Source of the DNA: Chloroflexota bacterium | GTDB taxonomy: Bacteria > Chloroflexota > Chloroflexia > Thermomicrobiales > UBA6265 | Length of the DNA stretch: 64,000 bases | Direction of reading: 5' to 3' | Assembly: GCA_023423795.1 (NCBI GenBank) | Contig: JAFAEX010000311.1 | Span: forward strand, 18,947-82,946 | Part shown: in pieces, positions 1-64,000 of the stretch | Numbering within the stretch: the stretch's first letter is position 1 | Layout of the letters: each line of letters opens with the position of its first letter | Made by a program: the position numbers and the translations under genes | The notes under the pieces: generated by a model | What the model saw: only the letters and a program-made list of their open reading frames with translations | Databases searched by the model: none | Told to the model about the DNA's origin: nothing

Positions 1-8773: not shown

Positions 8774-9377
8774 CGTCCTCGGTTGCCCGGAACTCCGTCG
8801 CCAGGCAATCCATTAGCACGACATCGGCGACGCCGCCGCCGATCCGCCGCGCTTCCCGGATACGCCCGATCTCGCGGAACCCGGCCTTTTCGTAGGCCCT
8901 GATGGCTGCGACGTTCGTCGAAACGGTGTCAAGCCAGACGTTGTGGACGCCGATCATCTCGAATGCCCAGCGCAGCACGAGGCGTGTCGCCTCGGTCCCG
9001 AACCCTCGGCCGCGCTGGGAGGCGTTCCCGATCGTGATGCCGAACTCCGCCGTCCGGTGCGGCGTCTGCCAGTCCCGCAGGTTCGCGTAGCCGATCGGTT
9101 CGAGGTTGGGAAGGCGGTAGATCGCGAACCCTGCCCAGCCGGCGCGCTCACCGCGCAGCAACGGCTCCCATTCGGCGCGCACCGCGTCTTCGGCCATCGG
9201 CCGGAACGCGCCGCCGCCCAGTTCCTCCGTCAGCGGGTCGTTTTGCCAGCGATGGAGGGCCGGCAGCAGCCAGGCGTGGAGCGGGCCGATCGCTACCCGC
9301 TTACCACGCAGGAGGATGGTCGGCTCCTCCACCCTTTCGTCATCCGCTCCGTCGTGTTCGCCCACTTGTCCCTCCAT
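8763..9377 (-). CDS. GNAT family N-acetyltransferase (RimJ/RimL-like)
   Basis: The acetyl-CoA motif region reads QRGRGFGTEATRLVLRWAFEMIGVHNVWLDTVSTNVAAIRAYEKAGF. I call the start at the internal ATG 9375-9377; the upstream part of the 509-aa track ORF is non-coding-like. Confidence 0.88.
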   Translation of the reverse strand: MEGQVGEHDGADDERVEEPTILLRGKRVAIGPLHAWLLPALHRWQNDPLTEELGGGAFRPMAEDAVRAEWEPLLRGERAGWAGFAIYRLPNLEPIGYANLRDWQTPHRTAEFGITIGNASQRGRGFGTEATRLVLRWAFEMIGVHNVWLDTVSTNVAAIRAYEKAGFREIGRIREARRIGGGVADVVLMDCLATEFRATEDVNP

Positions 9378-9488
9378 CGTGACGATACGATCGCACCGGG
9401 CGGCTGGCGACCGGGGCCGCGGAAGCAGCATGGTATCCTTCGCCGAATATCGGCACGATGCCGCGGGTTTTCGGGTGGACGGGAGCAC

Positions 9489-10475
9489 ATGACCACGGCT
9501 GGTTCGGCAAGCGGATTGGATGCGCTGGGAGGCCCGGTAGCGCTGGTTTTTCCGGGTCAGGGCAGCCAGTTCGTCGGCATGGGCCGTTCGCTCTACGAGA
9601 GCTCGGCGGCGGCGCGGCGGGTCTTCGACCACGCCGACGAGGTGCTCGGCTTCCAACTTTCCCGGCTCTGCTTCGACGGCCCGGCCGACGTCCTCGAAGA
9701 CACCATCAACGCCCAGCCCGCGATCCTGACCGCCAGCGTCGCTGCGCTGGAGGCGATGCGCGAGCGGGCCCACTCCGCCGGCGCGAAGGTCCAGCCGATG
9801 ATCGTCGCCGGCCACTCGCTCGGCGAATTCACCGCGCTCGTCGCCGCCGGGGTCATCGACTTTCCCTCCGCGCTGCGCATCGTCCGCGAGCGCGGCCGCC
9901 TGATGAAGGAAGCGGGCGAAGAGCGACCCGGCGGCATGGCGGCGGTCATCGGTCTCGACCGCGACACCCTCGCCGAACTTGTCGCGCAGGCCGAAGCAGA
10001 CGGCATCGTCGCCCTCGCCAACGACAACTGCCCCGGCCAATCCGTCATTTCGGGAGAACTCGGGGCGTTGCAGCGGGCGATGGACCTTGCCAAGCAGGCG
10101 GGGGCCAAGCGCGTGGCCCGCCTCGGCATCTCGATCGCGTCCCACTCGCCGCTGATGTCGCGCGCGTCGCAGCAACTCGCGGAGATGCTGGATCGGCTGC
10201 CGCTGCAGGCGCCGCGCGTGCCGGTGGTCGCCAATGCCACCGGCGCCGCGATGCACACCGTCGAGGAGATCCGGCTCGAACTCGCCCACCACGTCGAGCG
10301 GCCGGTCAACTGGACGCGCTCGGTCCGCGAGATGCTCGATGCTGGCGTCGCGACCTTCGTCGAGGTTGGCCCCGGCCAGGTCCTGTCCGGGTTGATCCGG
10401 CGCATCGAGCGCGAGGCCACCGTGCTGGGGCCGGCCGACTTCGGGCTGCCCAGCGACGAACGGGTGAAGGGGTAG
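9489..10475 (+). CDS. fabD: Malonyl-CoA:ACP transacylase
   Basis: Signature motifs are FPGQGSQFVGMG and the GHSLGEF active-site serine motif. The start is ATG 9489, in frame within the longer track ORF. Confidence 0.93.
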   Translation: MTTAGSASGLDALGGPVALVFPGQGSQFVGMGRSLYESSAAARRVFDHADEVLGFQLSRLCFDGPADVLEDTINAQPAILTASVAALEAMRERAHSAGAKVQPMIVAGHSLGEFTALVAAGVIDFPSALRIVRERGRLMKEAGEERPGGMAAVIGLDRDTLAELVAQAEADGIVALANDNCPGQSVISGELGALQRAMDLAKQAGAKRVARLGISIASHSPLMSRASQQLAEMLDRLPLQAPRVPVVANATGAAMHTVEEIRLELAHHVERPVNWTRSVREMLDAGVATFVEVGPGQVLSGLIRRIEREATVLGPADFGLPSDERVKG

Positions 10476-10508
10476 CCTTCACGCCCGATCGTTCACCACG
10501 TCCTGTCC

Positions 10509-10532
10509 GGCGCGGGGTCTCGGCCCCGCGCC
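10509..10532 (+). terminator. GC hairpin between fabD and fabF (possible attenuator/terminator)
   Basis: A perfect 9-bp stem, GGCGCGGGG (10509-10517) with CCCCGCGCC (10524-10532), and a 6-nt loop. No T-tract follows. Confidence 0.3.
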
Positions 10533-10600
10533 GTCCGTGCCGGGAGCGTCCCGGCGAAGCACGCCCGCCGCGCGCGGCGGCGAACGCAGCGAGGAGCATC

Positions 10601-11839
10601 GTGGCACCACGGGTCGTCGTCACCGGCATCGGGGCCGTCACCCCGCTCGGCATCGGCGCGGAGACGTTCTGGGAGGGCCTCACCGCCGGCCGCTCCGGCA
10701 TCCGCGAGATCCAGCACTTCGACGCCGGCAACCTGCCGGTCCGCATCGCCGGCGAGGTGCCCGGGTTCGCGCCGGCCGACTTCATGGACGGCAAGGCCGC
10801 GCGGCGGATGGACCGCTTCGCGCAGTTCGCCGTCGCCGCCTCCCGCCAGGCGCTGGAATCGGCTGGCCTCGAAATCACCGACGCCAACCGCGAGCGCACC
10901 GCCGTGGTGATGAACACCGGCGGCGGCGGCATCTGGACGATCGAGTCCAACATCGTCGCCATGGAGCGCGGCGGCCCGGGACGGGTCAGCCCGTTTCTGA
11001 TCCCGATGTTCGCTCCGAACATGGCCTCGTCGCAGGTGTCGATCGCCTTCGGCGTCCGTGGCCCGGTCATCACCTCGGTGGCGGCGTGCGCCGCCGGCGT
11101 GCAAGCGTTCGTCGATGCCGTCCGCCTGCTCGAATGCGGCGAGGCGGATGCGGCCATCGTCGGCGGTACCGAAGCCGGGCTCAGCCCGGTTTCCATCGCC
11201 GGACTCGCCAACATGCAGGCGCTGTCCCGCCGCAACGACGACCCGGAGCGCGCCAGCCGCCCCTTCGACAAGGGACGCGACGGGTTCGTGTTCGGGGAAG
11301 GCGCGGCCGTCATGATCCTCGAAACCGAGGAGCACGCCGTCCGCCGCGGGGCGTCCGCCATCTGCTACGCCGCTGGCGGCGCGATGACCGCCGACGCCTT
11401 CCACATCACCGCTCCGATCCCGGACGGCAGCGGCGCGGCCGGCGCGATGTCCCTCGCCATGAAGCGCGCCGGCATCACCTCGGCCGACGTCGATTACGTG
11501 GCGGCCCACGCGACCTCGACGCCGATCGGCGACATCGCCGAGACCCGCGCCATCGAGCGGGCGCTCGGCGAGGATGCGAAGCGGGTCGCCATCTCCGCCA
11601 ACAAATCCATGGTCGGCCACCTGCTCGGCGCGGCCGGGGCCGTCTCGTCGCTGGCGTGCGTGCTCGCCATCCGCGACGACCTCGCCCCGCCGACGATCAA
11701 CCTCGACAACCCGGACCCGGAGTGCACGCTCGACTACGTGCCGAACGTCTCCCGCGCGATGCCGATCCACACCGCGCTGGCCAACGGCTTCGGTTTCGGC
11801 GGGCAGAACGCGTGCGCCGTTTTTCGGGAGATTTCCTGA
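10601..11839 (+). CDS. fabF: Beta-ketoacyl-ACP synthase II
   Basis: GTG start at 10601, preceded by GAGGAG (10591-10596). The N-terminus reads RVVVTGIGAVTPLG. The active-site Cys context is SVAACAAG, with HATSTP and GHLLGAAG motifs downstream. Confidence 0.93.
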   Translation: MAPRVVVTGIGAVTPLGIGAETFWEGLTAGRSGIREIQHFDAGNLPVRIAGEVPGFAPADFMDGKAARRMDRFAQFAVAASRQALESAGLEITDANRERTAVVMNTGGGGIWTIESNIVAMERGGPGRVSPFLIPMFAPNMASSQVSIAFGVRGPVITSVAACAAGVQAFVDAVRLLECGEADAAIVGGTEAGLSPVSIAGLANMQALSRRNDDPERASRPFDKGRDGFVFGEGAAVMILETEEHAVRRGASAICYAAGGAMTADAFHITAPIPDGSGAAGAMSLAMKRAGITSADVDYVAAHATSTPIGDIAETRAIERALGEDAKRVAISANKSMVGHLLGAAGAVSSLACVLAIRDDLAPPTINLDNPDPECTLDYVPNVSRAMPIHTALANGFGFGGQNACAVFREIS

Positions 11840-11873
11840 CGCCCGCACCGGCCGCCGGTGAGGGGAGGGACGG

Positions 11874-12341
11874 ATGATTCCCGGCCTGCCGGCCTCCATT
11901 GCCGGCGCCCGGGCGCGCATCCTGCTGGAGGGCGTGCGCGCCTGGGCTGCCGACCGGCCGGACGTGGCCGCGGTCGCCTTGGTCGGCTCGTGGGCGCGCG
12001 GAACGGCCCGCCCCGATTCGGATATCGACCTCGTGATCGTCACCCACGACGTGGCGGGCTTCTTCGCTTTTCCCGGCTGGCTGGCCCACTTCGGCAAGCC
12101 GACCGACCGTATCGAGGAAACCTACGGCGTCCTGCGGGCGCTACGCGTCTGGTACGCGGACGGGCCGGAGGTCGAGTTCGGCGTCGTTCCCCCGTCGTGG
12201 TGCGCCACCGATCCGGTCGATTCCGGCACCGCCGGCGTGGTCCTCGACGGCCTCGTCGCCCTGTACGACCCGGTAGGGGTGCTTGCTCGCCTCGTCGGGG
12301 CCGTCAATCTTCCGCCGCCGACGCCCTTTCCGGGTCGGTGA
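11874..12341 (+). CDS. Nucleotidyltransferase-domain protein (MNT/KNTase-like)
   Basis: It carries the motif GSWARGTARPDSDIDLVIV (GSxxRGxxxxxSDxDL). A GGAGGGA Shine-Dalgarno sequence lies upstream. No HEPN partner is adjacent. Confidence 0.75.
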   Translation: MIPGLPASIAGARARILLEGVRAWAADRPDVAAVALVGSWARGTARPDSDIDLVIVTHDVAGFFAFPGWLAHFGKPTDRIEETYGVLRALRVWYADGPEVEFGVVPPSWCATDPVDSGTAGVVLDGLVALYDPVGVLARLVGAVNLPPPTPFPGR

Positions 12342-12371
12342 GGCGGAGGCCGCGCTTGTATCCCGAAGAAG

Positions 12372-12452
12372 CGTCATCCCGAGCCGGGCGGGAGATCTCG
12401 TCGTAACCCTTTGCGGGGAAGGACGAGATCCCTCGACTGGCTCGGGATGACG
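12372..12452. repeat. Hairpin repeat, family GTCATCCCGAGC...GCTCGGGATGAC (copy 1 of 3)
   Basis: Arms CGTCATCCCGAGCC (12372-12385) and GGCTCGGGATGACG (12439-12452), with inner arms GGGAGATCTCGTC and GACGAGATCCC. It lies between convergent genes. The core CCTCGACWRGCTCGGGATGACGG is shared with the copies at 40018-40040 and 56194-56216. Confidence 0.8.
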
Positions 12453-12491
12453 GCTTGCGTGCGCGGTCCGTGTGCGGTTGCGCGGGATGCC

Positions 12492-13676
12492 CTACCGCGC
12501 CGCGCCGGCCGGCACCGCCGCGTGGGCCAGCGCCTGCCGAAGGTCGTCCAGCAGGTCGTCGATGCCTTCGATGCCGACCGAGAGGCGGAGCAGGTTGGCC
12601 GCGACCTCGCCGCGGGTGCCCGCCACGCTGGCGTGGGTCATCACGCCGGGGTGCTCGATCAGCGACTCGACCCCGCCCAGGCTTTCGGCCAACTGGAACA
12701 CGCGCGTTGCGGCCGCCACCGCCGCCGCCGCTTCGTAGCCGCCGCGGACCGTGAACGACACCATCCCGGAGAAGTCGCGCATCTGACGCGCGGCGACCTC
12801 GTGGCCGGCGTGCGACGCCAGCCCGGGATAAAAGACCTGCTCGACGGCGTCCTGACCATCCAGGAATTCGGCGATCGCCCGCGCGTTGGCGCTGTGGCGC
12901 CCCATCCGGACCGCCAGCGTCTTGATCCCGCGCAGCGTCAGCCAGCAGTCCATCGGGCCGGGCACCGCGCCGGCGGCGTTCTGGTGGAACTTCAGCGTCT
13001 GGTACACCTCGGGGTCGTTGCCGACGACGATGCCGCCGACCACGTCCGAGTGGCCGCCGAGGTACTTCGTCGTGGAGTGCAGCACGAGGTCCGCCCCGAG
13101 CGCCAGCGGCTGCTGCAGGTACGGGGAGGCGAACGTGTTGTCCACCACCAGCATGGCGGGGTGGTCGGCCACCAGCGAGGCGATGCCCGCGATGTCGGCG
13201 ATCTTCAGGTACGGGTTGGTCGGCGTCTCCACCCACACGAACTTCGTGCTCGACCGCAGCGCCCCGCGCACCTCGTCGAGGTCCGTCAGGTCCACCTGGC
13301 TGATCTCGATGCCGTAACGGGCGATCACCTTGGCGAACAGCCGGTAGGTCCCGCCGTAGGCGTCGTCCGACAGGATGACGTGGTCGCCGGGCGCGAGCAG
13401 GTAGCCGAGGTTCTGGGTGGCGGCTAGTCCGCTGGCGTAGGCGAGCGCCCAGGCTCCGCCTTCCAGCGAGGCCATCGCCTGCTGCAAGGCCGTGCGGGTC
13501 GGGTTGTCGGTGCGGGCGTACTCGAACCCCTTGTGCTGGCCCACGCCCTCCTGCACGAAGGTGCTGGTCTGGTAGATCGGCGGGATCACCGCGCCGGTGG
13601 TCGGGTCCGGGTCCTGCCCGGCATGGATCGCGCGGGTTTCGAACGCCGTCGCGTCCCAATCGCGGGATGCGGTCAC
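12492..13676 (-). CDS. Cystathionine gamma-synthase/gamma-lyase family PLP enzyme
   Basis: Cys/Met-metabolism PLP family: ETRAIHAGQ, YARTDNPTR, and the PLP-lysine context STTKYLGGHSDVVGG. Confidence 0.9.
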   Translation of the reverse strand: MTASRDWDATAFETRAIHAGQDPDPTTGAVIPPIYQTSTFVQEGVGQHKGFEYARTDNPTRTALQQAMASLEGGAWALAYASGLAATQNLGYLLAPGDHVILSDDAYGGTYRLFAKVIARYGIEISQVDLTDLDEVRGALRSSTKFVWVETPTNPYLKIADIAGIASLVADHPAMLVVDNTFASPYLQQPLALGADLVLHSTTKYLGGHSDVVGGIVVGNDPEVYQTLKFHQNAAGAVPGPMDCWLTLRGIKTLAVRMGRHSANARAIAEFLDGQDAVEQVFYPGLASHAGHEVAARQMRDFSGMVSFTVRGGYEAAAAVAAATRVFQLAESLGGVESLIEHPGVMTHASVAGTRGEVAANLLRLSVGIEGIDDLLDDLRQALAHAAVPAGAAR

Positions 13677-13902
13677 GTGGGCCTCCTCGGGTGCACGGCG
13701 GACGCTCCTCGCGTGGTATCCGCCTCGGTGACGAACGGTTGGCCGGGATCGGCCGCGAATTCCGGCAATGGTAGCCGAGCGCCGCGCGGGAAGCCCGTTC
13801 GCGCGCCACTAGTCCCGCGTCCAGGAGACACGCGCCCGCGCCGCCCGGGCGAACCCGGCGCGGCGCGGGGCCTTGCGAATTGGGGATGCCGGCCGCCGCC
13901 CG

Positions 13903-14712
13903 CTAGCTGACGATGACCGTCCCCTTCATGCCGGCGTGGAACTCGCAAAAGTACTCGAACGTTCCGGCCTCGCCGAAGGTTTGGGTGAAGCTCTCGCCGG
14001 GAGCGATCGTGCCCGATTGCAGCAGCGCGCGGTCGCGTGCCGTCGCCGTATGCGGCGCGGTATCGCCGTTGGTCCACGTGATCGAAGCGCCGACGGCGAC
14101 CTCGACCGGGTCGGGGTTGTAGGCGAAGTCCACGATATCGACGGTCGTCGCGCCGGCCACGGCCTCAGCGGTATCGTCCTCGGTGGCTGCCGCGTCGTGG
14201 TCGTTCCCGGCCAGACCGTGTGCGAGGTAGACATCCACGTTGGTCGCGGCGCCATTTGCGGTCAGGATCGCGATCCCCGCGTATCCGGAATCGTTCAGTT
14301 CGCGCAGGCCGATGGTGAGCGCGGCGCCGTCCGCATCGTCCGCGACATCGCCGAGGTCGCCGCAGGCGATGTAGGTCCCGATCTCGTCGGCGCTCTTGTG
14401 GACGTTGATGGCGTATCCGCCGGCCAGCAGGTCGGCCAGCGTGGATTCGACCGTTGTCCGGCTGCGTTCGACCGGGATCGCGTGTTCCGACGCGTTGCCG
14501 CCGGCCGGCGTCACGTCGGAGAGCATGAAGGTCGGGTTCGGGTCGAGCTGGTCGCAGGGGCCGACGTGGATATGGGCCGGGTGGGCATCGGCCATGCCCG
14601 GCATGCCGGCGTGCGGAGTCGAATCCTGCGCCGCGCCCGTCAGGGCCGAGACGGCGAACAACCCGCTGGCGACGAGGACGGTGGCGGCTCGCCACGGTGC
14701 GCGCGGAACCAT
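13903..14712 (-). CDS. Secreted CHRD-like + cupredoxin (plastocyanin-type) copper protein
   Basis: A signal peptide follows the internal ATG 14710-14712 (MVPRAPWRAATVLVASGLFAVSALTGAAQ). CHRD-like motifs are AHIHVG and INVH. The C-terminal type-1 Cu ligand set is APHTA...YFCEFHAGMKG. Confidence 0.8.
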   Translation of the reverse strand: MVPRAPWRAATVLVASGLFAVSALTGAAQDSTPHAGMPGMADAHPAHIHVGPCDQLDPNPTFMLSDVTPAGGNASEHAIPVERSRTTVESTLADLLAGGYAINVHKSADEIGTYIACGDLGDVADDADGAALTIGLRELNDSGYAGIAILTANGAATNVDVYLAHGLAGNDHDAAATEDDTAEAVAGATTVDIVDFAYNPDPVEVAVGASITWTNGDTAPHTATARDRALLQSGTIAPGESFTQTFGEAGTFEYFCEFHAGMKGTVIVS

Positions 14713-14798
14713 GGTCTTTCTCCTGCTGGCGCCTTGCCCTGGGCTATCCCGACCGCTCGGCCGGAGGGGCACGTCCCCACGGTATCAGGTTTGCGACA

Positions 14799-14822
14799 TT
14801 TGTCAATGATGTATGTGACAAA
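14799..14822. promoter_or_regulatory. Candidate operator in the divergent cupredoxin/ArsR-like intergenic region
   Basis: Inverted repeat TTTGTCA (14799-14805), 10 nt spacer, TGACAAA (14816-14822), in the only AT-rich patch of the 163-bp intergenic region. Confidence 0.3.
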
Positions 14823-14875
14823 CTTGTTTTCGTCGAGCCACGGGCGTACTGTGGCGGGGAACGAGGAGTCCGCCG

Positions 14876-15544
14876 ATGCCACCCAGCCGTTGGGACCAGC
14901 GCTTTTTCGCCACCACCCGCGGACAGGTCGTGTTGTTGCTTCGCCGAGGCTTCGGCACGGTCGATGAACTCGCGCGCGAACTGGGCCTCACCGACAACGC
15001 CGTGCGCGCGCACCTCTCCGCGCTGGAGCGCGACGGCCTCGTCGCCCAGACGGGCGTGCGGCGTGGCGTGGGCAAACCCGCCTACGCCTACGCGCTCACC
15101 CCGGACGCCGAGCGCTTCTTCCCAAAGCGGTACGGCACGATCCTCGGCGTCCTGATCGATGTCCTGTCGGCCCGCCTTCCCGCGGAGGCCGTCGCCGAAC
15201 TCGTCCGCGACGCTGGCCGGCGCATCGTGGGAGTCCCAACCGCTCCAACCGCGCCGTTGCGGGTTCGGGTCGAGCACGGGGTCGCCCTGCTCGACGAGAT
15301 GGGCGGGCAGGCGGACATCGAGGAGCGGGACGGCGGATTCGTCATCCGGGGCCGGAGTTGCCCGCTGGCCGAGGCCGTCCGCGAATCACCGGATGCGTGC
15401 TGCCTCGCCGAGGCAATGCTGGCCGACGCGATCGGTGCGCCCGTTCGCCAGGCCTGCGATCCGGCGATTCCGCGCTGCTGCTTCGAGGTCGGCCCGGCCA
15501 TCGCGCCTTCGGGCGACCGGTCGCCATCGGTTCCGGCATCCTGA
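14876..15544 (+). CDS. ArsR-like winged-helix transcriptional regulator (COG2345-type, extended C-terminal domain with Cys pairs)
   Basis: The wHTH reads VVLLLRRGFGTVDELARELGLTDNAVRAHLSALERDGLV. GAGGAG lies upstream of the ATG. Confidence 0.8.
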   Translation: MPPSRWDQRFFATTRGQVVLLLRRGFGTVDELARELGLTDNAVRAHLSALERDGLVAQTGVRRGVGKPAYAYALTPDAERFFPKRYGTILGVLIDVLSARLPAEAVAELVRDAGRRIVGVPTAPTAPLRVRVEHGVALLDEMGGQADIEERDGGFVIRGRSCPLAEAVRESPDACCLAEAMLADAIGAPVRQACDPAIPRCCFEVGPAIAPSGDRSPSVPAS

Positions 15545-15584
15545 GGCGGCGCTCGCCGCACGAAAGCCCGGCGGCCGAACGTAA

Positions 15585-15622
15585 ACGGGGCGGCGGGAGC
15601 GAAGGCGCTCCCGCCGCCCCGT
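15585..15622. terminator. Bidirectional hairpin terminator between convergent genes
   Basis: A perfect 17-bp stem, ACGGGGCGGCGGGAGCG with CGCTCCCGCCGCCCCGT, and an AAGG loop. It lies between the stops at 15544 (+) and 15644 (-). Confidence 0.6.
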
Positions 15623-15643
15623 CAAACTGAGTAGGGTGCAGCC

Positions 15644-16249
15644 TCAGTCCTCGGCGGTTTCCGCGTCTTCGGCGAGCCACGCCGGCACCGCGAATAACTC
15701 GTCCAGATCGACCTCGAGGCCCGGAATCGTCGCCGAGCGCGCCGAGCCCGGCGTCGTGAACGTCACCACCGACCGGCAGCGGCCATCGACCGGGTCGGAA
15801 TAGACCGACAGCGTGCGGCGCTTGCCGTCCACCAGCCACAGTTCGTCGGCCCCGAGTCGCGCGTAGAAGGCCAGCTTCTTCCCGCGGTCGATTCGTTCCG
15901 TCGAGGGCGAGAAAATCTCCACGACGAGGTTCGGCGGACCCGCGATGTCGCGCGCCGTTTCGATACCCGTGCGCTCGTCGAGCAGCAGCAACAGGTCCGG
16001 CTGAACGACGGACCGGTCGGCATCGCGGAGGTCGATGGGGGTGAGGAAGATCGACACGCGGTCGTGGTGCTCAGTTGCCCGATCGATGATCTTCGTCAGT
16101 CTGAACTGGAGTCTCTGGTGATGCAGCCCCGGCGCAGGCGACACGATCAACTCCCCGTCGATCAGTTCGTACCGGTTGCGAGGATCGGGGTCCTGCTCCC
16201 GCAGCCGGTACAGGTCGTCGAGATCGTAGGTTCGGGCGGGCGCGCTCAT
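15644..16249 (-). CDS. Uma2 family endonuclease (DUF820)
   Basis: Family pattern: YELIDGELIVSPAPGLHHQRL...QPDLLLL...PNLVVEIFSPST...K...YARLGADELWLVD. Confidence 0.85.
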   Translation of the reverse strand: MSAPARTYDLDDLYRLREQDPDPRNRYELIDGELIVSPAPGLHHQRLQFRLTKIIDRATEHHDRVSIFLTPIDLRDADRSVVQPDLLLLLDERTGIETARDIAGPPNLVVEIFSPSTERIDRGKKLAFYARLGADELWLVDGKRRTLSVYSDPVDGRCRSVVTFTTPGSARSATIPGLEVDLDELFAVPAWLAEDAETAED

Positions 16250-16278
16250 GCGCCATCCTCCCTCGCGCCGAGCCTGCG

Positions 16279-17745
<1,467 letters not shown>

Positions 17746-17876
17746 GTTCTCGGTATCCTCCGGGTGGTCGCGCCAGAACTGGCGCGAAGATCCAGTGCTT
17801 TCCCGATGGTAGCACGGGGCTCCCGCCCGGCTCGGCCCACGGCGGAATTGCGCATCGTGGTTTGGACGCGGCGCTT

Positions 17877-18446
17877 CTACGCCGGGTTCGCCCGCAGCCA
17901 CGCGGCGACCACCACGGCGTCTTCGTCCGGCGGGAAGACGGGATAGCGGACGTGCTCGATCGTGCCGTCGCGGACGATCAGCGTCAGCCGCCGCAGCAGC
18001 GTCGTTCCCTCGACCTCGAACGTCGGCAGCCGGAGCGCCGCGGTGAAGCACCCGGCCGCGTCGCTGAGGAGCGGGTAGGGGAGGCCGAGCCGTTGAACGG
18101 ATTCGGCCTGGTCCTCGGTCGGTTGCGCCGAAAGCCCGAACACCCGAGCGTGCAGGTCCGCCAGGTCGTCGTGGTGATTCCGGTACGCACACGATTGCGG
18201 CGTGCATCCGCGCGCGCCGGGAATTGCGTCCCACCCCGCCGGTTGCGGCCGGTTGGGCCGCCCCGTGCGCGGGTAGCAATACACGACCGTCCGCCCCGGC
18301 AGCACCGACAGGTCCACCCACGCACCGTCCGTCGCCGGCAGCGCGATCTCCGGCAGCCGCATGCCCGGCAAGTGGTCGGCTCCGCCGTCGTCCTTCGGGC
18401 GCGGCAGGTCCGGCGGCAAGGTCAACAGGTCGTGGTGCGTGTCCAT
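17877..18446 (-). CDS. Peroxiredoxin (AhpC/TSA, Bcp-like)
   Basis: Thioredoxin-fold peroxiredoxin pattern, with peroxidatic Cys context VVYCYPRTG...GCTPQSC and the LSAQP region. Confidence 0.85.
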   Translation of the reverse strand: MDTHHDLLTLPPDLPRPKDDGGADHLPGMRLPEIALPATDGAWVDLSVLPGRTVVYCYPRTGRPNRPQPAGWDAIPGARGCTPQSCAYRNHHDDLADLHARVFGLSAQPTEDQAESVQRLGLPYPLLSDAAGCFTAALRLPTFEVEGTTLLRRLTLIVRDGTIEHVRYPVFPPDEDAVVVAAWLRANPA

Positions 18447-18486
18447 GCATCGCTCCCGGCGTCGGTGCGCGGCGGGCGGTCCGGCG

Positions 18487-19218
18487 TCAGCGGCGGCGCA
18501 GGTACCCGCCCGGGTTCTGGGTCAAGTAGAACTTCTCTCGGGAAGGATCGGGCACGAACTCGTCGCTTTCGCCGAGGAATAGCGCCACCGCCTCCATCGG
18601 ACCGGGACCGAAATCCGGCAGGACCGGGTGCCCGTTGATGTTCGTATCTTCCACGATCAGGTACGACCCCGGCGTCACCAACGGTGCGTACAGCCGCATT
18701 TCGGCCAGCACGTGATCGCAGGTGTGGTCGGAATCGAGCAGCACCAGCACGTGGCCTTCAACGCGCGCCGCTAGATTGGTGACCATCCCGGCGATGGCCG
18801 GTTCGGTGGACGATCCGGTCACCCACGCAATTCGCGGGTGGTCGAAGTCCGGCGGTGGAGAAGTGTCGATCGATACAACCCGGCCTGCGCCGAGCAGGTC
18901 GCAGATGTTGGCCATGTAGAGCGCGCTGCCGCCCGACCATGTGCCCGTCTCGACGATCAGCGCCGGCCGTAGTTCGTGCAGGATTTCCTGGTACACCCAC
19001 AGGTCCAGGGGGGTTTTCAGCACGGTGTGGCCGAGCCAGCGTGTATTGGTCCACGTTCGCTCGTGGGCATCGTAGTAAAGTTTGTGGAACAGATCGACGA
19101 CGGTCATCGTCGCGAACGCGTCGGTCCACACCGGATGGCGCGCTGCCGGCGAGTCGGCGGGAGGAGGAGGTGCGGGCACTTTCGCGTGCTTCGCTCGGCC
19201 CTTCTTTTTTCCGCCCAA
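18487..19218 (-). CDS. CmcI/cephalosporin-hydroxylase family class I methyltransferase
   Basis: Family pattern: WLGHTVLKTPLDLWVYQEILHELRPALIVETGTWSGGSALYMA...VVSIDT. An alternative start exists at the internal Met (19107). Confidence 0.85.
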   Translation of the reverse strand: MGGKKKGRAKHAKVPAPPPPADSPAARHPVWTDAFATMTVVDLFHKLYYDAHERTWTNTRWLGHTVLKTPLDLWVYQEILHELRPALIVETGTWSGGSALYMANICDLLGAGRVVSIDTSPPPDFDHPRIAWVTGSSTEPAIAGMVTNLAARVEGHVLVLLDSDHTCDHVLAEMRLYAPLVTPGSYLIVEDTNINGHPVLPDFGPGPMEAVALFLGESDEFVPDPSREKFYLTQNPGGYLRRR

Positions 19219-19334
19219 AGCTCGCCTCCGCGGCCGCTGGCCGACCGCACGCGCCCAACCCGACGTCCGGCGATTGTACGCTTGCCGCGGTCGTGTCGGT
19301 CAGACAGGTCGCATTGTCTCGCTGGAGTGCGCGC

Positions 19335-20237
19335 ATGGGAAAGCGGCGCTTGCACGCGCTCGAACGAGAGCTGCCGATCCTCTCACGCCGCCTCGACGCG
19401 CTCGAACGCGCCGTCGCCTCGGCCCGGATCGATCCCTGCGCCGGTTCGCCGGCAACCGCGCTCTATCTCGACCTCCTCGTGCGGAACCTGACCCGCACCC
19501 TTTATGCCGACGACGGCACCATCCACCCGGGCGACCTGGCCAATGCGCCCGGAGAGCGGGTGACCGCCGCCGACCCCGAACGGCGGCGCGTCGGGCTGGA
19601 CTGGCCGGAACGGGCCGAGACGATGGTTGGCGTCGAGCGGCTCCAGAACACGCGCCGATTGCTGGAGGATGTCATTCGCCGCGGCGTTCCCGGCGACGTC
19701 ATCGAAACCGGCGTCTGGCGCGGCGGCGTCACTATCCTGATGCGCGCCGTCCTCGCCGCCTACCGTGATTCGTCCCGGCTCGTCTGGGTCGCAGACTCCT
19801 TCGACGGCGTTCCCCCGCCGGACGCGAATCGCTATCCGTCCGACACGGGCGACCGACTGCACACGTACCGTGAACTGGCGATCCCGCTGGAGGTCGTGGC
19901 GGCGAACTTCGAGCGCTACGGCCTGCTCGACGAGCAGGTGCGCTTCCTGCCCGGCTGGTTCCGCGATACCTTGCCGTCGGCGCCCATCGAACGACTCGCG
20001 CTGATGCGCCTCGACGGCGACCTTTACGAATCCACCATCGTCGCGCTGGAGGCCCTGTATCCGAAACTCTCCGTGGGCGGCTACGTCGTCATCGACGACT
20101 ACGACCTCGTCGGGTGCCGGCAGGCCGTCGATGGGTTCCGCACCGCCAACAGCATAACTGCGCCATTGGAAACCGTGGATTGGACCGGCGTGTGGTGGCG
20201 AAAGCGGGACGTGTTCCATACCGTCGAGTCTCGCTAA
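19335..20237 (+). CDS. TylF/MycF (macrocin O-methyltransferase) family methyltransferase
   Basis: Family pattern: GDVIETGVWRGGVTILMRAVL...VWVADSFDGVPPP...LMRLDGDLYESTIVALEALYPKLSVGGYVVIDDY. The start is ATG 19335, in frame within the longer track ORF. Confidence 0.85.
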   Translation: MGKRRLHALERELPILSRRLDALERAVASARIDPCAGSPATALYLDLLVRNLTRTLYADDGTIHPGDLANAPGERVTAADPERRRVGLDWPERAETMVGVERLQNTRRLLEDVIRRGVPGDVIETGVWRGGVTILMRAVLAAYRDSSRLVWVADSFDGVPPPDANRYPSDTGDRLHTYRELAIPLEVVAANFERYGLLDEQVRFLPGWFRDTLPSAPIERLALMRLDGDLYESTIVALEALYPKLSVGGYVVIDDYDLVGCRQAVDGFRTANSITAPLETVDWTGVWWRKRDVFHTVESR

Positions 20238-20304
20238 TCACGGACGTGCCGCCGGCGGCTCGTCGATTCAGTTCTTGGGCAGCGTCAGGGGGCAGGGCCA
20301 GGTG

Positions 20305-20982
20305 TCAGATGACCATCGTTCGCCGGACCTCTTTGAGCCAATCGTCAACCGACACGCGCTCGACCTCGGCCAGGTAGGTCAGTACTTGCTCGTCGTAGGG
20401 CCGAGGGTCGCCGATGACCTCCGCCACCGTAACGTCGTATCGCTCGCGAAGCACCGTGCTTGACGGGTCCAGGTTGCCGACCAGCAGCATTCCGCTGGGA
20501 AAGGAGTCAACCACGGTGAGGCGCAGATCCGGCCGCAGCAGGTGAAGGCAGGGCACGATCCGCCAAACGTCGCCCGTCCAGCTCAGGTGGGCCGGCTCGC
20601 GTAGTGCCCAGTCAACCGCCGCCGGCAGCACGTCGTGGATGGCAATCACGCCCTGCGGTGAGCACCAGCGTTCCACGTTGGCGAAATCGCGCAGGACGTT
20701 CTCGAATCGGTGCATGCCGTCGATGAACGCGAACTCGAGGTCGGCGCCGTCGAGCACGTCGTCGCGGTCGAACGCCTCGAAGAACTGGTCACTCGTGAGA
20801 CGGTAGAGTTTGAGCCACGGTTTCGTGCCGAGCGGATCGACCTCGATGACCGGCGCTGGATCGATGCCAACCGAGCGCGATGCCGAAAGCGCGAGCGATT
20901 TCCCGGTCCAGACCCCGATTTCGAGGTACGCCTGCGGCGTCAGCAAGTGGTGGAGGACGTTCAGGTGTTCGTAGTAATCCAT
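20305..20982 (-). CDS. Class I SAM-dependent methyltransferase (Methyltransf_24-like)
   Basis: It starts MDYYEHLNVLHHLLTPQAYLEIGVWTGKSLALS...FAFIDGMHRFENVLRDF. The start codon at 20980-20982 overlaps the upstream gene stop (20961) by 22 nt. Confidence 0.75.
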   Translation of the reverse strand: MDYYEHLNVLHHLLTPQAYLEIGVWTGKSLALSASRSVGIDPAPVIEVDPLGTKPWLKLYRLTSDQFFEAFDRDDVLDGADLEFAFIDGMHRFENVLRDFANVERWCSPQGVIAIHDVLPAAVDWALREPAHLSWTGDVWRIVPCLHLLRPDLRLTVVDSFPSGMLLVGNLDPSSTVLRERYDVTVAEVIGDPRPYDEQVLTYLAEVERVSVDDWLKEVRRTMVI

Positions 20983-23354
20983 CGGTGCTCCCCCGCCAGT
21001 TCGACCCACATCGCTCGGCTCCGGCTGTCTTCGGGTGGCAGTTCGATTTCGTTCGCTTCGATCGCCAACCCGGTCAGGTTTGTCTCGTACCCGGCAGGGT
21101 CGGCGCGGTAGCGCAGCAGCTGCTCTCGTACCAACGCATGGTTCTGGCGTTCGTCCGCCCAAACCGTGGCGTCGAGCGTGCGCGTGCCCGGCAGCGTCGT
21201 TCGCCCAAGACCCCGCTCGATGTACGGGTCGAGCCCAAGCATCAGGGGAAAACTGGGCATGCCCCATTCAAAAAAGTAGCGCGAACCGCCGAAGCTCTCG
21301 ACGCCGTCGGTGTACATGGATGGAGGCGCCGTTTCGCAGAACGCCCGCACCGTCTCGTCGCGCATCACGTAGAAGGTGGAGATCGTGACGATCGAAAGCG
21401 CCCGGACCGGACGGTTCGCCATCCGTTCCAGCGCGTCGGCGTCGAACGTCATGTCCTTCCAGGGGACTATGTAATTCAGGGCGAACAGTCCGATGCCCGG
21501 ATCGGAGAAGTAGCCGTCGATCACGTCCCGACGGCCCCAGAACCGCTTTTCGAACGTCCAGCGTACCCGGTCGTAGGCGCGACTGGTGGGCGACGATGCG
21601 CCCTTCGTATGCCCGAACCAGACCAGATCGAACCGCTCCTCCGTTGCCCGCAGGGCAGCCAGGGCAGCGACGAATCCGGCCGCGTCCGAGTTCGTGGTCA
21701 CACCCCGCGGCGCGTGGCGGATCTCCACGTCGAGGCCGGAGCGGCGCACGGCGTCCTCCCATGCGGTGCACGAGCCGTGGTTGATCCCGACGAAGATCTT
21801 CGAGTCCGCATGCTGCCGCGCCAACGTCGCCAGCAGGTGCTCGCCGACCGGCATCGCCTCGTCCGGTACCCAGCTTGCGAACAGCACGGCGTCCCGGCGG
21901 TCGGCGTTCGCTTTGGAGAAGGCCGGCGGCCGCGGATTGGTCAGGACGCCATGCCTGGGGCCGCGGCGCAGGGCACGTGCCCGGTCGATGCGCAGCCCCC
22001 GGACGTCCAATCGTGCTCCCACGGGCGCCTGCGGTTCGAGGCGCAGGTTGTCCCAGAGCATCCAACCGTGAACGCGCCAGTTCGCTTCCTCGTCGATGGC
22101 CAGTTCCAGCGTGGCGAACGGGTCGATGGCATTCCCGTCGAGGTCGGCATCGATGACGATTGTACCGGCCGTGGGATCGGCGGTGACCGCACAGTATGCG
22201 AACGGGTGGTCGATCAAGTGCGGCTGGTACACGTTGAACCACGCTTCGTGGCGATAGCCAGCCATCGTTACGAATGCGAGGCGCAACGTTTCGATGCGTT
22301 GGGTGGCGAGCGCCAGGCGGACCCGCGACGGAATGGCGATCGGGTCGGCGAGCGTCAGCGAAACCGACGGATCGATCAGCGCCTCCTTCGCGACGAATGC
22401 GCCGACGCCGACGGTGCTCCAGCCGCGAACGGCGAACGCGGCGACCGCGTCCAGCCGTTGGTCATCGTCAATAGGACCCGCTCGCCTCCCCCGCTGCAGG
22501 ACGGCGAAGAACTCGCCGCTGCCGGCCAACGTGTCGTAGACCCGGAGCGGGTACAGGTCGGTCACTCCGGCTGCGTTCAGGAGTCGAAGTACGTCGCGGA
22601 ACGACGATGGCGTGAAGACCCATGTTCGGCGAACCGACGGAGCGCCGCCGCTCGTCGCCGCATCGAACGTCTGCATCGCGTCGAACAGGCCATCGGCATC
22701 GGCCCGCATCGGCACGCCGTGATGCCCCTGCCAATGTTGTTCCGGATCGTCATGCGTCCTCAGCACGATGTCCGCGATCGTCGTGCCGAGACTGGGCTCG
22801 GTCGGGCGGGAGACCAGCGCGGCCATCGCGTCGGCGATTGTGCTCTCGGGCCGAAAGTGGTCGCGGCCGAAGCGCTTGTCCGGGATCGCCAGGACGAACA
22901 CGCCGCCCGGCCGCAACCACCGCTCCACTTGAACGAGGTGCCCGGCAAGATCGGGCAGATAGGGCAGAAGCTGGTCGCCGAACACGAGGTCGAGTTGGCC
23001 GTCGAGGATGGCGAGGTCCGCGTCGGTGGATCCCACCGGGTCGCCGAGCGCCGGCACGGCGGACAGCCCCCCGTCCGATCCAGCCAGCAACCTCGCACCG
23101 TCCGGTCCCAGGACCAGTGCTGAAGGCGCCGACCGCGCCAGCTCCTTTATGGCGGCACGGCCGAACGGCCCGTGGGCTTGCCGACCGTGTGCTCGCCCGT
23201 CCCGCTCGTAGTGGGCCTCCAGTTCGGCATCGGTCAAGTCTCGGAGATCCGGGTTGAACGACCTATAGGCGTTTGCGGAGAACTCGGGCGGGAACACCGA
23301 AGATCCGTAAGGCGCCCATTGGGGCCAGCCCTCGCTCGTCGGTTCTGGGGTCAT
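20961..23354 (-). CDS. Fusion protein: N-terminal class I methyltransferase + middle region + C-terminal uncharacterised ~310-aa domain (domain X)
   Basis: The start is ATG 23352-23354 (MTPEPTSEGW). The N-terminal third is collinear with the whole 305-aa methyltransferase at 29685-30602. The C-terminal 310 aa are collinear with the C-terminus of the protein at 34383-36239 (RHADSKIFVGINHGS, VWFGHTKG, FGGSRYFFEW). Confidence 0.8.
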   Translation of the reverse strand: MTPEPTSEGWPQWAPYGSSVFPPEFSANAYRSFNPDLRDLTDAELEAHYERDGRAHGRQAHGPFGRAAIKELARSAPSALVLGPDGARLLAGSDGGLSAVPALGDPVGSTDADLAILDGQLDLVFGDQLLPYLPDLAGHLVQVERWLRPGGVFVLAIPDKRFGRDHFRPESTIADAMAALVSRPTEPSLGTTIADIVLRTHDDPEQHWQGHHGVPMRADADGLFDAMQTFDAATSGGAPSVRRTWVFTPSSFRDVLRLLNAAGVTDLYPLRVYDTLAGSGEFFAVLQRGRRAGPIDDDQRLDAVAAFAVRGWSTVGVGAFVAKEALIDPSVSLTLADPIAIPSRVRLALATQRIETLRLAFVTMAGYRHEAWFNVYQPHLIDHPFAYCAVTADPTAGTIVIDADLDGNAIDPFATLELAIDEEANWRVHGWMLWDNLRLEPQAPVGARLDVRGLRIDRARALRRGPRHGVLTNPRPPAFSKANADRRDAVLFASWVPDEAMPVGEHLLATLARQHADSKIFVGINHGSCTAWEDAVRRSGLDVEIRHAPRGVTTNSDAAGFVAALAALRATEERFDLVWFGHTKGASSPTSRAYDRVRWTFEKRFWGRRDVIDGYFSDPGIGLFALNYIVPWKDMTFDADALERMANRPVRALSIVTISTFYVMRDETVRAFCETAPPSMYTDGVESFGGSRYFFEWGMPSFPLMLGLDPYIERGLGRTTLPGTRTLDATVWADERQNHALVREQLLRYRADPAGYETNLTGLAIEANEIELPPEDSRSRAMWVELAGEHRWITTNT

Positions 23355-23528
23355 CGCGTTCTCCGCTCGCCGATTCGGCGGCCCACTGCGGCCGGTAGCG
23401 GCTTGGGCGACGCAATGCCGCCGTACGTCGGCGAGCACCGTTGGTCCTGCGCCGGTTCGCTGCGACGCCGCGTTCGTCGGGCAATCGACGCGGCGCTCCT
23501 CACGTGCTGCCGGGCCGGCTGCGCCGGG

Positions 23529-24212
23529 TCAGTCGGCATCGCCATCGAATCGTACCCCGGCGACCGATTCCAGTACCCGCCGCACCTGCTCCTCCAGCGG
23601 CGGCCAGCCGAAACCCGGCATCGCCCAGCGGAGCGACGCGATCCCATGCAGCGCCGTCCACACCTCAACCGCCAGCGCGAACGGATCGGTGCTCGGCGCG
23701 CACCCCGCCTCCATGCAGCGGGCCAGCGCATCGACGAGCGTGCCGAGCGCATCCCGTCCGGAATCCGGTTCGCCAGGGCCGGCCGTCGCGCCGTCGCGGG
23801 GCGTCGCGAACAGTGCCCGGTATGCTCCGGGGCGCTGTTCCGCGAACCGGCAGTAGGCGAGGCAGCCGGACAGCAGCGCCTGCGGCGGGTCCGGGGTCTC
23901 GGCGAACGCCTCCACGATGGTGTCCCGCAGATCGACGAAGAACTCGTCCACGATGCCGCGCTGCAACTCCTCTTTCGAGGCGAAATGGAGGTAGATCGAG
24001 GGCGCGGCGATGCCCGCCTCGCGCGCCACCGCCCGCAGCGACAGGCTGTCCTCGGCGCTTCCGGCCGCCATCAGCCGCTCGGCGGCCGACACGATCTCCG
24101 CTCGCAGGCGCGTGCCTTCGCCGTGCCGGTTGCGTTGCCGGGACGCCCGTTGACCAGCCGGATCGGCTGGCCCGCGATGCGCCGCGTGCGCGCCGCGTTT
24201 CGGTTCGCCCAC
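23529..24212 (-). CDS. TetR/AcrR family transcriptional regulator
   Basis: The N-terminal TetR HTH reads LSLRAVAREAGIAAPSIYLHFASKEEL. Confidence 0.88.
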   Translation of the reverse strand: MGEPKRGAHAAHRGPADPAGQRASRQRNRHGEGTRLRAEIVSAAERLMAAGSAEDSLSLRAVAREAGIAAPSIYLHFASKEELQRGIVDEFFVDLRDTIVEAFAETPDPPQALLSGCLAYCRFAEQRPGAYRALFATPRDGATAGPGEPDSGRDALGTLVDALARCMEAGCAPSTDPFALAVEVWTALHGIASLRWAMPGFGWPPLEEQVRRVLESVAGVRFDGDAD

Positions 24213-24242
24213 GGCCTGTCCTTCCGGTGGTTGACGGATCGC

Positions 24243-24282
24243 CTAACGGTCGTTAGCATGCGGTTATGCTAACGACCGTTAG
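24243..24282. promoter_or_regulatory. Putative TetR operator: perfect 17-bp inverted repeat containing two TAACGNNCGTTA palindromes
   Basis: CTAACGGTCGTTAGCAT (24243-24259), a 6-nt spacer, then ATGCTAACGACCGTTAG (24266-24282). It sits in the 108-bp divergent region between the TetR gene and the membrane-protein gene. Confidence 0.6.
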
Positions 24283-24320
24283 TTTACCACCCGGCCGGGT
24301 GGTTCCGGCTCCGTCCCGAG

Positions 24321-25346
24321 GTGCATCCCGTGTCCGACCTTCCCCTCACCTCACCCGTAGCGACTGCGCATAAGCGAACCGGAAGCGGTTCGTACCGGGT
24401 CTTCACCCGGTGGCTGTCGTTCTGCCGGGCGAACCGGCCGCTTGCCGCGCTCGTCGCCATGATGGTCGTTGCCCTCGCCGTCTTCCTCGCCGGGTTGGCG
24501 CTCGACCCGCGCGTGGTCACCGGCGCGCCGGTCTGGATGAAGCCGGCCAAGTTCGCCCTGTCGATCGCCGTCTACGCCGCGACGCTGGCGTGGCTGTTGT
24601 CCTTCCTGCGAGATCGCCGACCGCTGGCGGTGTCCGTCGTCTCGTGGGCGACCGCCGTCCTGCTCGGCGGCGAGATCGTCATCATTGCCGTGCAGGCCGC
24701 GCGCGGCACAACCAGCCATTTCAACAACGCGACCTCGCTCGATGCCGCGCTCTTTTCGGCGATGGGCGCGATGATCGCCGTCGTCTGGTTCCTTGCGGTG
24801 GCGGCGGCGCTGCTGCTGTGGCGCTACCCGTTCGCCGACCGCGCGATGGGGCGGGCGATCCGCTTCGGCGTGGTCGTGTCGCTGCTCGGCATGGCCGTCG
24901 CTTTCCTGATGACCGTGCCGCGACCCGAGCAGATCGCGGCCGGCTCCGCGATCCTCGGCGCGCATTCCTACGGCGTCGCGGATGGCGGCCCCGGTTTGCC
25001 CGTCGTCGGCTGGAGCACGACCGGCGGCGACCTGCGGATCGCGCACTTCGTCGGCATGCACGCGCTGCAGGTGCTGCCGCTGCTCGCCTGGGCGCTCGTC
25101 CGCTTCGGTCCCTCGTGGCTGACGGAGGCCACCCGCGCCCGCCTCGTCGGCATCGCGGCGGCCGGCTACCTGGGCGCGCTGGCCATCCTCACCTGGCAGG
25201 CATTGCGCGGCCAGCCGCTGCTCGCGCCGGACGCCGCGACCCTGCTGGCTGCTCGCGCCGTGCTCGGCGCCGTCGTCGTCGCGGTTGGCAGCGTCGTTGC
25301 GGAGGCGCGGCGGCACCTGCCCCTCCGACCGCCCGCGGTCGCGTAG
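24321..25346 (+). CDS. Polytopic membrane protein of unknown function
   Basis: Roughly 8 hydrophobic segments, good codon periodicity, no recognised family. It is divergent from the TetR gene. The start is uncertain because internal Met codons exist. Confidence 0.7.
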   Translation: MHPVSDLPLTSPVATAHKRTGSGSYRVFTRWLSFCRANRPLAALVAMMVVALAVFLAGLALDPRVVTGAPVWMKPAKFALSIAVYAATLAWLLSFLRDRRPLAVSVVSWATAVLLGGEIVIIAVQAARGTTSHFNNATSLDAALFSAMGAMIAVVWFLAVAAALLLWRYPFADRAMGRAIRFGVVVSLLGMAVAFLMTVPRPEQIAAGSAILGAHSYGVADGGPGLPVVGWSTTGGDLRIAHFVGMHALQVLPLLAWALVRFGPSWLTEATRARLVGIAAAGYLGALAILTWQALRGQPLLAPDAATLLAARAVLGAVVVAVGSVVAEARRHLPLRPPAVA

Positions 25347-25386
25347 GCGCCGGGGATGGCGCCGCCCACGTCGCCGGCCAAACAAC

Positions 25387-25420
25387 AAACGGGGCGGCGG
25401 GATTTCCCGCCGCCCCGTTT
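25387..25420. terminator. Bidirectional intrinsic terminator (A-tract / hairpin / T-tract)
   Basis: AAACGGGGCGGCGGGA (25387-25402) pairs with TCCCGCCGCCCCGTTT (25405-25420). It lies between the stops at 25346 (+) and 25447 (-, nuoD). Confidence 0.65.
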
Positions 25421-25446
25421 CTCGTTCGCGGATACGCAAGAGCCCG

Positions 25447-26739
25447 TTAGCGGTCCACCGACCCGAGCACGATGTCGATCGTGCCGATCAGCGCCACGAT
25501 GTCGGCCAGCATCGCGCCCTGCGCCAGGTGCGGCAGGACACCGAGGTTCACGAAGTCCGGCGTGCGGATCCGCCAGCGGTAGGGCATCGGGCCGCCGTCG
25601 GAGACGAAGTAGTAGCCGTTCTCGCCCTTCGGGTGCTCCATCGAGGCCCACGCTTCGCCGACCGGCGGATTGAACCCCTTGATCACCCAGATGAAGTGGC
25701 GCTGCATGTCCTCGGCGGTCGTCATCGTGCCCTTGTGGGGCGGGATGACGTAGGCCGATTCGTAGGCCATCAGCGGCGTGTCCATCCGCTCGCAGTGGTC
25801 GAGGCACTGCTCGATGATGCGGATCGCCTGCCGCATCTCTTCCATGCGGACGAGGTAGCGGTCGAACGTGTCGCCGTGCTGCCCGAGCGGCACCTCGAAG
25901 TCCAGCCGGTCGTACACGAGGTACGGCAGCGCCTTGCGGACGTCGAAGTTGATCCCCGACCCGCGCAGGCAGGCGCCGGTCAGCGAGTAGGAGATGGCGG
26001 CTTCCGGGGTGATCACCCCGATGCCCTTGGTGCGGGCCTGCCAGATCGGGTTCCCCGTCAGTAGCGCCTCGTACTCCGCCTGCCGCGACGGGAAGATCTT
26101 GCAGAAATCGCGGACCATGCCCGGCAGGTTCTCGGGGATCGGCCGCGAAAAGCCGCCGATCTCCATCATGTTGGTCGTCAGCCGGGCGCCGCAGAACGTC
26201 TCGAAGATGTCGAGGATGAGTTCCCGCTCGCGGAAGCAGTACAGCGACATCGAGAGCGCGCCGATGTCCAGCGCGTGCGTGCCCAGCCACACGAGGTGGG
26301 AGGTCAGCCGCGACAGCTCGCTCATGATCACGCGCCAGTACTGGGCGCGCTCCGGCGACACGACATCGACGAGTTTCTCGATCGCCAGCACGCAGCCGAG
26401 GTTGTTCATCGGCGCGGCGACGTAGTCGGTGCGGTCGGTCCACGGGATGACCTGGGCGTAGCGGTGCGCCTCGCCCAGTTTTTCCGTGCCGCGGTGCAGG
26501 TAGCCGATGACGGGATCGCAGTCGGTGATGACCTCGCCGTCCAGCTTCAGGATCACCCGCAGCACGCCGTGCGTGGAGGGGTGCTGCGGACCCATGTTGA
26601 GGACCATTTGCCGGCGGTCTTCGCCGAGGTCGATCGCGTCGGTGACCGAGAAGGTCCCCATCGCGTCGGCCGAAGACGCCCCGAAGTCGGGCGCCAACTC
26701 CGGCGCGATCTCGCCCGGTCGGTTCGCGGTGGCCGCCAT
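25447..26739 (-). CDS. nuoD: NADH-quinone oxidoreductase subunit D
   Basis: NuoD signature: LNMGPQHPSTHGVLR...GYLHRGTEKL... Confidence 0.95.
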   Translation of the reverse strand: MAATANRPGEIAPELAPDFGASSADAMGTFSVTDAIDLGEDRRQMVLNMGPQHPSTHGVLRVILKLDGEVITDCDPVIGYLHRGTEKLGEAHRYAQVIPWTDRTDYVAAPMNNLGCVLAIEKLVDVVSPERAQYWRVIMSELSRLTSHLVWLGTHALDIGALSMSLYCFRERELILDIFETFCGARLTTNMMEIGGFSRPIPENLPGMVRDFCKIFPSRQAEYEALLTGNPIWQARTKGIGVITPEAAISYSLTGACLRGSGINFDVRKALPYLVYDRLDFEVPLGQHGDTFDRYLVRMEEMRQAIRIIEQCLDHCERMDTPLMAYESAYVIPPHKGTMTTAEDMQRHFIWVIKGFNPPVGEAWASMEHPKGENGYYFVSDGGPMPYRWRIRTPDFVNLGVLPHLAQGAMLADIVALIGTIDIVLGSVDR

Positions 26740-26740
26740 C

Positions 26741-27400
26741 TCAGGAAGACTCCCTGCCGGTCCAGCGGGTGCGGACGCGGCCGATGGTGCGTTCGGTGTT
26801 GGTAGCCGGGAACTCCCGCCAGCCGCGCAGGGGGTAGTCCTTCCGCAGCGGGTGGCCTTCGTCCCAGTCGTCGGGCAGGAGCATCCGGCGCAGGTTCGGG
26901 TGGCCTTCGAAGACGATCCCGAACATGTCGTAGGTTTCGCGCTCCATCCAGTTTGCGCCGTTCCAGAGCGGCACCAGCGAGGGCACCGGTTCGCCGTCGT
27001 TGCAGCCGGCCTTGATCCGCAGCCGGACGCGGTTGGGCAGGCTGTACAGCAGCGCCACCACGTCGAAGCGCGGGTTCTCGCGCAGGCGCAGCATGTCCAC
27101 CGCGGTGCTGTCGGTCAGGAAGTTGAAGCTCAGCCGCGGGTGGTCGCGCAGGAAGCGGCAGACCTCGCGGTAGTCCTCGCGGCGGACGTGGATGGTGGTT
27201 TCGTCGCGGAAGCGGACGACGTCCACGAGGCTGTCCGGCATGTTCGCGCGCAGTTCGCGCAGCGCCGGGTGCAGCTCGACGTCGTCGTCAAAATAGAGTT
27301 CGCGCGCCCACGGGTCGGCCGGGGCCGCCCGCTCGACGCCCTCGGCCGGGGCCGCCAGCGCGCTCTGGGAGGTGAATGTTCGCTCGCTCACGCCGCGCAA
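26741..27400 (-). CDS. nuoC: NADH-quinone oxidoreductase subunit C
   Basis: NuoC 30-kDa subunit pattern: [12 protein letters not shown]...[24 protein letters not shown]. It abuts the nuoD start. Confidence 0.93.
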
Positions 27401-27404
27401 CTCC

Positions 27405-27956
27405 CTAGCCGTGGACGGCGGTCATGGCCGCCTCGCGCTCGGCCACGCGATGGGCCTCGGCGGCGTCCTTGCCCTGCTTGCGGGCCATCGTTTCGTACTT
27501 GATGACCTTGTTCTGCAGTTCCAGGATGCCGTAGTACAGCGCTTCCGGGGTGGGCGGGCAGCCGGGCACGTAGACGTCCACCGGGATCACCTGGTCCACG
27601 CCCTGCACCACCGCGTAGGTGTCGTAGGGGCCGCCGACGTTGGCGCAGGAGCCCATCGAGAGCACCCACTTCGGCTCGGCCATCTGGTCGTAGAGGGTCC
27701 GCACCACCGGGGCCATCTTCTTGGTGACGGTGCCGGCGATGATCATCAGGTCGGCCTGCCGCGGCGAGGCGCGGTAGAGCATGCCGAAGCGCTCGGCGAG
27801 GTCGAACCGGGCCATGGAGGCCGAGATCATCTCGATCGCGCAGCAGGCCAGCCCGAACTGGAGCCACCAGAGCGACGAGCGCCGGGCCCAGTTGAAGACG
27901 AAGTCCAGCGACGTGATGAAGACGTTCTTGTCGAAGCGGTCGTCGATCAGACCCAT
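27405..27956 (-). CDS. nuoB: NADH-quinone oxidoreductase subunit B
   Basis: N2 cluster ligand contexts are [21 protein letters not shown] and GCPPTPE. The start is ATG 27954-27956 ([10 protein letters not shown]). Confidence 0.95.
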
Positions 27957-28312
27957 TCGAGGGCCCCTTTCTTCCAGGCGTAGATCAGACCTTCGAAGAG
28001 CGAGTACATGAAGACCATCATGCCGATGAAGCCGTACCAGCCGAGGCTGTCCATGATGACGGCCCACGGGAAGATGAAGATGGCCTCGATGTCGAAGACG
28101 ACGAAGAGCATGGCGACGACGTAGAAGCGCGGGGTGAAGCGCGGTTTGACCGGCGTGATGTCCGGCAACCCGGATTCGTAGGGCGCCTTCTTGGCCGCCG
28201 AGGGTTTGGACGGCCCGATGATGAGGTTGAGGCTGAGCAGCGTCATCCCCATCGCGAAGGCGGCGAGGGTCATCAGCCCGATCACCAGCCACTCGCCGCC
28301 GAACGCCTGCAC
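27947..28312 (-). CDS. nuoA: NADH-quinone oxidoreductase subunit A
   Basis: NuoA pattern: [40 protein letters not shown] call the GTG start at 28310-28312. It overlaps nuoB by 10 nt. Confidence 0.88.
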
Positions 28313-28552
28313 CGCCGTCCCCTCCGCCGCGCCGGGCCTGCCGCCCCGCACCGCCGTCGTACCCGTCTCCTGACTCCCGCGCACGCCTCGCTCGGCCGCG
28401 CCGGGGCCACGCGCAATCGTAGCACGGTGCGGCGCTCTTGCCGCCGCCATCGGGCCGGCAGAAGGGCGGAAAGTCGAGAACACGTGCCGGCATCCCGATG
28501 CTCGCCGTGCCGGTGGGGACGGAAACGCCCAACGGCCAGGCGTCCTGTTCTT

Positions 28553-28584
28553 CTCGACTCCTCGACTCCTCGCCTTCTCGACTC
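28553..28584 (+). repeat. Solo 4x8-bp tandem array CTCGACTC (one degenerate unit)
   Basis: Units are CTCGACTC, CTCGACTC, CTCGCCTT, CTCGACTC. The array is intergenic, between the divergent nuoA and MBL-hydrolase genes. Confidence 0.85.
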
Positions 28585-28641
28585 GTTGGCACGCCCGGTG
28601 CGCCACGGCAGGCGACGCGCGACGCGACCGGGGGATGCCCA

Positions 28642-29532
28642 ATGCCCGACCGCCAGCAGGACCAGCCGACGCCTACGCCGATGGCGATCGAGCCGCGCCC
28701 GGGCGACACCGCGCCCGACTTCGCCGAAGGCTCGGTCTATTTCATCGGCAACGCGACCGTCCTGATCCGCTTCGCCGGCTTCACGATCCTGACCGACCCC
28801 AGTTTCATCCACAAGCACGAGCAGACATGGCTCGGCTACGGCCTGCACACGACGCGGCTGACCGATCCCGCCTGCGACCTGGCCGACCTGCCGCCGCTCG
28901 ATTTCGTGCTGCTCTCCCACTTCCACGGCGACCACTTCGACCAGGCCGCCGAGGAGGGGCTGGACAAGGCCGTCCCGATCGTCACCGTGCGCCAGTCGGC
29001 GGCGTTGCTGGAGGAGCGCGGATTCAACAACACCTGGCCGCTCGACCCGTGGCAGGCGCAGGTCATCACCCGAGGCGAGGCCGAGGTGCGCATCACCGCG
29101 CTGCCGGCCCGCCACGGCCCGCTGATGATCGACTTCGCGCTGCCGGACGTGATGGGGTCGTTGCTGGAGTTTTCCCGCATCGGCGGTCCGCCGTTGGTGC
29201 GCCTGTACATATCCGGCGACACCCTGCTCATCGACGAACTGGCCGAGATCCCGCGGCGGTTCCCGGACATCGACCTCGGGCTGCTCCACCTCGGCGGCAC
29301 CCGCGTCCTCGGGGTGATGGTCTCGATGGACGACGAGCAGGGCGTGGAGTGCCTGAAGCTCGTCAACCCGCGCCGCGCCATCCCCATCCACTTCGACGAT
29401 TACGACGCCTTCACGTCGCCTTTGTCGGACTTCATCGCGCGCGCCCAGCGGGAGGGCCTGGGCGACCGGATGACAGTGCTCGAACGCGGCGAGACGGCCC
29501 GGTTTCATTCGCGAACGGGCGCAACGACGTAG
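28642..29532 (+). CDS. MBL-fold metallo-hydrolase
   Basis: It has the [11 protein letters not shown] metal-binding motif and a typical beta-lactamase-fold layout. The start is ATG 28642 (MPDRQQ), in frame within the longer track ORF. Confidence 0.85.
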
Positions 29533-29684
29533 AACGGACGCACCGGAGTAGGCGGCGCTGCTCATTTCGGGCGCCGCGGCGCTCGCGGCCGCTCCGTCAA
29601 CTCCCGGAGCCGACGCCGTTGTTTCGGTGCCCTGCTTGCCGTTTGCCCGCCGGCCGATCGGTGGGCGTCCTGACTCGCGCTGGG

Positions 29685-30602
29685 TCAGGTTCCAGCCGAA
29701 GGCCGTTTGATCAGCAACGCCCAAAATTCGTTGTGGCCGGCGAGCGTGTCGAACACGCGAGCTGGTTCGAGGCCGATTACACCGAGTTCGTTGAGCAGCC
29801 CGATGATTGAGCGCAACGACCGCGGCGTGAACTGCCACGCATGAAAATCGAGGTACTCGTTGCGGGAGGTGGCCCGATCGTACGACTCCATCGCGAGGGC
29901 AATGACTTCGGCGCCCAGTTGTGCCTGCTCGCCGTGGTCACCGCGCCAGTGGCGGACGGGATCATTGTGCGCGCCCATCGTTTCGTGCTGGATGGCCGTC
30001 CGTAGCGTGTGGAACCGCCGACGTTCGATGAACGCCACGATGACTTCCGCGATCGCGCTTTCCGGCAGGAAGTGGTCGAAGCAGTACCGGTTGTCCGGTA
30101 CGAACAGCAGATAGACGCCGCCGGGGGACAGGATGCGCTCGACCTGCTGCAAATGGGTGACGAGGTCGGGTTGGTGTTCGATGACGTGGCTGCTGAAAAC
30201 GACATCGAACTCGTCATCCACGATCGCGAGATCCCCGGTCGGGGACACGAAATCGATAGCCGGCACATCGACATCCACGAACCCGAGGTCCGCCGCGTGG
30301 CGGATGAGTCCAGCCCGGTCCAGGACGTCGAAATACCGCACGTTCGCGCCGCTGAAAGTGGGCTTGAAGAACGGTCCAATCTCGAGGATGCGGGACGCAA
30401 TTGGCACGAGATCCCGGAGCGCTTCCCTTGTTTCGAGCGGATGCGCTCGTCGCCCCATTGTCCGCCCGTATTGCTCATAGTGATCGCCCAGTTCGGCGTC
30501 CGTCAGGTACCAGAGATCGGAATGCAGCGAGCGATAGGTCCACGGTTCGAATTCCAAGGGGATCGTCGCCAGATCGAGGATCCCACGAGGTCCGACCGAC
30601 AT
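29685..30602 (-). CDS. Class I SAM-dependent methyltransferase (homologous to the N-terminal third of the 20961-23354 protein)
   Basis: Sequence: ILEIGPFFKP...FDVVFSSHVIEHQPDLVTHLQQVERILSPGGVYLLFVPDNRYCFDHFLPES. The N-terminal motif is YRSLHSDLWYLTDAELGDHYEQYGRTMGRRAH. Confidence 0.85.
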   Translation of the reverse strand: MSVGPRGILDLATIPLEFEPWTYRSLHSDLWYLTDAELGDHYEQYGRTMGRRAHPLETREALRDLVPIASRILEIGPFFKPTFSGANVRYFDVLDRAGLIRHAADLGFVDVDVPAIDFVSPTGDLAIVDDEFDVVFSSHVIEHQPDLVTHLQQVERILSPGGVYLLFVPDNRYCFDHFLPESAIAEVIVAFIERRRFHTLRTAIQHETMGAHNDPVRHWRGDHGEQAQLGAEVIALAMESYDRATSRNEYLDFHAWQFTPRSLRSIIGLLNELGVIGLEPARVFDTLAGHNEFWALLIKRPSAGT

Positions 30603-30690
30603 CGGGCCGCACTCCTATCGACGATTCGCCGCTTTCGCGCGGGTCGATTGCTGGACGGCGAAGACGGCCGCGCTGACTCGTTTGGAGTTC

Positions 30691-33600
30691 TTAGCTGGCT
30701 CCTGTCGCAAGATCCTTGCGCCGGGAAAACAGGATCGAAGGCAATTGCTCGCCCGCGAGGGCCAGGTCGAGGAAATGTTGTTTGTCGATCGGCTCGAGCG
30801 TGGTCCCGTGTGTTGCCCGCCACCACGCGTAGTCCCAAAACTGGTCCATCCACGTCAGGGTTGCCTGCTGACGGACCAGGCGGTCTGGCCTCGTGCCGCC
30901 ACCCACGATGTTTACGATGTTTATCGTGTGGAACGAGACGTAGAAGCTGCATGCCGCGGTCGCGATCCTGGATCCGAGGGAGGCTAGCATTCGGTACTCT
31001 GCTCCTTCGGTGTCGATCTTGACCAGCGCATGAGGGTCGTTCAGCCAGCCACGGCGGTCGAATTCGCGCCCGGTGTCCAGACCACGCACCGTCGCCATCG
31101 CGCCGGGTTCGAGCACCTCACCTCCTCGTTCAACAGACGAGAAGAAGGTCGTCTGCGAATCGCCGGGGCTGAACGCGTGGAGCACCGCGGGGCCGTCCTG
31201 ATCCGTGAGCGCGGCATCGATGATGTCGATCCGGCTGGCGAACTCGGGGTTGAGCTCAATGTTTCGGTGAAGGGCCTCCAGCGCGACCGGGTCGCATTCA
31301 TAGGCGGTAACGGACGCGCCCTTGCTCGCCGCGAACAGGACCGTCGGTCCTATCCAGGCGCCGCAGTCCACGTACGTCGTGCCGCTCGATACGAGGCGGT
31401 CGAGGACGGCGAACGTGTCGAGTTCCCACGCGCCCTGGTTGACTTCGTCCCAGAAGTTCGGAACGCTCGGCATCGGCCGGGCCAGGAATTGCTGGCCCCG
31501 AATCCGCACCTGGATTGGCGCCGCGTCAGCCGACGATGCGAGTGCCGAGTGGCCACCACCCGGGCCAGGCCTCGAATTCGGATCCGCGTGTCGCCCCGCC
31601 GAATGGCGTTCGAATGATAGGGGACGGCCGTTAGCGGCGTTCCAGCCGGTGGTTGGCATAGGGCTGCGCTCTCCGAGCACGAGATCGATGAGCGATGCCC
31701 ATTCTCCGTCGTCCACGGCACGGGAAGCCGCGCCGGCCACGAGGGCGGCAAGCCCGCGCCGCCGTGCGACATCGCAGGCGTCGATGAACTCGACGCCCGT
31801 CCGAGACCGTTCCTCGGCGATTTGGCCCGCGATCGCCGCGTATCGATCGGCCGGGAGCAGCGCCGTCGGCCGGCCGGCATACAACAGCGCAACCATCGCG
31901 TAGACCCGGTCTGGCCATGGTGCCGCATCTGACGACAGGAGGGCGGCAACCTTGGCGATCCTGGTCGAATCCACGTGCCGTCGAACCCAGTAGAGACTGC
32001 CAGGGAACTTGTGCAAGCCCCGGGACGAGCGGAAGAGGCCTGCTTTCGGTGGGTCCGGCGCGGTTTCGGCGTCCGCGATGATCACGAGGTCATGCTCGCG
32101 AGCGGTCCGCAGCGCGTCGTCAACTCCGTTGAGGACGAACACGTCGTCGCCCGCGACGCAACACTCGCCGCCGGGCCAAACGAGCGGGGCGGCGATTCGT
32201 TCTACCTCGACGCGGCGTCTCGCCTCGGCGGCCAGCCCACGTCCCATCGCTTGTTCGATCGTGGCGAAGACGAGGTCGCTTTGCGCAACGGTGGCGAACG
32301 GGGCCAGGGCCGTGAACTCACGTCGCGCGTGATCATCCCAATGATGTGAGCCGAAGAGCGTGATTCCGTTGGGACTGTACCCGTTGAGGATGATGCCGTA
32401 GACCGCGGTCAAGGCCCTGTGCGGCGATTCGCCGTCGGTGAAGAACCACAACTCCGGGCCGTTTGGGTAGCGCAGCGATTCCAGCACCCGTGGCAGGTGC
32501 TCTGAAAGACTCCTGGCAGGAGCTGGACCGTCAACGTTGATACGGTCCGACCCAGCCCGCCGATCGTCGTTCGTTTCCGCGGCGAACATCTCCCAGGCGA
32601 TCGCCACCTCGAGCCCGAGCGTGAGCCATTCCTCGTCGTTCCGCCACGGTCGGCGAAATCCGGTCCGGGTCGTTTTGCTGCGGAGTTCCACATATCGCTG
32701 ATGGTTGGCATTGACCTCGTCGGGGTCGAACGATGACGCTCCCGTCCACGCCATCAGGACGCCGTGGTTCAGCGCCGGATACCGTTCGTCGGGAAGGTTC
32801 CACTCGGTTCCGAACCGTGCGGCGAACCGTTCGGTCCATTCGACGTGTTCGATTCCGTAACCGTGGAACCGCGTGTCCAGATATCCCACGGAGTCGAGGG
32901 CGGCGCGCGACGTCACCGTGCACACTCCGGTGACGTGGGGGGTTGCGTACGGTCGGATCGCCGTCCCCGGTTCCGTCGGCCGGTCCTCCGGTGCGAGATC
33001 TGCGTTGTAACTCGATCCATCGAAGTTGACGTGGCGCCATTGGTGTCCGGCGTCGATCCATACCCGCTCCCAGCCATCCCGAACCGGCCAGGTGTCGTCT
33101 TCGAGCAGGATGATCGGGTCGCAATCGGTGCATTCGCGGAGGAAGTAGAGCGCGCGGTTCTTGTTCCAGGCGCAGCCGCGACGGTCGCCCGTCACGACCG
33201 GTACGCCTTCCCCGCGTGCCCACTCCACGGTTTCGTCAGTGCTTCCGTCGTCGGCGATCACGAGGACGTACGGACTGGTGGTATGGCGCGCAATCCGGGC
33301 GACGCACTGTTTGAGCGCGTCGAGGCGATTCATCGTGATGACGCCGATGCCCAGCACGCCAGTTCGGGGACCGGTGTCGCGGCTGCGTGTCATGTTCGCC
33401 CGTGGTGCGGTGTCCCACGATTGGCCCGGCCCTTCGGGGGTCGAACGCTCCCCCGGATCGGGGGTGCTCGCTTGCGCCGTATTGCCGCCCATTGTTCGGA
33501 CGCCCGCGGAAGCGATCTCCAACCGGTAGGCGCGCTCCTCGATCGGCACCAGCGGACGATGGTCACCCACTACATCTTTCCGCACCAGCGTCGGGAACCC

Positions 33601-34278
33601 TAGTTGCACCGCGTCGAAGGCGTAGCACGGGTCGTCCGTCAGCGGCGGGTCGATGCGCCACCGGATCTTTCGGTACAGCTCGCGGTGGACCATCAGGTAT
33701 CCGGCGGTGTTCCAGTGGGCCTGCACCGGAAAGCGGTAGCGCACGCCGCCCCAGCGCCCGACCGGTGAGATGAACTTCACCCTCCGTCCACTGAGGCGAT
33801 AGCCGGGCACCTCGCCGCCAACGATCGGCCAGTTGAGGGCCAGCAGCCCGGAGACCGAGTTCGGCGCCGGCGTCACGTCGGTGTCGAGGAACAGGATCCA
33901 GTCCGCGTCCCGCCGCATTGCGTACTCGACGATCAGGTTCCGCCCGGTGCAGATCCTCACCAGTCGCTCGTAACCGTCGATTCGGGTCGCCCCGGTGTCG
34001 ATAGAAAAGCCCCATTCGTCGTCCACCAGCCCGCCGAACGGGCTGGCGGACGGGTTTGCTCCGTGGTGTTCGAGCGCGACAAACCAGGCGAGCCGGAACC
34101 CCGCCGAGGCAGCGTCGGCCTCCATCGCGGCCCGTTCCGATAACCAGGCCAGGTGTTCCGCGGCGTCGTCCAGCTTGTACGGAGCGCACGTGGCGCCGAC
34201 TACGATAGTGCGCGTCTTCGTCCGGTCGTCCGGCTTCGTCGTGACGGTCTTCGATGTCCCGCTTCGGGTCTTGCCCAT
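30691..34278 (-). CDS. 1,195-aa multidomain enzyme: GT-A-like domain + GT2 glycosyltransferase + unknown middle region + C-terminal FkbM-family methyltransferase
   Basis: The start is ATG 34276-34278, preceded by AGGGGGA. The DxD-type motif is ILFLDTDV. The GT2 core reads GIGVITMNRLDALKQCV...VLVIADDGSTDETVEW...LLEDD. The FkbM core reads TYVDCGAWIGPTVLFAASKGASVTAYECDP...VKIDTEGAEYRML. Confidence 0.85.
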   Translation of the reverse strand: MGKTRSGTSKTVTTKPDDRTKTRTIVVGATCAPYKLDDAAEHLAWLSERAAMEADAASAGFRLAWFVALEHHGANPSASPFGGLVDDEWGFSIDTGATRIDGYERLVRICTGRNLIVEYAMRRDADWILFLDTDVTPAPNSVSGLLALNWPIVGGEVPGYRLSGRRVKFISPVGRWGGVRYRFPVQAHWNTAGYLMVHRELYRKIRWRIDPPLTDDPCYAFDAVQLGFPTLVRKDVVGDHRPLVPIEERAYRLEIASAGVRTMGGNTAQASTPDPGERSTPEGPGQSWDTAPRANMTRSRDTGPRTGVLGIGVITMNRLDALKQCVARIARHTTSPYVLVIADDGSTDETVEWARGEGVPVVTGDRRGCAWNKNRALYFLRECTDCDPIILLEDDTWPVRDGWERVWIDAGHQWRHVNFDGSSYNADLAPEDRPTEPGTAIRPYATPHVTGVCTVTSRAALDSVGYLDTRFHGYGIEHVEWTERFAARFGTEWNLPDERYPALNHGVLMAWTGASSFDPDEVNANHQRYVELRSKTTRTGFRRPWRNDEEWLTLGLEVAIAWEMFAAETNDDRRAGSDRINVDGPAPARSLSEHLPRVLESLRYPNGPELWFFTDGESPHRALTAVYGIILNGYSPNGITLFGSHHWDDHARREFTALAPFATVAQSDLVFATIEQAMGRGLAAEARRRVEVERIAAPLVWPGGECCVAGDDVFVLNGVDDALRTAREHDLVIIADAETAPDPPKAGLFRSSRGLHKFPGSLYWVRRHVDSTRIAKVAALLSSDAAPWPDRVYAMVALLYAGRPTALLPADRYAAIAGQIAEERSRTGVEFIDACDVARRRGLAALVAGAASRAVDDGEWASLIDLVLGERSPMPTTGWNAANGRPLSFERHSAGRHADPNSRPGPGGGHSALASSADAAPIQVRIRGQQFLARPMPSVPNFWDEVNQGAWELDTFAVLDRLVSSGTTYVDCGAWIGPTVLFAASKGASVTAYECDPVALEALHRNIELNPEFASRIDIIDAALTDQDGPAVLHAFSPGDSQTTFFSSVERGGEVLEPGAMATVRGLDTGREFDRRGWLNDPHALVKIDTEGAEYRMLASLGSRIATAACSFYVSFHTINIVNIVGGGTRPDRLVRQQATLTWMDQFWDYAWWRATHGTTLEPIDKQHFLDLALAGEQLPSILFSRRKDLATGAS

Positions 34279-34382
34279 GATCCCCCTATCGTCGTCCGAC
34301 GGCATCGTCGGGCGCGCTGGCCGGCTCTCCCGCGGTGCGCGCCGCATCCGCTCGGCTCGCCGCGGACATGCGTGTCGATCGG

Positions 34383-36239
34383 TCAGGAAACGGTCGTGTG
34401 CGCAACGTCGAATGGCTCGAAGCGAACCGGATTTTCCCGCCACCGCGCCAGTTCATGCCGCACCATGCCGTTGTTTTGCCGCCAGTCGTTCATGATCGCC
34501 TTTTCCGCGCCGCGTTCCGCCGGCGCGTGCGTGCCGCCGACGCCTTCGCCGACGAACGGCTCGTACCCTTGCACGATTGCCACGTTCGGTAAGGCGAACT
34601 CGGCGAAGAAGCGGTTTCCGCCGAACGCTTCCGGGCCGGCGAAGAAAAACTTGGGATGAACCCGGTCGACAAAATCTCGCACGCAGGCGTACCGCATCGC
34701 GAAGTGGGTCGAGACCGCCATCGCGCCCAGCGGCGCGCATGGCGCGTCGTACATGCGGCGTAGTGCGTTCGTCTGCTCGAGGTGCACCGGCTGAAACATC
34801 AGCCAATGCGGCGCCCAGACCCCGATTGCCGGGTTGGCGAAGATCGCGTCGGCCTCCGACCGCGCGGCCCAGAACCATCGCTCGACCGCCCAGCGCGCTT
34901 GGCCGTACTCCAGCTGGTCCAGCTTGGAGATTCCCTTCGTATGACCGAACCAAACCACGTCGAACGGTTCGGCGCATTCGCGGAGCGCCGCCAGCCCCGC
35001 GACCGTGCCCGCGACGTCGGAGGAAACCTGGACCCCCGGCGGCGCATCGCGCACCTCCGCGTCCAGCCCGCTCGCCTCGACCATTTCCCGCCACCCTGGC
35101 GCCGAACCGTGGTTGATCCCCACGAAGATCTTCGAATCGGCGTGGCGACGCTTCAGCATCTCCAGGAAATAGGCGGCAAGCGGCAGGCCCGATTCCGGCA
35201 CCCAGCTCGAAAAAACCACCGCGTCCCGAGGCCGGCCGGTCGGTTTGCGGTGCGGCCGCGGCGCCGTCCGGGTTGCCGGCGCCCAGCGCGGACCGCGCCG
35301 AACCACGCCGGTCGGGGCCAGCGCCACATCGACGATCTCCAGCGTTGCCCCGGCCGGCGCCACGGGTTTCAGCCGGAACGACGTGCCACCCTGGAACCCC
35401 GGGTGAAGGCGCCAGTTGCGCGGCTCGGCCGGCGCGATGGAGATCGATGAAACCTCTTCCCAGTCATCCAGCGCCAGGTCGAACTCGACGTGTACGACAC
35501 CCGTCGCCAGATCCACCGCCAGGTCGAGGAAATCCAGCGTGTGATGGAGGAAGGACGGGTCGTGGACATCGACGTAGACATCGGCGGCGACCCCGCGCGC
35601 GAGCGGCAACCGCAGATGCAGCGCATCCATCCCACGCACCATGAGCGTGAGCTCGCCGCGCAGCGCGCCCTCGATCGGGTCGCGCAGGATCAGCTTCAGC
35701 TTCGGATCGACCAGGTCGCCGATCGCGTGCAGGACGGTCGGGTTCGCCGGATCGACCGTCCAGCCCTGCACCTTCGCACGGACCGGCGGATGAGCGTCCC
35801 CGTCATCGTCCCGGTCTGGGCCGGCGCCGGGCTCGGCGGCGAGATCGGCCCGCTTCGGCGCGAAGGGAGTCTCTTCGGGTGCGGGATGTTCGCCGGCGAT
35901 GTCGGTAGTGTGGCCTGTCGGACCATCGCGGGCCGCGAGCAGGTCGAACGCAATGCCCTCCAGGCCCGCTTCGATCGTGAGCGGGAACGTCTCGACCAGC
36001 GCGGTCGCGACATCGGGCCGGTCCGCCAGCCATTCCGCGAACGCCATCGGCACCACGAACGCGGCGGCTCCACGGTCGGCGGCCAGCCGGAGCCACGCGA
36101 TGACCTCGCCGGTGTGGGCCGGCATGCCGTTATCGAACGGCGCTTGCTCCCACGTGACCGACTTCGGCAGTCCCGTCGGAACGGGACCGACCCCCACCAG
36201 GCGCCGCACGGGGGAACCGCGCCGTTTTCGGCCTTTCAT
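34383..36239 (-). CDS. Hypothetical protein carrying the second copy of uncharacterised domain X (C-terminal 280 aa)
   Basis: The start is ATG 36237-36239 (MKGRKRRGSP), overlapping the upstream methyltransferase stop (ATGA). The C-terminus (DAVVFSSWVPE...RHADSKIFVGINHGS...VWFGHTKG...FGGNRFFAEF) aligns without gaps to 20961-21893. The rest of the 1,017-aa track ORF is rejected. Confidence 0.8.
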   Translation of the reverse strand: MKGRKRRGSPVRRLVGVGPVPTGLPKSVTWEQAPFDNGMPAHTGEVIAWLRLAADRGAAAFVVPMAFAEWLADRPDVATALVETFPLTIEAGLEGIAFDLLAARDGPTGHTTDIAGEHPAPEETPFAPKRADLAAEPGAGPDRDDDGDAHPPVRAKVQGWTVDPANPTVLHAIGDLVDPKLKLILRDPIEGALRGELTLMVRGMDALHLRLPLARGVAADVYVDVHDPSFLHHTLDFLDLAVDLATGVVHVEFDLALDDWEEVSSISIAPAEPRNWRLHPGFQGGTSFRLKPVAPAGATLEIVDVALAPTGVVRRGPRWAPATRTAPRPHRKPTGRPRDAVVFSSWVPESGLPLAAYFLEMLKRRHADSKIFVGINHGSAPGWREMVEASGLDAEVRDAPPGVQVSSDVAGTVAGLAALRECAEPFDVVWFGHTKGISKLDQLEYGQARWAVERWFWAARSEADAIFANPAIGVWAPHWLMFQPVHLEQTNALRRMYDAPCAPLGAMAVSTHFAMRYACVRDFVDRVHPKFFFAGPEAFGGNRFFAEFALPNVAIVQGYEPFVGEGVGGTHAPAERGAEKAIMNDWRQNNGMVRHELARWRENPVRFEPFDVAHTTVS

Positions 36240-36967
36240 CGCTCGTGCTCCCGTCCGCGCGCCGTCGCCACGACGGCCATCGGCAGGAATGTCACCGTGT
36301 CCAGGCGACGCAGGACCGACGCGAACGCTGGGTGGTCGTCCGGCAAGAAACCGCGAGGGCTTCCCGCAAGGGTCCACGCCAGCGAGGTGAGGACGATTGG
36401 CAGGCCTGGTTCCGCCGGAGCCAAAAACGGGCCCATGCGGGAGGCGCGCGGCAGCCGGTCGCGCAGCGAAGCATCGGCTTGCGCGGCCGCATTGCCGAAC
36501 GCGGCGGGGTCCTGCAACGCTTCCGGCGAATCGTCGTACACGCCTTCGCACGCGTAGAACCCGGACGGCTCGATCGCCGGAAACAGCGCGGAGAACGACG
36601 CCCATTGTTGGGCGCCGTCCCGGCTGCCGTCGTCGATCACCACCCGGAACCGATGGTCTCGCAACAGATCCGCCAGCAACGCGCCGTTGCCTTGCGGACC
36701 GTGGACGATGCGGCACCGAGGCGGCAGATCCGGGACGAACACGCGGCGGATGTCGAGTCCGACGATCCGCGCGTTCGGAAAGTACTCGAGCCACACGTGC
36801 AGCGACGAGCCGTCGCCGACGCCGATCTCGAGCAGGTCGAAAGCATCGTCCCGAAACGGTGCGAGGAAGGGTTCGTAGCGTCGCAGCAGGTCCCGGTAGA
36901 GCGACGACCTGCTCGTGCCCCGTTCCCGTCCGATCTGGTCGAGGTCCCGGCGCCGCGTCCCCGTCAC
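36236..36967 (-). CDS. Class I SAM-dependent methyltransferase
   Basis: GTG start at 36965-36967, preceded by GGAGGA. The SAM-binding motif region reads LLEIGVGDGSSLHVWLEYFPNARIVGLDI...VVIDDGS. Confidence 0.8.
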   Translation of the reverse strand: MTGTRRRDLDQIGRERGTSRSSLYRDLLRRYEPFLAPFRDDAFDLLEIGVGDGSSLHVWLEYFPNARIVGLDIRRVFVPDLPPRCRIVHGPQGNGALLADLLRDHRFRVVIDDGSRDGAQQWASFSALFPAIEPSGFYACEGVYDDSPEALQDPAAFGNAAAQADASLRDRLPRASRMGPFLAPAEPGLPIVLTSLAWTLAGSPRGFLPDDHPAFASVLRRLDTVTFLPMAVVATARGREHER

Positions 36968-36980
36968 CCGCGTCCTCCGG

Positions 36981-37020
36981 AAAACGAAAACGGGGTGGCA
37001 GGACGCGCCCTGCCACCCCG
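36981..37020 (-). terminator. Intrinsic terminator directly after the Cys-rich gene
   Basis: On the minus strand, the stem is a perfect 12 bp (CGGGGTGGCAGG with CCTGCCACCCCG) with a 6-nt loop, followed by TTTTCGTTTT. It starts 15 nt after the stop at 37036 and ends 13 nt before the GTG of the next gene. Confidence 0.65.
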
Positions 37021-37035
37021 GGGAGCGTACCAGCC

Positions 37036-37482
37036 CTAGCGGTTGCGCTTGCCGCGCTTGCCCTTGGACCCCGCCGAGCCGCCGTAACCGTACTCGACGC
37101 AGAACCCGCCCTGGCAGTCGCCGCTGCAGCACTGCGCGCCGTTGCGGCACTGCGCCCCGCTCGGCTTGCACTGGCAGCGCTTTCGGCCGTTCGGCTGCGC
37201 CTGGGAGTAGCGGCTGCAGCACTTCTTGCACGGCTTGCACTTCGGCTTGCCGTTCTTCTTCTTGCCGCACTTGCCGCATCGGCGGCCGTTCGGCACGCAC
37301 CGTTCGTCTTCCGGCCCGTCCCCCTCGCCCTTCTTGCCCTTTTTCTTGGCGTCGGCGGCCTGGAGCCCGGCCACGCCGAGCGCGCTGGCCACCGCGCCAG
37401 AAAGCACCCCGCGAACGACGCCGCGGCGGGAAGCATCGGCCGTCAGTTTCTGGACCAACGCGTCGAACTTCTCCTGGTCCAC
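37036..37482 (-). CDS. Small cationic cysteine-rich secreted protein (twin-arginine leader; C-terminal C6C5CC3C4C knottin-like spacing)
   Basis: I prefer the GTG start at 37480-37482, preceded by AGGAGG (37489-37494) at 6 nt. This gives MDQEKFDALVQKLTADASRRGVVRGVLSGAVASALGVAGLQAADA. The mature part has 14 Cys and is Lys/Arg-rich. The track ORF starts at 37533. Confidence 0.75.
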   Translation of the reverse strand: MDQEKFDALVQKLTADASRRGVVRGVLSGAVASALGVAGLQAADAKKKGKKGEGDGPEDERCVPNGRRCGKCGKKKNGKPKCKPCKKCCSRYSQAQPNGRKRCQCKPSGAQCRNGAQCCSGDCQGGFCVEYGYGGSAGSKGKRGKRNR

Positions 37483-37617
37483 GGCTACCCTCCTGTCGTT
37501 TCGCACGCCCACCGTCGAACGCGCCACGCTCATGCCCGACCGCCATGTCGGGTCCTCAATGAAAGGAAGGTGTGGTCACGACACAGTATCGATCCACCTC
37601 ACCACGCCTTCACAAAG

Positions 37618-37646
37618 AGTTTACGGACGATTCAAGCAGTCGTCAA
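37618..37646 (-). promoter_or_regulatory. Candidate sigma70-type promoter for the Cys-rich gene
   Basis: On the minus strand: TTGACG (37646-37641), a 17-nt spacer, then TAAACT (37623-37618), in a locally AT-richer patch. Confidence 0.45.
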
Positions 37647-38162
37647 CACTGTGGACGCTCTGGTCGCCGATGCAGCCCGGGGATCGGCGCCATGTCGGCT
37701 CGATTTCCGCTTGCCTGTCGTCCCCTGACCGGGGAAGTTCGCGACGCACAAGTGGGAATTCCAGCCGGTGGACACGTCCCGTTGGTCACGGCCGCCGTGG
37801 GCCGCCAGTATCGAGAACCGTTGCCTGATGCGTGCCATCGACCATATGTCCGCTCGCTGTGCCGCCGCGACGGCCAAGGCGAGGCGCGACGGCCGACGCC
37901 CGGCGACGGGTCGGCGAAGCGCCATCTGTTTCGATCGCGGCCCCGGCTCCGCCAGGTGACGCCGCTTCCTGCTCCATTGCCAACGCTTTCCGAAAGGATC
38001 GGACGGCGATTCCCGAGGAACGCCGCCGGTTGCGGCCCGGGCCCGACAGACGGCGGCGAACCGGTACTGTGGGCATGGGCGCTCGCCAACTGGATCGGCC
38101 CGTGTGCCTCCGAGTTCCCGTACCGGCGCCACTGGGTGCGCGCTACGCTGGCAACTTCGTGG

Positions 38163-39782
38163 CTAGCCAAACCTGCCCGGCAGTCGCCCGCCGTGCCCGT
38201 CGCCGGACGACGGCCGCTCGGACGCCTGCACTCCGTCCGGTGGGCGGAGCGTCGCGAGTCGATGCCAATTGAAACGCGTGAGGCCCTGCGCATCGTGCCC
38301 GGGCACCGGCGTTGCTGCGACCGGGGTGGCCAGATCTGACGCTTCCGGCAGCAGCGGGTCGGGCAGCGCGGATTCGAACAGCCAGCGGCCGAAGAACGCG
38401 CCGAGGTCCCGCCCGGCGATCTCCTCGGCGAGGTCCACGAATTCGGCGGTCGTCACCGCGCGGCCGGCGTTGCGGGCGTGCCATTCCTGCAAGAGGCGGA
38501 AGAAGGCGTCGTCGCTGAGTTCGGCCCGCAGCGCGTGCATGGCGAGCGCGCCCCGGTTGTAGATCGCGCCGCTGAAAAGATCGCCGGCGGCCGGGTTGCC
38601 GATGGCGAAGGCGTGGGCCGGATTCGAGCTCGTGCGTTCCAGCGCCGCCGCGAGGTCCGACAGCACACGGTCGCGAGCCGCCGGTCCGCCCGTATGTTCG
38701 GCCCAGAGCGCTTCCGCGTACCGCGCGATTCCCTCGTTCAGCCAGATGTCGGACCACCGCCGGAGCCGGACCGAGTTGCCAAACCAGTGGTGCGCGATCT
38801 CGTGGGCGACGGTGCGCTCTTCCAGCGCGGAGCGTCCGTAAACGACCATCTCCTCGGTTTCGAGTGCCGCGCCGAATCCATCGACGACCACGCCGCCGAT
38901 CCGGTCCGACGGAAACGGACCGAACAAACCGGAGAAGTAGCGCAGCATCTCCGCGGTGTTCGCCACCGCGGCCCATTCCCGCTCGGTCGCGTCCTGCGGG
39001 AAGGCGTAGGTCACGTGGACCGCTCGATCGTCCACGTACTCGTCCCACGTCCTGACATCGAAATCGCCGGCCGCGAACGTCGCCAGGTAGGGAGGGATCT
39101 CGTCGTCGTTCGCGTAGACGAACGTGCTGCGACCCCCCTCGGAGATCTCCGCCACGAGATCGCCGCCGGCCACGACATTGGTCCCCGCCGGGACGGTGAT
39201 GCGCAGCGTGAAGGCCGCGGCGTCCTCGGGGTGGTTGTTCGCCGGAAACCAGTTTTCGGCCCCGCCCGGTTCGCCGGCGATGTACACCGTGCCGTCCGCG
39301 GTGAGCCAACCGCGCTGGTAGCGGTCCGCCACGCCGTTCGATCCCGGATCGCCGCTGTACGACACGGCTACCGTGAACGCCTCGCCGTCCGCGATGGGCG
39401 CCGCCGGGATGATCTCCAGTTCGGCGTCGTCGTGGATCCATTGCGCGAGAACGCCATCGACGGCGACCGATTCGACATCGAGGCCGCGCAGGTCGAGGTT
39501 GAAGCGCGACAGCGAATGGACGGCAACCGCCTCGATCCGGGCTGTCGCTTGCCGGATGACGCCGCGCTCGACATCAACATCGAGCGCCAGGTCGTATCGC
39601 TGGACGTCGTACCCGCCATTGCCGGCCGCGGGGTACAGCGGGTCCCCGATTGACGATGCGCCCGGGCGCGGTGCGCCGGCGGGGACCGCTGGTGCCGGGG
39701 TCTGGCCGGTCGCCAGACTCGGCAAGACGCACGGCACGAGGATGGCGAGCACCACGGCCAGGCCGCGGGCGAGTCGGGGCAT
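38163..39782 (-). CDS. M1 family zinc aminopeptidase, secreted
   Basis: The HEIAHHWFGN-X-WLNEG motif (HEXXH-X18-E) is present. A signal peptide follows ATG 39780-39782 (MPRLARGLAVVLAILVPCVLPSLATG). AGGAGG lies upstream. Confidence 0.9.
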   Translation of the reverse strand: MPRLARGLAVVLAILVPCVLPSLATGQTPAPAVPAGAPRPGASSIGDPLYPAAGNGGYDVQRYDLALDVDVERGVIRQATARIEAVAVHSLSRFNLDLRGLDVESVAVDGVLAQWIHDDAELEIIPAAPIADGEAFTVAVSYSGDPGSNGVADRYQRGWLTADGTVYIAGEPGGAENWFPANNHPEDAAAFTLRITVPAGTNVVAGGDLVAEISEGGRSTFVYANDDEIPPYLATFAAGDFDVRTWDEYVDDRAVHVTYAFPQDATEREWAAVANTAEMLRYFSGLFGPFPSDRIGGVVVDGFGAALETEEMVVYGRSALEERTVAHEIAHHWFGNSVRLRRWSDIWLNEGIARYAEALWAEHTGGPAARDRVLSDLAAALERTSSNPAHAFAIGNPAAGDLFSGAIYNRGALAMHALRAELSDDAFFRLLQEWHARNAGRAVTTAEFVDLAEEIAGRDLGAFFGRWLFESALPDPLLPEASDLATPVAATPVPGHDAQGLTRFNWHRLATLRPPDGVQASERPSSGDGHGGRLPGRFG

Positions 39783-39983
39783 CGGGTCTCCTCCTGCGCG
39801 GAGTGTAGACGGCCCGATGTCCCGGTTGGTTCCGGCGCTCGGGCGCGGTCCTCGTCGGCAGCCGCTTTGCCGCCGGTTGGTCTGCCCGCGAAGCGGCCCA
39901 GCCGCGTGGTTGGAGCGGATGGCGGCATCGGATGCCGGTGATCCCGATTGGCGTGTGTTCGAGAACCACGCCGGTACGTCCCA

Positions 39984-40047
39984 CCCACCACCGTCATCCC
40001 GCCACGCCGCCGTCATTCCTCGACAGGCTCGGGATGACGGTGGTGGG
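39984..40047. repeat. Hairpin repeat, GCTCGGGATGAC family (copy 2 of 3)
   Basis: Arms CCCACCACCGTCATCCC (39984-40000) and GGGATGACGGTGGTGGG (40031-40047). It contains the core CCTCGACAGGCTCGGGATGACGG. Confidence 0.75.
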
Positions 40048-40279
40048 CTCGCGATGACGGTGATGCGCTCTGGATGTGGGTGTCGGGTAGGGGACGCCCG
40101 GGAAAGCGGCGTCCGCCGGGTCGCTTGAGCGGCCTCGGCCTGCGTCACTTGGGCAAGGTCGCGGAATGGAAAGGCGCCGCCCTCGCCGCCCGGTCTGGCT
40201 ACCGGGGTGCGAGGGCGGCGCCACGACGGCCCGGCATGGCCGCCGGGATTCCGCCACGACGTAGGTCAGGTGGCAGCGG

Positions 40280-40582
40280 TTAGGCCGCGAGGCGAGCGGT
40301 TCCGACCGGAATCCACCAGCAGCCTCGCCGCCCGGTGGCGAACCCCACGACGGCTCCTTCGATCCGGTGCCAGCGCACCGCCGGCATGCCGCCCAGCAGG
40401 CTGACCGCGGCCGGCGGCTCGGCCGGTTCCGGCAGCGGTTCCGGATGCCAGTAGGCTTCCAGCCAGTCTTCGAATCCGGTCCCGTCGGCTTCGCCACGCC
40501 AGCGGGCCGCCACCGATTCGGCGTACGACTCGGCGAGGGCGTCCGGCGATACCTCGCCCACCTCCGGGCTGATCGCGGCCAT
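40280..40582 (-). CDS. Hypothetical protein (100 aa)
   Basis: ATG 40580-40582 is preceded by GGAAGGA. The codon usage looks coding. No recognisable family. Confidence 0.45.
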   Translation of the reverse strand: MAAISPEVGEVSPDALAESYAESVAARWRGEADGTGFEDWLEAYWHPEPLPEPAEPPAAVSLLGGMPAVRWHRIEGAVVGFATGRRGCWWIPVGTARLAA

Positions 40583-40869
40583 CGAACCATCCTTCCCTGC
40601 AAACGGCACCGGCGTCCTCCGCGTGCGCGTCGGCCCCGGTGATCCGGACCACATGCGACCGTGACGCCGGGGTCACCAAACGACCCGCTCGGGTACTCCC
40701 CGGCGGGCGGCGAACCCGGTGCCGGGACTCCATCCTGCGTCTGCCAAACGCAGGAATGATGCCAGCAAACAGCCCCGCCAGCCCAACCCCCGGCGGGTGG
40801 AAAATGCAGCCAAGCCGCGGCACCCTGATTGCATTGAGGAGCCGGTGCGTGGGCCGGTCAAGTCCGCTC

Positions 40870-41250
40870 GTGGAGGGCCTTTCGGCGGTGGCGCGAACGA
40901 TCCTGATCGTGGACGACGACCGGGCGGTTGTCGATCTGCTCACCGAAGTATTGACCGAGTACGGCTACGTCGTGCGCGTCGCGTACGACGGCCGGATGGC
41001 GCTCGAAGCGGTCGATCGCCTCGCGACCGACCTGGTCGTCACCGATGTCCGCATGCCGCGCATGGACGGCCTCGATCTCGTGCGTCGATTGCGGCGGCGT
41101 GACGCTCCGATCCCGGTGCTCGTCCTGACGGGCGTGGTGGACGACACGGGGCTCGCCGACGAGGTGCCGGTAATCGCCAAACCGTTCGACGTGGACGATG
41201 TCCTCCGCGCGATCGACCGGCTCATCACCCACGCGCTGAACGCATCCTGA
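40870..41250 (+). CDS. Single-domain response regulator (CheY-like receiver)
   Basis: Receiver sequence: ILIVDDDRAVVDLLTEVL...DLVVTDVRMPRMDGLDLVRRL...VIAKPF. The GTG start is at 40870 or 40888. Confidence 0.85.
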   Translation: MEGLSAVARTILIVDDDRAVVDLLTEVLTEYGYVVRVAYDGRMALEAVDRLATDLVVTDVRMPRMDGLDLVRRLRRRDAPIPVLVLTGVVDDTGLADEVPVIAKPFDVDDVLRAIDRLITHALNAS

Positions 41251-41271
41251 ATCGCGGCCGGTTCCCGTCTG

Positions 41272-41757
41272 TCAGACCAGCCAGGGCCGGTCGCGCGCGA
41301 ACGCCTGGAGTGCCGCTTCCTGTGGTGGGGATTCGATCGCGCCGGGGCAGACCGTGCGCACCGTCGCGATCGCCTCGGCCGCGCTTCGGCCGTCGCGGAT
41401 CAGCCAGGCGGCGAGCACGCTGCCGGTGCGGCCTTGGCCGGCGAGGCAGTGGACGGCGACCGGGATGCCACCCGCCCGCTCCCGGTCGAGGAATCCGAGC
41501 GCCCCCAGGAACTGTTCCACCGACGGCGGATGGAAGTCCGGCACCGGCAGGTGCAAGGAATCGAACCCGGCTTCGGCGAGCGCATCTCCCGGCAGCGCGG
41601 TTTCGGTGAGCGAGAGCAGCGCACCAATTCCGTGCGCCCGGAGCACCGCGAGGTCCGCCGCGATGTTGCCGGGCGAGGGCGCATACCGCCCGGGCCGCGC
41701 GCCGGGTCGGGAACATCCGGCGAGGACGCCCGGTTCGAGCCAGTAGAAACGGATCAT
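41272..41757 (-). CDS. Dual-specificity (Cys-based) protein phosphatase
   Basis: The HCX5R P-loop reads VHCLAGQGRTGS. Confidence 0.85.
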   Translation of the reverse strand: MIRFYWLEPGVLAGCSRPGARPGRYAPSPGNIAADLAVLRAHGIGALLSLTETALPGDALAEAGFDSLHLPVPDFHPPSVEQFLGALGFLDRERAGGIPVAVHCLAGQGRTGSVLAAWLIRDGRSAAEAIATVRTVCPGAIESPPQEAALQAFARDRPWLV

Positions 41758-42015
41758 ACGTTGCCCTTGCCCGCGTCCGTGCGTGTACCTGACCGTATGA
41801 TGCGCCCGACCTGCCGTCGCGCGACACCGCCCGTTTGGCTGGCGCGATGCCCGCCCGGACGGTTGGAACGAACCGAGGGTGAGCCTTGACCCTTCGGTGC
41901 TCGCGCCGACGCGCCGCCGGTGTTGCTCGCTCGCCGTCGCGGCGTGTGCATATCACCGCATGCGGCGTCCGTAAGCGCGCGTCGGGGTGATCGGCAACCG
42001 TGGCCCGAAACGTGC

Positions 42016-42055
42016 GTATCGAACTTGGTACGATCGTATCGAACTTGGTACGATC
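42016..42055 (+). repeat. Perfect 20-bp tandem duplication upstream of dps
   Basis: GTATCGAACTTGGTACGATC occurs twice (42016-42035 and 42036-42055). The junction creates the palindrome TACGATCGTA. It lies 74 nt upstream of the dps ATG. Confidence 0.85.
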
Positions 42056-42128
42056 ATGGTACGGATGAGCGGCGGCATGGGCTAGACGGCCACCTCGCCG
42101 CCGTGCCCCACGACGGAGGTTGTGACGT

Positions 42129-42638
42129 ATGGCACGCGCGAAGCAGGACGGGGCGACGAAGACCTTCGAGACCCACAACGATTTGCCGGAAGAGGTCCGG
42201 CTGGCGTCGATCGTGCTGTGCAACCAGCAGCTCGCCGACACCTTCGACCTCTACAGCCAGGTCAAGCAATCCCACTGGAACGTCAAGGGGCGCGACTTCA
42301 TCCAGCTCCACTTGTTGTTCGACGAGCTCGCCGCGCGCCTGCTCGAGCACGTGGACCTGATCGCCGAGCGCGCCACCGCCCTTGGCGGCAAGGCGATGGG
42401 CACGGCGCGGATGTCGGTCGCCAACACCCGCCTGCCGGAGCTGCCCGACGACATCGACGAGGGCATGGACTACGTTGCCGCGCTGGTCGATCGGTACGGC
42501 AAGTACGGCGCGTCGTCGCGGGAGGCCATCGCCGCCTCCGAGGAAGCAGGCGACGCCGACACCGCCGACCTCTTCACCGAAGTTTCTCGCGCGATCGACA
42601 AGGACCTCTGGTTCCTCGAAGCGCACCTGCAGGGGTAG
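42129..42638 (+). CDS. dps: DNA starvation/stationary-phase protection protein Dps
   Basis: The ferritin-like Dps pattern is LADTFDLYSQVKQSHWNVKGRDFIQLHLLFDE. Confidence 0.93.
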   Translation: MARAKQDGATKTFETHNDLPEEVRLASIVLCNQQLADTFDLYSQVKQSHWNVKGRDFIQLHLLFDELAARLLEHVDLIAERATALGGKAMGTARMSVANTRLPELPDDIDEGMDYVAALVDRYGKYGASSREAIAASEEAGDADTADLFTEVSRAIDKDLWFLEAHLQG

Positions 42639-42669
42639 CACGCACGGTTTCGGATCGCCCGCGGCCTCG

Positions 42670-42695
42670 CCGGTCCCGTCGGAAGACGGGACCGG
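42670..42695 (+). terminator. Intrinsic terminator after dps
   Basis: A perfect 11-bp stem (CCGGTCCCGTC with GACGGGACCGG) and a GGAA loop, followed by a T-containing tail (CCGTTTCCGTTTA). Confidence 0.65.
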
Positions 42696-42997
42696 CGGGG
42701 CCGTTTCCGTTTATCCGTTGTTCGGTGTATCGCCGCGCCGATGGACTCGGCACCCTCGCGTCGGTAAACGACCCGACGGCGGAGCATCTCGGAGCATCTC
42801 CATGTGCGCAACACGGAGGATGCCGGTTGTCGCCGCCGGTGCGGACGCCGCGCTTGTCGTTGCCGCCGCGTTCCCCAAGCGGCTTGCGCGACGCTCGAGG
42901 GGCAGATTCGGCAGCGCCGGTTTCGGGTAGAGGCAGGCGCGGGTATCATCCCGGACCAGTCGCCCGTTCGCCGCCGAACACCCCGGGGGATCGATCC

Positions 42998-44644
42998 ATG
43001 CCCGTTCGCTCGCTCGCGCCCGACCTCGTGATCCTTGGCGCCGCCATCACCACGATGGACGATGCCAACCCGCGCGCCGCCGCCGTCGCGGTGAAGGACG
43101 GCCGATTCGTGGCCGTCGGCAGCGACGACGAGGTCGCGCCGCTGGCCGGCGCCGGCACGACCGTGATCCGGCTTTCCGGAGCGCCCGTCGTGCCGGGCAT
43201 TATCGACGCCCACAACCACCTGCTGTCCACCGGCCGCATGCTGCGCGAGGTCCAGCTCTACGATTGCCGCACCATCGGCGAGATCCAGCAGCGGGTCGCG
43301 GAGCGGGTCGCGCAGACCCCGGCCGGCGCGTGGATCGTCGGCCGGGGTTGGGACGAGAGCCTGCTCGACGAGCGCCGCCACCCGACGCGGCACGATCTCG
43401 ACGCGGTCGCGCCGGACAACCCGGTCGTCATCCACCGGGTCTGGAACAAGCTCGTCTGCAATTCGGCGGCCTTGCGGGAGGCCGGCATCTCCGCCGAAAG
43501 CCCGGACCCGCCGGCCGACGTCCTCTACAGCGGCTCGTTCGAGCGGGACGCCGACGGCGAACCGACCGGGCTGTTCCGCGACCGCGCCAAGGAACTCATC
43601 CTCGACCACGTGCCCGCGCCGTCCGAGGACGACCTCGTGGCCCAGATCGCGGCCGGGTGCGCGGCCTACAACGCCCTCGGGATCACCGCGGTGTGCGAAC
43701 CCGGGCTCTATCCGGACGAGATCCGCGCCTTCCACCGCGCCCACCGCGAAGGCCGCCTCACGGTCCGCACCGACATGCTGCTCGCCGGATGGGGCTTCGG
43801 CAAGCCGGAAACCGAGACGGCATTGCAGGAGCAGTTCGCCGGCACCGGTCTCGCGGGAGGGTTGGGCGACGACTGGCTGCGGCTGGAAGGCGTCAAGATG
43901 ATGCCCGACGGCGGCATGAGCGACCGTACCGCGAAGATGTTCGAGCCGTACCTCGACGAGCCCGGCAACCGCGGGACGTGGACGGTCGAGCCTTCCCGCC
44001 TCGTCGAACTCATCCGTTGGGTGCACGACCTCGGTTGGGCGATGGACATCCATACCTGCGGCGACGAGGCGCAGGAGGTCGTGGTTCGCGCCTACGCCGA
44101 CGCGCAGCGCGCCAACCCGAAACCGTGGCTGCGCCATCGCGTCCACCACGCCTACTTCCCGACCGCGGAAGCGTTGCGCGTGATGGCGGAGTTCCGAATC
44201 CCGGCGGTGGTTTCGTCGCCGTTCCTCACCAACCTCGGCGAGGGCTTCGTCAACAGCGTGGGGCCGGAGCGGGCGTCGCGGGCGATGCCGATGCGGACCT
44301 ACCTCGACGCCGGTGTGCCGCTGGCCGGCTCCTCCGATTCCCCGATCACCGATTTCAACCCGTGGGTCGGGATGGCCGCCGCCGTCAACCGGCGCACGGT
44401 CGCGGGCCGGGATCTCGGCGCGAACGAGGCGCTGACCGCCGAGGAAGCGTTGCGGTCCTACACCACCGGCGGCGCGTTCGTCTCCGGCCGCGAAGGTCGC
44501 ATCGGCCGCATCGCGCCGGGCTTGCTGGCCGACCTCGTCGTGCTCGACCGCGATCCGCTCGCCGTCGCGCCGGAGGACCTCGCCGGCGTGCGGCCGGTCG
44601 CGACCATGGCCGGCGGGGCGTGGGTCTTCGGCGCCGTGGAGTAG
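42998..44644 (+). CDS. Amidohydrolase family protein (Amidohydro_3 / YtcJ-like)
   Basis: The metal-binding motif is PGIIDAHNHL, with a family-typical C-terminus (GSDSPITDFNP...). The start is ATG 42998, in frame within the 840-aa track ORF. Confidence 0.88.
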   Translation: MPVRSLAPDLVILGAAITTMDDANPRAAAVAVKDGRFVAVGSDDEVAPLAGAGTTVIRLSGAPVVPGIIDAHNHLLSTGRMLREVQLYDCRTIGEIQQRVAERVAQTPAGAWIVGRGWDESLLDERRHPTRHDLDAVAPDNPVVIHRVWNKLVCNSAALREAGISAESPDPPADVLYSGSFERDADGEPTGLFRDRAKELILDHVPAPSEDDLVAQIAAGCAAYNALGITAVCEPGLYPDEIRAFHRAHREGRLTVRTDMLLAGWGFGKPETETALQEQFAGTGLAGGLGDDWLRLEGVKMMPDGGMSDRTAKMFEPYLDEPGNRGTWTVEPSRLVELIRWVHDLGWAMDIHTCGDEAQEVVVRAYADAQRANPKPWLRHRVHHAYFPTAEALRVMAEFRIPAVVSSPFLTNLGEGFVNSVGPERASRAMPMRTYLDAGVPLAGSSDSPITDFNPWVGMAAAVNRRTVAGRDLGANEALTAEEALRSYTTGGAFVSGREGRIGRIAPGLLADLVVLDRDPLAVAPEDLAGVRPVATMAGGAWVFGAVE

Positions 44645-44649
44645 GGGGG

Positions 44650-45738
44650 TCAGGCGTCCGCCGGGTCGGTCGCCTTCGTGCGGCGGGTGCGTTTCGGCTT
44701 CGGCGGCGCGACGGGTTCGCCGCCCAGCAAGAGCGATTGCTGGGCGGCGGCCGGAGGTTCGGTCGCGGGCGGCGTCGGTGCGCGGAACGCCTCCTGCGCG
44801 GCAGCGAGCGCGGTCGCCAGTCCGTCGCCGTCGGCGATCTGCTCCGCCAGCAACGGCAGGCCGCCCTCGTTGATGAGCCGCCGGTTGCCTTCGGGAGCGT
44901 CGTCGCCGGCGCGAACGAGCAGGGGCGTCCACCCGCGCCGCAGGGTTTCCCGCGCGCCGGCCAGGGTGCCGCCCTTCTGCGCGTCGCTGGCGACGACCAC
45001 CGCCGCGTCGGCGAGCCCGTAGATCACCTTGTTGCGCGCCATCGCGTTGGCCGGGGTGAATCCGGCGTCGGGTTTGAACGGCGTCAGTAGCACGAGGTTC
45101 CCCTCGGCGATCGCCTGCCTCAGGGCAGCATCGCGCAGCCACTTTTCGAGGCTTTCGGCCAGCACGCCCACCGCGCGCCCGCCGCGATCCAGCGCGCCGA
45201 ACATGGCAACCCGGTCCACCCCGCGCGCGCCGCCGGACACGACCGCCAGCCCGGCCTGCGCCGCCGACCTGCCGACGCGGTCGGCGAACGCCGACCCGGC
45301 GCCATCGACGTCACGGGAACCGACGACGGCGACAGCCGGCGCATCCAGCAAATCGCGCGGCCCGGCGCCGAACAGCACCGGCGGCCGCAGGTTGCCGAGC
45401 CGGCGCAGTCGCGACGGGTACCCTTCGCCGGCGCGGGTGACCGCCCAGATGCCGCGCTGCTCCAGCCGTTCCAGGTCGAACGCGATCGTGCCCGCCCGTT
45501 CGAGCAGGATTGCCAATCGCTCCGGCGATGCGTCGGCCGTAGCCACTGAGGCGAGTTCGTCCGCCGTGCGGCCCAGCAACCACGACGGACGCAGGTTGGC
45601 GTCGTGCAGGCGCGCCGCGAGGTCGTGCCACCCCGCTGGCCCGAGCGGTTCCGCGCCCGACCCGCGGGGCAGACCGAGGTGGCTCGCCACCAGCAGGATC
45701 GCGAGGTCGTCGTCGGACAGCCGGGAGGCAACGGACAC
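44650..45738 (-). CDS. DprA/Smf-like Rossmann-fold protein (candidate PsyrA/ShosA-type antitoxin)
   Basis: The DprA core reads VAVVGSRDVD...GLAVVSGGARGVDRVA...NKVIYGLADAAVVV. An Ala/Pro-rich tail follows. It starts 10 nt after the RecQ-PRTase stop. Confidence 0.85.
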   Translation of the reverse strand: MSVASRLSDDDLAILLVASHLGLPRGSGAEPLGPAGWHDLAARLHDANLRPSWLLGRTADELASVATADASPERLAILLERAGTIAFDLERLEQRGIWAVTRAGEGYPSRLRRLGNLRPPVLFGAGPRDLLDAPAVAVVGSRDVDGAGSAFADRVGRSAAQAGLAVVSGGARGVDRVAMFGALDRGGRAVGVLAESLEKWLRDAALRQAIAEGNLVLLTPFKPDAGFTPANAMARNKVIYGLADAAVVVASDAQKGGTLAGARETLRRGWTPLLVRAGDDAPEGNRRLINEGGLPLLAEQIADGDGLATALAAAQEAFRAPTPPATEPPAAAQQSLLLGGEPVAPPKPKRTRRTKATDPADA

Positions 45739-45748
45739 GCAGGGTCTC

Positions 45749-47821
45749 CTAAGTGATACGGACTTTGGCCAGCGCGAACGGGTAGACCGGCCCGCTGCCG
45801 GCTCCGAGCAGTTTCATCGCCGCGGCGGTCATCGTCCAACCGGAATCGACCATGTCATCGACCAGCAGCACCGGGCCGGATCGGACCGCGTCCGGCTCCA
45901 CGCCGATCGCGCCCGCCACGTTTTCGGCCTGCTGGACGCTGTTGGCCATCTCCTTCTGGGGAGGCCGCTCGGCGGTCTTGCACAGCGCCGGGACGAACGG
46001 GAGCGCCAGTGCCGCCGCCAGCCGCCGGGCGAAATCCTGCACCAGTTCGCCGTGCCGGGTGGACGGAACGACCGTCACCCAGGCGGGCGCCGGGTTCGGT
46101 CGCCACCGCTCACGGACCAGTTCCGCCGCCGCCTGCACGAGTTCGTCGTCGAAACGGCCGGTGGCGTATTTGCCGTCCTTCACGAGGTCGCCCCAGCCGC
46201 CGTCGCCCCACGAGCACAGCGCCCGCCCCGGCTGGGGTCGCAAGTGCTCCGGAATCTTGCGCCACGGTGATGTCGGCAGCGCACCGGTCGGCAGCATGAT
46301 CCTCGGTTCGAGGACGATGTCGGAGCGACGGAGGAACCGCCGGGCCTCGATGGCGAGGCGGCGGTCGATCTCCATCGGCGCCACCGAGCGCCCGAGGCAA
46401 CCCGCGCAACGACCGCACGGCGTTGCTTCCGGATCGTCGAGCGCCCGCCCGACGAATTCCATCAGGCATCCCGGGCGGCGCACGAAATCCCTCGCCTGCC
46501 GCAACTCGTCGCGCCGTTGCCCGGTGATGCGCGCCGACCGCTCGTGGTCCGGCTGCCACGGGTTCGCCGTTCGCAGCCAGTCGCTCCCGTCGCGGGCGAC
46601 GATGCCGTCGGCTTCGAAGAACTTCAGCGCCTTGTCGATCCGCGACCGGCTCATGTTCACGCTGAGCTGGAGTTCGCCGATGGTGAGCGGACCATCCCGT
46701 TCGAGCGCGGCAATCAGGTCCTGTTGCTCAGCCGCGGACGGGAAGGCGGTGGTGATGAAGTAGTCGGCGATCTCGTCGTCCTCGCGGCCTTCGAGCAGGA
46801 TGGCGAGCGCGCTGTCGATGCCCCGTCCGGCGCGTCCGACCTGCTGGTAGTAGGCGACCAGCGAGCCGGGTCGCTGGAAGTGGACGACGAAACCGAGGTC
46901 GGGTTTGTCGAAGCCCATGCCGAGGGCGATCGTGGCGACGAGGGCCTTGACCCGGTTGTGGCGCAGATCGTCTTCCAGGGCGCGGCGCACCGCCGCTTCG
47001 AGGCTGCCGTGGTAGGCCGGTGCGTCTATGCCGTTCTGCCGGAGCCAGGCGGAGACTGTTTCGGCGTCGGTCACCGTGAGCGCGTAGACGATGCCCGAAC
47101 CCGGCAGATCCGGCAGCGTTGCCGCCAGCCAGGCCAGCCGGTCGGCCGGGTCGGCCATCGGGGCGGCCTGCAACCGCAGCGACTTGCGCGCCAGCGGCCC
47201 GCGCACGATTTCGAGGTTCGGCCCCAATTGCTCGGCGATGTCGGCCACCACGCGGTCGTTGGCGGTCGCGGTCGTGCCAAGCAGCGGAACGGTCGATGGC
47301 AGGAGTCGGGCGACGGAGACGATCCGCCGGTAGTCCGGCCGGAAGTCGTGGCCCCAGTCGGAGATGCAGTGGGCCTCGTCCACCACCAGCATGCCGACGT
47401 TGCCCTTGATCGAGGGCAGCGTGTGCCGCCGGAAGCGGTCGTTGCCGAGGCGCTCCGGCGAGACGAAGAGGACGTCGATGGCGCCGCTGGCGAGGCCGGA
47501 TTCGATGCCGTCCCAATCGTCCGTGTTGTCGCTGGCAATGTGGGCGGCTCGGATGCCCAGCCGGTCCGCCATGAGCCGCTGGTCGCTCATCAGCGACAAC
47601 AAGGGGCTTACGATGAGCGTTGGTCCGGCGCCGGCCTCGCGCAGCAGTTTCGTCGCGACGAAGTAGACGAGGCTCTTGCCCCAGCCGGTTCGCTGCACGA
47701 CGAGCAGGCGGGCGTGCCGTTCGGCGAGGGCGAGGATCGCCTCCCGCTGCCCGTCGCGGAACTCGGCGTCCGGCCCGAACATATTGGCCAGCAAGGCATC
47801 GGCGCGCGAACCTGCGTCCAT
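45749..47821 (-). CDS. RecQ-family helicase fused to a C-terminal ComF-like phosphoribosyltransferase domain
   Basis: RecQ motifs are FRDGQREAI, TGWGKSLVY and DEAHCISDWGHDFRPDYRR. The C-terminal PRTase motif PVLLVDDMVDSGWTMTAAA is preceded by a ComF-like VTVVPSTRHG. Confidence 0.88.
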   Translation of the reverse strand: MDAGSRADALLANMFGPDAEFRDGQREAILALAERHARLLVVQRTGWGKSLVYFVATKLLREAGAGPTLIVSPLLSLMSDQRLMADRLGIRAAHIASDNTDDWDGIESGLASGAIDVLFVSPERLGNDRFRRHTLPSIKGNVGMLVVDEAHCISDWGHDFRPDYRRIVSVARLLPSTVPLLGTTATANDRVVADIAEQLGPNLEIVRGPLARKSLRLQAAPMADPADRLAWLAATLPDLPGSGIVYALTVTDAETVSAWLRQNGIDAPAYHGSLEAAVRRALEDDLRHNRVKALVATIALGMGFDKPDLGFVVHFQRPGSLVAYYQQVGRAGRGIDSALAILLEGREDDEIADYFITTAFPSAAEQQDLIAALERDGPLTIGELQLSVNMSRSRIDKALKFFEADGIVARDGSDWLRTANPWQPDHERSARITGQRRDELRQARDFVRRPGCLMEFVGRALDDPEATPCGRCAGCLGRSVAPMEIDRRLAIEARRFLRRSDIVLEPRIMLPTGALPTSPWRKIPEHLRPQPGRALCSWGDGGWGDLVKDGKYATGRFDDELVQAAAELVRERWRPNPAPAWVTVVPSTRHGELVQDFARRLAAALALPFVPALCKTAERPPQKEMANSVQQAENVAGAIGVEPDAVRSGPVLLVDDMVDSGWTMTAAAMKLLGAGSGPVYPFALAKVRIT

Positions 47822-47902
47822 TCGGCATCCCCGGTTTATCTGGCGATTTCAGTGGCGCAGATCATATCGCGCCGTTCGCTGGATCAATGCGGCGAACGGA
47901 AA

Positions 47903-47945
47903 CGCCGCGGCCCGCTCCTCAGGGGGAAAGGAGCGGACCGCGGCG
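47903..47945 (-). terminator. Hairpin downstream of the DUF4397 gene
   Basis: A 17-bp stem with one mismatch (CGCCGCGGCCCGCTCCT with AGGAGCGGACCGCGGCG) and a 9-nt loop. Confidence 0.4.
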
Positions 47946-48097
47946 CTGGAAAAGGAGGTTGGGGCCGGCCAGCGTGCGTTTTGGGTCGAAAAGGGCGAGG
48001 CAACGCCGGTCCGGCGCGTTTTGGAGGGGAGTGGGTTCCGCTGGCGGCTACCTCGGCGACAGACCCGATTCGGCCGCCAGCGGGATGCGAGGATCGA

Positions 48098-48880
48098 TCA
48101 GGCGTCCGGGGTGGCCATCTCCGGGGCGGTGGTGGTGGCGACGATCGGGAGCACCGTCAGCGAGCCGTCGCCGACGTGGCCGATGGCGTAGACGCTGTAC
48201 ACGGAGCCGGCATCGAACGCGACGCCCGGCAGGGCGAGGGCGACGTCGGCGGTGCCGGTCGGCCGCACTTCGAGGTTGTAGCTTGCGGCGGGCACTTCGA
48301 GGTAGTCGCTGGCCTCGGGGAAGGCGAGGTTCTCGATCAGGACATCGCCGCCGGTGACGGCGACATCGACGGCCGGCGCGTCGGGCGAGGCGTGGATGAC
48401 GCGGACGCGGGCGTCCTCGGCGCCGAGTTCGCTGAGATCGGCCTGGAAGACCTGCGGGGTGATGTCGGCGAGCAGGCCGGTCGCGGCGACTTCGTAGGCC
48501 GCGCCTTCGGCGAGGGTGAGTTCGGCGTCGATGACGGCGGTATCCGGCGCCGCGCCGGTGGCGGTGACCTGGACCTGGTGCTCGCCGGCCGGCAGGGCGA
48601 CCCAGCCGGAGGCCGCGCCGAAGGCGAGGCCTGACAGCGCGAGGTCGCCGTTCACGTAGACATCCACGGCCGGGGCATCCGGGGAGGCGTGGATCACGTT
48701 GACGCAGGCGTCGCCGTCCATACCGATGCCGAGGGCGGTGACGCAGTTGCCCATGTCGGCGGTTGGGGTGGAGGCCATGTCCTGGGCCATCGCGCCCGGC
48801 TGGGCGAGGCCGGTCAGCATCGTGAAGGCGAGGACACCGGTGGAGCCGAGCGCGGTGACGAACTTCCGTCGCGAAGGCAT
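48098..48880 (-). CDS. DUF4397 domain-containing secreted protein
   Basis: The repeated pattern VRVIHASPDAPAVDV...NLAFP...Y is present. The Tat-like signal reads SRRKFVTALGSTGVLAFTMLTGLAQPGAMA. Confidence 0.85.
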   Translation of the reverse strand: MPSRRKFVTALGSTGVLAFTMLTGLAQPGAMAQDMASTPTADMGNCVTALGIGMDGDACVNVIHASPDAPAVDVYVNGDLALSGLAFGAASGWVALPAGEHQVQVTATGAAPDTAVIDAELTLAEGAAYEVAATGLLADITPQVFQADLSELGAEDARVRVIHASPDAPAVDVAVTGGDVLIENLAFPEASDYLEVPAASYNLEVRPTGTADVALALPGVAFDAGSVYSVYAIGHVGDGSLTVLPIVATTTAPEMATPDA

Positions 48881-49098
48881 GAGAGCGTCTCCTCTGGGGT
48901 GGCGAATGACTGGCTGGCCGGCCGGCGCGCGGTACCTCGCCCCGGATTAATATAAACCTATACATCAACTTCAAATCTGTCAACACCTCTCATCCGGATC
49001 GATCTGGACCGACCCGGATGTCCGGTGACACGAACCGCTGCCTATTGCATCGCCCATCGCCGCGTGCTATCCAATCTGTACTGGAGGTTGATATTTTG

Positions 49099-50046
49099 AT
49101 GGACGCCGATTCCGCCGCCGACCGAACCGACGAGCCGCTTTCCATCGGCACGGTGGTAGCGCGGCTGCGCGGCGAGTTCCCGGACGTCAGCCCGTCGGCC
49201 TTGCGATTCCTCGAGCGGTCCGGACTGCTCTCCGCTACCCGGACGGCGGGCGGCCACCGGCTGTACACGTCCGCGGACGTCGAGCGGATCCGCCGGATCA
49301 AGTCCTGGCAGCGCGAGCGGCTGTCGCTCGCCGAGATCCGGCAGCGCCTCGAGGACGCCGACCGGCTGGCCTCACCGGACGTGTTGGCCGACGCCTTCCT
49401 CCGGCTCGCCCTTGCCGGCGACCGGGCGGCGGCGTTTCACATCGTGGCGGCGGCGGACGAACTCGGCCTTCCGCTGGAGCAAACGTTCGGCGCCGTGATC
49501 CAGCCAGCGCTTACCGAACTCGGGCGGCGGTGGGAGACGGGCGAGGTGCTGGTCGCGCAGGAAAAAGAGGTGTCCGAACTGGTCCGAGACCTGGTGGCGG
49601 AACTGTCGCGCCGCCACGCGCAACCGCGGCCGGAGGGGCCGACGCTGGTGGCCGCCTGCGTCGAGGGCGAGCGGCACGAACTCGGGCTGCGCATGGCCTG
49701 TGGGTTGCTTCGGGAACGAGGATGCGCGGTCCATTTCCTCGGCGCCGATGTCGCGCCCCGGTTCGTGCTGGAGGCCGTGCGCCTGCACCGGCCGGATGCC
49801 GTGCTGTTGTCGGTTCACCTCGCCGTGAACCTGCCAGCGGTCAAGGACGCGGTCGAGGTGCTGACGATCGGATTGGCTCCACGGCTTCCGCCTCCGATCG
49901 TCGCTGGTGGCATGGCGGCGATCGGCCGACCGGACGCCATCCGCGGCTGGGGCGCGATCCCGGTCTCCCGACCGCAGCCGTCCGCCGCGCCGGGCGTCCT
50001 CGGCGACCTGCCCGGGTTGCTCGACGAGATCGTTTCGGGCGGATAG
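49099..50046 (+). CDS. MerR-family regulator with C-terminal cobalamin-binding domain (CarH/LitR-like)
   Basis: The MerR HTH reads LSIGTVVARLRGEFPDVSPSALRFLERSGLL...GGHRLY. The B12-binding region reads GERHELGLRMACGLLRERGCAVHFLGADV. ATG 49099 is preceded by GGAGGT. Confidence 0.85.
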   Translation: MDADSAADRTDEPLSIGTVVARLRGEFPDVSPSALRFLERSGLLSATRTAGGHRLYTSADVERIRRIKSWQRERLSLAEIRQRLEDADRLASPDVLADAFLRLALAGDRAAAFHIVAAADELGLPLEQTFGAVIQPALTELGRRWETGEVLVAQEKEVSELVRDLVAELSRRHAQPRPEGPTLVAACVEGERHELGLRMACGLLRERGCAVHFLGADVAPRFVLEAVRLHRPDAVLLSVHLAVNLPAVKDAVEVLTIGLAPRLPPPIVAGGMAAIGRPDAIRGWGAIPVSRPQPSAAPGVLGDLPGLLDEIVSGG

Positions 50047-50135
50047 GGCGCCGCACGTCCAGCGGCTGGAAAAAATCCTCGTCCAGGCCCGGAGCTACGG
50101 GCGGGTCCGGCGGCGCTCTCGGCGGTCGCCGCCGG

Positions 50136-50564
50136 TCAAACCGGAATGTCCTGCCAGCGCCGGGCATCGACGAAGCGCCCGAGGTGCCGGACATTCGTGG
50201 TGGCGACGATGACGCGGTTCGCGGGCAAGATTTCGAGCGCGGTGGCCGCCAGCAGGACATCGGCATCGAGCGCGTGCGAGGCGGCGGTGGGATGTCCGGC
50301 GTTTCGGGCGTCGGCCCAAAGCTGGGCGGCCCTGCGCATGATGTCGGTCGCGAACGGCGCGTAGCCAAGCGTTTGGCCGAGCCGATCGAGCCGGGACAAC
50401 CCACGGATGCTCCGTATACGGAGAATCTCCCGGCGGATCTCGCAGTCGGCGATCTCCGGAACGACGATTGCCCACGATTCCGCGGCGCGCATCACCCACT
50501 CGGCACCGTCCGGGTTCGGCCGCGGGTGGGCGATCTGGCCGAGCACGCCGCGGTCGAGGACGAT
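50136..50564 (-). CDS. PIN-domain toxin VapC-like; canonical start position occupied by ATC
   Basis: The PIN pattern is IVLDRGVL...E...DADVLLAATA...VATTNVRHL. The family-typical N-terminus (M-V-L-D) maps to the ATC at 50562-50564, which has AGGA 8 nt upstream. The nearest canonical starts are GTG 50546 (loses the first Asp) and ATG 50681 (112-nt overlap with the antitoxin). Confidence 0.7.
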   Translation of the reverse strand: MVLDRGVLGQIAHPRPNPDGAEWVMRAAESWAIVVPEIADCEIRREILRIRSIRGLSRLDRLGQTLGYAPFATDIMRRAAQLWADARNAGHPTAASHALDADVLLAATALEILPANRVIVATTNVRHLGRFVDARRWQDIPV

Positions 50565-50568
50565 CGCG

Positions 50569-50784
50569 TCAGTCCTGGAAGAGCAACGATTCGCCGGCGA
50601 TCGTCCGCTCCCGGTCCAGCGCCGATCGCAGGACCGGCCACGTCGATTCGTCGAAGCCGGTTTCGTCGTCGAGCCAGTCACGAACCATGCGAACGAACAC
50701 GCCGTTTCGCCTACGGCGTTCCGCGTCGTCGGTCAGGTAGGGGACGCCAGCCGGGATATCCAGGTCGATTGCTGGTTCGGCCAT
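50569..50784 (-). CDS. Putative antitoxin (VapB position), 71 aa
   Basis: ATG 50782-50784 is preceded by GGAGG. It sits immediately upstream of the PIN gene. I recognise no family. Confidence 0.5.
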   Translation of the reverse strand: MAEPAIDLDIPAGVPYLTDDAERRRRNGVFVRMVRDWLDDETGFDESTWPVLRSALDRERTIAGESLLFQD

Positions 50785-50842
50785 CGTGCCTCCGAAACCG
50801 AGACGCGGGAACTGTTGTCGCTCTTGCGCAATTGTATTCAAG

Positions 50843-51964
50843 TCAGCGGGCGGCGTGATCTCGCCGCGACTGGGTGGCCGATGTCGGTTCTGGGCCGGAC
50901 GGAAACACTAGCGCCGCACCGCGCACGCCGGCGACAACCCGATCCCCGGGGCGGATTCCGCCGTAGGAGCCGAGGCGGGCGCGCAGCACTCGGCCCGTGT
51001 CCAGCCGCACCATCAGGACCTGGTCGTGCCCGTAGAAGGCGCGCGACAGCACGGTGGCGTTACCTTCCGCGCCCGGCGGCGCCGGGGCGAGCCGCAGGGC
51101 TTCGGGCCGTAGCATGACCTCTACCGGCCCCCGTGCCTGGCCGATGATCGGCACGATGCCGAGTTCCGTCCCGGCCTGCCGCCCGGTAGCCTCGCCGGGC
51201 AGGAACTGGGCGTCTCCCACGAAACCTGCCACCCAGCGCGTGGCCGGACGGTGGTAGAGCTCCTCCGGCGTGCCCGATTGCACGACGCGGCCGCCGGCCA
51301 TCACCGCGACCCGGTCGGCGAGACTCAGCGCCTCCTCCTGGTCGTGCGTCACCAGCACCGCGGTTGCGCCGGCGGCCCGCAGGATGTCGCGGACTTCTTC
51401 CCTGACCGAGGCCCGCAATTCGGCGTCGAGGTTGGAGAACGGTTCGTCGAGCAGCACCAGATCCGGCGCCGGCGCGAGCGCCCGCGCCAGCGCGACCCGC
51501 TGCTGCTGCCCGCCCGAGAGTTGATCCGGCATGCGCCCGGCCAGCCCGTGGAGCCCGACGGTTTCCAGCGCGGCCGCGACCCGCTCGTTGCGTTCGTCGC
51601 GGCTGCCGCGCGGCAAGCCGAACGCGACGTTCTGCCCGACGCTGAGGTGGGGGAAAAGGGCATAGTCCTGGAAAACCATGCCGACCTTGCGCCGTTCCGG
51701 CGGCGTGAAACGGCGCCCCGTCGTGGAGACTTCGGCGACGATCCGGCCGCCGATCTCGATGGCGCCGGCATCGGGTTCCTCGAATCCCGCGACGAGGCGG
51801 AGGGTGGTCGTCTTGCCGCAGCCGGACGGCCCAAGCAAGGCGAGCAGTTCCCCGCGCCGCGCCTCCAGGTCCAGGCCCGCGACGACGACGGTCTCGCCGT
51901 AGTTCTTCGCCAAGGCGGTGCAACGCAGCGCGGGGACGTCCTCGGCGCGTTCGGGCGCGCTCAC
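50843..51964 (-). CDS. ABC transporter ATP-binding protein (FbpC/PotA/CysA-like with C-terminal TOBE-like region)
   Basis: Motifs are Walker A GPSGCGKTT, the signature LSGGQQQRVALARAL, and Walker B LVLLDEP. I call the GTG start at 51962-51964. No permease or binding-protein gene is adjacent. Confidence 0.88.
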   Translation of the reverse strand: MSAPERAEDVPALRCTALAKNYGETVVVAGLDLEARRGELLALLGPSGCGKTTTLRLVAGFEEPDAGAIEIGGRIVAEVSTTGRRFTPPERRKVGMVFQDYALFPHLSVGQNVAFGLPRGSRDERNERVAAALETVGLHGLAGRMPDQLSGGQQQRVALARALAPAPDLVLLDEPFSNLDAELRASVREEVRDILRAAGATAVLVTHDQEEALSLADRVAVMAGGRVVQSGTPEELYHRPATRWVAGFVGDAQFLPGEATGRQAGTELGIVPIIGQARGPVEVMLRPEALRLAPAPPGAEGNATVLSRAFYGHDQVLMVRLDTGRVLRARLGSYGGIRPGDRVVAGVRGAALVFPSGPEPTSATQSRRDHAAR

Positions 51965-52499
51965 GATTCCGGTTGACGCTCTCCGCCTGTCGGCAGTCGC
52001 TGTCGGTGCAATCGCCACCGGATCAGGCCGCCGCGCCGCTGCTTTTTGCCGGCAGCACGCATGGGCAGGCCGTCTGCGCCGGTTCGCGAGAAACTGGCCT
52101 GGGATGGGGCAATGCGGCTCCAGGCGACGGCATGCGACGAACTCCGTGACGCGACGCACGCGAACGAGTCGTCCGCGGCTCGGCGCCGGGATCGGCAACG
52201 CGCCGGTTTCGGTGGAAGGGCATGCGCACCGGAATTCCTCGGGCCGACGTTCGGAGCCGCCGGGAATCGGGCATACGAGCATTCCCGAGCGGACTGGTCG
52301 GATTGGCTGTCGCAAGGCTACGGTCGGGCTCGAAGGCTGTCAAACGGATGTCCGCTCGCGTGTTCCGGGGCCGCTCGCGGTTGGAAGCGATCTGCCAATG
52401 AGGGGATCGCCCCGACACTGATGAACTGACAATAGCCCGGGGAACCGGCTGGTATGCTGCCGGCCCGAATCGGTCGGAACCGGAACGGAGCAGGCGGGC

Positions 52500-53612
52500 A
52501 TGGGAGAGGACCACCGGCACGGCGCGGGCACGCCGCGATCCCCGTTCACCATCGAGGTCGCCGGCCGCACCATTGCGATCCTGGTGGCCGCGTTCGCCTT
52601 CGCCTGGATCGGCGCCCGCCTCGACCACTTCTTCCTCATCGTCGTTTTCGCAATCCTGCTCGCGACGGCGATCGACGAGCCGGTCGGCTGGCTCCAGCGG
52701 CACGGCATCCCGCGCCCGCTCGGCATCGGCTTGCACTACCTGGCGCTGCTGGCGCTGCTTGGCCTCGTCGTCGTCGTGCTGATCCCGCTGGTGGCGTCGG
52801 AAGCGACGTTGCTCCGGCGCGAGATCCCCGCCTACCTCCAGGAACTCGAATCTCGGGTGGCGACGCTGAACCCGGAGGCGGCGGCGGACCTGTCGTTCTC
52901 CCGCATCGCCGCCGAGGGCAGCAACCAGGTAGGGACGCTCGCCGGCCGCCTGACGCAGGTGACGATGGACGCGGCGCGCACCCTCCTGTACGTCTTCATC
53001 ACGTTCGTGCTGGCGTTCTTCCTGGCCGCCGATCCGGGCATCGTCGGCAAACTGGTGGCCCGGTTCGCGCCGGTGCGCCACCAGGCCCGGATCCTCGGGG
53101 TGGCCGATCGCGCGCGCGTCCGCATCGGCGCGTGGGCGCGCGGGCAGGTCATCATCGCGCTGATCTTCGGGCTCGCGATGGGCATCGGCCTGCGCCTGAT
53201 CGGGGTGCCCTACGCCGTATCGCTCGGAACGGCGGCCGGGGTGCTGGAGATCTTCCCGTACGTCGGCGGCGCGATCACCGTGGTGCTGGCGGCGCTCACC
53301 GCGCTCAGCGTCGGCATTCCGCAAGTGATCGCGGTCCTGGTGCTCTACGTCGTCCTCGTCAACCTCGAATCGCACGTCCTCGCCCCGCTGCTGTTCGGCA
53401 AGGCGATCGGGATGCCGCCGGTCGCGATCCTCGTCGCCCTGCTGGCCGGGGTCGAATTGCTGGGCATCTTGGGCGCGCTGCTGGCCATCCCGACGGCGGT
53501 CATCCTCTGGGTCGTCGTCGATGAGATTTGGCCGATGCCGAGCGAAGAGCAGGCGACCGGGGATGCGGCTCCACCGATCCCGCCGGCCGATCGAGCGGCA
53601 GAACCCGCCTGA
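52500..53612 (+). CDS. AI-2E family transporter (PerM/UPF0118)
   Basis: About 8 TM segments with the family-typical layout, including YVGGAITVVLAAL and LLGILGALLAIP. Confidence 0.88.
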   Translation: MGEDHRHGAGTPRSPFTIEVAGRTIAILVAAFAFAWIGARLDHFFLIVVFAILLATAIDEPVGWLQRHGIPRPLGIGLHYLALLALLGLVVVVLIPLVASEATLLRREIPAYLQELESRVATLNPEAAADLSFSRIAAEGSNQVGTLAGRLTQVTMDAARTLLYVFITFVLAFFLAADPGIVGKLVARFAPVRHQARILGVADRARVRIGAWARGQVIIALIFGLAMGIGLRLIGVPYAVSLGTAAGVLEIFPYVGGAITVVLAALTALSVGIPQVIAVLVLYVVLVNLESHVLAPLLFGKAIGMPPVAILVALLAGVELLGILGALLAIPTAVILWVVVDEIWPMPSEEQATGDAAPPIPPADRAAEPA

Positions 53613-53629
53613 CCCTGCCGGTAACCCCG

Positions 53630-53658
53630 TTGACATCGCCCGGACCGAGCCCTAGTCT
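53630..53658 (+). promoter_or_regulatory. Sigma70-type promoter upstream of the LacI-family gene
   Basis: TTGACA (53630-53635), a 17-nt spacer, then TAGTCT (53653-53658). Confidence 0.5.
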
Positions 53659-53665
53659 GTGGTCA

Positions 53666-53679
53666 TCGAAACGCTTCGA
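53666..53679 (+). promoter_or_regulatory. LacI-type operator candidate
   Basis: TCGAAACGCTTCGA is symmetric at 12 of 14 positions around a central CG. It lies 8 nt downstream of the -10 element. Confidence 0.5.
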
Positions 53680-53741
53680 CGGCCTCGTTCGATCGTTCGA
53701 GCCACCGTCGTCCGCTCGCCGCCGAGCGGGAGGGTTCAACC

Positions 53742-54800
53742 GTGGTCACGATGGCCGACATCGCCCGCCGCGCCAACGTGTCGGTGTCAACCGTCTCCTA
53801 CGTGCTCAGCGGCAAGCGCCCCATATCCGATGAAACGCGGGAGCGCGTGCTGGCGGCGATGGAGGCCCTCGACTTCCGGCCGAACGCGGCCGGCCGTGCT
53901 CTGGCCTCGGGCCGCGCGGGCGCCGTCGCCCTGCTGTTCCCGGCCCCGGGCAAGGGCGTTTCCGAGATGCAACTCGAGTTCTTCACGTCGGCGGCCGAGG
54001 AGGCCAACCGCCACGGCTACGGGTTCATCCTATCGACCGCGCCGGACGACGACGCCGAGATGGTCCGCCTCGCCACCTCCGGGTTCGTCGATGGCCTGAT
54101 CCTGATGCAGGTCCGGCTCCACGACCGGCGCGTCGATCTCCTGCGCGAGCGCGGCATCCCGTTCGCCCTCATCGGCCACCGGGCCGACAACGACGACATC
54201 GCCTTCGTCGATCTCGACTTCGCCGCCGCCATCGAACTGGCGCTCGACCACCTCGCCGCGCTCGGGCACCGCGATGTCGCCTTCGTCAACTCGCCCGCCG
54301 AGTTGCTCGATGCCGGGTACGGTCCGGCCGTTCGCTCGCTCGACGGGTTCCGCGCCGGCATCGCCCGGCTCGGCCTGCGCGGCCACGCGTTCACCTGCGA
54401 CCCCTCGCCGGAAGCGGGCTACTGCCTGATGGACGAGATCGCCGCGCTGGACCCGCGGGCGACCGCCGTCCTCGCCATCAGTGCCGAGGTTCTGGGTGGG
54501 CTGCTGCGACGGTCGCGCGAACTCGGCGAAAACGTCCCGGCCGACCGCTCGTTCGTCGCGGTCGTCTCCGAACGGGTGGCGCGGCTGTTCTCGCCGCCGC
54601 TGACCACCGTCGATTTTCCGGTCGCGGAGATGGGCCGGATCGGCGCCGAACTGCTGATCCGGCAACTGGAAGGGGGTGATGCGGACGCCGCCCGATCCGG
54701 CGCGGGCAACCAGATCCTGCTGCGTGGCGACCTGCGGGTGCGCCAAAGCAGCGGCCCCGTTCCGGTCACGCTCGCCGGCCCGCCGCCGGGCCGACCCTGA
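53742..54800 (+). CDS. LacI family transcriptional regulator
   Basis: The HTH reads MADIARRANVSVSTVSYVLSGKRPISDETRERV. A periplasmic-binding-fold C-terminal domain follows. Confidence 0.92.
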   Translation: MVTMADIARRANVSVSTVSYVLSGKRPISDETRERVLAAMEALDFRPNAAGRALASGRAGAVALLFPAPGKGVSEMQLEFFTSAAEEANRHGYGFILSTAPDDDAEMVRLATSGFVDGLILMQVRLHDRRVDLLRERGIPFALIGHRADNDDIAFVDLDFAAAIELALDHLAALGHRDVAFVNSPAELLDAGYGPAVRSLDGFRAGIARLGLRGHAFTCDPSPEAGYCLMDEIAALDPRATAVLAISAEVLGGLLRRSRELGENVPADRSFVAVVSERVARLFSPPLTTVDFPVAEMGRIGAELLIRQLEGGDADAARSGAGNQILLRGDLRVRQSSGPVPVTLAGPPPGRP

Positions 54801-54834
54801 CGGCACGCCGCCGTCGCAATCGAGGAGAAGGACG

Positions 54835-56079
54835 ATGCACGAGTCGATGCTGACCCGCCGCTCCATCCTGAAGGGAACCGCTGGGGCCGCCGCCTTCGCC
54901 GCCGTTGGGTCCTCCGCTCGGCCCCGCCGCACCGCCGCCCGCCAGGACGTCACCCTCCACTGGTGGGACTACTACTCCACCGGCGCCAACGCGGCGGCCA
55001 TGGAGGCCCAGCTCCAGCGTTACATGGAATCCCACCCCGGCGTCACCATCGAGCGCACCGCGCTTCCCTTCGCCGACCTCAAGCAGCAACTCTTGCAGGG
55101 CGCCGCCGCCGGCCAGTTGCCGGATATCGTCGTTATCGACAACCCGGACCACCAGGCGTTCGCCGCCCTCGGCGTGCTGGAGGACATCACCGACCGCGTT
55201 GCCGACTGGGGCCAGGCCGACGCGTACTTTGAGGGGCCGTGGGCCTCTACCGTTTGGGAGGGCAAGAACTACGGCATCCCCGACAATTCGAACTGTCTCG
55301 TCCAGTTCGTGAATAGCGATGTGCTCGCCGCCGCGGAGGTGTCGCCGCCCGCGAACTGGGAGGAGCTGACCGCCGCCGCCGCCACGCTGACCGAAGGTGA
55401 CCGCTTCGGCCTCGCCGTCTCTGCGGTCAAGAGCGAGGAGGGCACGTTCCAGTGGCTGCCCTTCCTTTGGGAGACGGGCGAGGACATCCCGACCATCGAC
55501 TCCGAAGGCGGCCAGCGGGCACTCCAGCTCTGGGTCGATCTCGTCAACAACGGCCACATGTCCAAGGGCATCCTCGGCTGGAACCAGCAGGATGTGCTGG
55601 CCCAGTTCCAGAACGGCAAGGCCGCCATCATGGTCAACGGGCCGTGGCAGGTTCCCGTGCTGCTCGACCAGAACCCGGACCTGAACTGGGATGTGGCGAC
55701 GCTGCCGGTGGACAAGCAGGGCGCGTCGATCCTCGGCGGCGAGAACATGGCCATCGTGGCCGGCGGCCCCAACATCGACGCTGCGTGGGACTTGCTGGCC
55801 TGGTCCCAGGAAACCGACAACCTCAAGCTGTACATCCAGGAGGCCGGGAAACTGCCCAGCCGCGCCGACCTCGCCGAAGATCCCTACTGGACCGAGGATC
55901 CCATCTACGGCGTCTTCGTCGAGCAGCTGAAGGTCGCCAAGCCGCGTGCCTACGGCAGCCGGTACCCGGAGATCTCCAACGCGATCCAGGAGGCGATCCA
56001 GGGCGCGGTGTCCGGGCAGGTGTCGGCGGCGGACGCGCTGGCGAAGGCGCAGGCGACGATCACCCCATTGCTGCCGTAG
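54835..56079 (+). CDS. Sugar ABC transporter substrate-binding protein (Tat signal)
   Basis: ATG 54835 is preceded by GAGGAG. The signal reads TRRSILKGTAGAAAFAAVGS. The body has the family-1 extracellular solute-binding pattern. Confidence 0.9.
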   Translation: MHESMLTRRSILKGTAGAAAFAAVGSSARPRRTAARQDVTLHWWDYYSTGANAAAMEAQLQRYMESHPGVTIERTALPFADLKQQLLQGAAAGQLPDIVVIDNPDHQAFAALGVLEDITDRVADWGQADAYFEGPWASTVWEGKNYGIPDNSNCLVQFVNSDVLAAAEVSPPANWEELTAAAATLTEGDRFGLAVSAVKSEEGTFQWLPFLWETGEDIPTIDSEGGQRALQLWVDLVNNGHMSKGILGWNQQDVLAQFQNGKAAIMVNGPWQVPVLLDQNPDLNWDVATLPVDKQGASILGGENMAIVAGGPNIDAAWDLLAWSQETDNLKLYIQEAGKLPSRADLAEDPYWTEDPIYGVFVEQLKVAKPRAYGSRYPEISNAIQEAIQGAVSGQVSAADALAKAQATITPLLP

Positions 56080-56130
56080 CCGCGCCGGGCACCGCTGTTC
56101 ACGGCGCCTGATCGCCACATCATCACTTCG

Positions 56131-56216
56131 CTGTCATCCCGAGCTTGTTGACGGATCTCGTCTCTCTCGACTCCTCGACTCGAAAACGAGATCCCTCGAC
56201 AAGCTCGGGATGACGG
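56131..56216. repeat. Hairpin repeat, GCTCGGGATGAC family (copy 3 of 3) with two CTCGACTC units in its loop
   Basis: Arms CTGTCATCCCGAGCTTGT (56131-56148) and ACAAGCTCGGGATGACGG (56199-56216). The loop carries CTCGACTC twice (56166-56181). It lies between the binding-protein and permease genes. Confidence 0.8.
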
Positions 56217-56308
56217 GAAGGCGATCCAGGCATCACACGCTCACCCCCCGGCTCGGCATAGTCGCGATCTGCCGGACCGGGGTTCCACCACGGCGGGAGG
56301 CCAACCCG

Positions 56309-57259
56309 ATGGCGAGCGCCGCTCCGTCCGCATCCCAACCCGCGCTGGCGCCCATGGCCCGCCGGTCGTCGGCCGCCCGTCGCCGCCGGCTGCTGGCAGA
56401 CTGGGCGTTCCTGCTGCCGGCCGTCCTGTTCATCGCCCTGACCATGCTCTACCCGGTGGCGAGCAACCTCCGGATGAGCCTGTACGACGTGAACGTGATG
56501 ACCTTCCTGCGGGGCGGCGCGCCGTTCGTCGGGCTGGACAATTATCGCATCCTGCTGGGCGACCCCGGATTTCGCCACGCCCTCGGGTTGTCGCTGATCT
56601 TCACGGGCGGGTCGCTGGTCTTCCAGTTCGTCATCGGGTTCGCGCTCGCGATCTTCTTCAACCGCCCGTTTCCGGGAAACGGTCTCCTGCGCGCGTTGAT
56701 GCTGCTGGCGTGGCTGCTGCCGACGGTCGTCTCCGGCAGCCTCTTCCGCTGGATGCTGGACGGCGATTTCGGTGTCATCAACTGGGCGCTCGTCTCGCTG
56801 GGCGTGCTCGAGGATGGCCGCTACTGGCTGATCGACCCCGGTACCGCGCTGGCGGGAACCATTTTCGCCAACGTCTGGGTCGGCATCCCGTTCAACATGG
56901 CCTTGTTGCTCGCCGGATTGCAGGGCATCTCGCCGACGCTCTACGAAGCGGCGGCGGTCGATGGCGCGACCGGCTGGCAGCGGTTCCGCTCGATCACCCT
57001 GCCGCTGATGCGGCCGGTGGCGCTCAGCGTGCTGCTGCTCGGCCTGATCTACACGTTCAAGGTCTTCGACCTGATCTACGTCATGACCAAGGGCGGGCCG
57101 GTGGACGCGACTACCGTGCTTCCGATCTACACCTACCTGCTGACCTTCAACTTCTTCCGGTTCGGCGAAGGGGCCGCGGCGGCGACGGTGCTGCTGCTCG
57201 GCATGGTCGGGGTCGCCGTGCTCTACCTTTGGGCGTCCCGGCGGGAGGATGCGGCATGA
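56309..57259 (+). CDS. Sugar ABC transporter permease (MalF/UgpA-like)
   Basis: ATG 56309 is preceded by GGGAGG. There are six TM segments, and the EAA-loop region reads LYEAAAVDGATGWQRFRSITLP. Confidence 0.9.
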   Translation: MASAAPSASQPALAPMARRSSAARRRRLLADWAFLLPAVLFIALTMLYPVASNLRMSLYDVNVMTFLRGGAPFVGLDNYRILLGDPGFRHALGLSLIFTGGSLVFQFVIGFALAIFFNRPFPGNGLLRALMLLAWLLPTVVSGSLFRWMLDGDFGVINWALVSLGVLEDGRYWLIDPGTALAGTIFANVWVGIPFNMALLLAGLQGISPTLYEAAAVDGATGWQRFRSITLPLMRPVALSVLLLGLIYTFKVFDLIYVMTKGGPVDATTVLPIYTYLLTFNFFRFGEGAAAATVLLLGMVGVAVLYLWASRREDAA

Positions 57260-58101
57260 GCGCTTCCGTCGCGTCCCTGCGCCGGCAGGGGTACGGCTCG
57301 ACGTTGGTCGGCGTGCTGATCGTGCTGGTCTTCCTGTTCCCGGTGTTCTGGATGGTCTCGACGTCGTTCAAGACCCCGGCCGGCATCTTCGCCACGCCGC
57401 CGCAACTGATCCCGTCGCCGTTCACCGCCGCTGCGTACCAGCAGGCCATCTTCGGCGACCCTGCCGTGCTGCGGGCGATGCGGTCAAGTCTCGTGGTGAG
57501 CATCGGCACGATGGCACTGACGCTGGTGCTGGCGGCCCCGGCGGCCTACGCGCTGGCGCGGCTGAAGTTGCCCGGCGGCTCGCTCGTGCTGCTGTTGCTG
57601 CTGATCACCCAACTCCTGCCGAGCATCGTGCTGGCCGGACCGTTGTTCATCGTGTTTTCCCGGATTGGGCTGGTCAATTCCTACCAGGCACTGATCCTCG
57701 CCGACACGACGATCTCGCTACCGTTCGCGGTCATCATCCTGCGGCCGTTCTTCCTGTCGGTGCCGCACGATCTCGAACAGGCGGCGCTGGTGGACGGCGC
57801 GACCCGCTGGGGCGCGTTCCGGCGGATCACGCTGCCGCTGGTGAAGCCTGGGCTGGTGACGGTCGCGGCGTTCGCGTTCCTGTTCGCGTGGGGGGAGTTC
57901 GTCTTCGCCCTGTCGCTCAACAACGACGAGAGCATCCAGCCGGTCACCGTCGCCCTGAACCGGCTCATCGGGCAGTACGGCACGCAATGGAACAGCCTGA
58001 TGGCGATCTCGACGACGGTGGCGGTTCCCATCGTGGCCGTGTTCGCCGGATTGCAGCGCTTCATCATCGGCGGCTTGACCGCCGGGGCGTCCAAGGAATA
58101 G
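57256..58101 (+). CDS. Sugar ABC transporter permease (MalG/UgpE-like)
   Basis: An ATGA overlap joins it to the upstream permease. The EAA loop reads LEQAALVDGATRWGAFRRITLP. Confidence 0.9.
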   Translation: MSASVASLRRQGYGSTLVGVLIVLVFLFPVFWMVSTSFKTPAGIFATPPQLIPSPFTAAAYQQAIFGDPAVLRAMRSSLVVSIGTMALTLVLAAPAAYALARLKLPGGSLVLLLLLITQLLPSIVLAGPLFIVFSRIGLVNSYQALILADTTISLPFAVIILRPFFLSVPHDLEQAALVDGATRWGAFRRITLPLVKPGLVTVAAFAFLFAWGEFVFALSLNNDESIQPVTVALNRLIGQYGTQWNSLMAISTTVAVPIVAVFAGLQRFIIGGLTAGASKE

Positions 58102-58321
58102 GGCGGGAGGCGGAGAATCGAGCTGCGACGATGCCACGAATACGGATCAATTCGAGGTGGGGCCGATGGCGAGCAACGATAGAGCGAGCGGCCGCCGGAA
58201 AGCCCGGTCCCTTTAGGGCCGGGTTCGTTGGGCCGACCGACATCGACGACCCCACCAACCGTCGCTCCTGTGCGCGGTTTTCGTCTCATGCTTCACGTCT
58301 CGCCTGTCGGAGGGAAACCGG

Positions 58322-59326
58322 ATGCAACTCCTGCAAATCGGGCTCGGCGGATTCGGGCGGAGTTGGGCCGAGTTGGCCCGCCGCGCCGAGGGGATCGAAT
58401 ACGTGGGCGCGGTCGATCCCGACCCCGTCGCGCGGGCGTGGGCCGAGTCGGCGCTCGAATTGCCCGACGGAGCGTTGTTCGCCACGTTCGCCGACGCGCT
58501 CGAAAAGGCCGAGTTCGAGGCGGTGCTGCTGGCGACGCCGCCGGCGACGCACCACCCGGTCGCGCTGGCGGCGCTCGGGGCGGGGAAGCACGTCCTCGTC
58601 GAGAAGCCGCTGGCGACCACCCTGCCCGACGCGCAGCACATCGTCGCCGCTGCAGAAGCGGCCGAACGTATCCTGATGGTCAGCCAGAACTACCGCTTCC
58701 GCGCGCCCGCCCGGGCCATGCAGGCGGCGGTGCGCGATGGCGCGATCGGCCGCGTGCTGACGGTCCGGGCCGAGCACCGGCGGGATACGCGGACGCTTTT
58801 CGGCGAAGGCAACTTCCGCTACGACATGGAGCACCCGCTGGTCATCGACATGACCATCCACCACGCCGACCTGCTGCGGATGCTGACCGGGCAGGAGGTG
58901 ACCTCGCTCGACGCGCGCGGCTGGCGCGTGCCCGACAGCCCGTACCGACACGACCCGGCGGTTGCCGCCCTCTTCACGCTCGACGGCGGCGCGAGCGCCC
59001 GCTACGAGGGCAACTGGGCGACCCACGAGGCCGAAACGTCGTGGAACGGCGATTGGGAGATCCTCGGGGAGGAGGGCATCCTGCGCTGGACCGGTGGCGT
59101 AGCCGACCCCCTCGTCGGCGAGGTCACCATCCAGGGCTGGGGCGAATCCTCGCGGCCGCTTCCGCAACCCGCGCTGGCGCACCCCGACCGCGCCGGCACG
59201 CTCCAGGCGTTCCGCCACGCGGTCGCGACCGGCGAGGAACCGGAAACGTCCGGCCGCGACAACCTCGGCAGCCTGGCCATCGTCCTCGCGATGGCCGCCG
59301 CCGTCGATCGCGCCGGCCTGCTCTGA
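58322..59326 (+). CDS. Gfo/Idh/MocA family oxidoreductase
   Basis: The N-terminal Rossmann fold reads LQIGLGGFG, and the motif GKHVLVEKPLA is present. Confidence 0.88.
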   Translation: MQLLQIGLGGFGRSWAELARRAEGIEYVGAVDPDPVARAWAESALELPDGALFATFADALEKAEFEAVLLATPPATHHPVALAALGAGKHVLVEKPLATTLPDAQHIVAAAEAAERILMVSQNYRFRAPARAMQAAVRDGAIGRVLTVRAEHRRDTRTLFGEGNFRYDMEHPLVIDMTIHHADLLRMLTGQEVTSLDARGWRVPDSPYRHDPAVAALFTLDGGASARYEGNWATHEAETSWNGDWEILGEEGILRWTGGVADPLVGEVTIQGWGESSRPLPQPALAHPDRAGTLQAFRHAVATGEEPETSGRDNLGSLAIVLAMAAAVDRAGLL

Positions 59327-59382
59327 GGCGTGAGACGTGAGACGTGACGGAGTGCCGGGAGTCGAGCGCGACAACGTCCCTT

Positions 59383-59414
59383 CTCGACTCCTCGACGTCT
59401 CGACTCCTCGACTC
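59383..59414 (+). repeat. Solo 4x8-bp tandem array CTCGACTC
   Basis: Units are CTCGACTC, CTCGACGT, CTCGACTC, CTCGACTC. It is preceded by an inverted GGAGTCGAG at 59359-59367 and by the tandem GTGAGAC GTGAGAC at about 59328-59341. Confidence 0.85.
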
Positions 59415-59489
59415 GGTTACGATGCCAGCAGGCTCCGATGGCGGGACGGCGGCGCGCCGCCCGCACGACGACCAGGAGGAGGACCCCGG

Positions 59490-60452
59490 ATGAAAGTCGG
59501 CGTGTTCCTGGTGCTCTTTTCCCAGCGCCCGTTCGAGGAGGCGCTGGATTACGTGAAGGCCGCCGGCTGCGAGGCGGTCGAGATCGGCTGCGGCGGCTAC
59601 CCCGGCGGCGCCCACTGCAACCCCGGCGAGTTGCTGGCCGACGACGCGAAATTGAAGGCGTTCCAGCGGGCCATCGAGTCGCGCGGGCTGGAAATCAGCG
59701 CGCTGTCCTGCCACGGCAACCCGCTGCACCCGAACGCCGAGATCGCGAAGGCGCACGACCGCGACTACCGCGACACGGTGCGGCTGGCGCAGAAGATGGG
59801 CGTCAGGAACGTCATCACCTTCTCCGGCTGCCCGGGCGATTCGGACAACGCCAGCAAACCGAACTGGGTGACCTGTCCGTGGCCCACCGATTTCCTCGAA
59901 ATCCTCGACTGGCAGTGGACGGAAAAGGTCGCGCCGTACTGGAGCGAGGCCGCGAAGTTCGCCGGCGACCACGACGTGCGGGTGGCGATCGAGTTGCACC
60001 CCGGTTTCGTGGCCTACCACACCGAGTCGTTCTGGCGGCTGCGCGAGATCGGCGGCGAGGCGATCGGCGTCAACTTCGACCCGTCGCACCTGTTCTGGCA
60101 GGGGATGGACCCGCTGGTCTGCGTCCGCGAACTGGGCGACGCGATCTACCACGTCCACGCGAAGGACACGTGGCTGGACGCGCCGAACATCCGCCGCAAC
60201 GGCGTGCTCGACACCAAGCCGTACACCGAGGAGCAGCAGCGCTCCTGGATCTTCCGCACCGTGGGCTACGGCCACGGGCCGGAGTTCTGGCGCTCGTTCG
60301 TCTCCGAACTGCGCATGGCCGGCTTCGACGGCCCGCTCTCGATCGAGCACGAAGACTCGCTGATGAGCGTCAACGAAGGCTTTACCAAGGCGGTCCAGTT
60401 CCTGAAGGACACGGTCATCACCGAGCAGCCGGGCGCGGCCTGGTGGGTGTGA
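59490..60452 (+). CDS. Sugar phosphate isomerase/epimerase (xylose isomerase-like TIM barrel)
   Basis: ATG 59490 is preceded by AGGAGGAGG. The AP endonuclease 2/xylose-isomerase-like barrel pattern reads EIGCGGYPGGAHC...VAIELHPG...SIEHED. Confidence 0.88.
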   Translation: MKVGVFLVLFSQRPFEEALDYVKAAGCEAVEIGCGGYPGGAHCNPGELLADDAKLKAFQRAIESRGLEISALSCHGNPLHPNAEIAKAHDRDYRDTVRLAQKMGVRNVITFSGCPGDSDNASKPNWVTCPWPTDFLEILDWQWTEKVAPYWSEAAKFAGDHDVRVAIELHPGFVAYHTESFWRLREIGGEAIGVNFDPSHLFWQGMDPLVCVRELGDAIYHVHAKDTWLDAPNIRRNGVLDTKPYTEEQQRSWIFRTVGYGHGPEFWRSFVSELRMAGFDGPLSIEHEDSLMSVNEGFTKAVQFLKDTVITEQPGAAWWV

Positions 60453-60457
60453 CGGCG

Positions 60458-60489
60458 TAGTCGAGGAGTCGGGAAGTCGAGGAGTCGAG
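60458..60489 (-). repeat. 4x8-bp CTCGACTC-type array, inverted orientation, left flank of the four-helix-bundle gene
   Basis: On the plus strand the units read TAGTCGAG, GAGTCGGG, AAGTCGAG, GAGTCGAG. Confidence 0.85.
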
Positions 60490-60511
60490 AAGAAGCACGG
60501 CGAGGTGCGGT

Positions 60512-60871
60512 GTGGCGAGGGTGGGGAGGTTCGAGGATCTGATCGCGTGGCAGCGCGCGGTCGATTTGTCGGAGGCCGTCTACCGCCACACGATGAAATG
60601 GCCGCGTGAGGAGATGTTCGGGCTGACAAACCAGGTCCGGCGGGCATCGACCTCGATCTCGTCGAACATCGCCGAGGGCCAGGGCCGCCCGGGGGTGCAG
60701 GAACTTCGCCGGTTCCTCCGGATCGCCCACGGTTCACTGTGCGAAGTGCAGAGTCAACTCATGGTCGGCCAGCGTCTTGGCTTCTCGACTCCCGCCGACA
60801 CCAGACGGATTCTCGACCAAACCGAAGAACTCGGCCGCATCATCCGCGGCTTCATCAACAGCCTCGACTGA
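60512..60871 (+). CDS. Four-helix-bundle protein (23S rRNA intervening-sequence protein family, PF05635/TIGR02436-like)
   Basis: Family pattern: FEDLIAWQRAVDLSEAVYRHTMKWPREEMFGLTNQVRRASTSISSNIAEGQGR...FLRIAHGSLCEVQSQL. Confidence 0.88.
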   Translation: MARVGRFEDLIAWQRAVDLSEAVYRHTMKWPREEMFGLTNQVRRASTSISSNIAEGQGRPGVQELRRFLRIAHGSLCEVQSQLMVGQRLGFSTPADTRRILDQTEELGRIIRGFINSLD

Positions 60872-60877
60872 CTCCTC

Positions 60878-60909
60878 CTCGACTTCTCGACTTCTCGACT
60901 CCTCGACTC
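60878..60909 (+). repeat. 4x8-bp CTCGACTY array, right flank of the four-helix-bundle gene
   Basis: Units are CTCGACTT, CTCGACTT, CTCGACTC, CTCGACTC. The array starts 7 nt after the gene stop. Confidence 0.85.
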
Positions 60910-60924
60910 GTCTGGAGGACACGC

Positions 60925-62091
60925 ATGGCATCCGAAATCGGCGTCGGCCTCGTTGGCTACAAGTTCATGGGACGGACGCATTCCAACGCCTACCGGCAGG
61001 TTTCGCACTTCTTCGATGTGGACCCGAAGCCGCGGATGGTGGCCATCTGCGGGCGAAACGAGGAGGCGGTGAAGGAGGCCGCCGAGTCGCTCGGGTGGGA
61101 GGGGTACGAGACCGACTACAACGCCCTGATCGCCCGCGACGACATCGGGCTGATCGACGTCTCCACGCCCGGCGACACGCACAAGGACGTGGTGCTGGCG
61201 GCGCTCGCCGCCGGCAAGCACGTCCTGTGCGAGAAGCCGCTGGCCAACTCGTTGGCCGACGCGCGGGAGATGATGGATGCCGCGGCGCAGGCCGGCGTCG
61301 TGGCGATGGTGAACTTCAACTACCGCCGCGTCCCGGCCGTCCAGCTTGCCAAGCGGATCATCGACGAGGGGCGCATCGGCGAGATCCGGCACTGGCGGGG
61401 CGTCTACCTGCAGGACTGGATCAACGACCCGAACTTCCCGCTGGTCTGGCGGATGCGCAAGGAGATCGCCGGGTCCGGCGCGCTCGGCGACATCGCCGCC
61501 CACAGCGTTGACCTCGCGCGGTTCCTCGTCGGCGACATCACCGAGGTCGTCGGCACGATGGACACCTTCATCAAGCAGCGGCCGATCGAGGAGTTCAGCA
61601 TGGGCGGCGCCGGGCTCTCGGCCGCCGCCGGCGAGCAAATGGGGGAGGTGACCGTCGATGACGCGACGACCTTCCTCGCCCGCTTCGCCAGCGGGGCGAC
61701 CGGCACCTTCGAGGCGACCCGCCTCGCACCCGGTCGCCGCAACCGCAACTCGTTCGAGATCAGTGGCTCAACGGGCAGCATCTCGTTCGACCTCGAACGG
61801 ATGAACGAGCTCCAGGTCTACTTCACCGACGACCCGGCCGGGCTGCAGGGATTCCGCACGATCAACGTCACCGACGCGGACCATCCGTACGTGTCGGCGT
61901 GGTGGCCGGCGGGCCACATTATCGGCTACGAGCACACCTTCGTTCACGCCGTGAAGGACCTGCTCGACGGCATCCGCGCCGGGACCACCCCGGCCCCGAC
62001 CTTTGAGGACGGCTTCCGTTGCCAGGCCGTCCTCGACGCGGTGGAGCAGAGCGTGGCCAACCACGCCTGGGCCACGGTGGAGCAGGCGTAG
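60925..62091 (+). CDS. Gfo/Idh/MocA family oxidoreductase
   Basis: ATG 60925 is preceded by GGAGGA. Motifs are GVGLVGYKFMGRTH and GKHVLCEKPLA. Confidence 0.9.
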   Translation: MASEIGVGLVGYKFMGRTHSNAYRQVSHFFDVDPKPRMVAICGRNEEAVKEAAESLGWEGYETDYNALIARDDIGLIDVSTPGDTHKDVVLAALAAGKHVLCEKPLANSLADAREMMDAAAQAGVVAMVNFNYRRVPAVQLAKRIIDEGRIGEIRHWRGVYLQDWINDPNFPLVWRMRKEIAGSGALGDIAAHSVDLARFLVGDITEVVGTMDTFIKQRPIEEFSMGGAGLSAAAGEQMGEVTVDDATTFLARFASGATGTFEATRLAPGRRNRNSFEISGSTGSISFDLERMNELQVYFTDDPAGLQGFRTINVTDADHPYVSAWWPAGHIIGYEHTFVHAVKDLLDGIRAGTTPAPTFEDGFRCQAVLDAVEQSVANHAWATVEQA

Positions 62092-62127
62092 CGTCCAACC
62101 TTCGAGCGAACCGCAGGCCGCGGGCGA

Positions 62128-64000
62128 TCAGCCCGCGGCTACGTCTCTTTCCAGCCAGCCGCCCCAGCCGCCGGCGCAATTTCGCCAGAGGTCAGCCGGG
62201 AACTCTCCAGGCGGCAACCCGGCGGGATCGGCGCGGACGTAGGCCAGCGCGTGCATCGCGCGGGTCATCGCCACGAAGCGGACTCGCCGGTCGCGCTCGG
62301 CCTCTTCCTGCCGCTCCTGCCGGCCTTCCTCGCTGTCGCGGGAGGTCACCGGGAGCAACGGGCGGTCCAGCACCGCCACGATCGGGAACTCCAGCCCCTT
62401 GGCGGCGTGGAAGGTCGTGATCTTGACCCCCGGAGCGCCGATGTCGAACGACTTGCTTTTCATGAAACGGGCCGGTAGGCCGTGGTTTTCCAGGTACTTG
62501 GCCATTGGGGGACCGTCTTGGTTCGTCGGGACCAGTACGCAACACGACCCCGCACCGATCAGCAGGTCTGCCATCGAGATGCGCAGGAATGCTTCGACGG
62601 CGTCCCGGGCGGAGAGCATGTCTGATTCGGCGTGGGCGATTGGCCGTGCGCCGTGGCGGGGAAACGCCACCTCGTCCGGCGGCTCGATGCCGGCCTCGGC
62701 GAGCCATACCCGCGCCGCGGCCGCGATCTCGGCGGTGGAGCGGTAGCAGTTTTCCAGCCGCCCGGTGCGGCCGGTGAACCGGAGCGCCTTGCTGGCTTCG
62801 CTCCAGCGGAACGAGCCGCCGTAGATCGACTGGTCGCTGTCGGCGGTCACGAACAGGCGGTCGGTGGACGGGCACAGCGCGACCGCGATCTGGAGCAGGT
62901 TTGGGTCGAGGTCCTGCGCCTCGTCGATGACCACGCCGTCGTAGCGCAAGGCAACCGTGTCGTCCTGGAGCGCCCGGAGGGCGTCCCGGCGCGTTTCGGC
63001 GAACGTCGATTGCCGGCGCTCGGCGTTGTAGCGCGCCATTTCTTCGGAGATCCGCCAGACGGCTTCGCGGTCGTGCCCGGTGAACCGGACCTTGCGGCCG
63101 GCCCGGCTCGCTCCCCGGTAGTCGTCCAGCGATCGCAGGTTGCGGCCGACGATGACGCGCTCCACTTCCTCGCGCAGGTAGTCCAGGCCGAACCGCCGCA
63201 ATCGCGCGGCATGCGCCCGGTCCTCGTCGCTCCCGGTTTCCATCCGCTGGAGGGCGCGGTAGCAGGTGGCGCGGGCGACGCCGTCGTCCTTGGGCTCGTA
63301 GTCGCGTCCAGCCTGTTTGATGATCCGCCGCACGAGTTGGTCGGAGGTGAGGACTTCGACATTTTCCGAGTCCGGCCCGAGCAGGCGTTCGACGAGGCGG
63401 CGCAGGGTGTTGGCGAGCGCGTTGGTGAACGTGGTGACCAGCACGGTCGGGTGCTCGATGCCCTGCTTGCGCAGTTCGAGCACGAGGTTGCGGGCGCGGT
63501 AGGCGGCGACGACGCTCTTGCCGCTGCCGGGGCCGCCCTTCAGGAGCGTCGGGCCGTGGCTGTTGGCGGACCATTGGACGTGTTTTTCCTGTTCCGGGTC
63601 GAGGTCGAGCAGCAGCGCGGTGAGGTCGCCCCGGAGCCAGCGGAGCAAGGACTCTTCGTCCTGCACGTGCCACCTGCGCAGGTTGGGCAGGATGACCGGA
63701 TCGTCCGCTGTTACCGCGTCGATGACGGTCGTGTGGATATCTGGTGGAACCGCCGCCGCGAGCAGTGCATCTTCGGTCCGGCACGACTTGAGGGCGTTAT
63801 GGAACTCCGCCGGCACGCCAAGGGATTCCAGCAACTGATCGTCGATGAGGCGGGTCAACGGCCTACCCGTTTCGCGCGGCGACGCCTGCCGCTGGATCAG
63901 CCGCGTTGGTTGCCGTTCCGGAGTGGGTAGCGGCGCCGGTTGCGGCCTCCCGCCTTCGGGTTCGGGAACCGGTTGGTTTCCCTGTCCCGGGACGACGCCC
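62128..64000 (-). CDS. UvrD/PcrA-like superfamily 1 helicase; reading frame open to the window edge (possibly 5' truncated)
   Basis: Motifs are Walker A GGPGSGKS, VIDEAQDL, TADSDQSIYG, TFHAAKGLEFP and VAMTRA. The track starts it at TTG 63858. My hand translation finds no stop between 63859 and 64000 in this frame, where it reads as a Pro-rich linker (PGQGNQPVPEPEGGRPQPAPLPTPERQPT). Confidence 0.85.
   Translation of the reverse strand, partial: GVVPGQGNQPVPEPEGGRPQPAPLPTPERQPTRLIQRQASPRETGRPLTRLIDDQLLESLGVPAEFHNALKSCRTEDALLAAAVPPDIHTTVIDAVTADDPVILPNLRRWHVQDEESLLRWLRGDLTALLLDLDPEQEKHVQWSANSHGPTLLKGGPGSGKSVVAAYRARNLVLELRKQGIEHPTVLVTTFTNALANTLRRLVERLLGPDSENVEVLTSDQLVRRIIKQAGRDYEPKDDGVARATCYRALQRMETGSDEDRAHAARLRRFGLDYLREEVERVIVGRNLRSLDDYRGASRAGRKVRFTGHDREAVWRISEEMARYNAERRQSTFAETRRDALRALQDDTVALRYDGVVIDEAQDLDPNLLQIAVALCPSTDRLFVTADSDQSIYGGSFRWSEASKALRFTGRTGRLENCYRSTAEIAAAARVWLAEAGIEPPDEVAFPRHGARPIAHAESDMLSARDAVEAFLRISMADLLIGAGSCCVLVPTNQDGPPMAKYLENHGLPARFMKSKSFDIGAPGVKITTFHAAKGLEFPIVAVLDRPLLPVTSRDSEEGRQERQEEAERDRRVRFVAMTRAMHALAYVRADPAGLPPGEFPADLWRNCAGGWGGWLERDVAAG

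Follow-up and report, generated by a model that had tools for sequence, protein, structure and literature searches.

The ORF list of the window, the 64,000-nucleotide stretch of Thermomicrobiales (Chloroflexota) DNA analysed here, contains two adjacent open reading frames on the minus strand, one of 690 aa with an ATG start (45749..47821) and one of 362 aa with a GTG start (44650..45738). Both lie where a preliminary description of this DNA had placed them, separated by exactly the 10 nt that it gave (45739-45748), and all the motifs that it quoted were found (TGWGKS at aa 45-50, DEAH at 148-151, VVPS at 584-587 and LLVDDMVDSGWT at 652-663). The codon-position GC pattern of both frames is that of real genes, with a GC3 of 0.88 in a window of 69% GC, and by this GC3 and its overall GC of 0.714 the cassette matches its host. 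The features of the locus are as follows.

45749..47821, minus strand: psyrT (rqlH), predicted 690-aa toxin, a RecQ-like helicase-phosphoribosyltransferase (PRTase); PADLOC PsyrT PDLC03928
46784..47821, minus strand: SF2 RecQ-like ATPase/helicase core, aa 1-346; Pfam DEAD and Helicase_C, RecQ structure 1oyw
47672-47689, minus strand: Walker A motif with K49, within the SF2 core
47369-47380, minus strand: DEAH motif with D148, within the SF2 core
46598..46720, minus strand: tentative winged-helix-like segment in the RqlH-specific linker, aa 368-408; weak Pfam HTH_24
46397..46468, minus strand: RecQ-type tetracysteine zinc-binding motif, C452, C469, C472 and C475; seen in the sequence
45752..46324, minus strand: ComF-like type I PRTase domain, aa 500-690, presumed toxic effector; AlphaFold2 and Foldseek
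45833-45868, minus strand: PRPP-binding loop LLVDDMVDSGWT, aa 652-663; conserved in the family alignment
45739..45750, minus strand: gene junction, with an AGGAG Shine-Dalgarno sequence (45746-45750) over the psyrT TAG stop; read from the sequence
44650..45738, minus strand: psyrA (rqlI), predicted 362-aa DprA-like antitoxin, short form; PADLOC PsyrA PDLC03927
45454..45738, minus strand: PsyrA N-terminal helical (SAM-like) domain, aa 1-95; model and structural superposition
44779..45453, minus strand: PsyrA DprA-type Rossmann fold, aa 96-320; Pfam DNA_processg_A, DprA/ShosA fold
44653..44778, minus strand: PsyrA Ala/Pro/Lys-rich, predicted disordered C-terminal tail, aa 321-362; low pLDDT
47822..48097, minus strand: upstream intergenic region of 276 nt, presumed operon promoter region; non-coding gap between a DUF4397 gene and psyrT

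The AGGAG sequence overlaps the psyrT stop and stands 7 nt ahead of the psyrA GTG, which supports a single psyrT-psyrA operon; such a junction would imply co-transcription and coupled translation of the two genes. The operon promoter is presumed to lie in the 276-nt upstream region, where a scan for the sigma-70 consensus, itself uninformative for a Chloroflexota host, returned none.

Domain architecture of the two proteins

The PADLOC PsyrT profile matches the 690-aa protein from aa 5 to 687 (profile positions 6-684 of 689; E=1.4e-271, 900.7 bits), and more than 8000 homologues, mostly of 680-710 aa, were found. Across aa 16-685 the protein and E. coli PsyrT share 50% identity. Its ATPase core is recognised by Pfam DEAD (1.3e-19, aa 23-194) and Helicase_C (7.7e-15, aa 241-333), aa 6-341 match the RecQ structure 1oyw, and the top PDB matches of the helicase are all RecQ-family helicases. 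K49, D148, E149, R330 and R333 are invariant in 76/76 homologues. The numbering of K49 and D148 is identical to that of M. smegmatis RqlH, in which mutation of either residue abolishes ATPase activity (PMC3378886).

Between the end of the ATPase core, at about aa 346, and the cysteine cluster lie some 100 aa. Within them, aa 368-408 correspond to a spacer of ~90 aa known from M. smegmatis RqlH, and this segment is tentatively assigned as a winged helix; Pfam HTH_24 scores 20.4 bits here, under its gathering cut-off of 21.9, and various wHTH Pfam families are precomputed on PsyrT homologues. The four cysteines that follow are homologous to the zinc domain of M. smegmatis RqlH (aa 435-499). They are present in 52-55 of the 76 homologues and absent in 22, and PF16124 (RecQ_Zn_bind) is precomputed on many members of the family. 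Pfam gave no match to an HRDC domain in PsyrT.

The C-terminal domain falls below the gathering cut-off of Pfam Pribosyltran (20.7 bits vs 26.3). Its PRTase fold is confirmed nonetheless by an AlphaFold2 model (pLDDT 94, pTM 0.90) that matches APRT, PurF, ComF (7p0h) and ShosT (8zvd) in a Foldseek search of the PDB, with ShosT giving the largest structural coverage (TMq 0.60). In the family alignment the PRPP loop is conserved throughout and Q622 is invariant. With the helicase residues, the four zinc cysteines and the PRPP loop all kept, the motifs of PsyrT would be consistent with catalytic competence.

The downstream protein is matched by the PADLOC PsyrA profile over aa 7-302 (profile positions 3-298 of 398; E=6e-100, 333 bits) and by Pfam DNA_processg_A over aa 92-292 (3.4e-40, 138 bits), and its identity to E. 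coli PsyrA is 40% across aa 1-308. Its structural model (pLDDT 90) matches full-length DprA and ShosA, the latter as a top structural match. The N-terminal region had been called atypical in the preliminary description; it aligns with E. coli PsyrA from residue 1, and aa 1-95 are modelled as all-helical (pLDDT 92-98) and take the fold of the helical N-domain found in DprA and ShosA, both of which are described as having an N-terminal SAM domain. In superposition, 310 columns align with S. pneumoniae DprA (3uqz, TMt 0.78) and 318 with ShosA (8zva). The Rossmann fold carries GSR (140-142), SGGARGVD (168-175) and GGT (256-258), with invariant columns at G140, R142, S168, G169, G173, D175, G256, G257 and T258.

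Past about residue 320, the Ala/Pro-rich tail noted in the preliminary description is simply a poorly conserved C-terminus of low model confidence (pLDDT 39-57), predicted to be disordered, and it leaves profile positions 299-398 unmatched. The protein thus differs from E. coli RqlI (400-462 aa) in being without the ~100-aa C-terminal HTH. That extension is dispensable for neutralisation in E. coli (PMC4670107), and a short PsyrA of ~330-365 aa is the commonest form among the closest homologues.

Family assignment and genomic context

From its sequence, the gene pair is by family a PsyrTA/RqlHI toxin-antitoxin/anti-phage module. The preliminary description had proposed a pair of this type in place of housekeeping recQ and dprA, with PADLOC as a check; the PsyrT and PsyrA profiles both match, and both proteins fail the equivalog cut-offs of the housekeeping families. 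For RecQ (TIGR01389), PsyrT scores 280.7 bits against a cut-off of 640.2, with the match confined to aa 9-368 and no HRDC. It shares with E. coli RecQ (1oyw) the SF2 ATPase core and the Cys4 zinc-binding motif, and RqlH homologues show 3'-5' helicase activity, as RecQ does (PMC3378886), but it differs in the ~90-aa ATPase-zinc linker and the PRTase C-terminus. For DprA (TIGR00732), PsyrA reaches 100 bits against 191.15. The SAM-like N-domain and Rossmann fold are common to PsyrA and DprA/Smf (S. pneumoniae 3uqz), whereas PsyrA is only 20-22% identical to S. pneumoniae DprA in structural superposition and is obligately paired with PsyrT across phyla. Public pipelines label the two genes "RecQ family ATP-dependent DNA helicase" and "DNA-processing protein DprA", and these labels hide the toxin-antitoxin/defence module.

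Agreement with described PsyrTA/RqlHI pairs extends to length (690 aa here vs 690 aa in E. coli F11 RqlH and 691 aa in M. smegmatis RqlH, MSMEG_5935), to the domain order of RecQ-like ATPase, linker, Cys4 zinc module and ComF-like PRTase, to the K49/D148 numbering and conserved PRPP loop, and to a DprA-like gene directly downstream on the same strand. The host differs, being a high-GC member of the Chloroflexota, and so does the context, which is chromosomal with no island. The fusion had been taken as a new combination of PsyrT and ShosT toxin domains. It is the standard, defining architecture of the family: in 2012, M. smegmatis RqlH was described with a RecQ-like ATPase, a Cys4 zinc domain and a ComF/PRTase domain (PMC3378886), and E. 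coli F11 RqlH is likewise RecQ plus PRTase. The account of PsyrT as a helicase alone was incomplete, since the 689-position PsyrT profile is matched through the PRTase domain. Nor is there support for the suggestion that the locus may inform the relation between PsyrTA and ShosTA, as Millman et al. already give a PRTase domain in both toxins.

ShosTA of E. coli (PDB 8zva, 8zvb, 8zvd and 9vzo) resembles the pair in its PRPP-binding PRTase-fold toxin and in a DprA-like antitoxin with a SAM-like N-domain and Rossmann fold. ShosT is without a helicase and only ~11% identical to the PsyrT C-domain. ShosA is a type IV antitoxin that works through ssDNA and RecA and does not bind ShosT, while RqlI binds the RqlH PRTase directly (PMC4670107 for RqlI). 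Identity with ShosTA was rejected on the helicase of the toxin and on PADLOC scores: the ShosT profile gives 21.9 bits on aa 578-687 only, and the ShosA profile gives 98.5 bits vs 333 for PsyrA. DpdF of the Dpd 7-deazaguanine DNA modification system was also considered, as it shares the RecQ-like core (PADLOC DpdF up to 309 bits). It was rejected as well, with NF041063 at 167.1 bits against an equivalog cut-off of 550 and the PsyrT profile scoring three times higher than DpdF; PADLOC Dpd profiles found no match among the flanking genes examined.

Of 80 loci sampled from genomes across many phyla, 68 have a PsyrA homologue as the next gene after PsyrT, in the same orientation. The pair is kept in more than 10 phyla and in haloarchaea, and the flanking genes are not. 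PsyrT is ~50-57% identical to proteins from many different phyla, and this similar identity, together with the absence of conserved flanks, argues for horizontal spread of the pair. PsyrTA occurs in 1678 of 5426 E. coli genomes (31%); one strain has it within a tRNA-Thr integrase island, another between the hsdS and hsdR genes of a type I R-M system. Matches over at least 80% of PsyrT were found in 12 plasmid records.

The neighbours here are ordinary. Their Pfam families include a peptidase, Dps, an amidohydrolase, DUF4397 and a MerR-B12 regulator, and PADLOC gave no significant match on ten flanking genes. The annotated genes showed no integrase, transposase or tRNA, and the 64 kb contain no tRNA, so that the flanks show neither the defence genes nor the mobile boundaries of a defence island or mobile cargo. 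In a relative with 77% protein identity, the cassette is found at the equivalent position of the chromosome. Synteny with housekeeping neighbours, which had been named as evidence against a defence reading, holds for the close relative and breaks down across phyla. Ordinary neighbours, host-like GC, the shared site and the lack of mobile marks give the cassette the look of genes long resident in this chromosome, and a physiological role in DNA metabolism would fit that as well. This copy adds an uncultured Thermomicrobiales genome of high GC to the range of PsyrTA and is evidence that the cassette can stay at one chromosomal site outside defence islands. In the 77%-identity relative, a weak PIN/VapC-like pair adjoins the cassette.

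Proposed mechanism and alternative explanations

The locus is most probably a canonical chromosomal PsyrTA (RqlHI) two-gene toxin-antitoxin/anti-phage module, with an activity proposed by analogy with its homologues. By this analogy, PsyrT would be a monomeric RecQ-like 3'-5' DNA helicase, built from the ATPase core, winged-helix linker and Cys4 zinc module, with the ComF-like PRTase domain placed where an HRDC domain would sit. The PRTase domain would bind PRPP via its LLVDDMVDSGWT loop and act as the genotoxic effector. PsyrA, with its SAM-like N-domain and Rossmann fold, would be co-translated from the PsyrT operon and neutralise the toxin by direct binding to the PRTase domain. On phage infection, foreign ssDNA or replication intermediates may then engage the helicase, titrate the ssDNA-binding antitoxin, or both, and the PRTase activity so freed would damage DNA or disturb the nucleotide pool, depending on its presumed substrate, and arrest the cell (SOS response, filamentation) ahead of completion of the phage cycle.

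It is in homologues only that helicase activity, toxicity dependent on the PRTase, binding between toxin and antitoxin, and protection from phages on heterologous expression are documented; the present copy is presumed to be active. In E. coli, RqlH toxicity needs the PRTase domain, a D663A mutant is non-toxic, and RqlI co-immunoprecipitates solely with PRTase-containing RqlH (PMC4670107). Millman et al. found that PsyrTA protects against phages. The PDB holds no PsyrT or PsyrA structure. Beyond its correct annotation the locus matters little, and it offers no special handle on the PRTase substrate or the trigger.

The stable site shared with the 77%-identity relative, the host-like GC and the unremarkable, unmobilised surroundings would equally suit a domesticated DNA-repair module, in which RqlH serves as the RecQ-type helicase of the lineage and RqlI as its DprA-like partner or regulator, with no role in conflict. 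The intact helicase motifs of PsyrT agree with this, as do the lack of RecQ in RqlH-encoding mycobacteria (Ordonez et al., PMC3378886), the action of the related antitoxin ShosA via ssDNA and RecA binding, i.e. repair, and the examined ORFs of the window, none of which was recognised as a canonical recQ or dprA. Such a module is nevertheless unlikely. Its cross-phylum identity without conserved flanks speaks for horizontal spread, the pair is accessory in E. coli, where islands of the defence or integrative kind hold it, RqlH and RecQ occur together in many Actinobacteria and E. coli strains (PMC3378886), and the conserved PRTase domain is needed for toxicity while being dispensable for helicase activity (PMC4670107, PMC3378886). 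The idea that Thermomicrobiales PsyrTA has become vertically inherited, domesticated RecQ-type repair or ssDNA-processing machinery, and is no longer a mobile conflict system, is rather improbable too; if true, it would provide a natural case for a PRTase role on DNA or nucleotides in normal physiology. A competence-type DNA-uptake module, in which a fused ComFA-like helicase and ComFC-like PRTase would process transforming ssDNA with DprA, is scarcely credible. The resemblance of the PsyrT C-domain to ComF in fold and sequence and the DprA fold of PsyrA bear out the likeness to ComFA, ComFC and DprA pointed out in the preliminary description, a parallel that Russell and Mulvey had discussed in 2015 (PMC4670107). 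The helicase, however, is of RecQ type by all its top PDB matches, PsyrA stays below the DprA equivalog cut-off, the neighbouring genes showed none of the com or pilus type, and E. coli, a species without natural competence, often carries the pair (PMC4670107).

Compared with the canonical toxin-antitoxin/anti-phage module, a selfish addiction cassette would be kept by post-segregational toxicity alone, with no benefit in defence or repair. The family was first found as a toxin-antitoxin pair through shotgun-cloning bias (Sberro 2013, as cited in PMC4670107 and by Millman et al.), and a psyrA deletion is not transformable (Millman et al.). Phage protection was undetected both for PsyrTA in its native E. 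coli NILS69 host and for PsyrTA overexpressed in K-12 (bioRxiv 10.1101/2024.12.20.629700), and the PIN/VapC-like pair beside the cassette in the relative would fit the same picture. This explanation is very unlikely all the same, as defence has been demonstrated experimentally for PsyrTA homologues (Millman et al.), and a pure addiction toxin does not easily account for the strictly conserved 346-aa helicase motor, given that toxicity requires the PRTase domain.

The gene pair and its family

[quoted passage not shown] Both ORFs were found as the preliminary description had them, on the minus strand and separated by 10 nt.

ORFs of the psyrTA pair
45749..47821, minus strand: psyrT, 690 aa, ATG start
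44650..45738, minus strand: psyrA, 362 aa, GTG start

Both have a GC3 of 0.88 and, as expected of genuine genes in a window of 69% GC, a GC bias by codon position. The junction reads ...ACT TAG GAG ACC CTG C GTG, so that an AGGAG Shine-Dalgarno sequence overlaps the psyrT stop codon, 7 nt before the psyrA start. Together with the short gap, this points to a single, translationally coupled operon. Scanning 44300-48300 gave no sigma-70 consensus and one terminator-like match, at or below shuffle expectation, a result that carries little information for Chloroflexota.

Using Pfam, PsyrT matched DEAD (1.3e-19), Helicase_C (7.7e-15), weakly a wHTH (aa 368-408) and, below threshold, Pribosyltran (aa 597-669; 20.7 vs 26.3 bits), while PsyrA matched DNA_processg_A (3.4e-40). 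The PADLOC PsyrT profile of 689 positions aligned over positions 6-684 with aa 5-687 (E=1.4e-271, 900.7 bits), and the PsyrA profile scored 333 bits over aa 7-302. The profiles of the related ShosTA pair gave 21.9 bits for ShosT, on the PRTase segment only, and 98.5 bits for ShosA. PsyrT failed the NCBIfam recQ equivalog (280.7 vs a cut-off of 640.2), as did PsyrA the dprA equivalog (100 vs 191.15). The PADLOC profiles are decisive for the family, and the earlier assignment to PsyrTA was correct. PsyrT also has strong PADLOC matches to DpdF; membership of that family was rejected, as the protein falls below the NCBIfam cut-off and its neighbours lack Dpd-profile matches.

The combination of RecQ and PRTase domains had been read as a novel fusion uniting the PsyrT and ShosT toxin types. 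The 691-aa RqlH of M. smegmatis, as characterised by Ordonez, Unciuleac and Shuman (2012; PMC3378886), begins with a RecQ-like ATPase (1-346), continues through a linker specific to RqlH and a tetracysteine zinc domain at 435-499, and ends in a ComF-like C-domain that carries PRTase motifs; it lacks HRDC. It is a 3'-5' helicase whose motor function does not need the C-domain, and K49A and D148A each abolish its ATPase activity (PMC3378886). Millman et al. equated PsyrTA with RqlHI, reported phage defence, and noted that PsyrTA and ShosTA toxins alike have a PRTase domain. The literature thus shows that this combination is the founding architecture of the PsyrT/RqlH family. The novel fusion is ruled out by that literature, by a profile that runs through the PRTase domain, and by more than 8000 homologues, nearly all of 680-710 aa, in a search of 5.8 billion proteins. 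The window pair is a further PsyrTA copy, which PADLOC or DefenseFinder would call automatically.

Structure models and conserved residues

An AlphaFold2 model of PsyrT aa 500-690 (pLDDT 94, pTM 0.90) predicts a type I PRTase fold. The model matches APRT, the PurF PRTase domain, H. pylori ComF (7p0h) and ShosT (8zvd), the last having the highest query coverage among the listed structural matches (TMq 0.60, 11% identity). The entire ordered part of the PsyrA model (pLDDT 90, pTM 0.85) can be superposed on S. pneumoniae DprA (3uqz, 310 columns), and likewise on R. palustris DprA (3maj) and ShosA (8zva). The N-terminal 95 residues, previously called atypical, therefore form the usual helical SAM-like domain, and they align with E. 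coli PsyrA. Residues ~320-362 are predicted to be disordered, and the C-terminal HTH (PsyrA profile positions 299-398) is missing. Its absence is not unusual, since lengths of 330-365 aa predominate among the 120 closest PsyrA homologues; the HTH of E. coli RqlI is dispensable (PMC4670107). A search of the PDB returned no PsyrT or PsyrA structure.

K49 and D148 of the window PsyrT occupy exactly the positions published for M. smegmatis RqlH. In 76 full-length PsyrT homologues taken from genome loci there is no variation at K49, D148, E149, R330, R333 or Q622, and conservation extends to the PRPP loop LLVDDMVDSGWT (aa 652-663). Compared with a 699-aa E. coli PsyrT (699- and 710-aa copies were fetched; neither is F11 RqlH itself), the window protein is 50% identical over aa 16-685, including the PRTase domain; PsyrA is 40% identical to the E. 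coli copy over aa 1-308. All four zinc cysteines (C452, C469, C472, C475), an RqlH signature according to Ordonez et al. (PMC3378886), are present in the window. A subclade of 22 of the 76 homologues (loci L041-L079, e.g. L077 from Mycobacterium colombiense) lacks all four and retains the helicase motifs and PRPP loop. Most of this subclade, L077 included, have a downstream PsyrA; the exception is L051, whose contig ends ~300 nt past PsyrT.

Distribution and proposed mechanism

At least 589 PsyrT relatives were found among GTDB species representatives. The best 80 of these are only 43-57% identical, and span Chloroflexota, Cyanobacteria, Verrucomicrobiota, Actinomycetota, Proteobacteria, Bacillota, Bacteroidota, Acidobacteriota and the archaeon Halorubrum. 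A PsyrA homologue lies directly downstream on the same strand in 68 of the 80 loci and upstream in one; in six the contig ends too soon, and five have none within 10 kb. The window's neighbouring genes do not recur in the 80 loci (0-1 matches each). The conserved unit is a two-gene cassette. In the five orphan loci (L023, L028, L046, L074 and L078, Halorubrum cibi), the 10 kb downstream is present and a PsyrA homologue is absent; the four alignable orphans keep K49 and D148, with a recognisable, partly divergent PRPP loop. The idea that PsyrA-less loci correspond to the cysteine-less subclade was rejected, the two sets having zero overlap.

Within E. coli it belongs to the accessory genome, being found in 1678 of 5426 complete genomes. 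One strain (L081) carries it in a tRNA-Thr integrase island, adjoining SLATT-domain and GTP pyrophosphokinase genes, and in an ST131 strain (NZ_CP051609.1; 5948-9465 of locus L082) it interrupts a type I R-M operon, with hsdS on one side and hsdR on the other. Twelve plasmids, some of them haloarchaeal, carry full-length PsyrT homologues; the phage-genome search returned RecQ-like helicase cores only, and no full-length PsyrT.

In the proposed mechanism, PsyrT would engage or patrol DNA by its 3'-5' helicase while PsyrA keeps the PRTase domain inactive. Single-stranded DNA or replication intermediates arising from infection may lift this inhibition, and PRPP-dependent chemistry would then lead to DNA damage or nucleotide-pool collapse and hence growth arrest. 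For homologues, helicase activity (PMC3378886), PRTase-dependent toxicity with toxin-antitoxin binding (PMC4670107) and phage defence (Millman et al.) have been demonstrated. A note of caution comes from one E. coli PsyrTA, which gave no protection in its native host or on overexpression in K-12. Russell and Mulvey (2015; PMC4670107) found the 690-aa RqlH of E. coli F11 to be genotoxic without RqlI; toxicity needs the PRTase domain (509-690), a D663A mutant is non-toxic, and RqlI co-immunoprecipitates with full-length RqlH and not with RqlH(1-509). In ShosTA, the toxin must bind PRPP to be toxic, and ssDNA and RecA are both ligands of the antitoxin, a likeness which supports the proposed mechanism by analogy. 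Taken jointly, PsyrTA membership and a PRTase toxin held by a direct antitoxin are considered likely, and we infer that the window copy is active.

Genomic surroundings and alternative roles

The genes flanking psyrTA are ordinary: an M1 peptidase, a response regulator, a DSP phosphatase, Dps, Amidohydro_3, DUF4397, a MerR-B12 regulator and an ABC ATPase. They gave zero significant PADLOC matches, and a defence-island location was rejected on both grounds. The tRNA scan of the whole 64 kb and the Rfam scan of the window were empty, and no integrase was seen among annotated window genes. The cassette GC of 0.714 is host-like, and NuoD homologues (79-91% identity to named MAGs) assign the host to Thermomicrobiales/Chloroflexota. 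A syntenic metagenomic relative, L083 (PsyrT 77% identical), aligns collinearly with window positions 58097 to 44829; nucleotide identity there is 76-82%, and two indels set the sequences apart. It follows that the cassette has occupied this site since the two lineages diverged.

The usual contextual support for a toxin-antitoxin or defence role, island and mobility, is absent here, and long residence does not contradict that assignment. Since this context is absent and residence long, a repair-type physiological role is possible. A domesticated RecQ-surrogate repair module, which would have to account for the PRTase-dependent toxicity of homologues, is judged unlikely; among the window ORFs examined, neither a canonical recQ nor a canonical dprA was identified. 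A pure addiction cassette is less probable still: it would suit the one E. coli PsyrTA that gave no protection, and not the phage defence reported for homologues. The ComFA/ComFC/DprA parallel, already made by Russell and Mulvey (PMC4670107), would suit a competence-type module, which is very improbable.

Of the two indels relative to L083, one (47824-50135) is an extra 2.3 kb in the window between the PIN gene and psyrT, holding the MerR-B12 regulator (49018..50046) and the DUF4397 gene (48098..48880). At the other (51892-52549), ~1.4 kb encoding the ABC permease is missing from the window, leaving the ABC ATPase (50843..52315) partnerless. A small gene pair at 50136-50841 (minus strand; L083 9262-9922, where it lies 75 nt upstream of psyrT) is probably a VapBC-like toxin-antitoxin pair. 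One of its products, of 149 aa, matches PIN weakly over the full length (18.7 bits in the window, 23.2 in L083, gathering cut-off 23.6); its gene is preceded by an overlapping 73-90-aa ORF.

Elsewhere, an rRNA operon suspected at 29.5-37 kb was rejected, the Rfam scan being empty and the region consisting of large protein ORFs.

ORFs in 29685-37436
30691..34443, minus strand: large ORF, 1250 aa, no PADLOC match
within 34383..37436, minus strand: second very large ORF
29685..30602, minus strand: ORF, 305 aa

This minus-strand region has a GC of 0.668 vs 0.69, and zero ORFs pass the GC3 filter. By eye the ORFs resemble glycosyltransferase/methyltransferase fusions, and the region is possibly a glycosylation cluster gained by horizontal transfer. 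An 825-aa ORF at 20961-23438 (minus strand) has gene-like codon bias and no Pfam match at E<=1e-5. A UvrD/REP-family helicase gene at 62128-63858 (minus strand) is the only other DNA helicase among the window ORFs examined.

Follow-up and report, generated by a model that had tools for sequence, protein, structure and literature searches.

How does a gene of the four-helix-bundle (4HB) family, known from intervening sequences (IVS) of 23S rRNA, come to lie inside a sugar-catabolism operon, and what are the inverted repeats on its two sides? The window analysed here is a stretch of 64,000 nt from a Thermomicrobiales-like Chloroflexota bacterium. In it, a 119-aa PF05635/TIGR02436 gene stands downstream of an isomerase gene and upstream of an oxidoreductase gene, with an array of 8-nt units on either side and the two arrays inverted to each other (Table 1). 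The original prediction had placed both arrays around this gene, and direct reading bears this out, including the distances to the stop codons: the arrays begin at the sixth nucleotide past the isomerase stop (TGA, 60450-60452) and at the seventh nucleotide past the stop of the 4HB gene. The end of the 3' arm is separated by 4 nt from the ribosome binding site (RBS; GGAGGA) of the next gene.

Table 1. Features of the 4HB cassette, its host operon and the gene-less arrays in the window (positions from the first letter of the window).
Feature	Coordinates	Strand	Basis and remarks
5' arm, G-rich, tandem octamers x4: TAGTCGAG GAGTCGGG AAGTCGAG GAGTCGAG	60458..60489	+	Read directly, TRF, inverted-repeat search
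Leader, 5' arm to start codon	60490..60511	+	GAGG at 60503-60506, 5 nt upstream of GTG; inside the loop
4HB gene, 119 codons, GTG start, TGA at 60869-60871	60512..60871	+	PF05635 / TIGR02436
Inner extension of 3' arm, CCTCGACTGACTCCTC, overlapping last codons and stop	60862..60877	+	47-nt inverted repeat, RNA fold; weak, without conservation in L043 and L201
3' arm, C-rich, tandem octamers x4: CTCGACTT CTCGACTT CTCGACTC CTCGACTC	60878..60909	+	Read directly, TRF, inverted-repeat search, RNA fold
Upstream host gene, sugar-phosphate isomerase/epimerase (xylose-isomerase-like TIM barrel)	59490..60452	+	Homologues named inosose isomerase
Downstream host gene, GFO/IDH/MocA oxidoreductase, ATG at 60925	60925..62091	+	Profile match
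Terminator-like hairpin past the last operon gene	62116..62140	+	Terminator/promoter scan
Gene-less array CTCGACTC CTCGACGT CTCGACTC CTCGACTC, between oxidoreductase-1 and isomerase; lone GAGTCGAG partner at 59359	59383..59414	+	Pattern match, TRF
Short array with 2-3 copies of the cassette unit, within the loop of a near-perfect, long hairpin (56126-56215) past the solute-binding-protein gene	56156..56181	+	Pattern match, TRF
Gene-less array of the cassette unit, 4 copies, between divergent genes and upstream of one for an MBL-fold protein; lone AAGTCGAG partner at 28471	28553..28584	+	Pattern match, TRF

TRF reports a period of 8 with 4.2-4.4 copies for the 5' and 3' arrays, which belong to an inverted repeat (60459-60505 and 60862-60908) with 47-nt arms, 83% complementarity and an 18-nt perfect core. 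A two-unit pattern (at most 2 mismatches) matches 15 times in the window compared with 0.21 expected, and none of 100 shuffles reaches 15. Pairing of the two arrays in the folded transcript had been proposed, and the predicted RNA fold of 60440-60930 does pair the 5' array with the 3' array (-246 kcal/mol, z=-5.4); the inner part of the leader is able to lengthen the stem. The last codons of the gene, CTCGACTGA, had also been taken for a further unit: seven of eight bases match, but the resemblance is not conserved in the orthologous cassettes L043 and L201. The 5' arm is present in the orthologous cassettes L043, L201 and L211, and L201 keeps the GTG start with an upstream GGAG/AGGAG; the spacer is 67% conserved relative to L201, compared with 89% for the flanking genes. 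The units run head-to-tail without spacers between them, which is not the layout of a CRISPR array. Tandem arrays of this type could pass for other repeat classes and may break short-read assemblies; the sole matching Logan contig, L001, ends 6 nt past its last array unit (4689-4712 of 4718).

A search with the sigma-70 consensus, which may not fit Chloroflexota, gave no promoter-like site in 59200-62300, cassette included, and we infer that the cassette is without its own promoter and is transcribed together with the operon. Rfam gave no match at E<=1 in 55500-62500, and PADLOC detected no defence system at the locus.

The 4HB ORF matches PF05635 with E=3e-33 and 114.5 bits (cut-off 33.8) and TIGR02436 with 115.6 bits (cut-off 24). 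The family core motif Q..RRA..S...NIAEG is present, with Q41, R44, S48, N52, A54, E55 and G58 invariant or nearly so in the alignment; the published family motif is GxxRxxxSxxxNxxE (PMC3936711). Judged by its match to PDB 2GSC (XCC0516; E=4e-21), the protein is a homologue of this solved pentamer, a pentameric toroid. The protein is basic (pI ~10); its ligand is probably nucleic acid and possibly the arrays themselves. With a dN/dS (omega) of 0.13 against L201, the gene is under purifying selection, and its GC3 is 0.82 compared with 0.94 in its neighbours. The DGR accessory protein Avd is a distant relative in sequence and fold, and both proteins would be basic pentameric four-helix bundles, the window protein by homology; structures 4DWL and 2GSC have been compared for Avd and 4HB (PMC10053308), and PF22296 (bAvd) is co-annotated on many 4HB homologues. 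Membership in Avd was rejected, as the protein scores only 19.8 bits against the Avd equivalog model NF033474 (cut-off 80), its neighbours are sugar-catabolism genes, and neither a reverse transcriptase nor template/variable repeats are found near the cassette.

Are the arrays a property of this locus or of the gene family? Flanking inverted arrays of tandem 7-8-mers were found at 78% of 68 metagenomic 4HB homologues (those with full 200-nt flanks), compared with 0.75% of 265 shifted control positions. The array score exceeds z=5 in 63 of 81 when all 4HB genes are counted, and arrays flank 13 of the 14 annotated plasmid copies; the annotated set includes a true 23S rRNA IVS, from Azospirillum. 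The earlier statement that 4HB genes in other phyla are often flanked by short tandem repeats is confirmed, and the homologues do not in general lack such arrays, as had been expected if the repeats were coincidental. Bracketing by inverted arrays is the standard packaging of the PF05635 gene family, in several phyla as well as in a genuine rRNA IVS.

Most of the arrays have a period of 7 nt (51 of 56) and the remaining 5 have a period of 8 nt. Units vary among loci but have in common a (C)AG(T) core in fixed phase, with 4.63 bits compared with 2.88±0.12 in shuffled units. Of 63 cassettes, 56 have the G-rich arm on the 5' side (p=1e-10). Mean 4HB identity drops from 64% at a unit distance of 0 to 47% at a distance of 5; the arrays and the gene have diverged in step, and unit likeness tracks protein likeness. 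In 12 of 14 contexts with called genes, the cassette runs in the same direction as both neighbours; examples are clpP-clpP, E1beta-E2, cmr2-cmr3, cas6-cas4, parA-parB and rfbB-rfbA. Since cassettes occur within cas operons (the cmr2-cmr3 and cas6-cas4 contexts), the published “CRISPR association” of 23S_rRNA_IVP (PMC3936711, PMC10910872) may stem from the insertion of a guest and not from a function.

The suggested link between the 4HB cassette and rRNA IVS is direct. In Azospirillum lipoferum (plasmid AZO_p2), a 4HB ORF lies within the 23S rRNA gene and carries inverted heptamer arrays with the unit GGACNGA; IVS with an S23p/PF05635 ORF are also known from Coxiella burnetii (helix 45) and Leptospira. 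In the Coxiella IVS, a 28-bp terminal stem contains tandem GACAGAT heptamers, the number of which depends on the strain, and RNase III cuts were mapped within this stem (PMC4990558). The cassette in the window shares with these IVS the gene family, an ORF enclosed by a long stem of terminal inverted repeats, the construction of this stem from short tandem units of variable number, and the location in a highly transcribed spacer from which excision would leave the host product usable. It differs from them in that its host is a sugar operon and it lies between two protein-coding genes rather than in an rRNA gene, its unit has 8 nt rather than 7 (the minority state among arrays), and RNase III excision is shown for the rRNA cases only.

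We consider it fairly probable that the cassette is an IVS-type guest in an operon spacer, co-transcribed with its host, whose arms form a stem that is cut by RNase III. The guest would be the PF05635 gene between its inverted 8-nt arrays, residing in the transcribed spacer of a sugar operon instead of 23S rRNA. Once transcribed, the (GAGUCGAG)4 and (CUCGACUY)4 arms would form a duplex of ~32-47 bp, closing a loop of ~390 nt that holds the gene and its RBS. By analogy with the Coxiella IVS and its heptamer stem, RNase III probably cleaves this duplex, which would free the cassette RNA and leave the operon mRNA as two translatable halves that retain half-stems. With tandem units, the stem could re-form in any register following slippage, and the G-rich arm coming first may, as a speculation, mean that no free C-rich stretch is exposed during transcription.

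Several observations weigh against this IVS-type cassette. Its central step, the cleavage, is extrapolated from rRNA, and in Coxiella the excised IVS RNA is labile and the protein apparently not produced (PMC4990558). Arm mismatches comprise 66 that fit a G.U pair on the sense strand, 51 that do so on the antisense strand and 108 of other kinds; this shows no sense-strand bias, and the counts do not favour RNA over DNA pairing. The cassettes L207 and L217 are antisense to their neighbours, and therefore host read-through is not the sole route of 4HB expression. Moreover, a plain dsRNA stem does not account for the conserved phasing of the units on (C)AG(T), and this suggests a sequence-reading factor.

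Among relatives, a cassette occupies the isomerase-oxidoreductase junction of L201, L211/L212, L043 and L190. Array hairpins without a gene are found there in L194-196 and L197/198, palindromes of other kinds in L192, L209 and L210, and simply a 76-nt spacer in L208; the uniform junction which, in the original prediction, would have spoken for a fixed gene is not what the relatives show. The same cassette occurs at the junction in relatives with 4HB proteins 75, 62 or 50% identical to that of the window. L190 carries a different unit (AAGTCGGC/GCCGACTT, compared with GAGTCGAG/CTCGACTC in the window), and its 4HB protein is only 44% identical while its isomerase is 91% identical. When four orthologous stems are aligned, 93.8% of cells pair and 8 pairs are changed on both sides, which none of 500 shuffles reaches; the two arms keep complementarity while the unit sequence shifts between lineages. 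Copy number shifts by whole units, with 14 and 8 units beside an identical 4HB protein. The cassette is old at this locus, being present in relatives whose isomerases are 77-97% identical, and this would suit simple repeats lying by coincidence beside an old, fixed gene. Such a coincidence has a negligible probability and is ruled out by the match count in the window, the family-wide association with its shifted-position controls, and the compensated unit change in L190.

All of the nearest 4HB homologues (99, 75 and 62% identity) are at the isomerase-oxidoreductase junction, and the cassette therefore looks vertically inherited for the most part at this locus. In dS, 4HB genes exceed the flanking genes by a factor of 3-4 (the L201 isomerase row was left out of the dN/dS comparison), and the GC3 of 4HB genes is 0.72-0.82 compared with 0.90-0.96. 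Cassette replacement was not accepted from dS, as the lower GC3, a weaker codon bias, may inflate it and the closest homologues share the junction; for these reasons, we regard replacement in L190 as possible only.

A second reading places the process at the DNA level, as a mobile element similar to REPIN-RAYT, in which the arrays would be terminal inverted repeats, the 4HB protein a trans-acting reader of the phased CAGT units that promotes their spread or maintenance, and gene-less arrays or hairpins non-autonomous derivatives. In REPIN-RAYT systems, a single gene is flanked, in inverted orientation, by a short repeat that is also dispersed intergenically, mostly as hairpin-forming pairs. 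The likeness is that the inverted repeat around the 4HB gene is also dispersed in the genome. Three more arrays of the cassette unit occur without a gene in the window, and among the matches listed there are many such arrays in Thermomicrobiales MAGs, a 4HB gene adjoins only 3 of 109 array loci, and the GAGTCGAG arm is on the 5' side in 11 of 11 gene-less hairpins. In loci with a 4HB gene, 12 of 22 extra arrays carry the unit of the local cassette. Single two-unit matches in unrelated phyla were left out of the evidence because a 16-mer is expected to turn up by chance ~280 times over the two strands of 596 Gb (our own arithmetic). The mobile element would also fit the (C)AG(T) core, which suggests a sequence-reading protein, the AT-rich Marinimicrobia genome in which a 4HB gene is flanked by the same GC-rich unit, the different units at one junction among close relatives, and the contrast between isomerase and 4HB identity in L190.

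Nevertheless, we think a mobile element of this kind unlikely. RAYTs are transposases of the Y1 type (IS200/IS605-like), for which the catalytic fold is known, and REPs are single imperfect palindromes, unlike tandem 7-8-mers. The only flanked gene here is PF05635, not a Y1 transposase; no catalytic motif is known for the family, and we know of no catalytic fold for 4HB, unlike RAYT. Inspection of the flanks revealed no target-site duplication outside the arms, as would mark a MITE or TIR transposon: the bases on the two sides are GGCG and GTCT in the window, GACG and CGCG in L043, and GACG and AACC in L190. The mainly vertical descent at one junction also counts against mobility, and a filled and empty pair among near-identical strains was not found. 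Consequently, the proposal of a “mobile or recombination-prone” cassette can be called plausible at most. The solo arrays that had been offered in its support do exist, but those at 59383-59414 and 28553-28584 are not convincing as hairpins: each is unbalanced, with a partner of one unit, and is predicted to fold no better than shuffles (z of -0.3 and -0.6). The hairpin at 56126-56215 has a predicted energy of -73.6 kcal/mol (z=-8.8).

A third reading takes the arrays as host intergenic hairpins (STRR- or REP-like) that stabilise or uncouple cistrons, with 4HB as an unrelated small gene that landed or survived inside. The cyanobacterial STRR are tandem 7-bp units that form hairpins in operon spacers such as hupS-hupL, where the gene-less heptamer hairpins were proposed to affect the stability of transcripts or the coupling of translation (PMC2670836). 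Gene-less hairpins of STRR type fill the studied junction in L194-198, many kinds of palindrome occur there without a gene in relatives, and arrays are far more numerous than 4HB genes among the matches listed. Heptamers of STRR type also bracket cyanobacterial 4HB genes. STRR have been described without an enclosed gene and in cyanobacteria only, whereas the cassette in the window has a gene in its loop, an octamer unit and a Chloroflexota host. That host hairpins account for the cassette is quite improbable, given that 4HB genes are bracketed so much more often than control positions, that the unit co-diverges with the protein, that the same packaging is found within 23S rRNA, where operon regulation is not applicable, and that the arms are retained around the gene in a genome rich in AT.

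In summary, for the guest cassette of IVS type, the layout was known before from 23S rRNA intervening sequences, and what is new is the packaging of the 4HB gene family beyond rRNA. In the openly accessible literature searched, the general rule that 4HB genes are packaged between inverted tandem arrays is not stated, apart from remarks on the Coxiella heptamers and STRR hairpins, nor did this literature yield a connection of 4HB genes with STRR-type arrays. More tentatively, and we would not count on it, PF05635 4HB proteins and CAGT-phased tandem 7-8-mer arrays could form one widespread two-part system, in which a pentameric ring would read ~4-5 units and drive array spread, homogenisation or maintenance. 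Predictions from the shared cassette design are RNase III cuts in the arrays of operon transcripts, 4HB binding to CAGT-phased units, and gene-less arrays that share the cassette unit of their genome. The finding bears on three decades-old puzzles, namely the ORF-bearing IVS in 23S rRNAs, the role of the common “four helix bundle / S23” proteins, and the STRR-type heptamer hairpins in operons, and the data tie rRNA IVS, 4HB proteins and STRR-type hairpins together by one cassette design. If true, the two-part system would give a single framework for rRNA IVS, cyanobacterial STRR and the 4HB genes dispersed over intergenic positions, as well as for the “association” with cas operons reported for such genes.

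The four-helix-bundle (4HB) gene lies between two inverted arrays of octamers inside a coherent sugar operon, and both parts of this original prediction were borne out. Direct reading of the sequence gives the layout listed below. In the repeat search, the inverted repeat has arms of 47 nt with 83% complementarity and a perfect core of 18 nt, and TRF assigns both arrays a period of 8 (4.2–4.4 copies per side). Across the whole window the two-unit pattern is found 15 times, compared with 0.21 expected. By profile search the ORF is a clear member of PF05635 / TIGR02436, and no other 4HB gene occurs in the window; among solved structures, the pentameric XCC0516 (PDB 2GSC) is closest to it. The operon is one co-directional unit, which contains a LacI-type regulator, a solute-binding protein, two permeases, a GFO/IDH/MocA oxidoreductase, a xylose-isomerase-like TIM-barrel isomerase, the cassette and a second oxidoreductase. 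No sites resembling consensus sigma-70, which may not fit Chloroflexota, were detected in 59200–62300, and Rfam gave no family match at the cassette/operon region. Within the 4HB gene, CTTGGCTTCTCGACTCCC (60776–60793) matches the array unit and could pair perfectly with 12 nt of the 5' arm; this match is probably due to chance, because it is not conserved in the homologous locus L201.

Cassette, terminator and gene-less arrays (window coordinates)
Feature	Position	Strand	Basis
Isomerase stop TGA	60450-60452	+	sequence read directly
5' array: TAGTCGAG GAGTCGGG AAGTCGAG GAGTCGAG	60458-60489	+	sequence read directly
4HB ORF, GTG start, 119 aa	60512-60871	+	sequence read directly
3' array: CTCGACTT CTCGACTT CTCGACTC CTCGACTC	60878-60909	+	sequence read directly
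GGAGGA, then ATG of next gene at 60925	3' of second array	+	sequence read directly
Sole terminator-like hairpin, 3' of last gene	62116-62140	+	scan of 59200-62300
Gene-less CTCGACTC array	28553-28584	+	pattern search
Gene-less CTCGACTC array in loop of long hairpin 56126-56215	56156-56181	+	pattern search; hairpin z=-8.8
Gene-less CTCGACTC array	59383-59414	+	pattern search

The statement that genes of this family are often flanked by short tandem oligomer repeats in other phyla was also confirmed when the flanks of other members were checked. Through an alignment of homologues (A1), 80 metagenomic loci were fetched, and the 200 nt upstream and downstream of each 4HB gene were compared. In 63 of 81 4HB genes the flanks contain an inverted repeat that far exceeds shuffles, and the rate is 78% for loci with full flanks versus 0.75% for 265 shifted pseudo-gene positions in the same loci. 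The arms are tandem repeats, with period 7 in 51 cases and period 8 in 5 (the window cassette among them). Arms have a median length of 31 nt; about 31 nt separate the 5' arm from the gene, and about 8 nt separate the stop from the 3' arm. The unit sequence is locus-specific (AGTGGTC, AGTTGTC, GGCAGTA, TAGGGAC, GAGATTT, GCGAATG and others). The same design exists in 13 of 14 annotated plasmid copies, which come from Nostoc, Calothrix, Anabaena, Pseudanabaena, Stanieria, Geminocystis, Picosynechococcus, Riemerella and Azospirillum. The sole copy without a 5' arm (L202; Nostoc PCC 7120 pCC7120alpha, 4HB 1977–2327) was probably truncated by IS insertion, because its 3' array (CTTCTGC/CCTCTGC x5) is kept and transposase genes lie on both sides.

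The Azospirillum 4HB copy is located inside a 23S rRNA gene (Rfam LSU 792–3990, ORF 2001–2339), flanked by GGACGGA TGACAGA GGACGGA GGACAGA and a complementary array; a bona fide intervening sequence (IVS) of rRNA therefore has one design in common with the operon cassettes. Independently of the present analysis, the Coxiella IVS was reported to have a 28-bp terminal stem and tandem GACAGAT heptamers whose number varies among strains, with RNase III cuts mapped to the first repeat (PMC4990558).

Elsewhere, cassettes lie between functionally linked genes, co-directional in 12 of 14 contexts: clpP-clpP (L199), pyruvate/2-oxoacid dehydrogenase E1beta-E2 (L200, Tautonia rosea), cmr2-cmr3 (L206, Picosynechococcus), parA-parB (L205), rfbB-rfbA (L088), and after a conjugation-related gene with a TraM-recognition domain, ahead of hypothetical genes (L214). 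The two antisense contexts are L207 (between RNR beta and alpha genes) and L217. One cas6-cas4 junction is occupied in two cyanobacteria with different units, TAGCTTT in Pseudanabaena (L216) and GACAGGT in Anabaena sp. 90 (L218). 4HB genes within cas loci were noted earlier with the arrays unremarked (PMC3936711; PMC10910872), and guest insertions of 4HB cassettes may lie behind the "CRISPR association" published for 23S_rRNA_IVP. Cassettes occupy transcribed spacers, rRNA included.

Relatives were compared at the isomerase-oxidoreductase junction, read from contigs of isomerase homologues, and the junction is not identical among them. A cassette with the window's unit is present in L201 (isomerase ~97% identical over the last 60 aa, 4HB 75%), L211/L212 (~87% over the last 39 aa, 62%) and L043 (77%, 50%), and one with unit AAGTCGGC/GCCGACTT in L190 (91%, 44%). 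Gene-less hairpins are found in L194–196 (isomerase 82%; GGGGTTA...CCCCAAC) and L197/198 (81%), other palindromes in L192/193, L209 and L210 (78–85%), and a plain 76-nt spacer in L208 (79%). In L197/L198 (3964–4175), two array families are interleaved: (GAGGACT)9 lies 5' and only two AGTCCTC units lie 3', with (CCTCCGA)5 nested ahead of the latter. The cassette expands and contracts by whole units: in two samples, beside an identical 4HB protein (P0004), 14 CTCGACTC units lie downstream in L211 (636–795) versus 8 in L212 (530–641), with 3 upstream in both; the arms are unequal in length and quick to change. In an alignment of four orthologous stems, pairing is kept in 93.8% of cells, and 8 pairs are altered on both sides, a result that none of 500 shuffles reaches. 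All 8 are from L190 and represent two unit positions, each four times. The complementarity of this gene-in-a-hairpin design is kept through unit turnover.

The 4HB gene has diverged faster than the genes beside it (window versus L201: dN 0.17 versus 0.07, dS 1.29 versus 0.29), under purifying selection (omega 0.13). Its GC3 is 0.71–0.82 versus 0.84–0.97 for both neighbours (window, L201, L190, L043, L199, L200), and is lower in every high-GC locus examined, a sign of weak codon adaptation or of a history unlike that of the host genes. Since low GC3 may inflate dS, we do not claim cassette replacement, except as a possibility at L190. The closest database 4HB homologues are all located at this same junction, suggesting that the window cassette is old and inherited mostly vertically.

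The 4HB gene and its arrays belong together. The greater the unit distance (0 to 5), the lower the mean 4HB identity, which declines steadily from 64% to 47% (the pairs are non-independent, and we read this as a trend only). A Marinimicrobia contig with 35% GC is AT-rich, and so, like its host, is the 4HB gene between its rfbB-like and rfbA-like genes; this gene is still flanked by GAGTCGAG / CTCGACTT units. Starting from the arrays, the association is loose, with a 4HB gene adjoining the array in 3 of 109 loci fetched by 16-mer, among the matches listed, and many two-unit 16-mer matches are probably chance. In locus L026 (5340–5420), a CTCGACTC x3 array apparently lies within the 5' end of an ORF with a signal-peptide-like start, and may be translated.

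Of 22 extra gene-less arrays found in loci with long flanks, 12 use the local cassette's unit, and in the window the unit recurs at three further sites, each time as CTCGACTC, with the C-rich strand as + strand. For the arrays at 28553 and 59383, the G-rich partner is a single upstream GAGTCGAG/AAGTCGAG unit, and neither array folds better than shuffled sequence; + strand genes lie immediately downstream of at least these two. The window's gene-less arrays may be half-cassettes or expanded 3' arms. The hairpin 56126–56215, directly after the solute-binding-protein gene, is almost perfect (-73.6 kcal/mol). In Thermomicrobiales and Terriglobia loci (L008, L062, L099), GTCATYCYGAGC...GGATCTCG modules that are nested with GAGTCGAG arrays are similar to its outer arms, GTCATCCCGAGC...GCTCGGGATGAC, and together these look like a second palindromic repeat family common to different phyla. 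A tandem heptamer TGAGACG (3.4 copies, 59324–59347) overlaps the oxidoreductase-1 stop codon directly 5' of the CTCGACTC array at 59383–59414; no clear complementary partner of it was found. The scattered same-unit arrays are compatible with a DNA-level REPIN-RAYT-like system, in which the 4HB protein would promote array spread; no sign of transposition was seen, and we consider this main rival less likely.

We favour processing at the RNA level. The cassette would be co-transcribed with the operon, and in the predicted fold of the transcript the two arrays pair into a duplex of ~32–47 bp. By analogy with the rRNA cases, RNase III would probably cleave this duplex, which would free a cassette RNA with its own RBS. 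The mismatch spectrum of the arms does not discriminate between RNA and DNA pairing. In 69 heptamer units placed in a common phase, G(96%) T(64%) K G(70%) N C(55%) A(94%), each unit has one (C)AG(T) core, and the information content is 4.63 bits versus 2.88±0.12 for letter-shuffled units. The conserved CAGT phase is an argument for a factor that reads the unit sequence and not the helix alone, and the basic 4HB protein (pI ~10) is the obvious candidate. The 5' arm is rich in G (38%) and poor in C (13%), with G exceeding C in 56 of 63 cassettes (p=1e-10), and the G-rich-first order is kept in 11 of 11 gene-less GAGTCGAG...CTCGACTC hairpins among the matches listed in the genome scan. A hairpin element is identical on either strand, and the polarity is therefore its own property, not one of gene orientation.

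IVSs with a PF05635-type ORF, the scattered distribution of the family and heptamer hairpins in cyanobacterial operons (PMC2670836) were already known separately. The rule that PF05635 genes are packaged between inverted phased 7–8-mer arrays, inside and outside rRNA, was not found in the searchable literature, which covers few subscription journals. We class the window locus with the IVS-type cassettes, here set in an mRNA operon and built on an octamer unit, and the general packaging rule of PF05635 genes is a more interesting result than this single locus.
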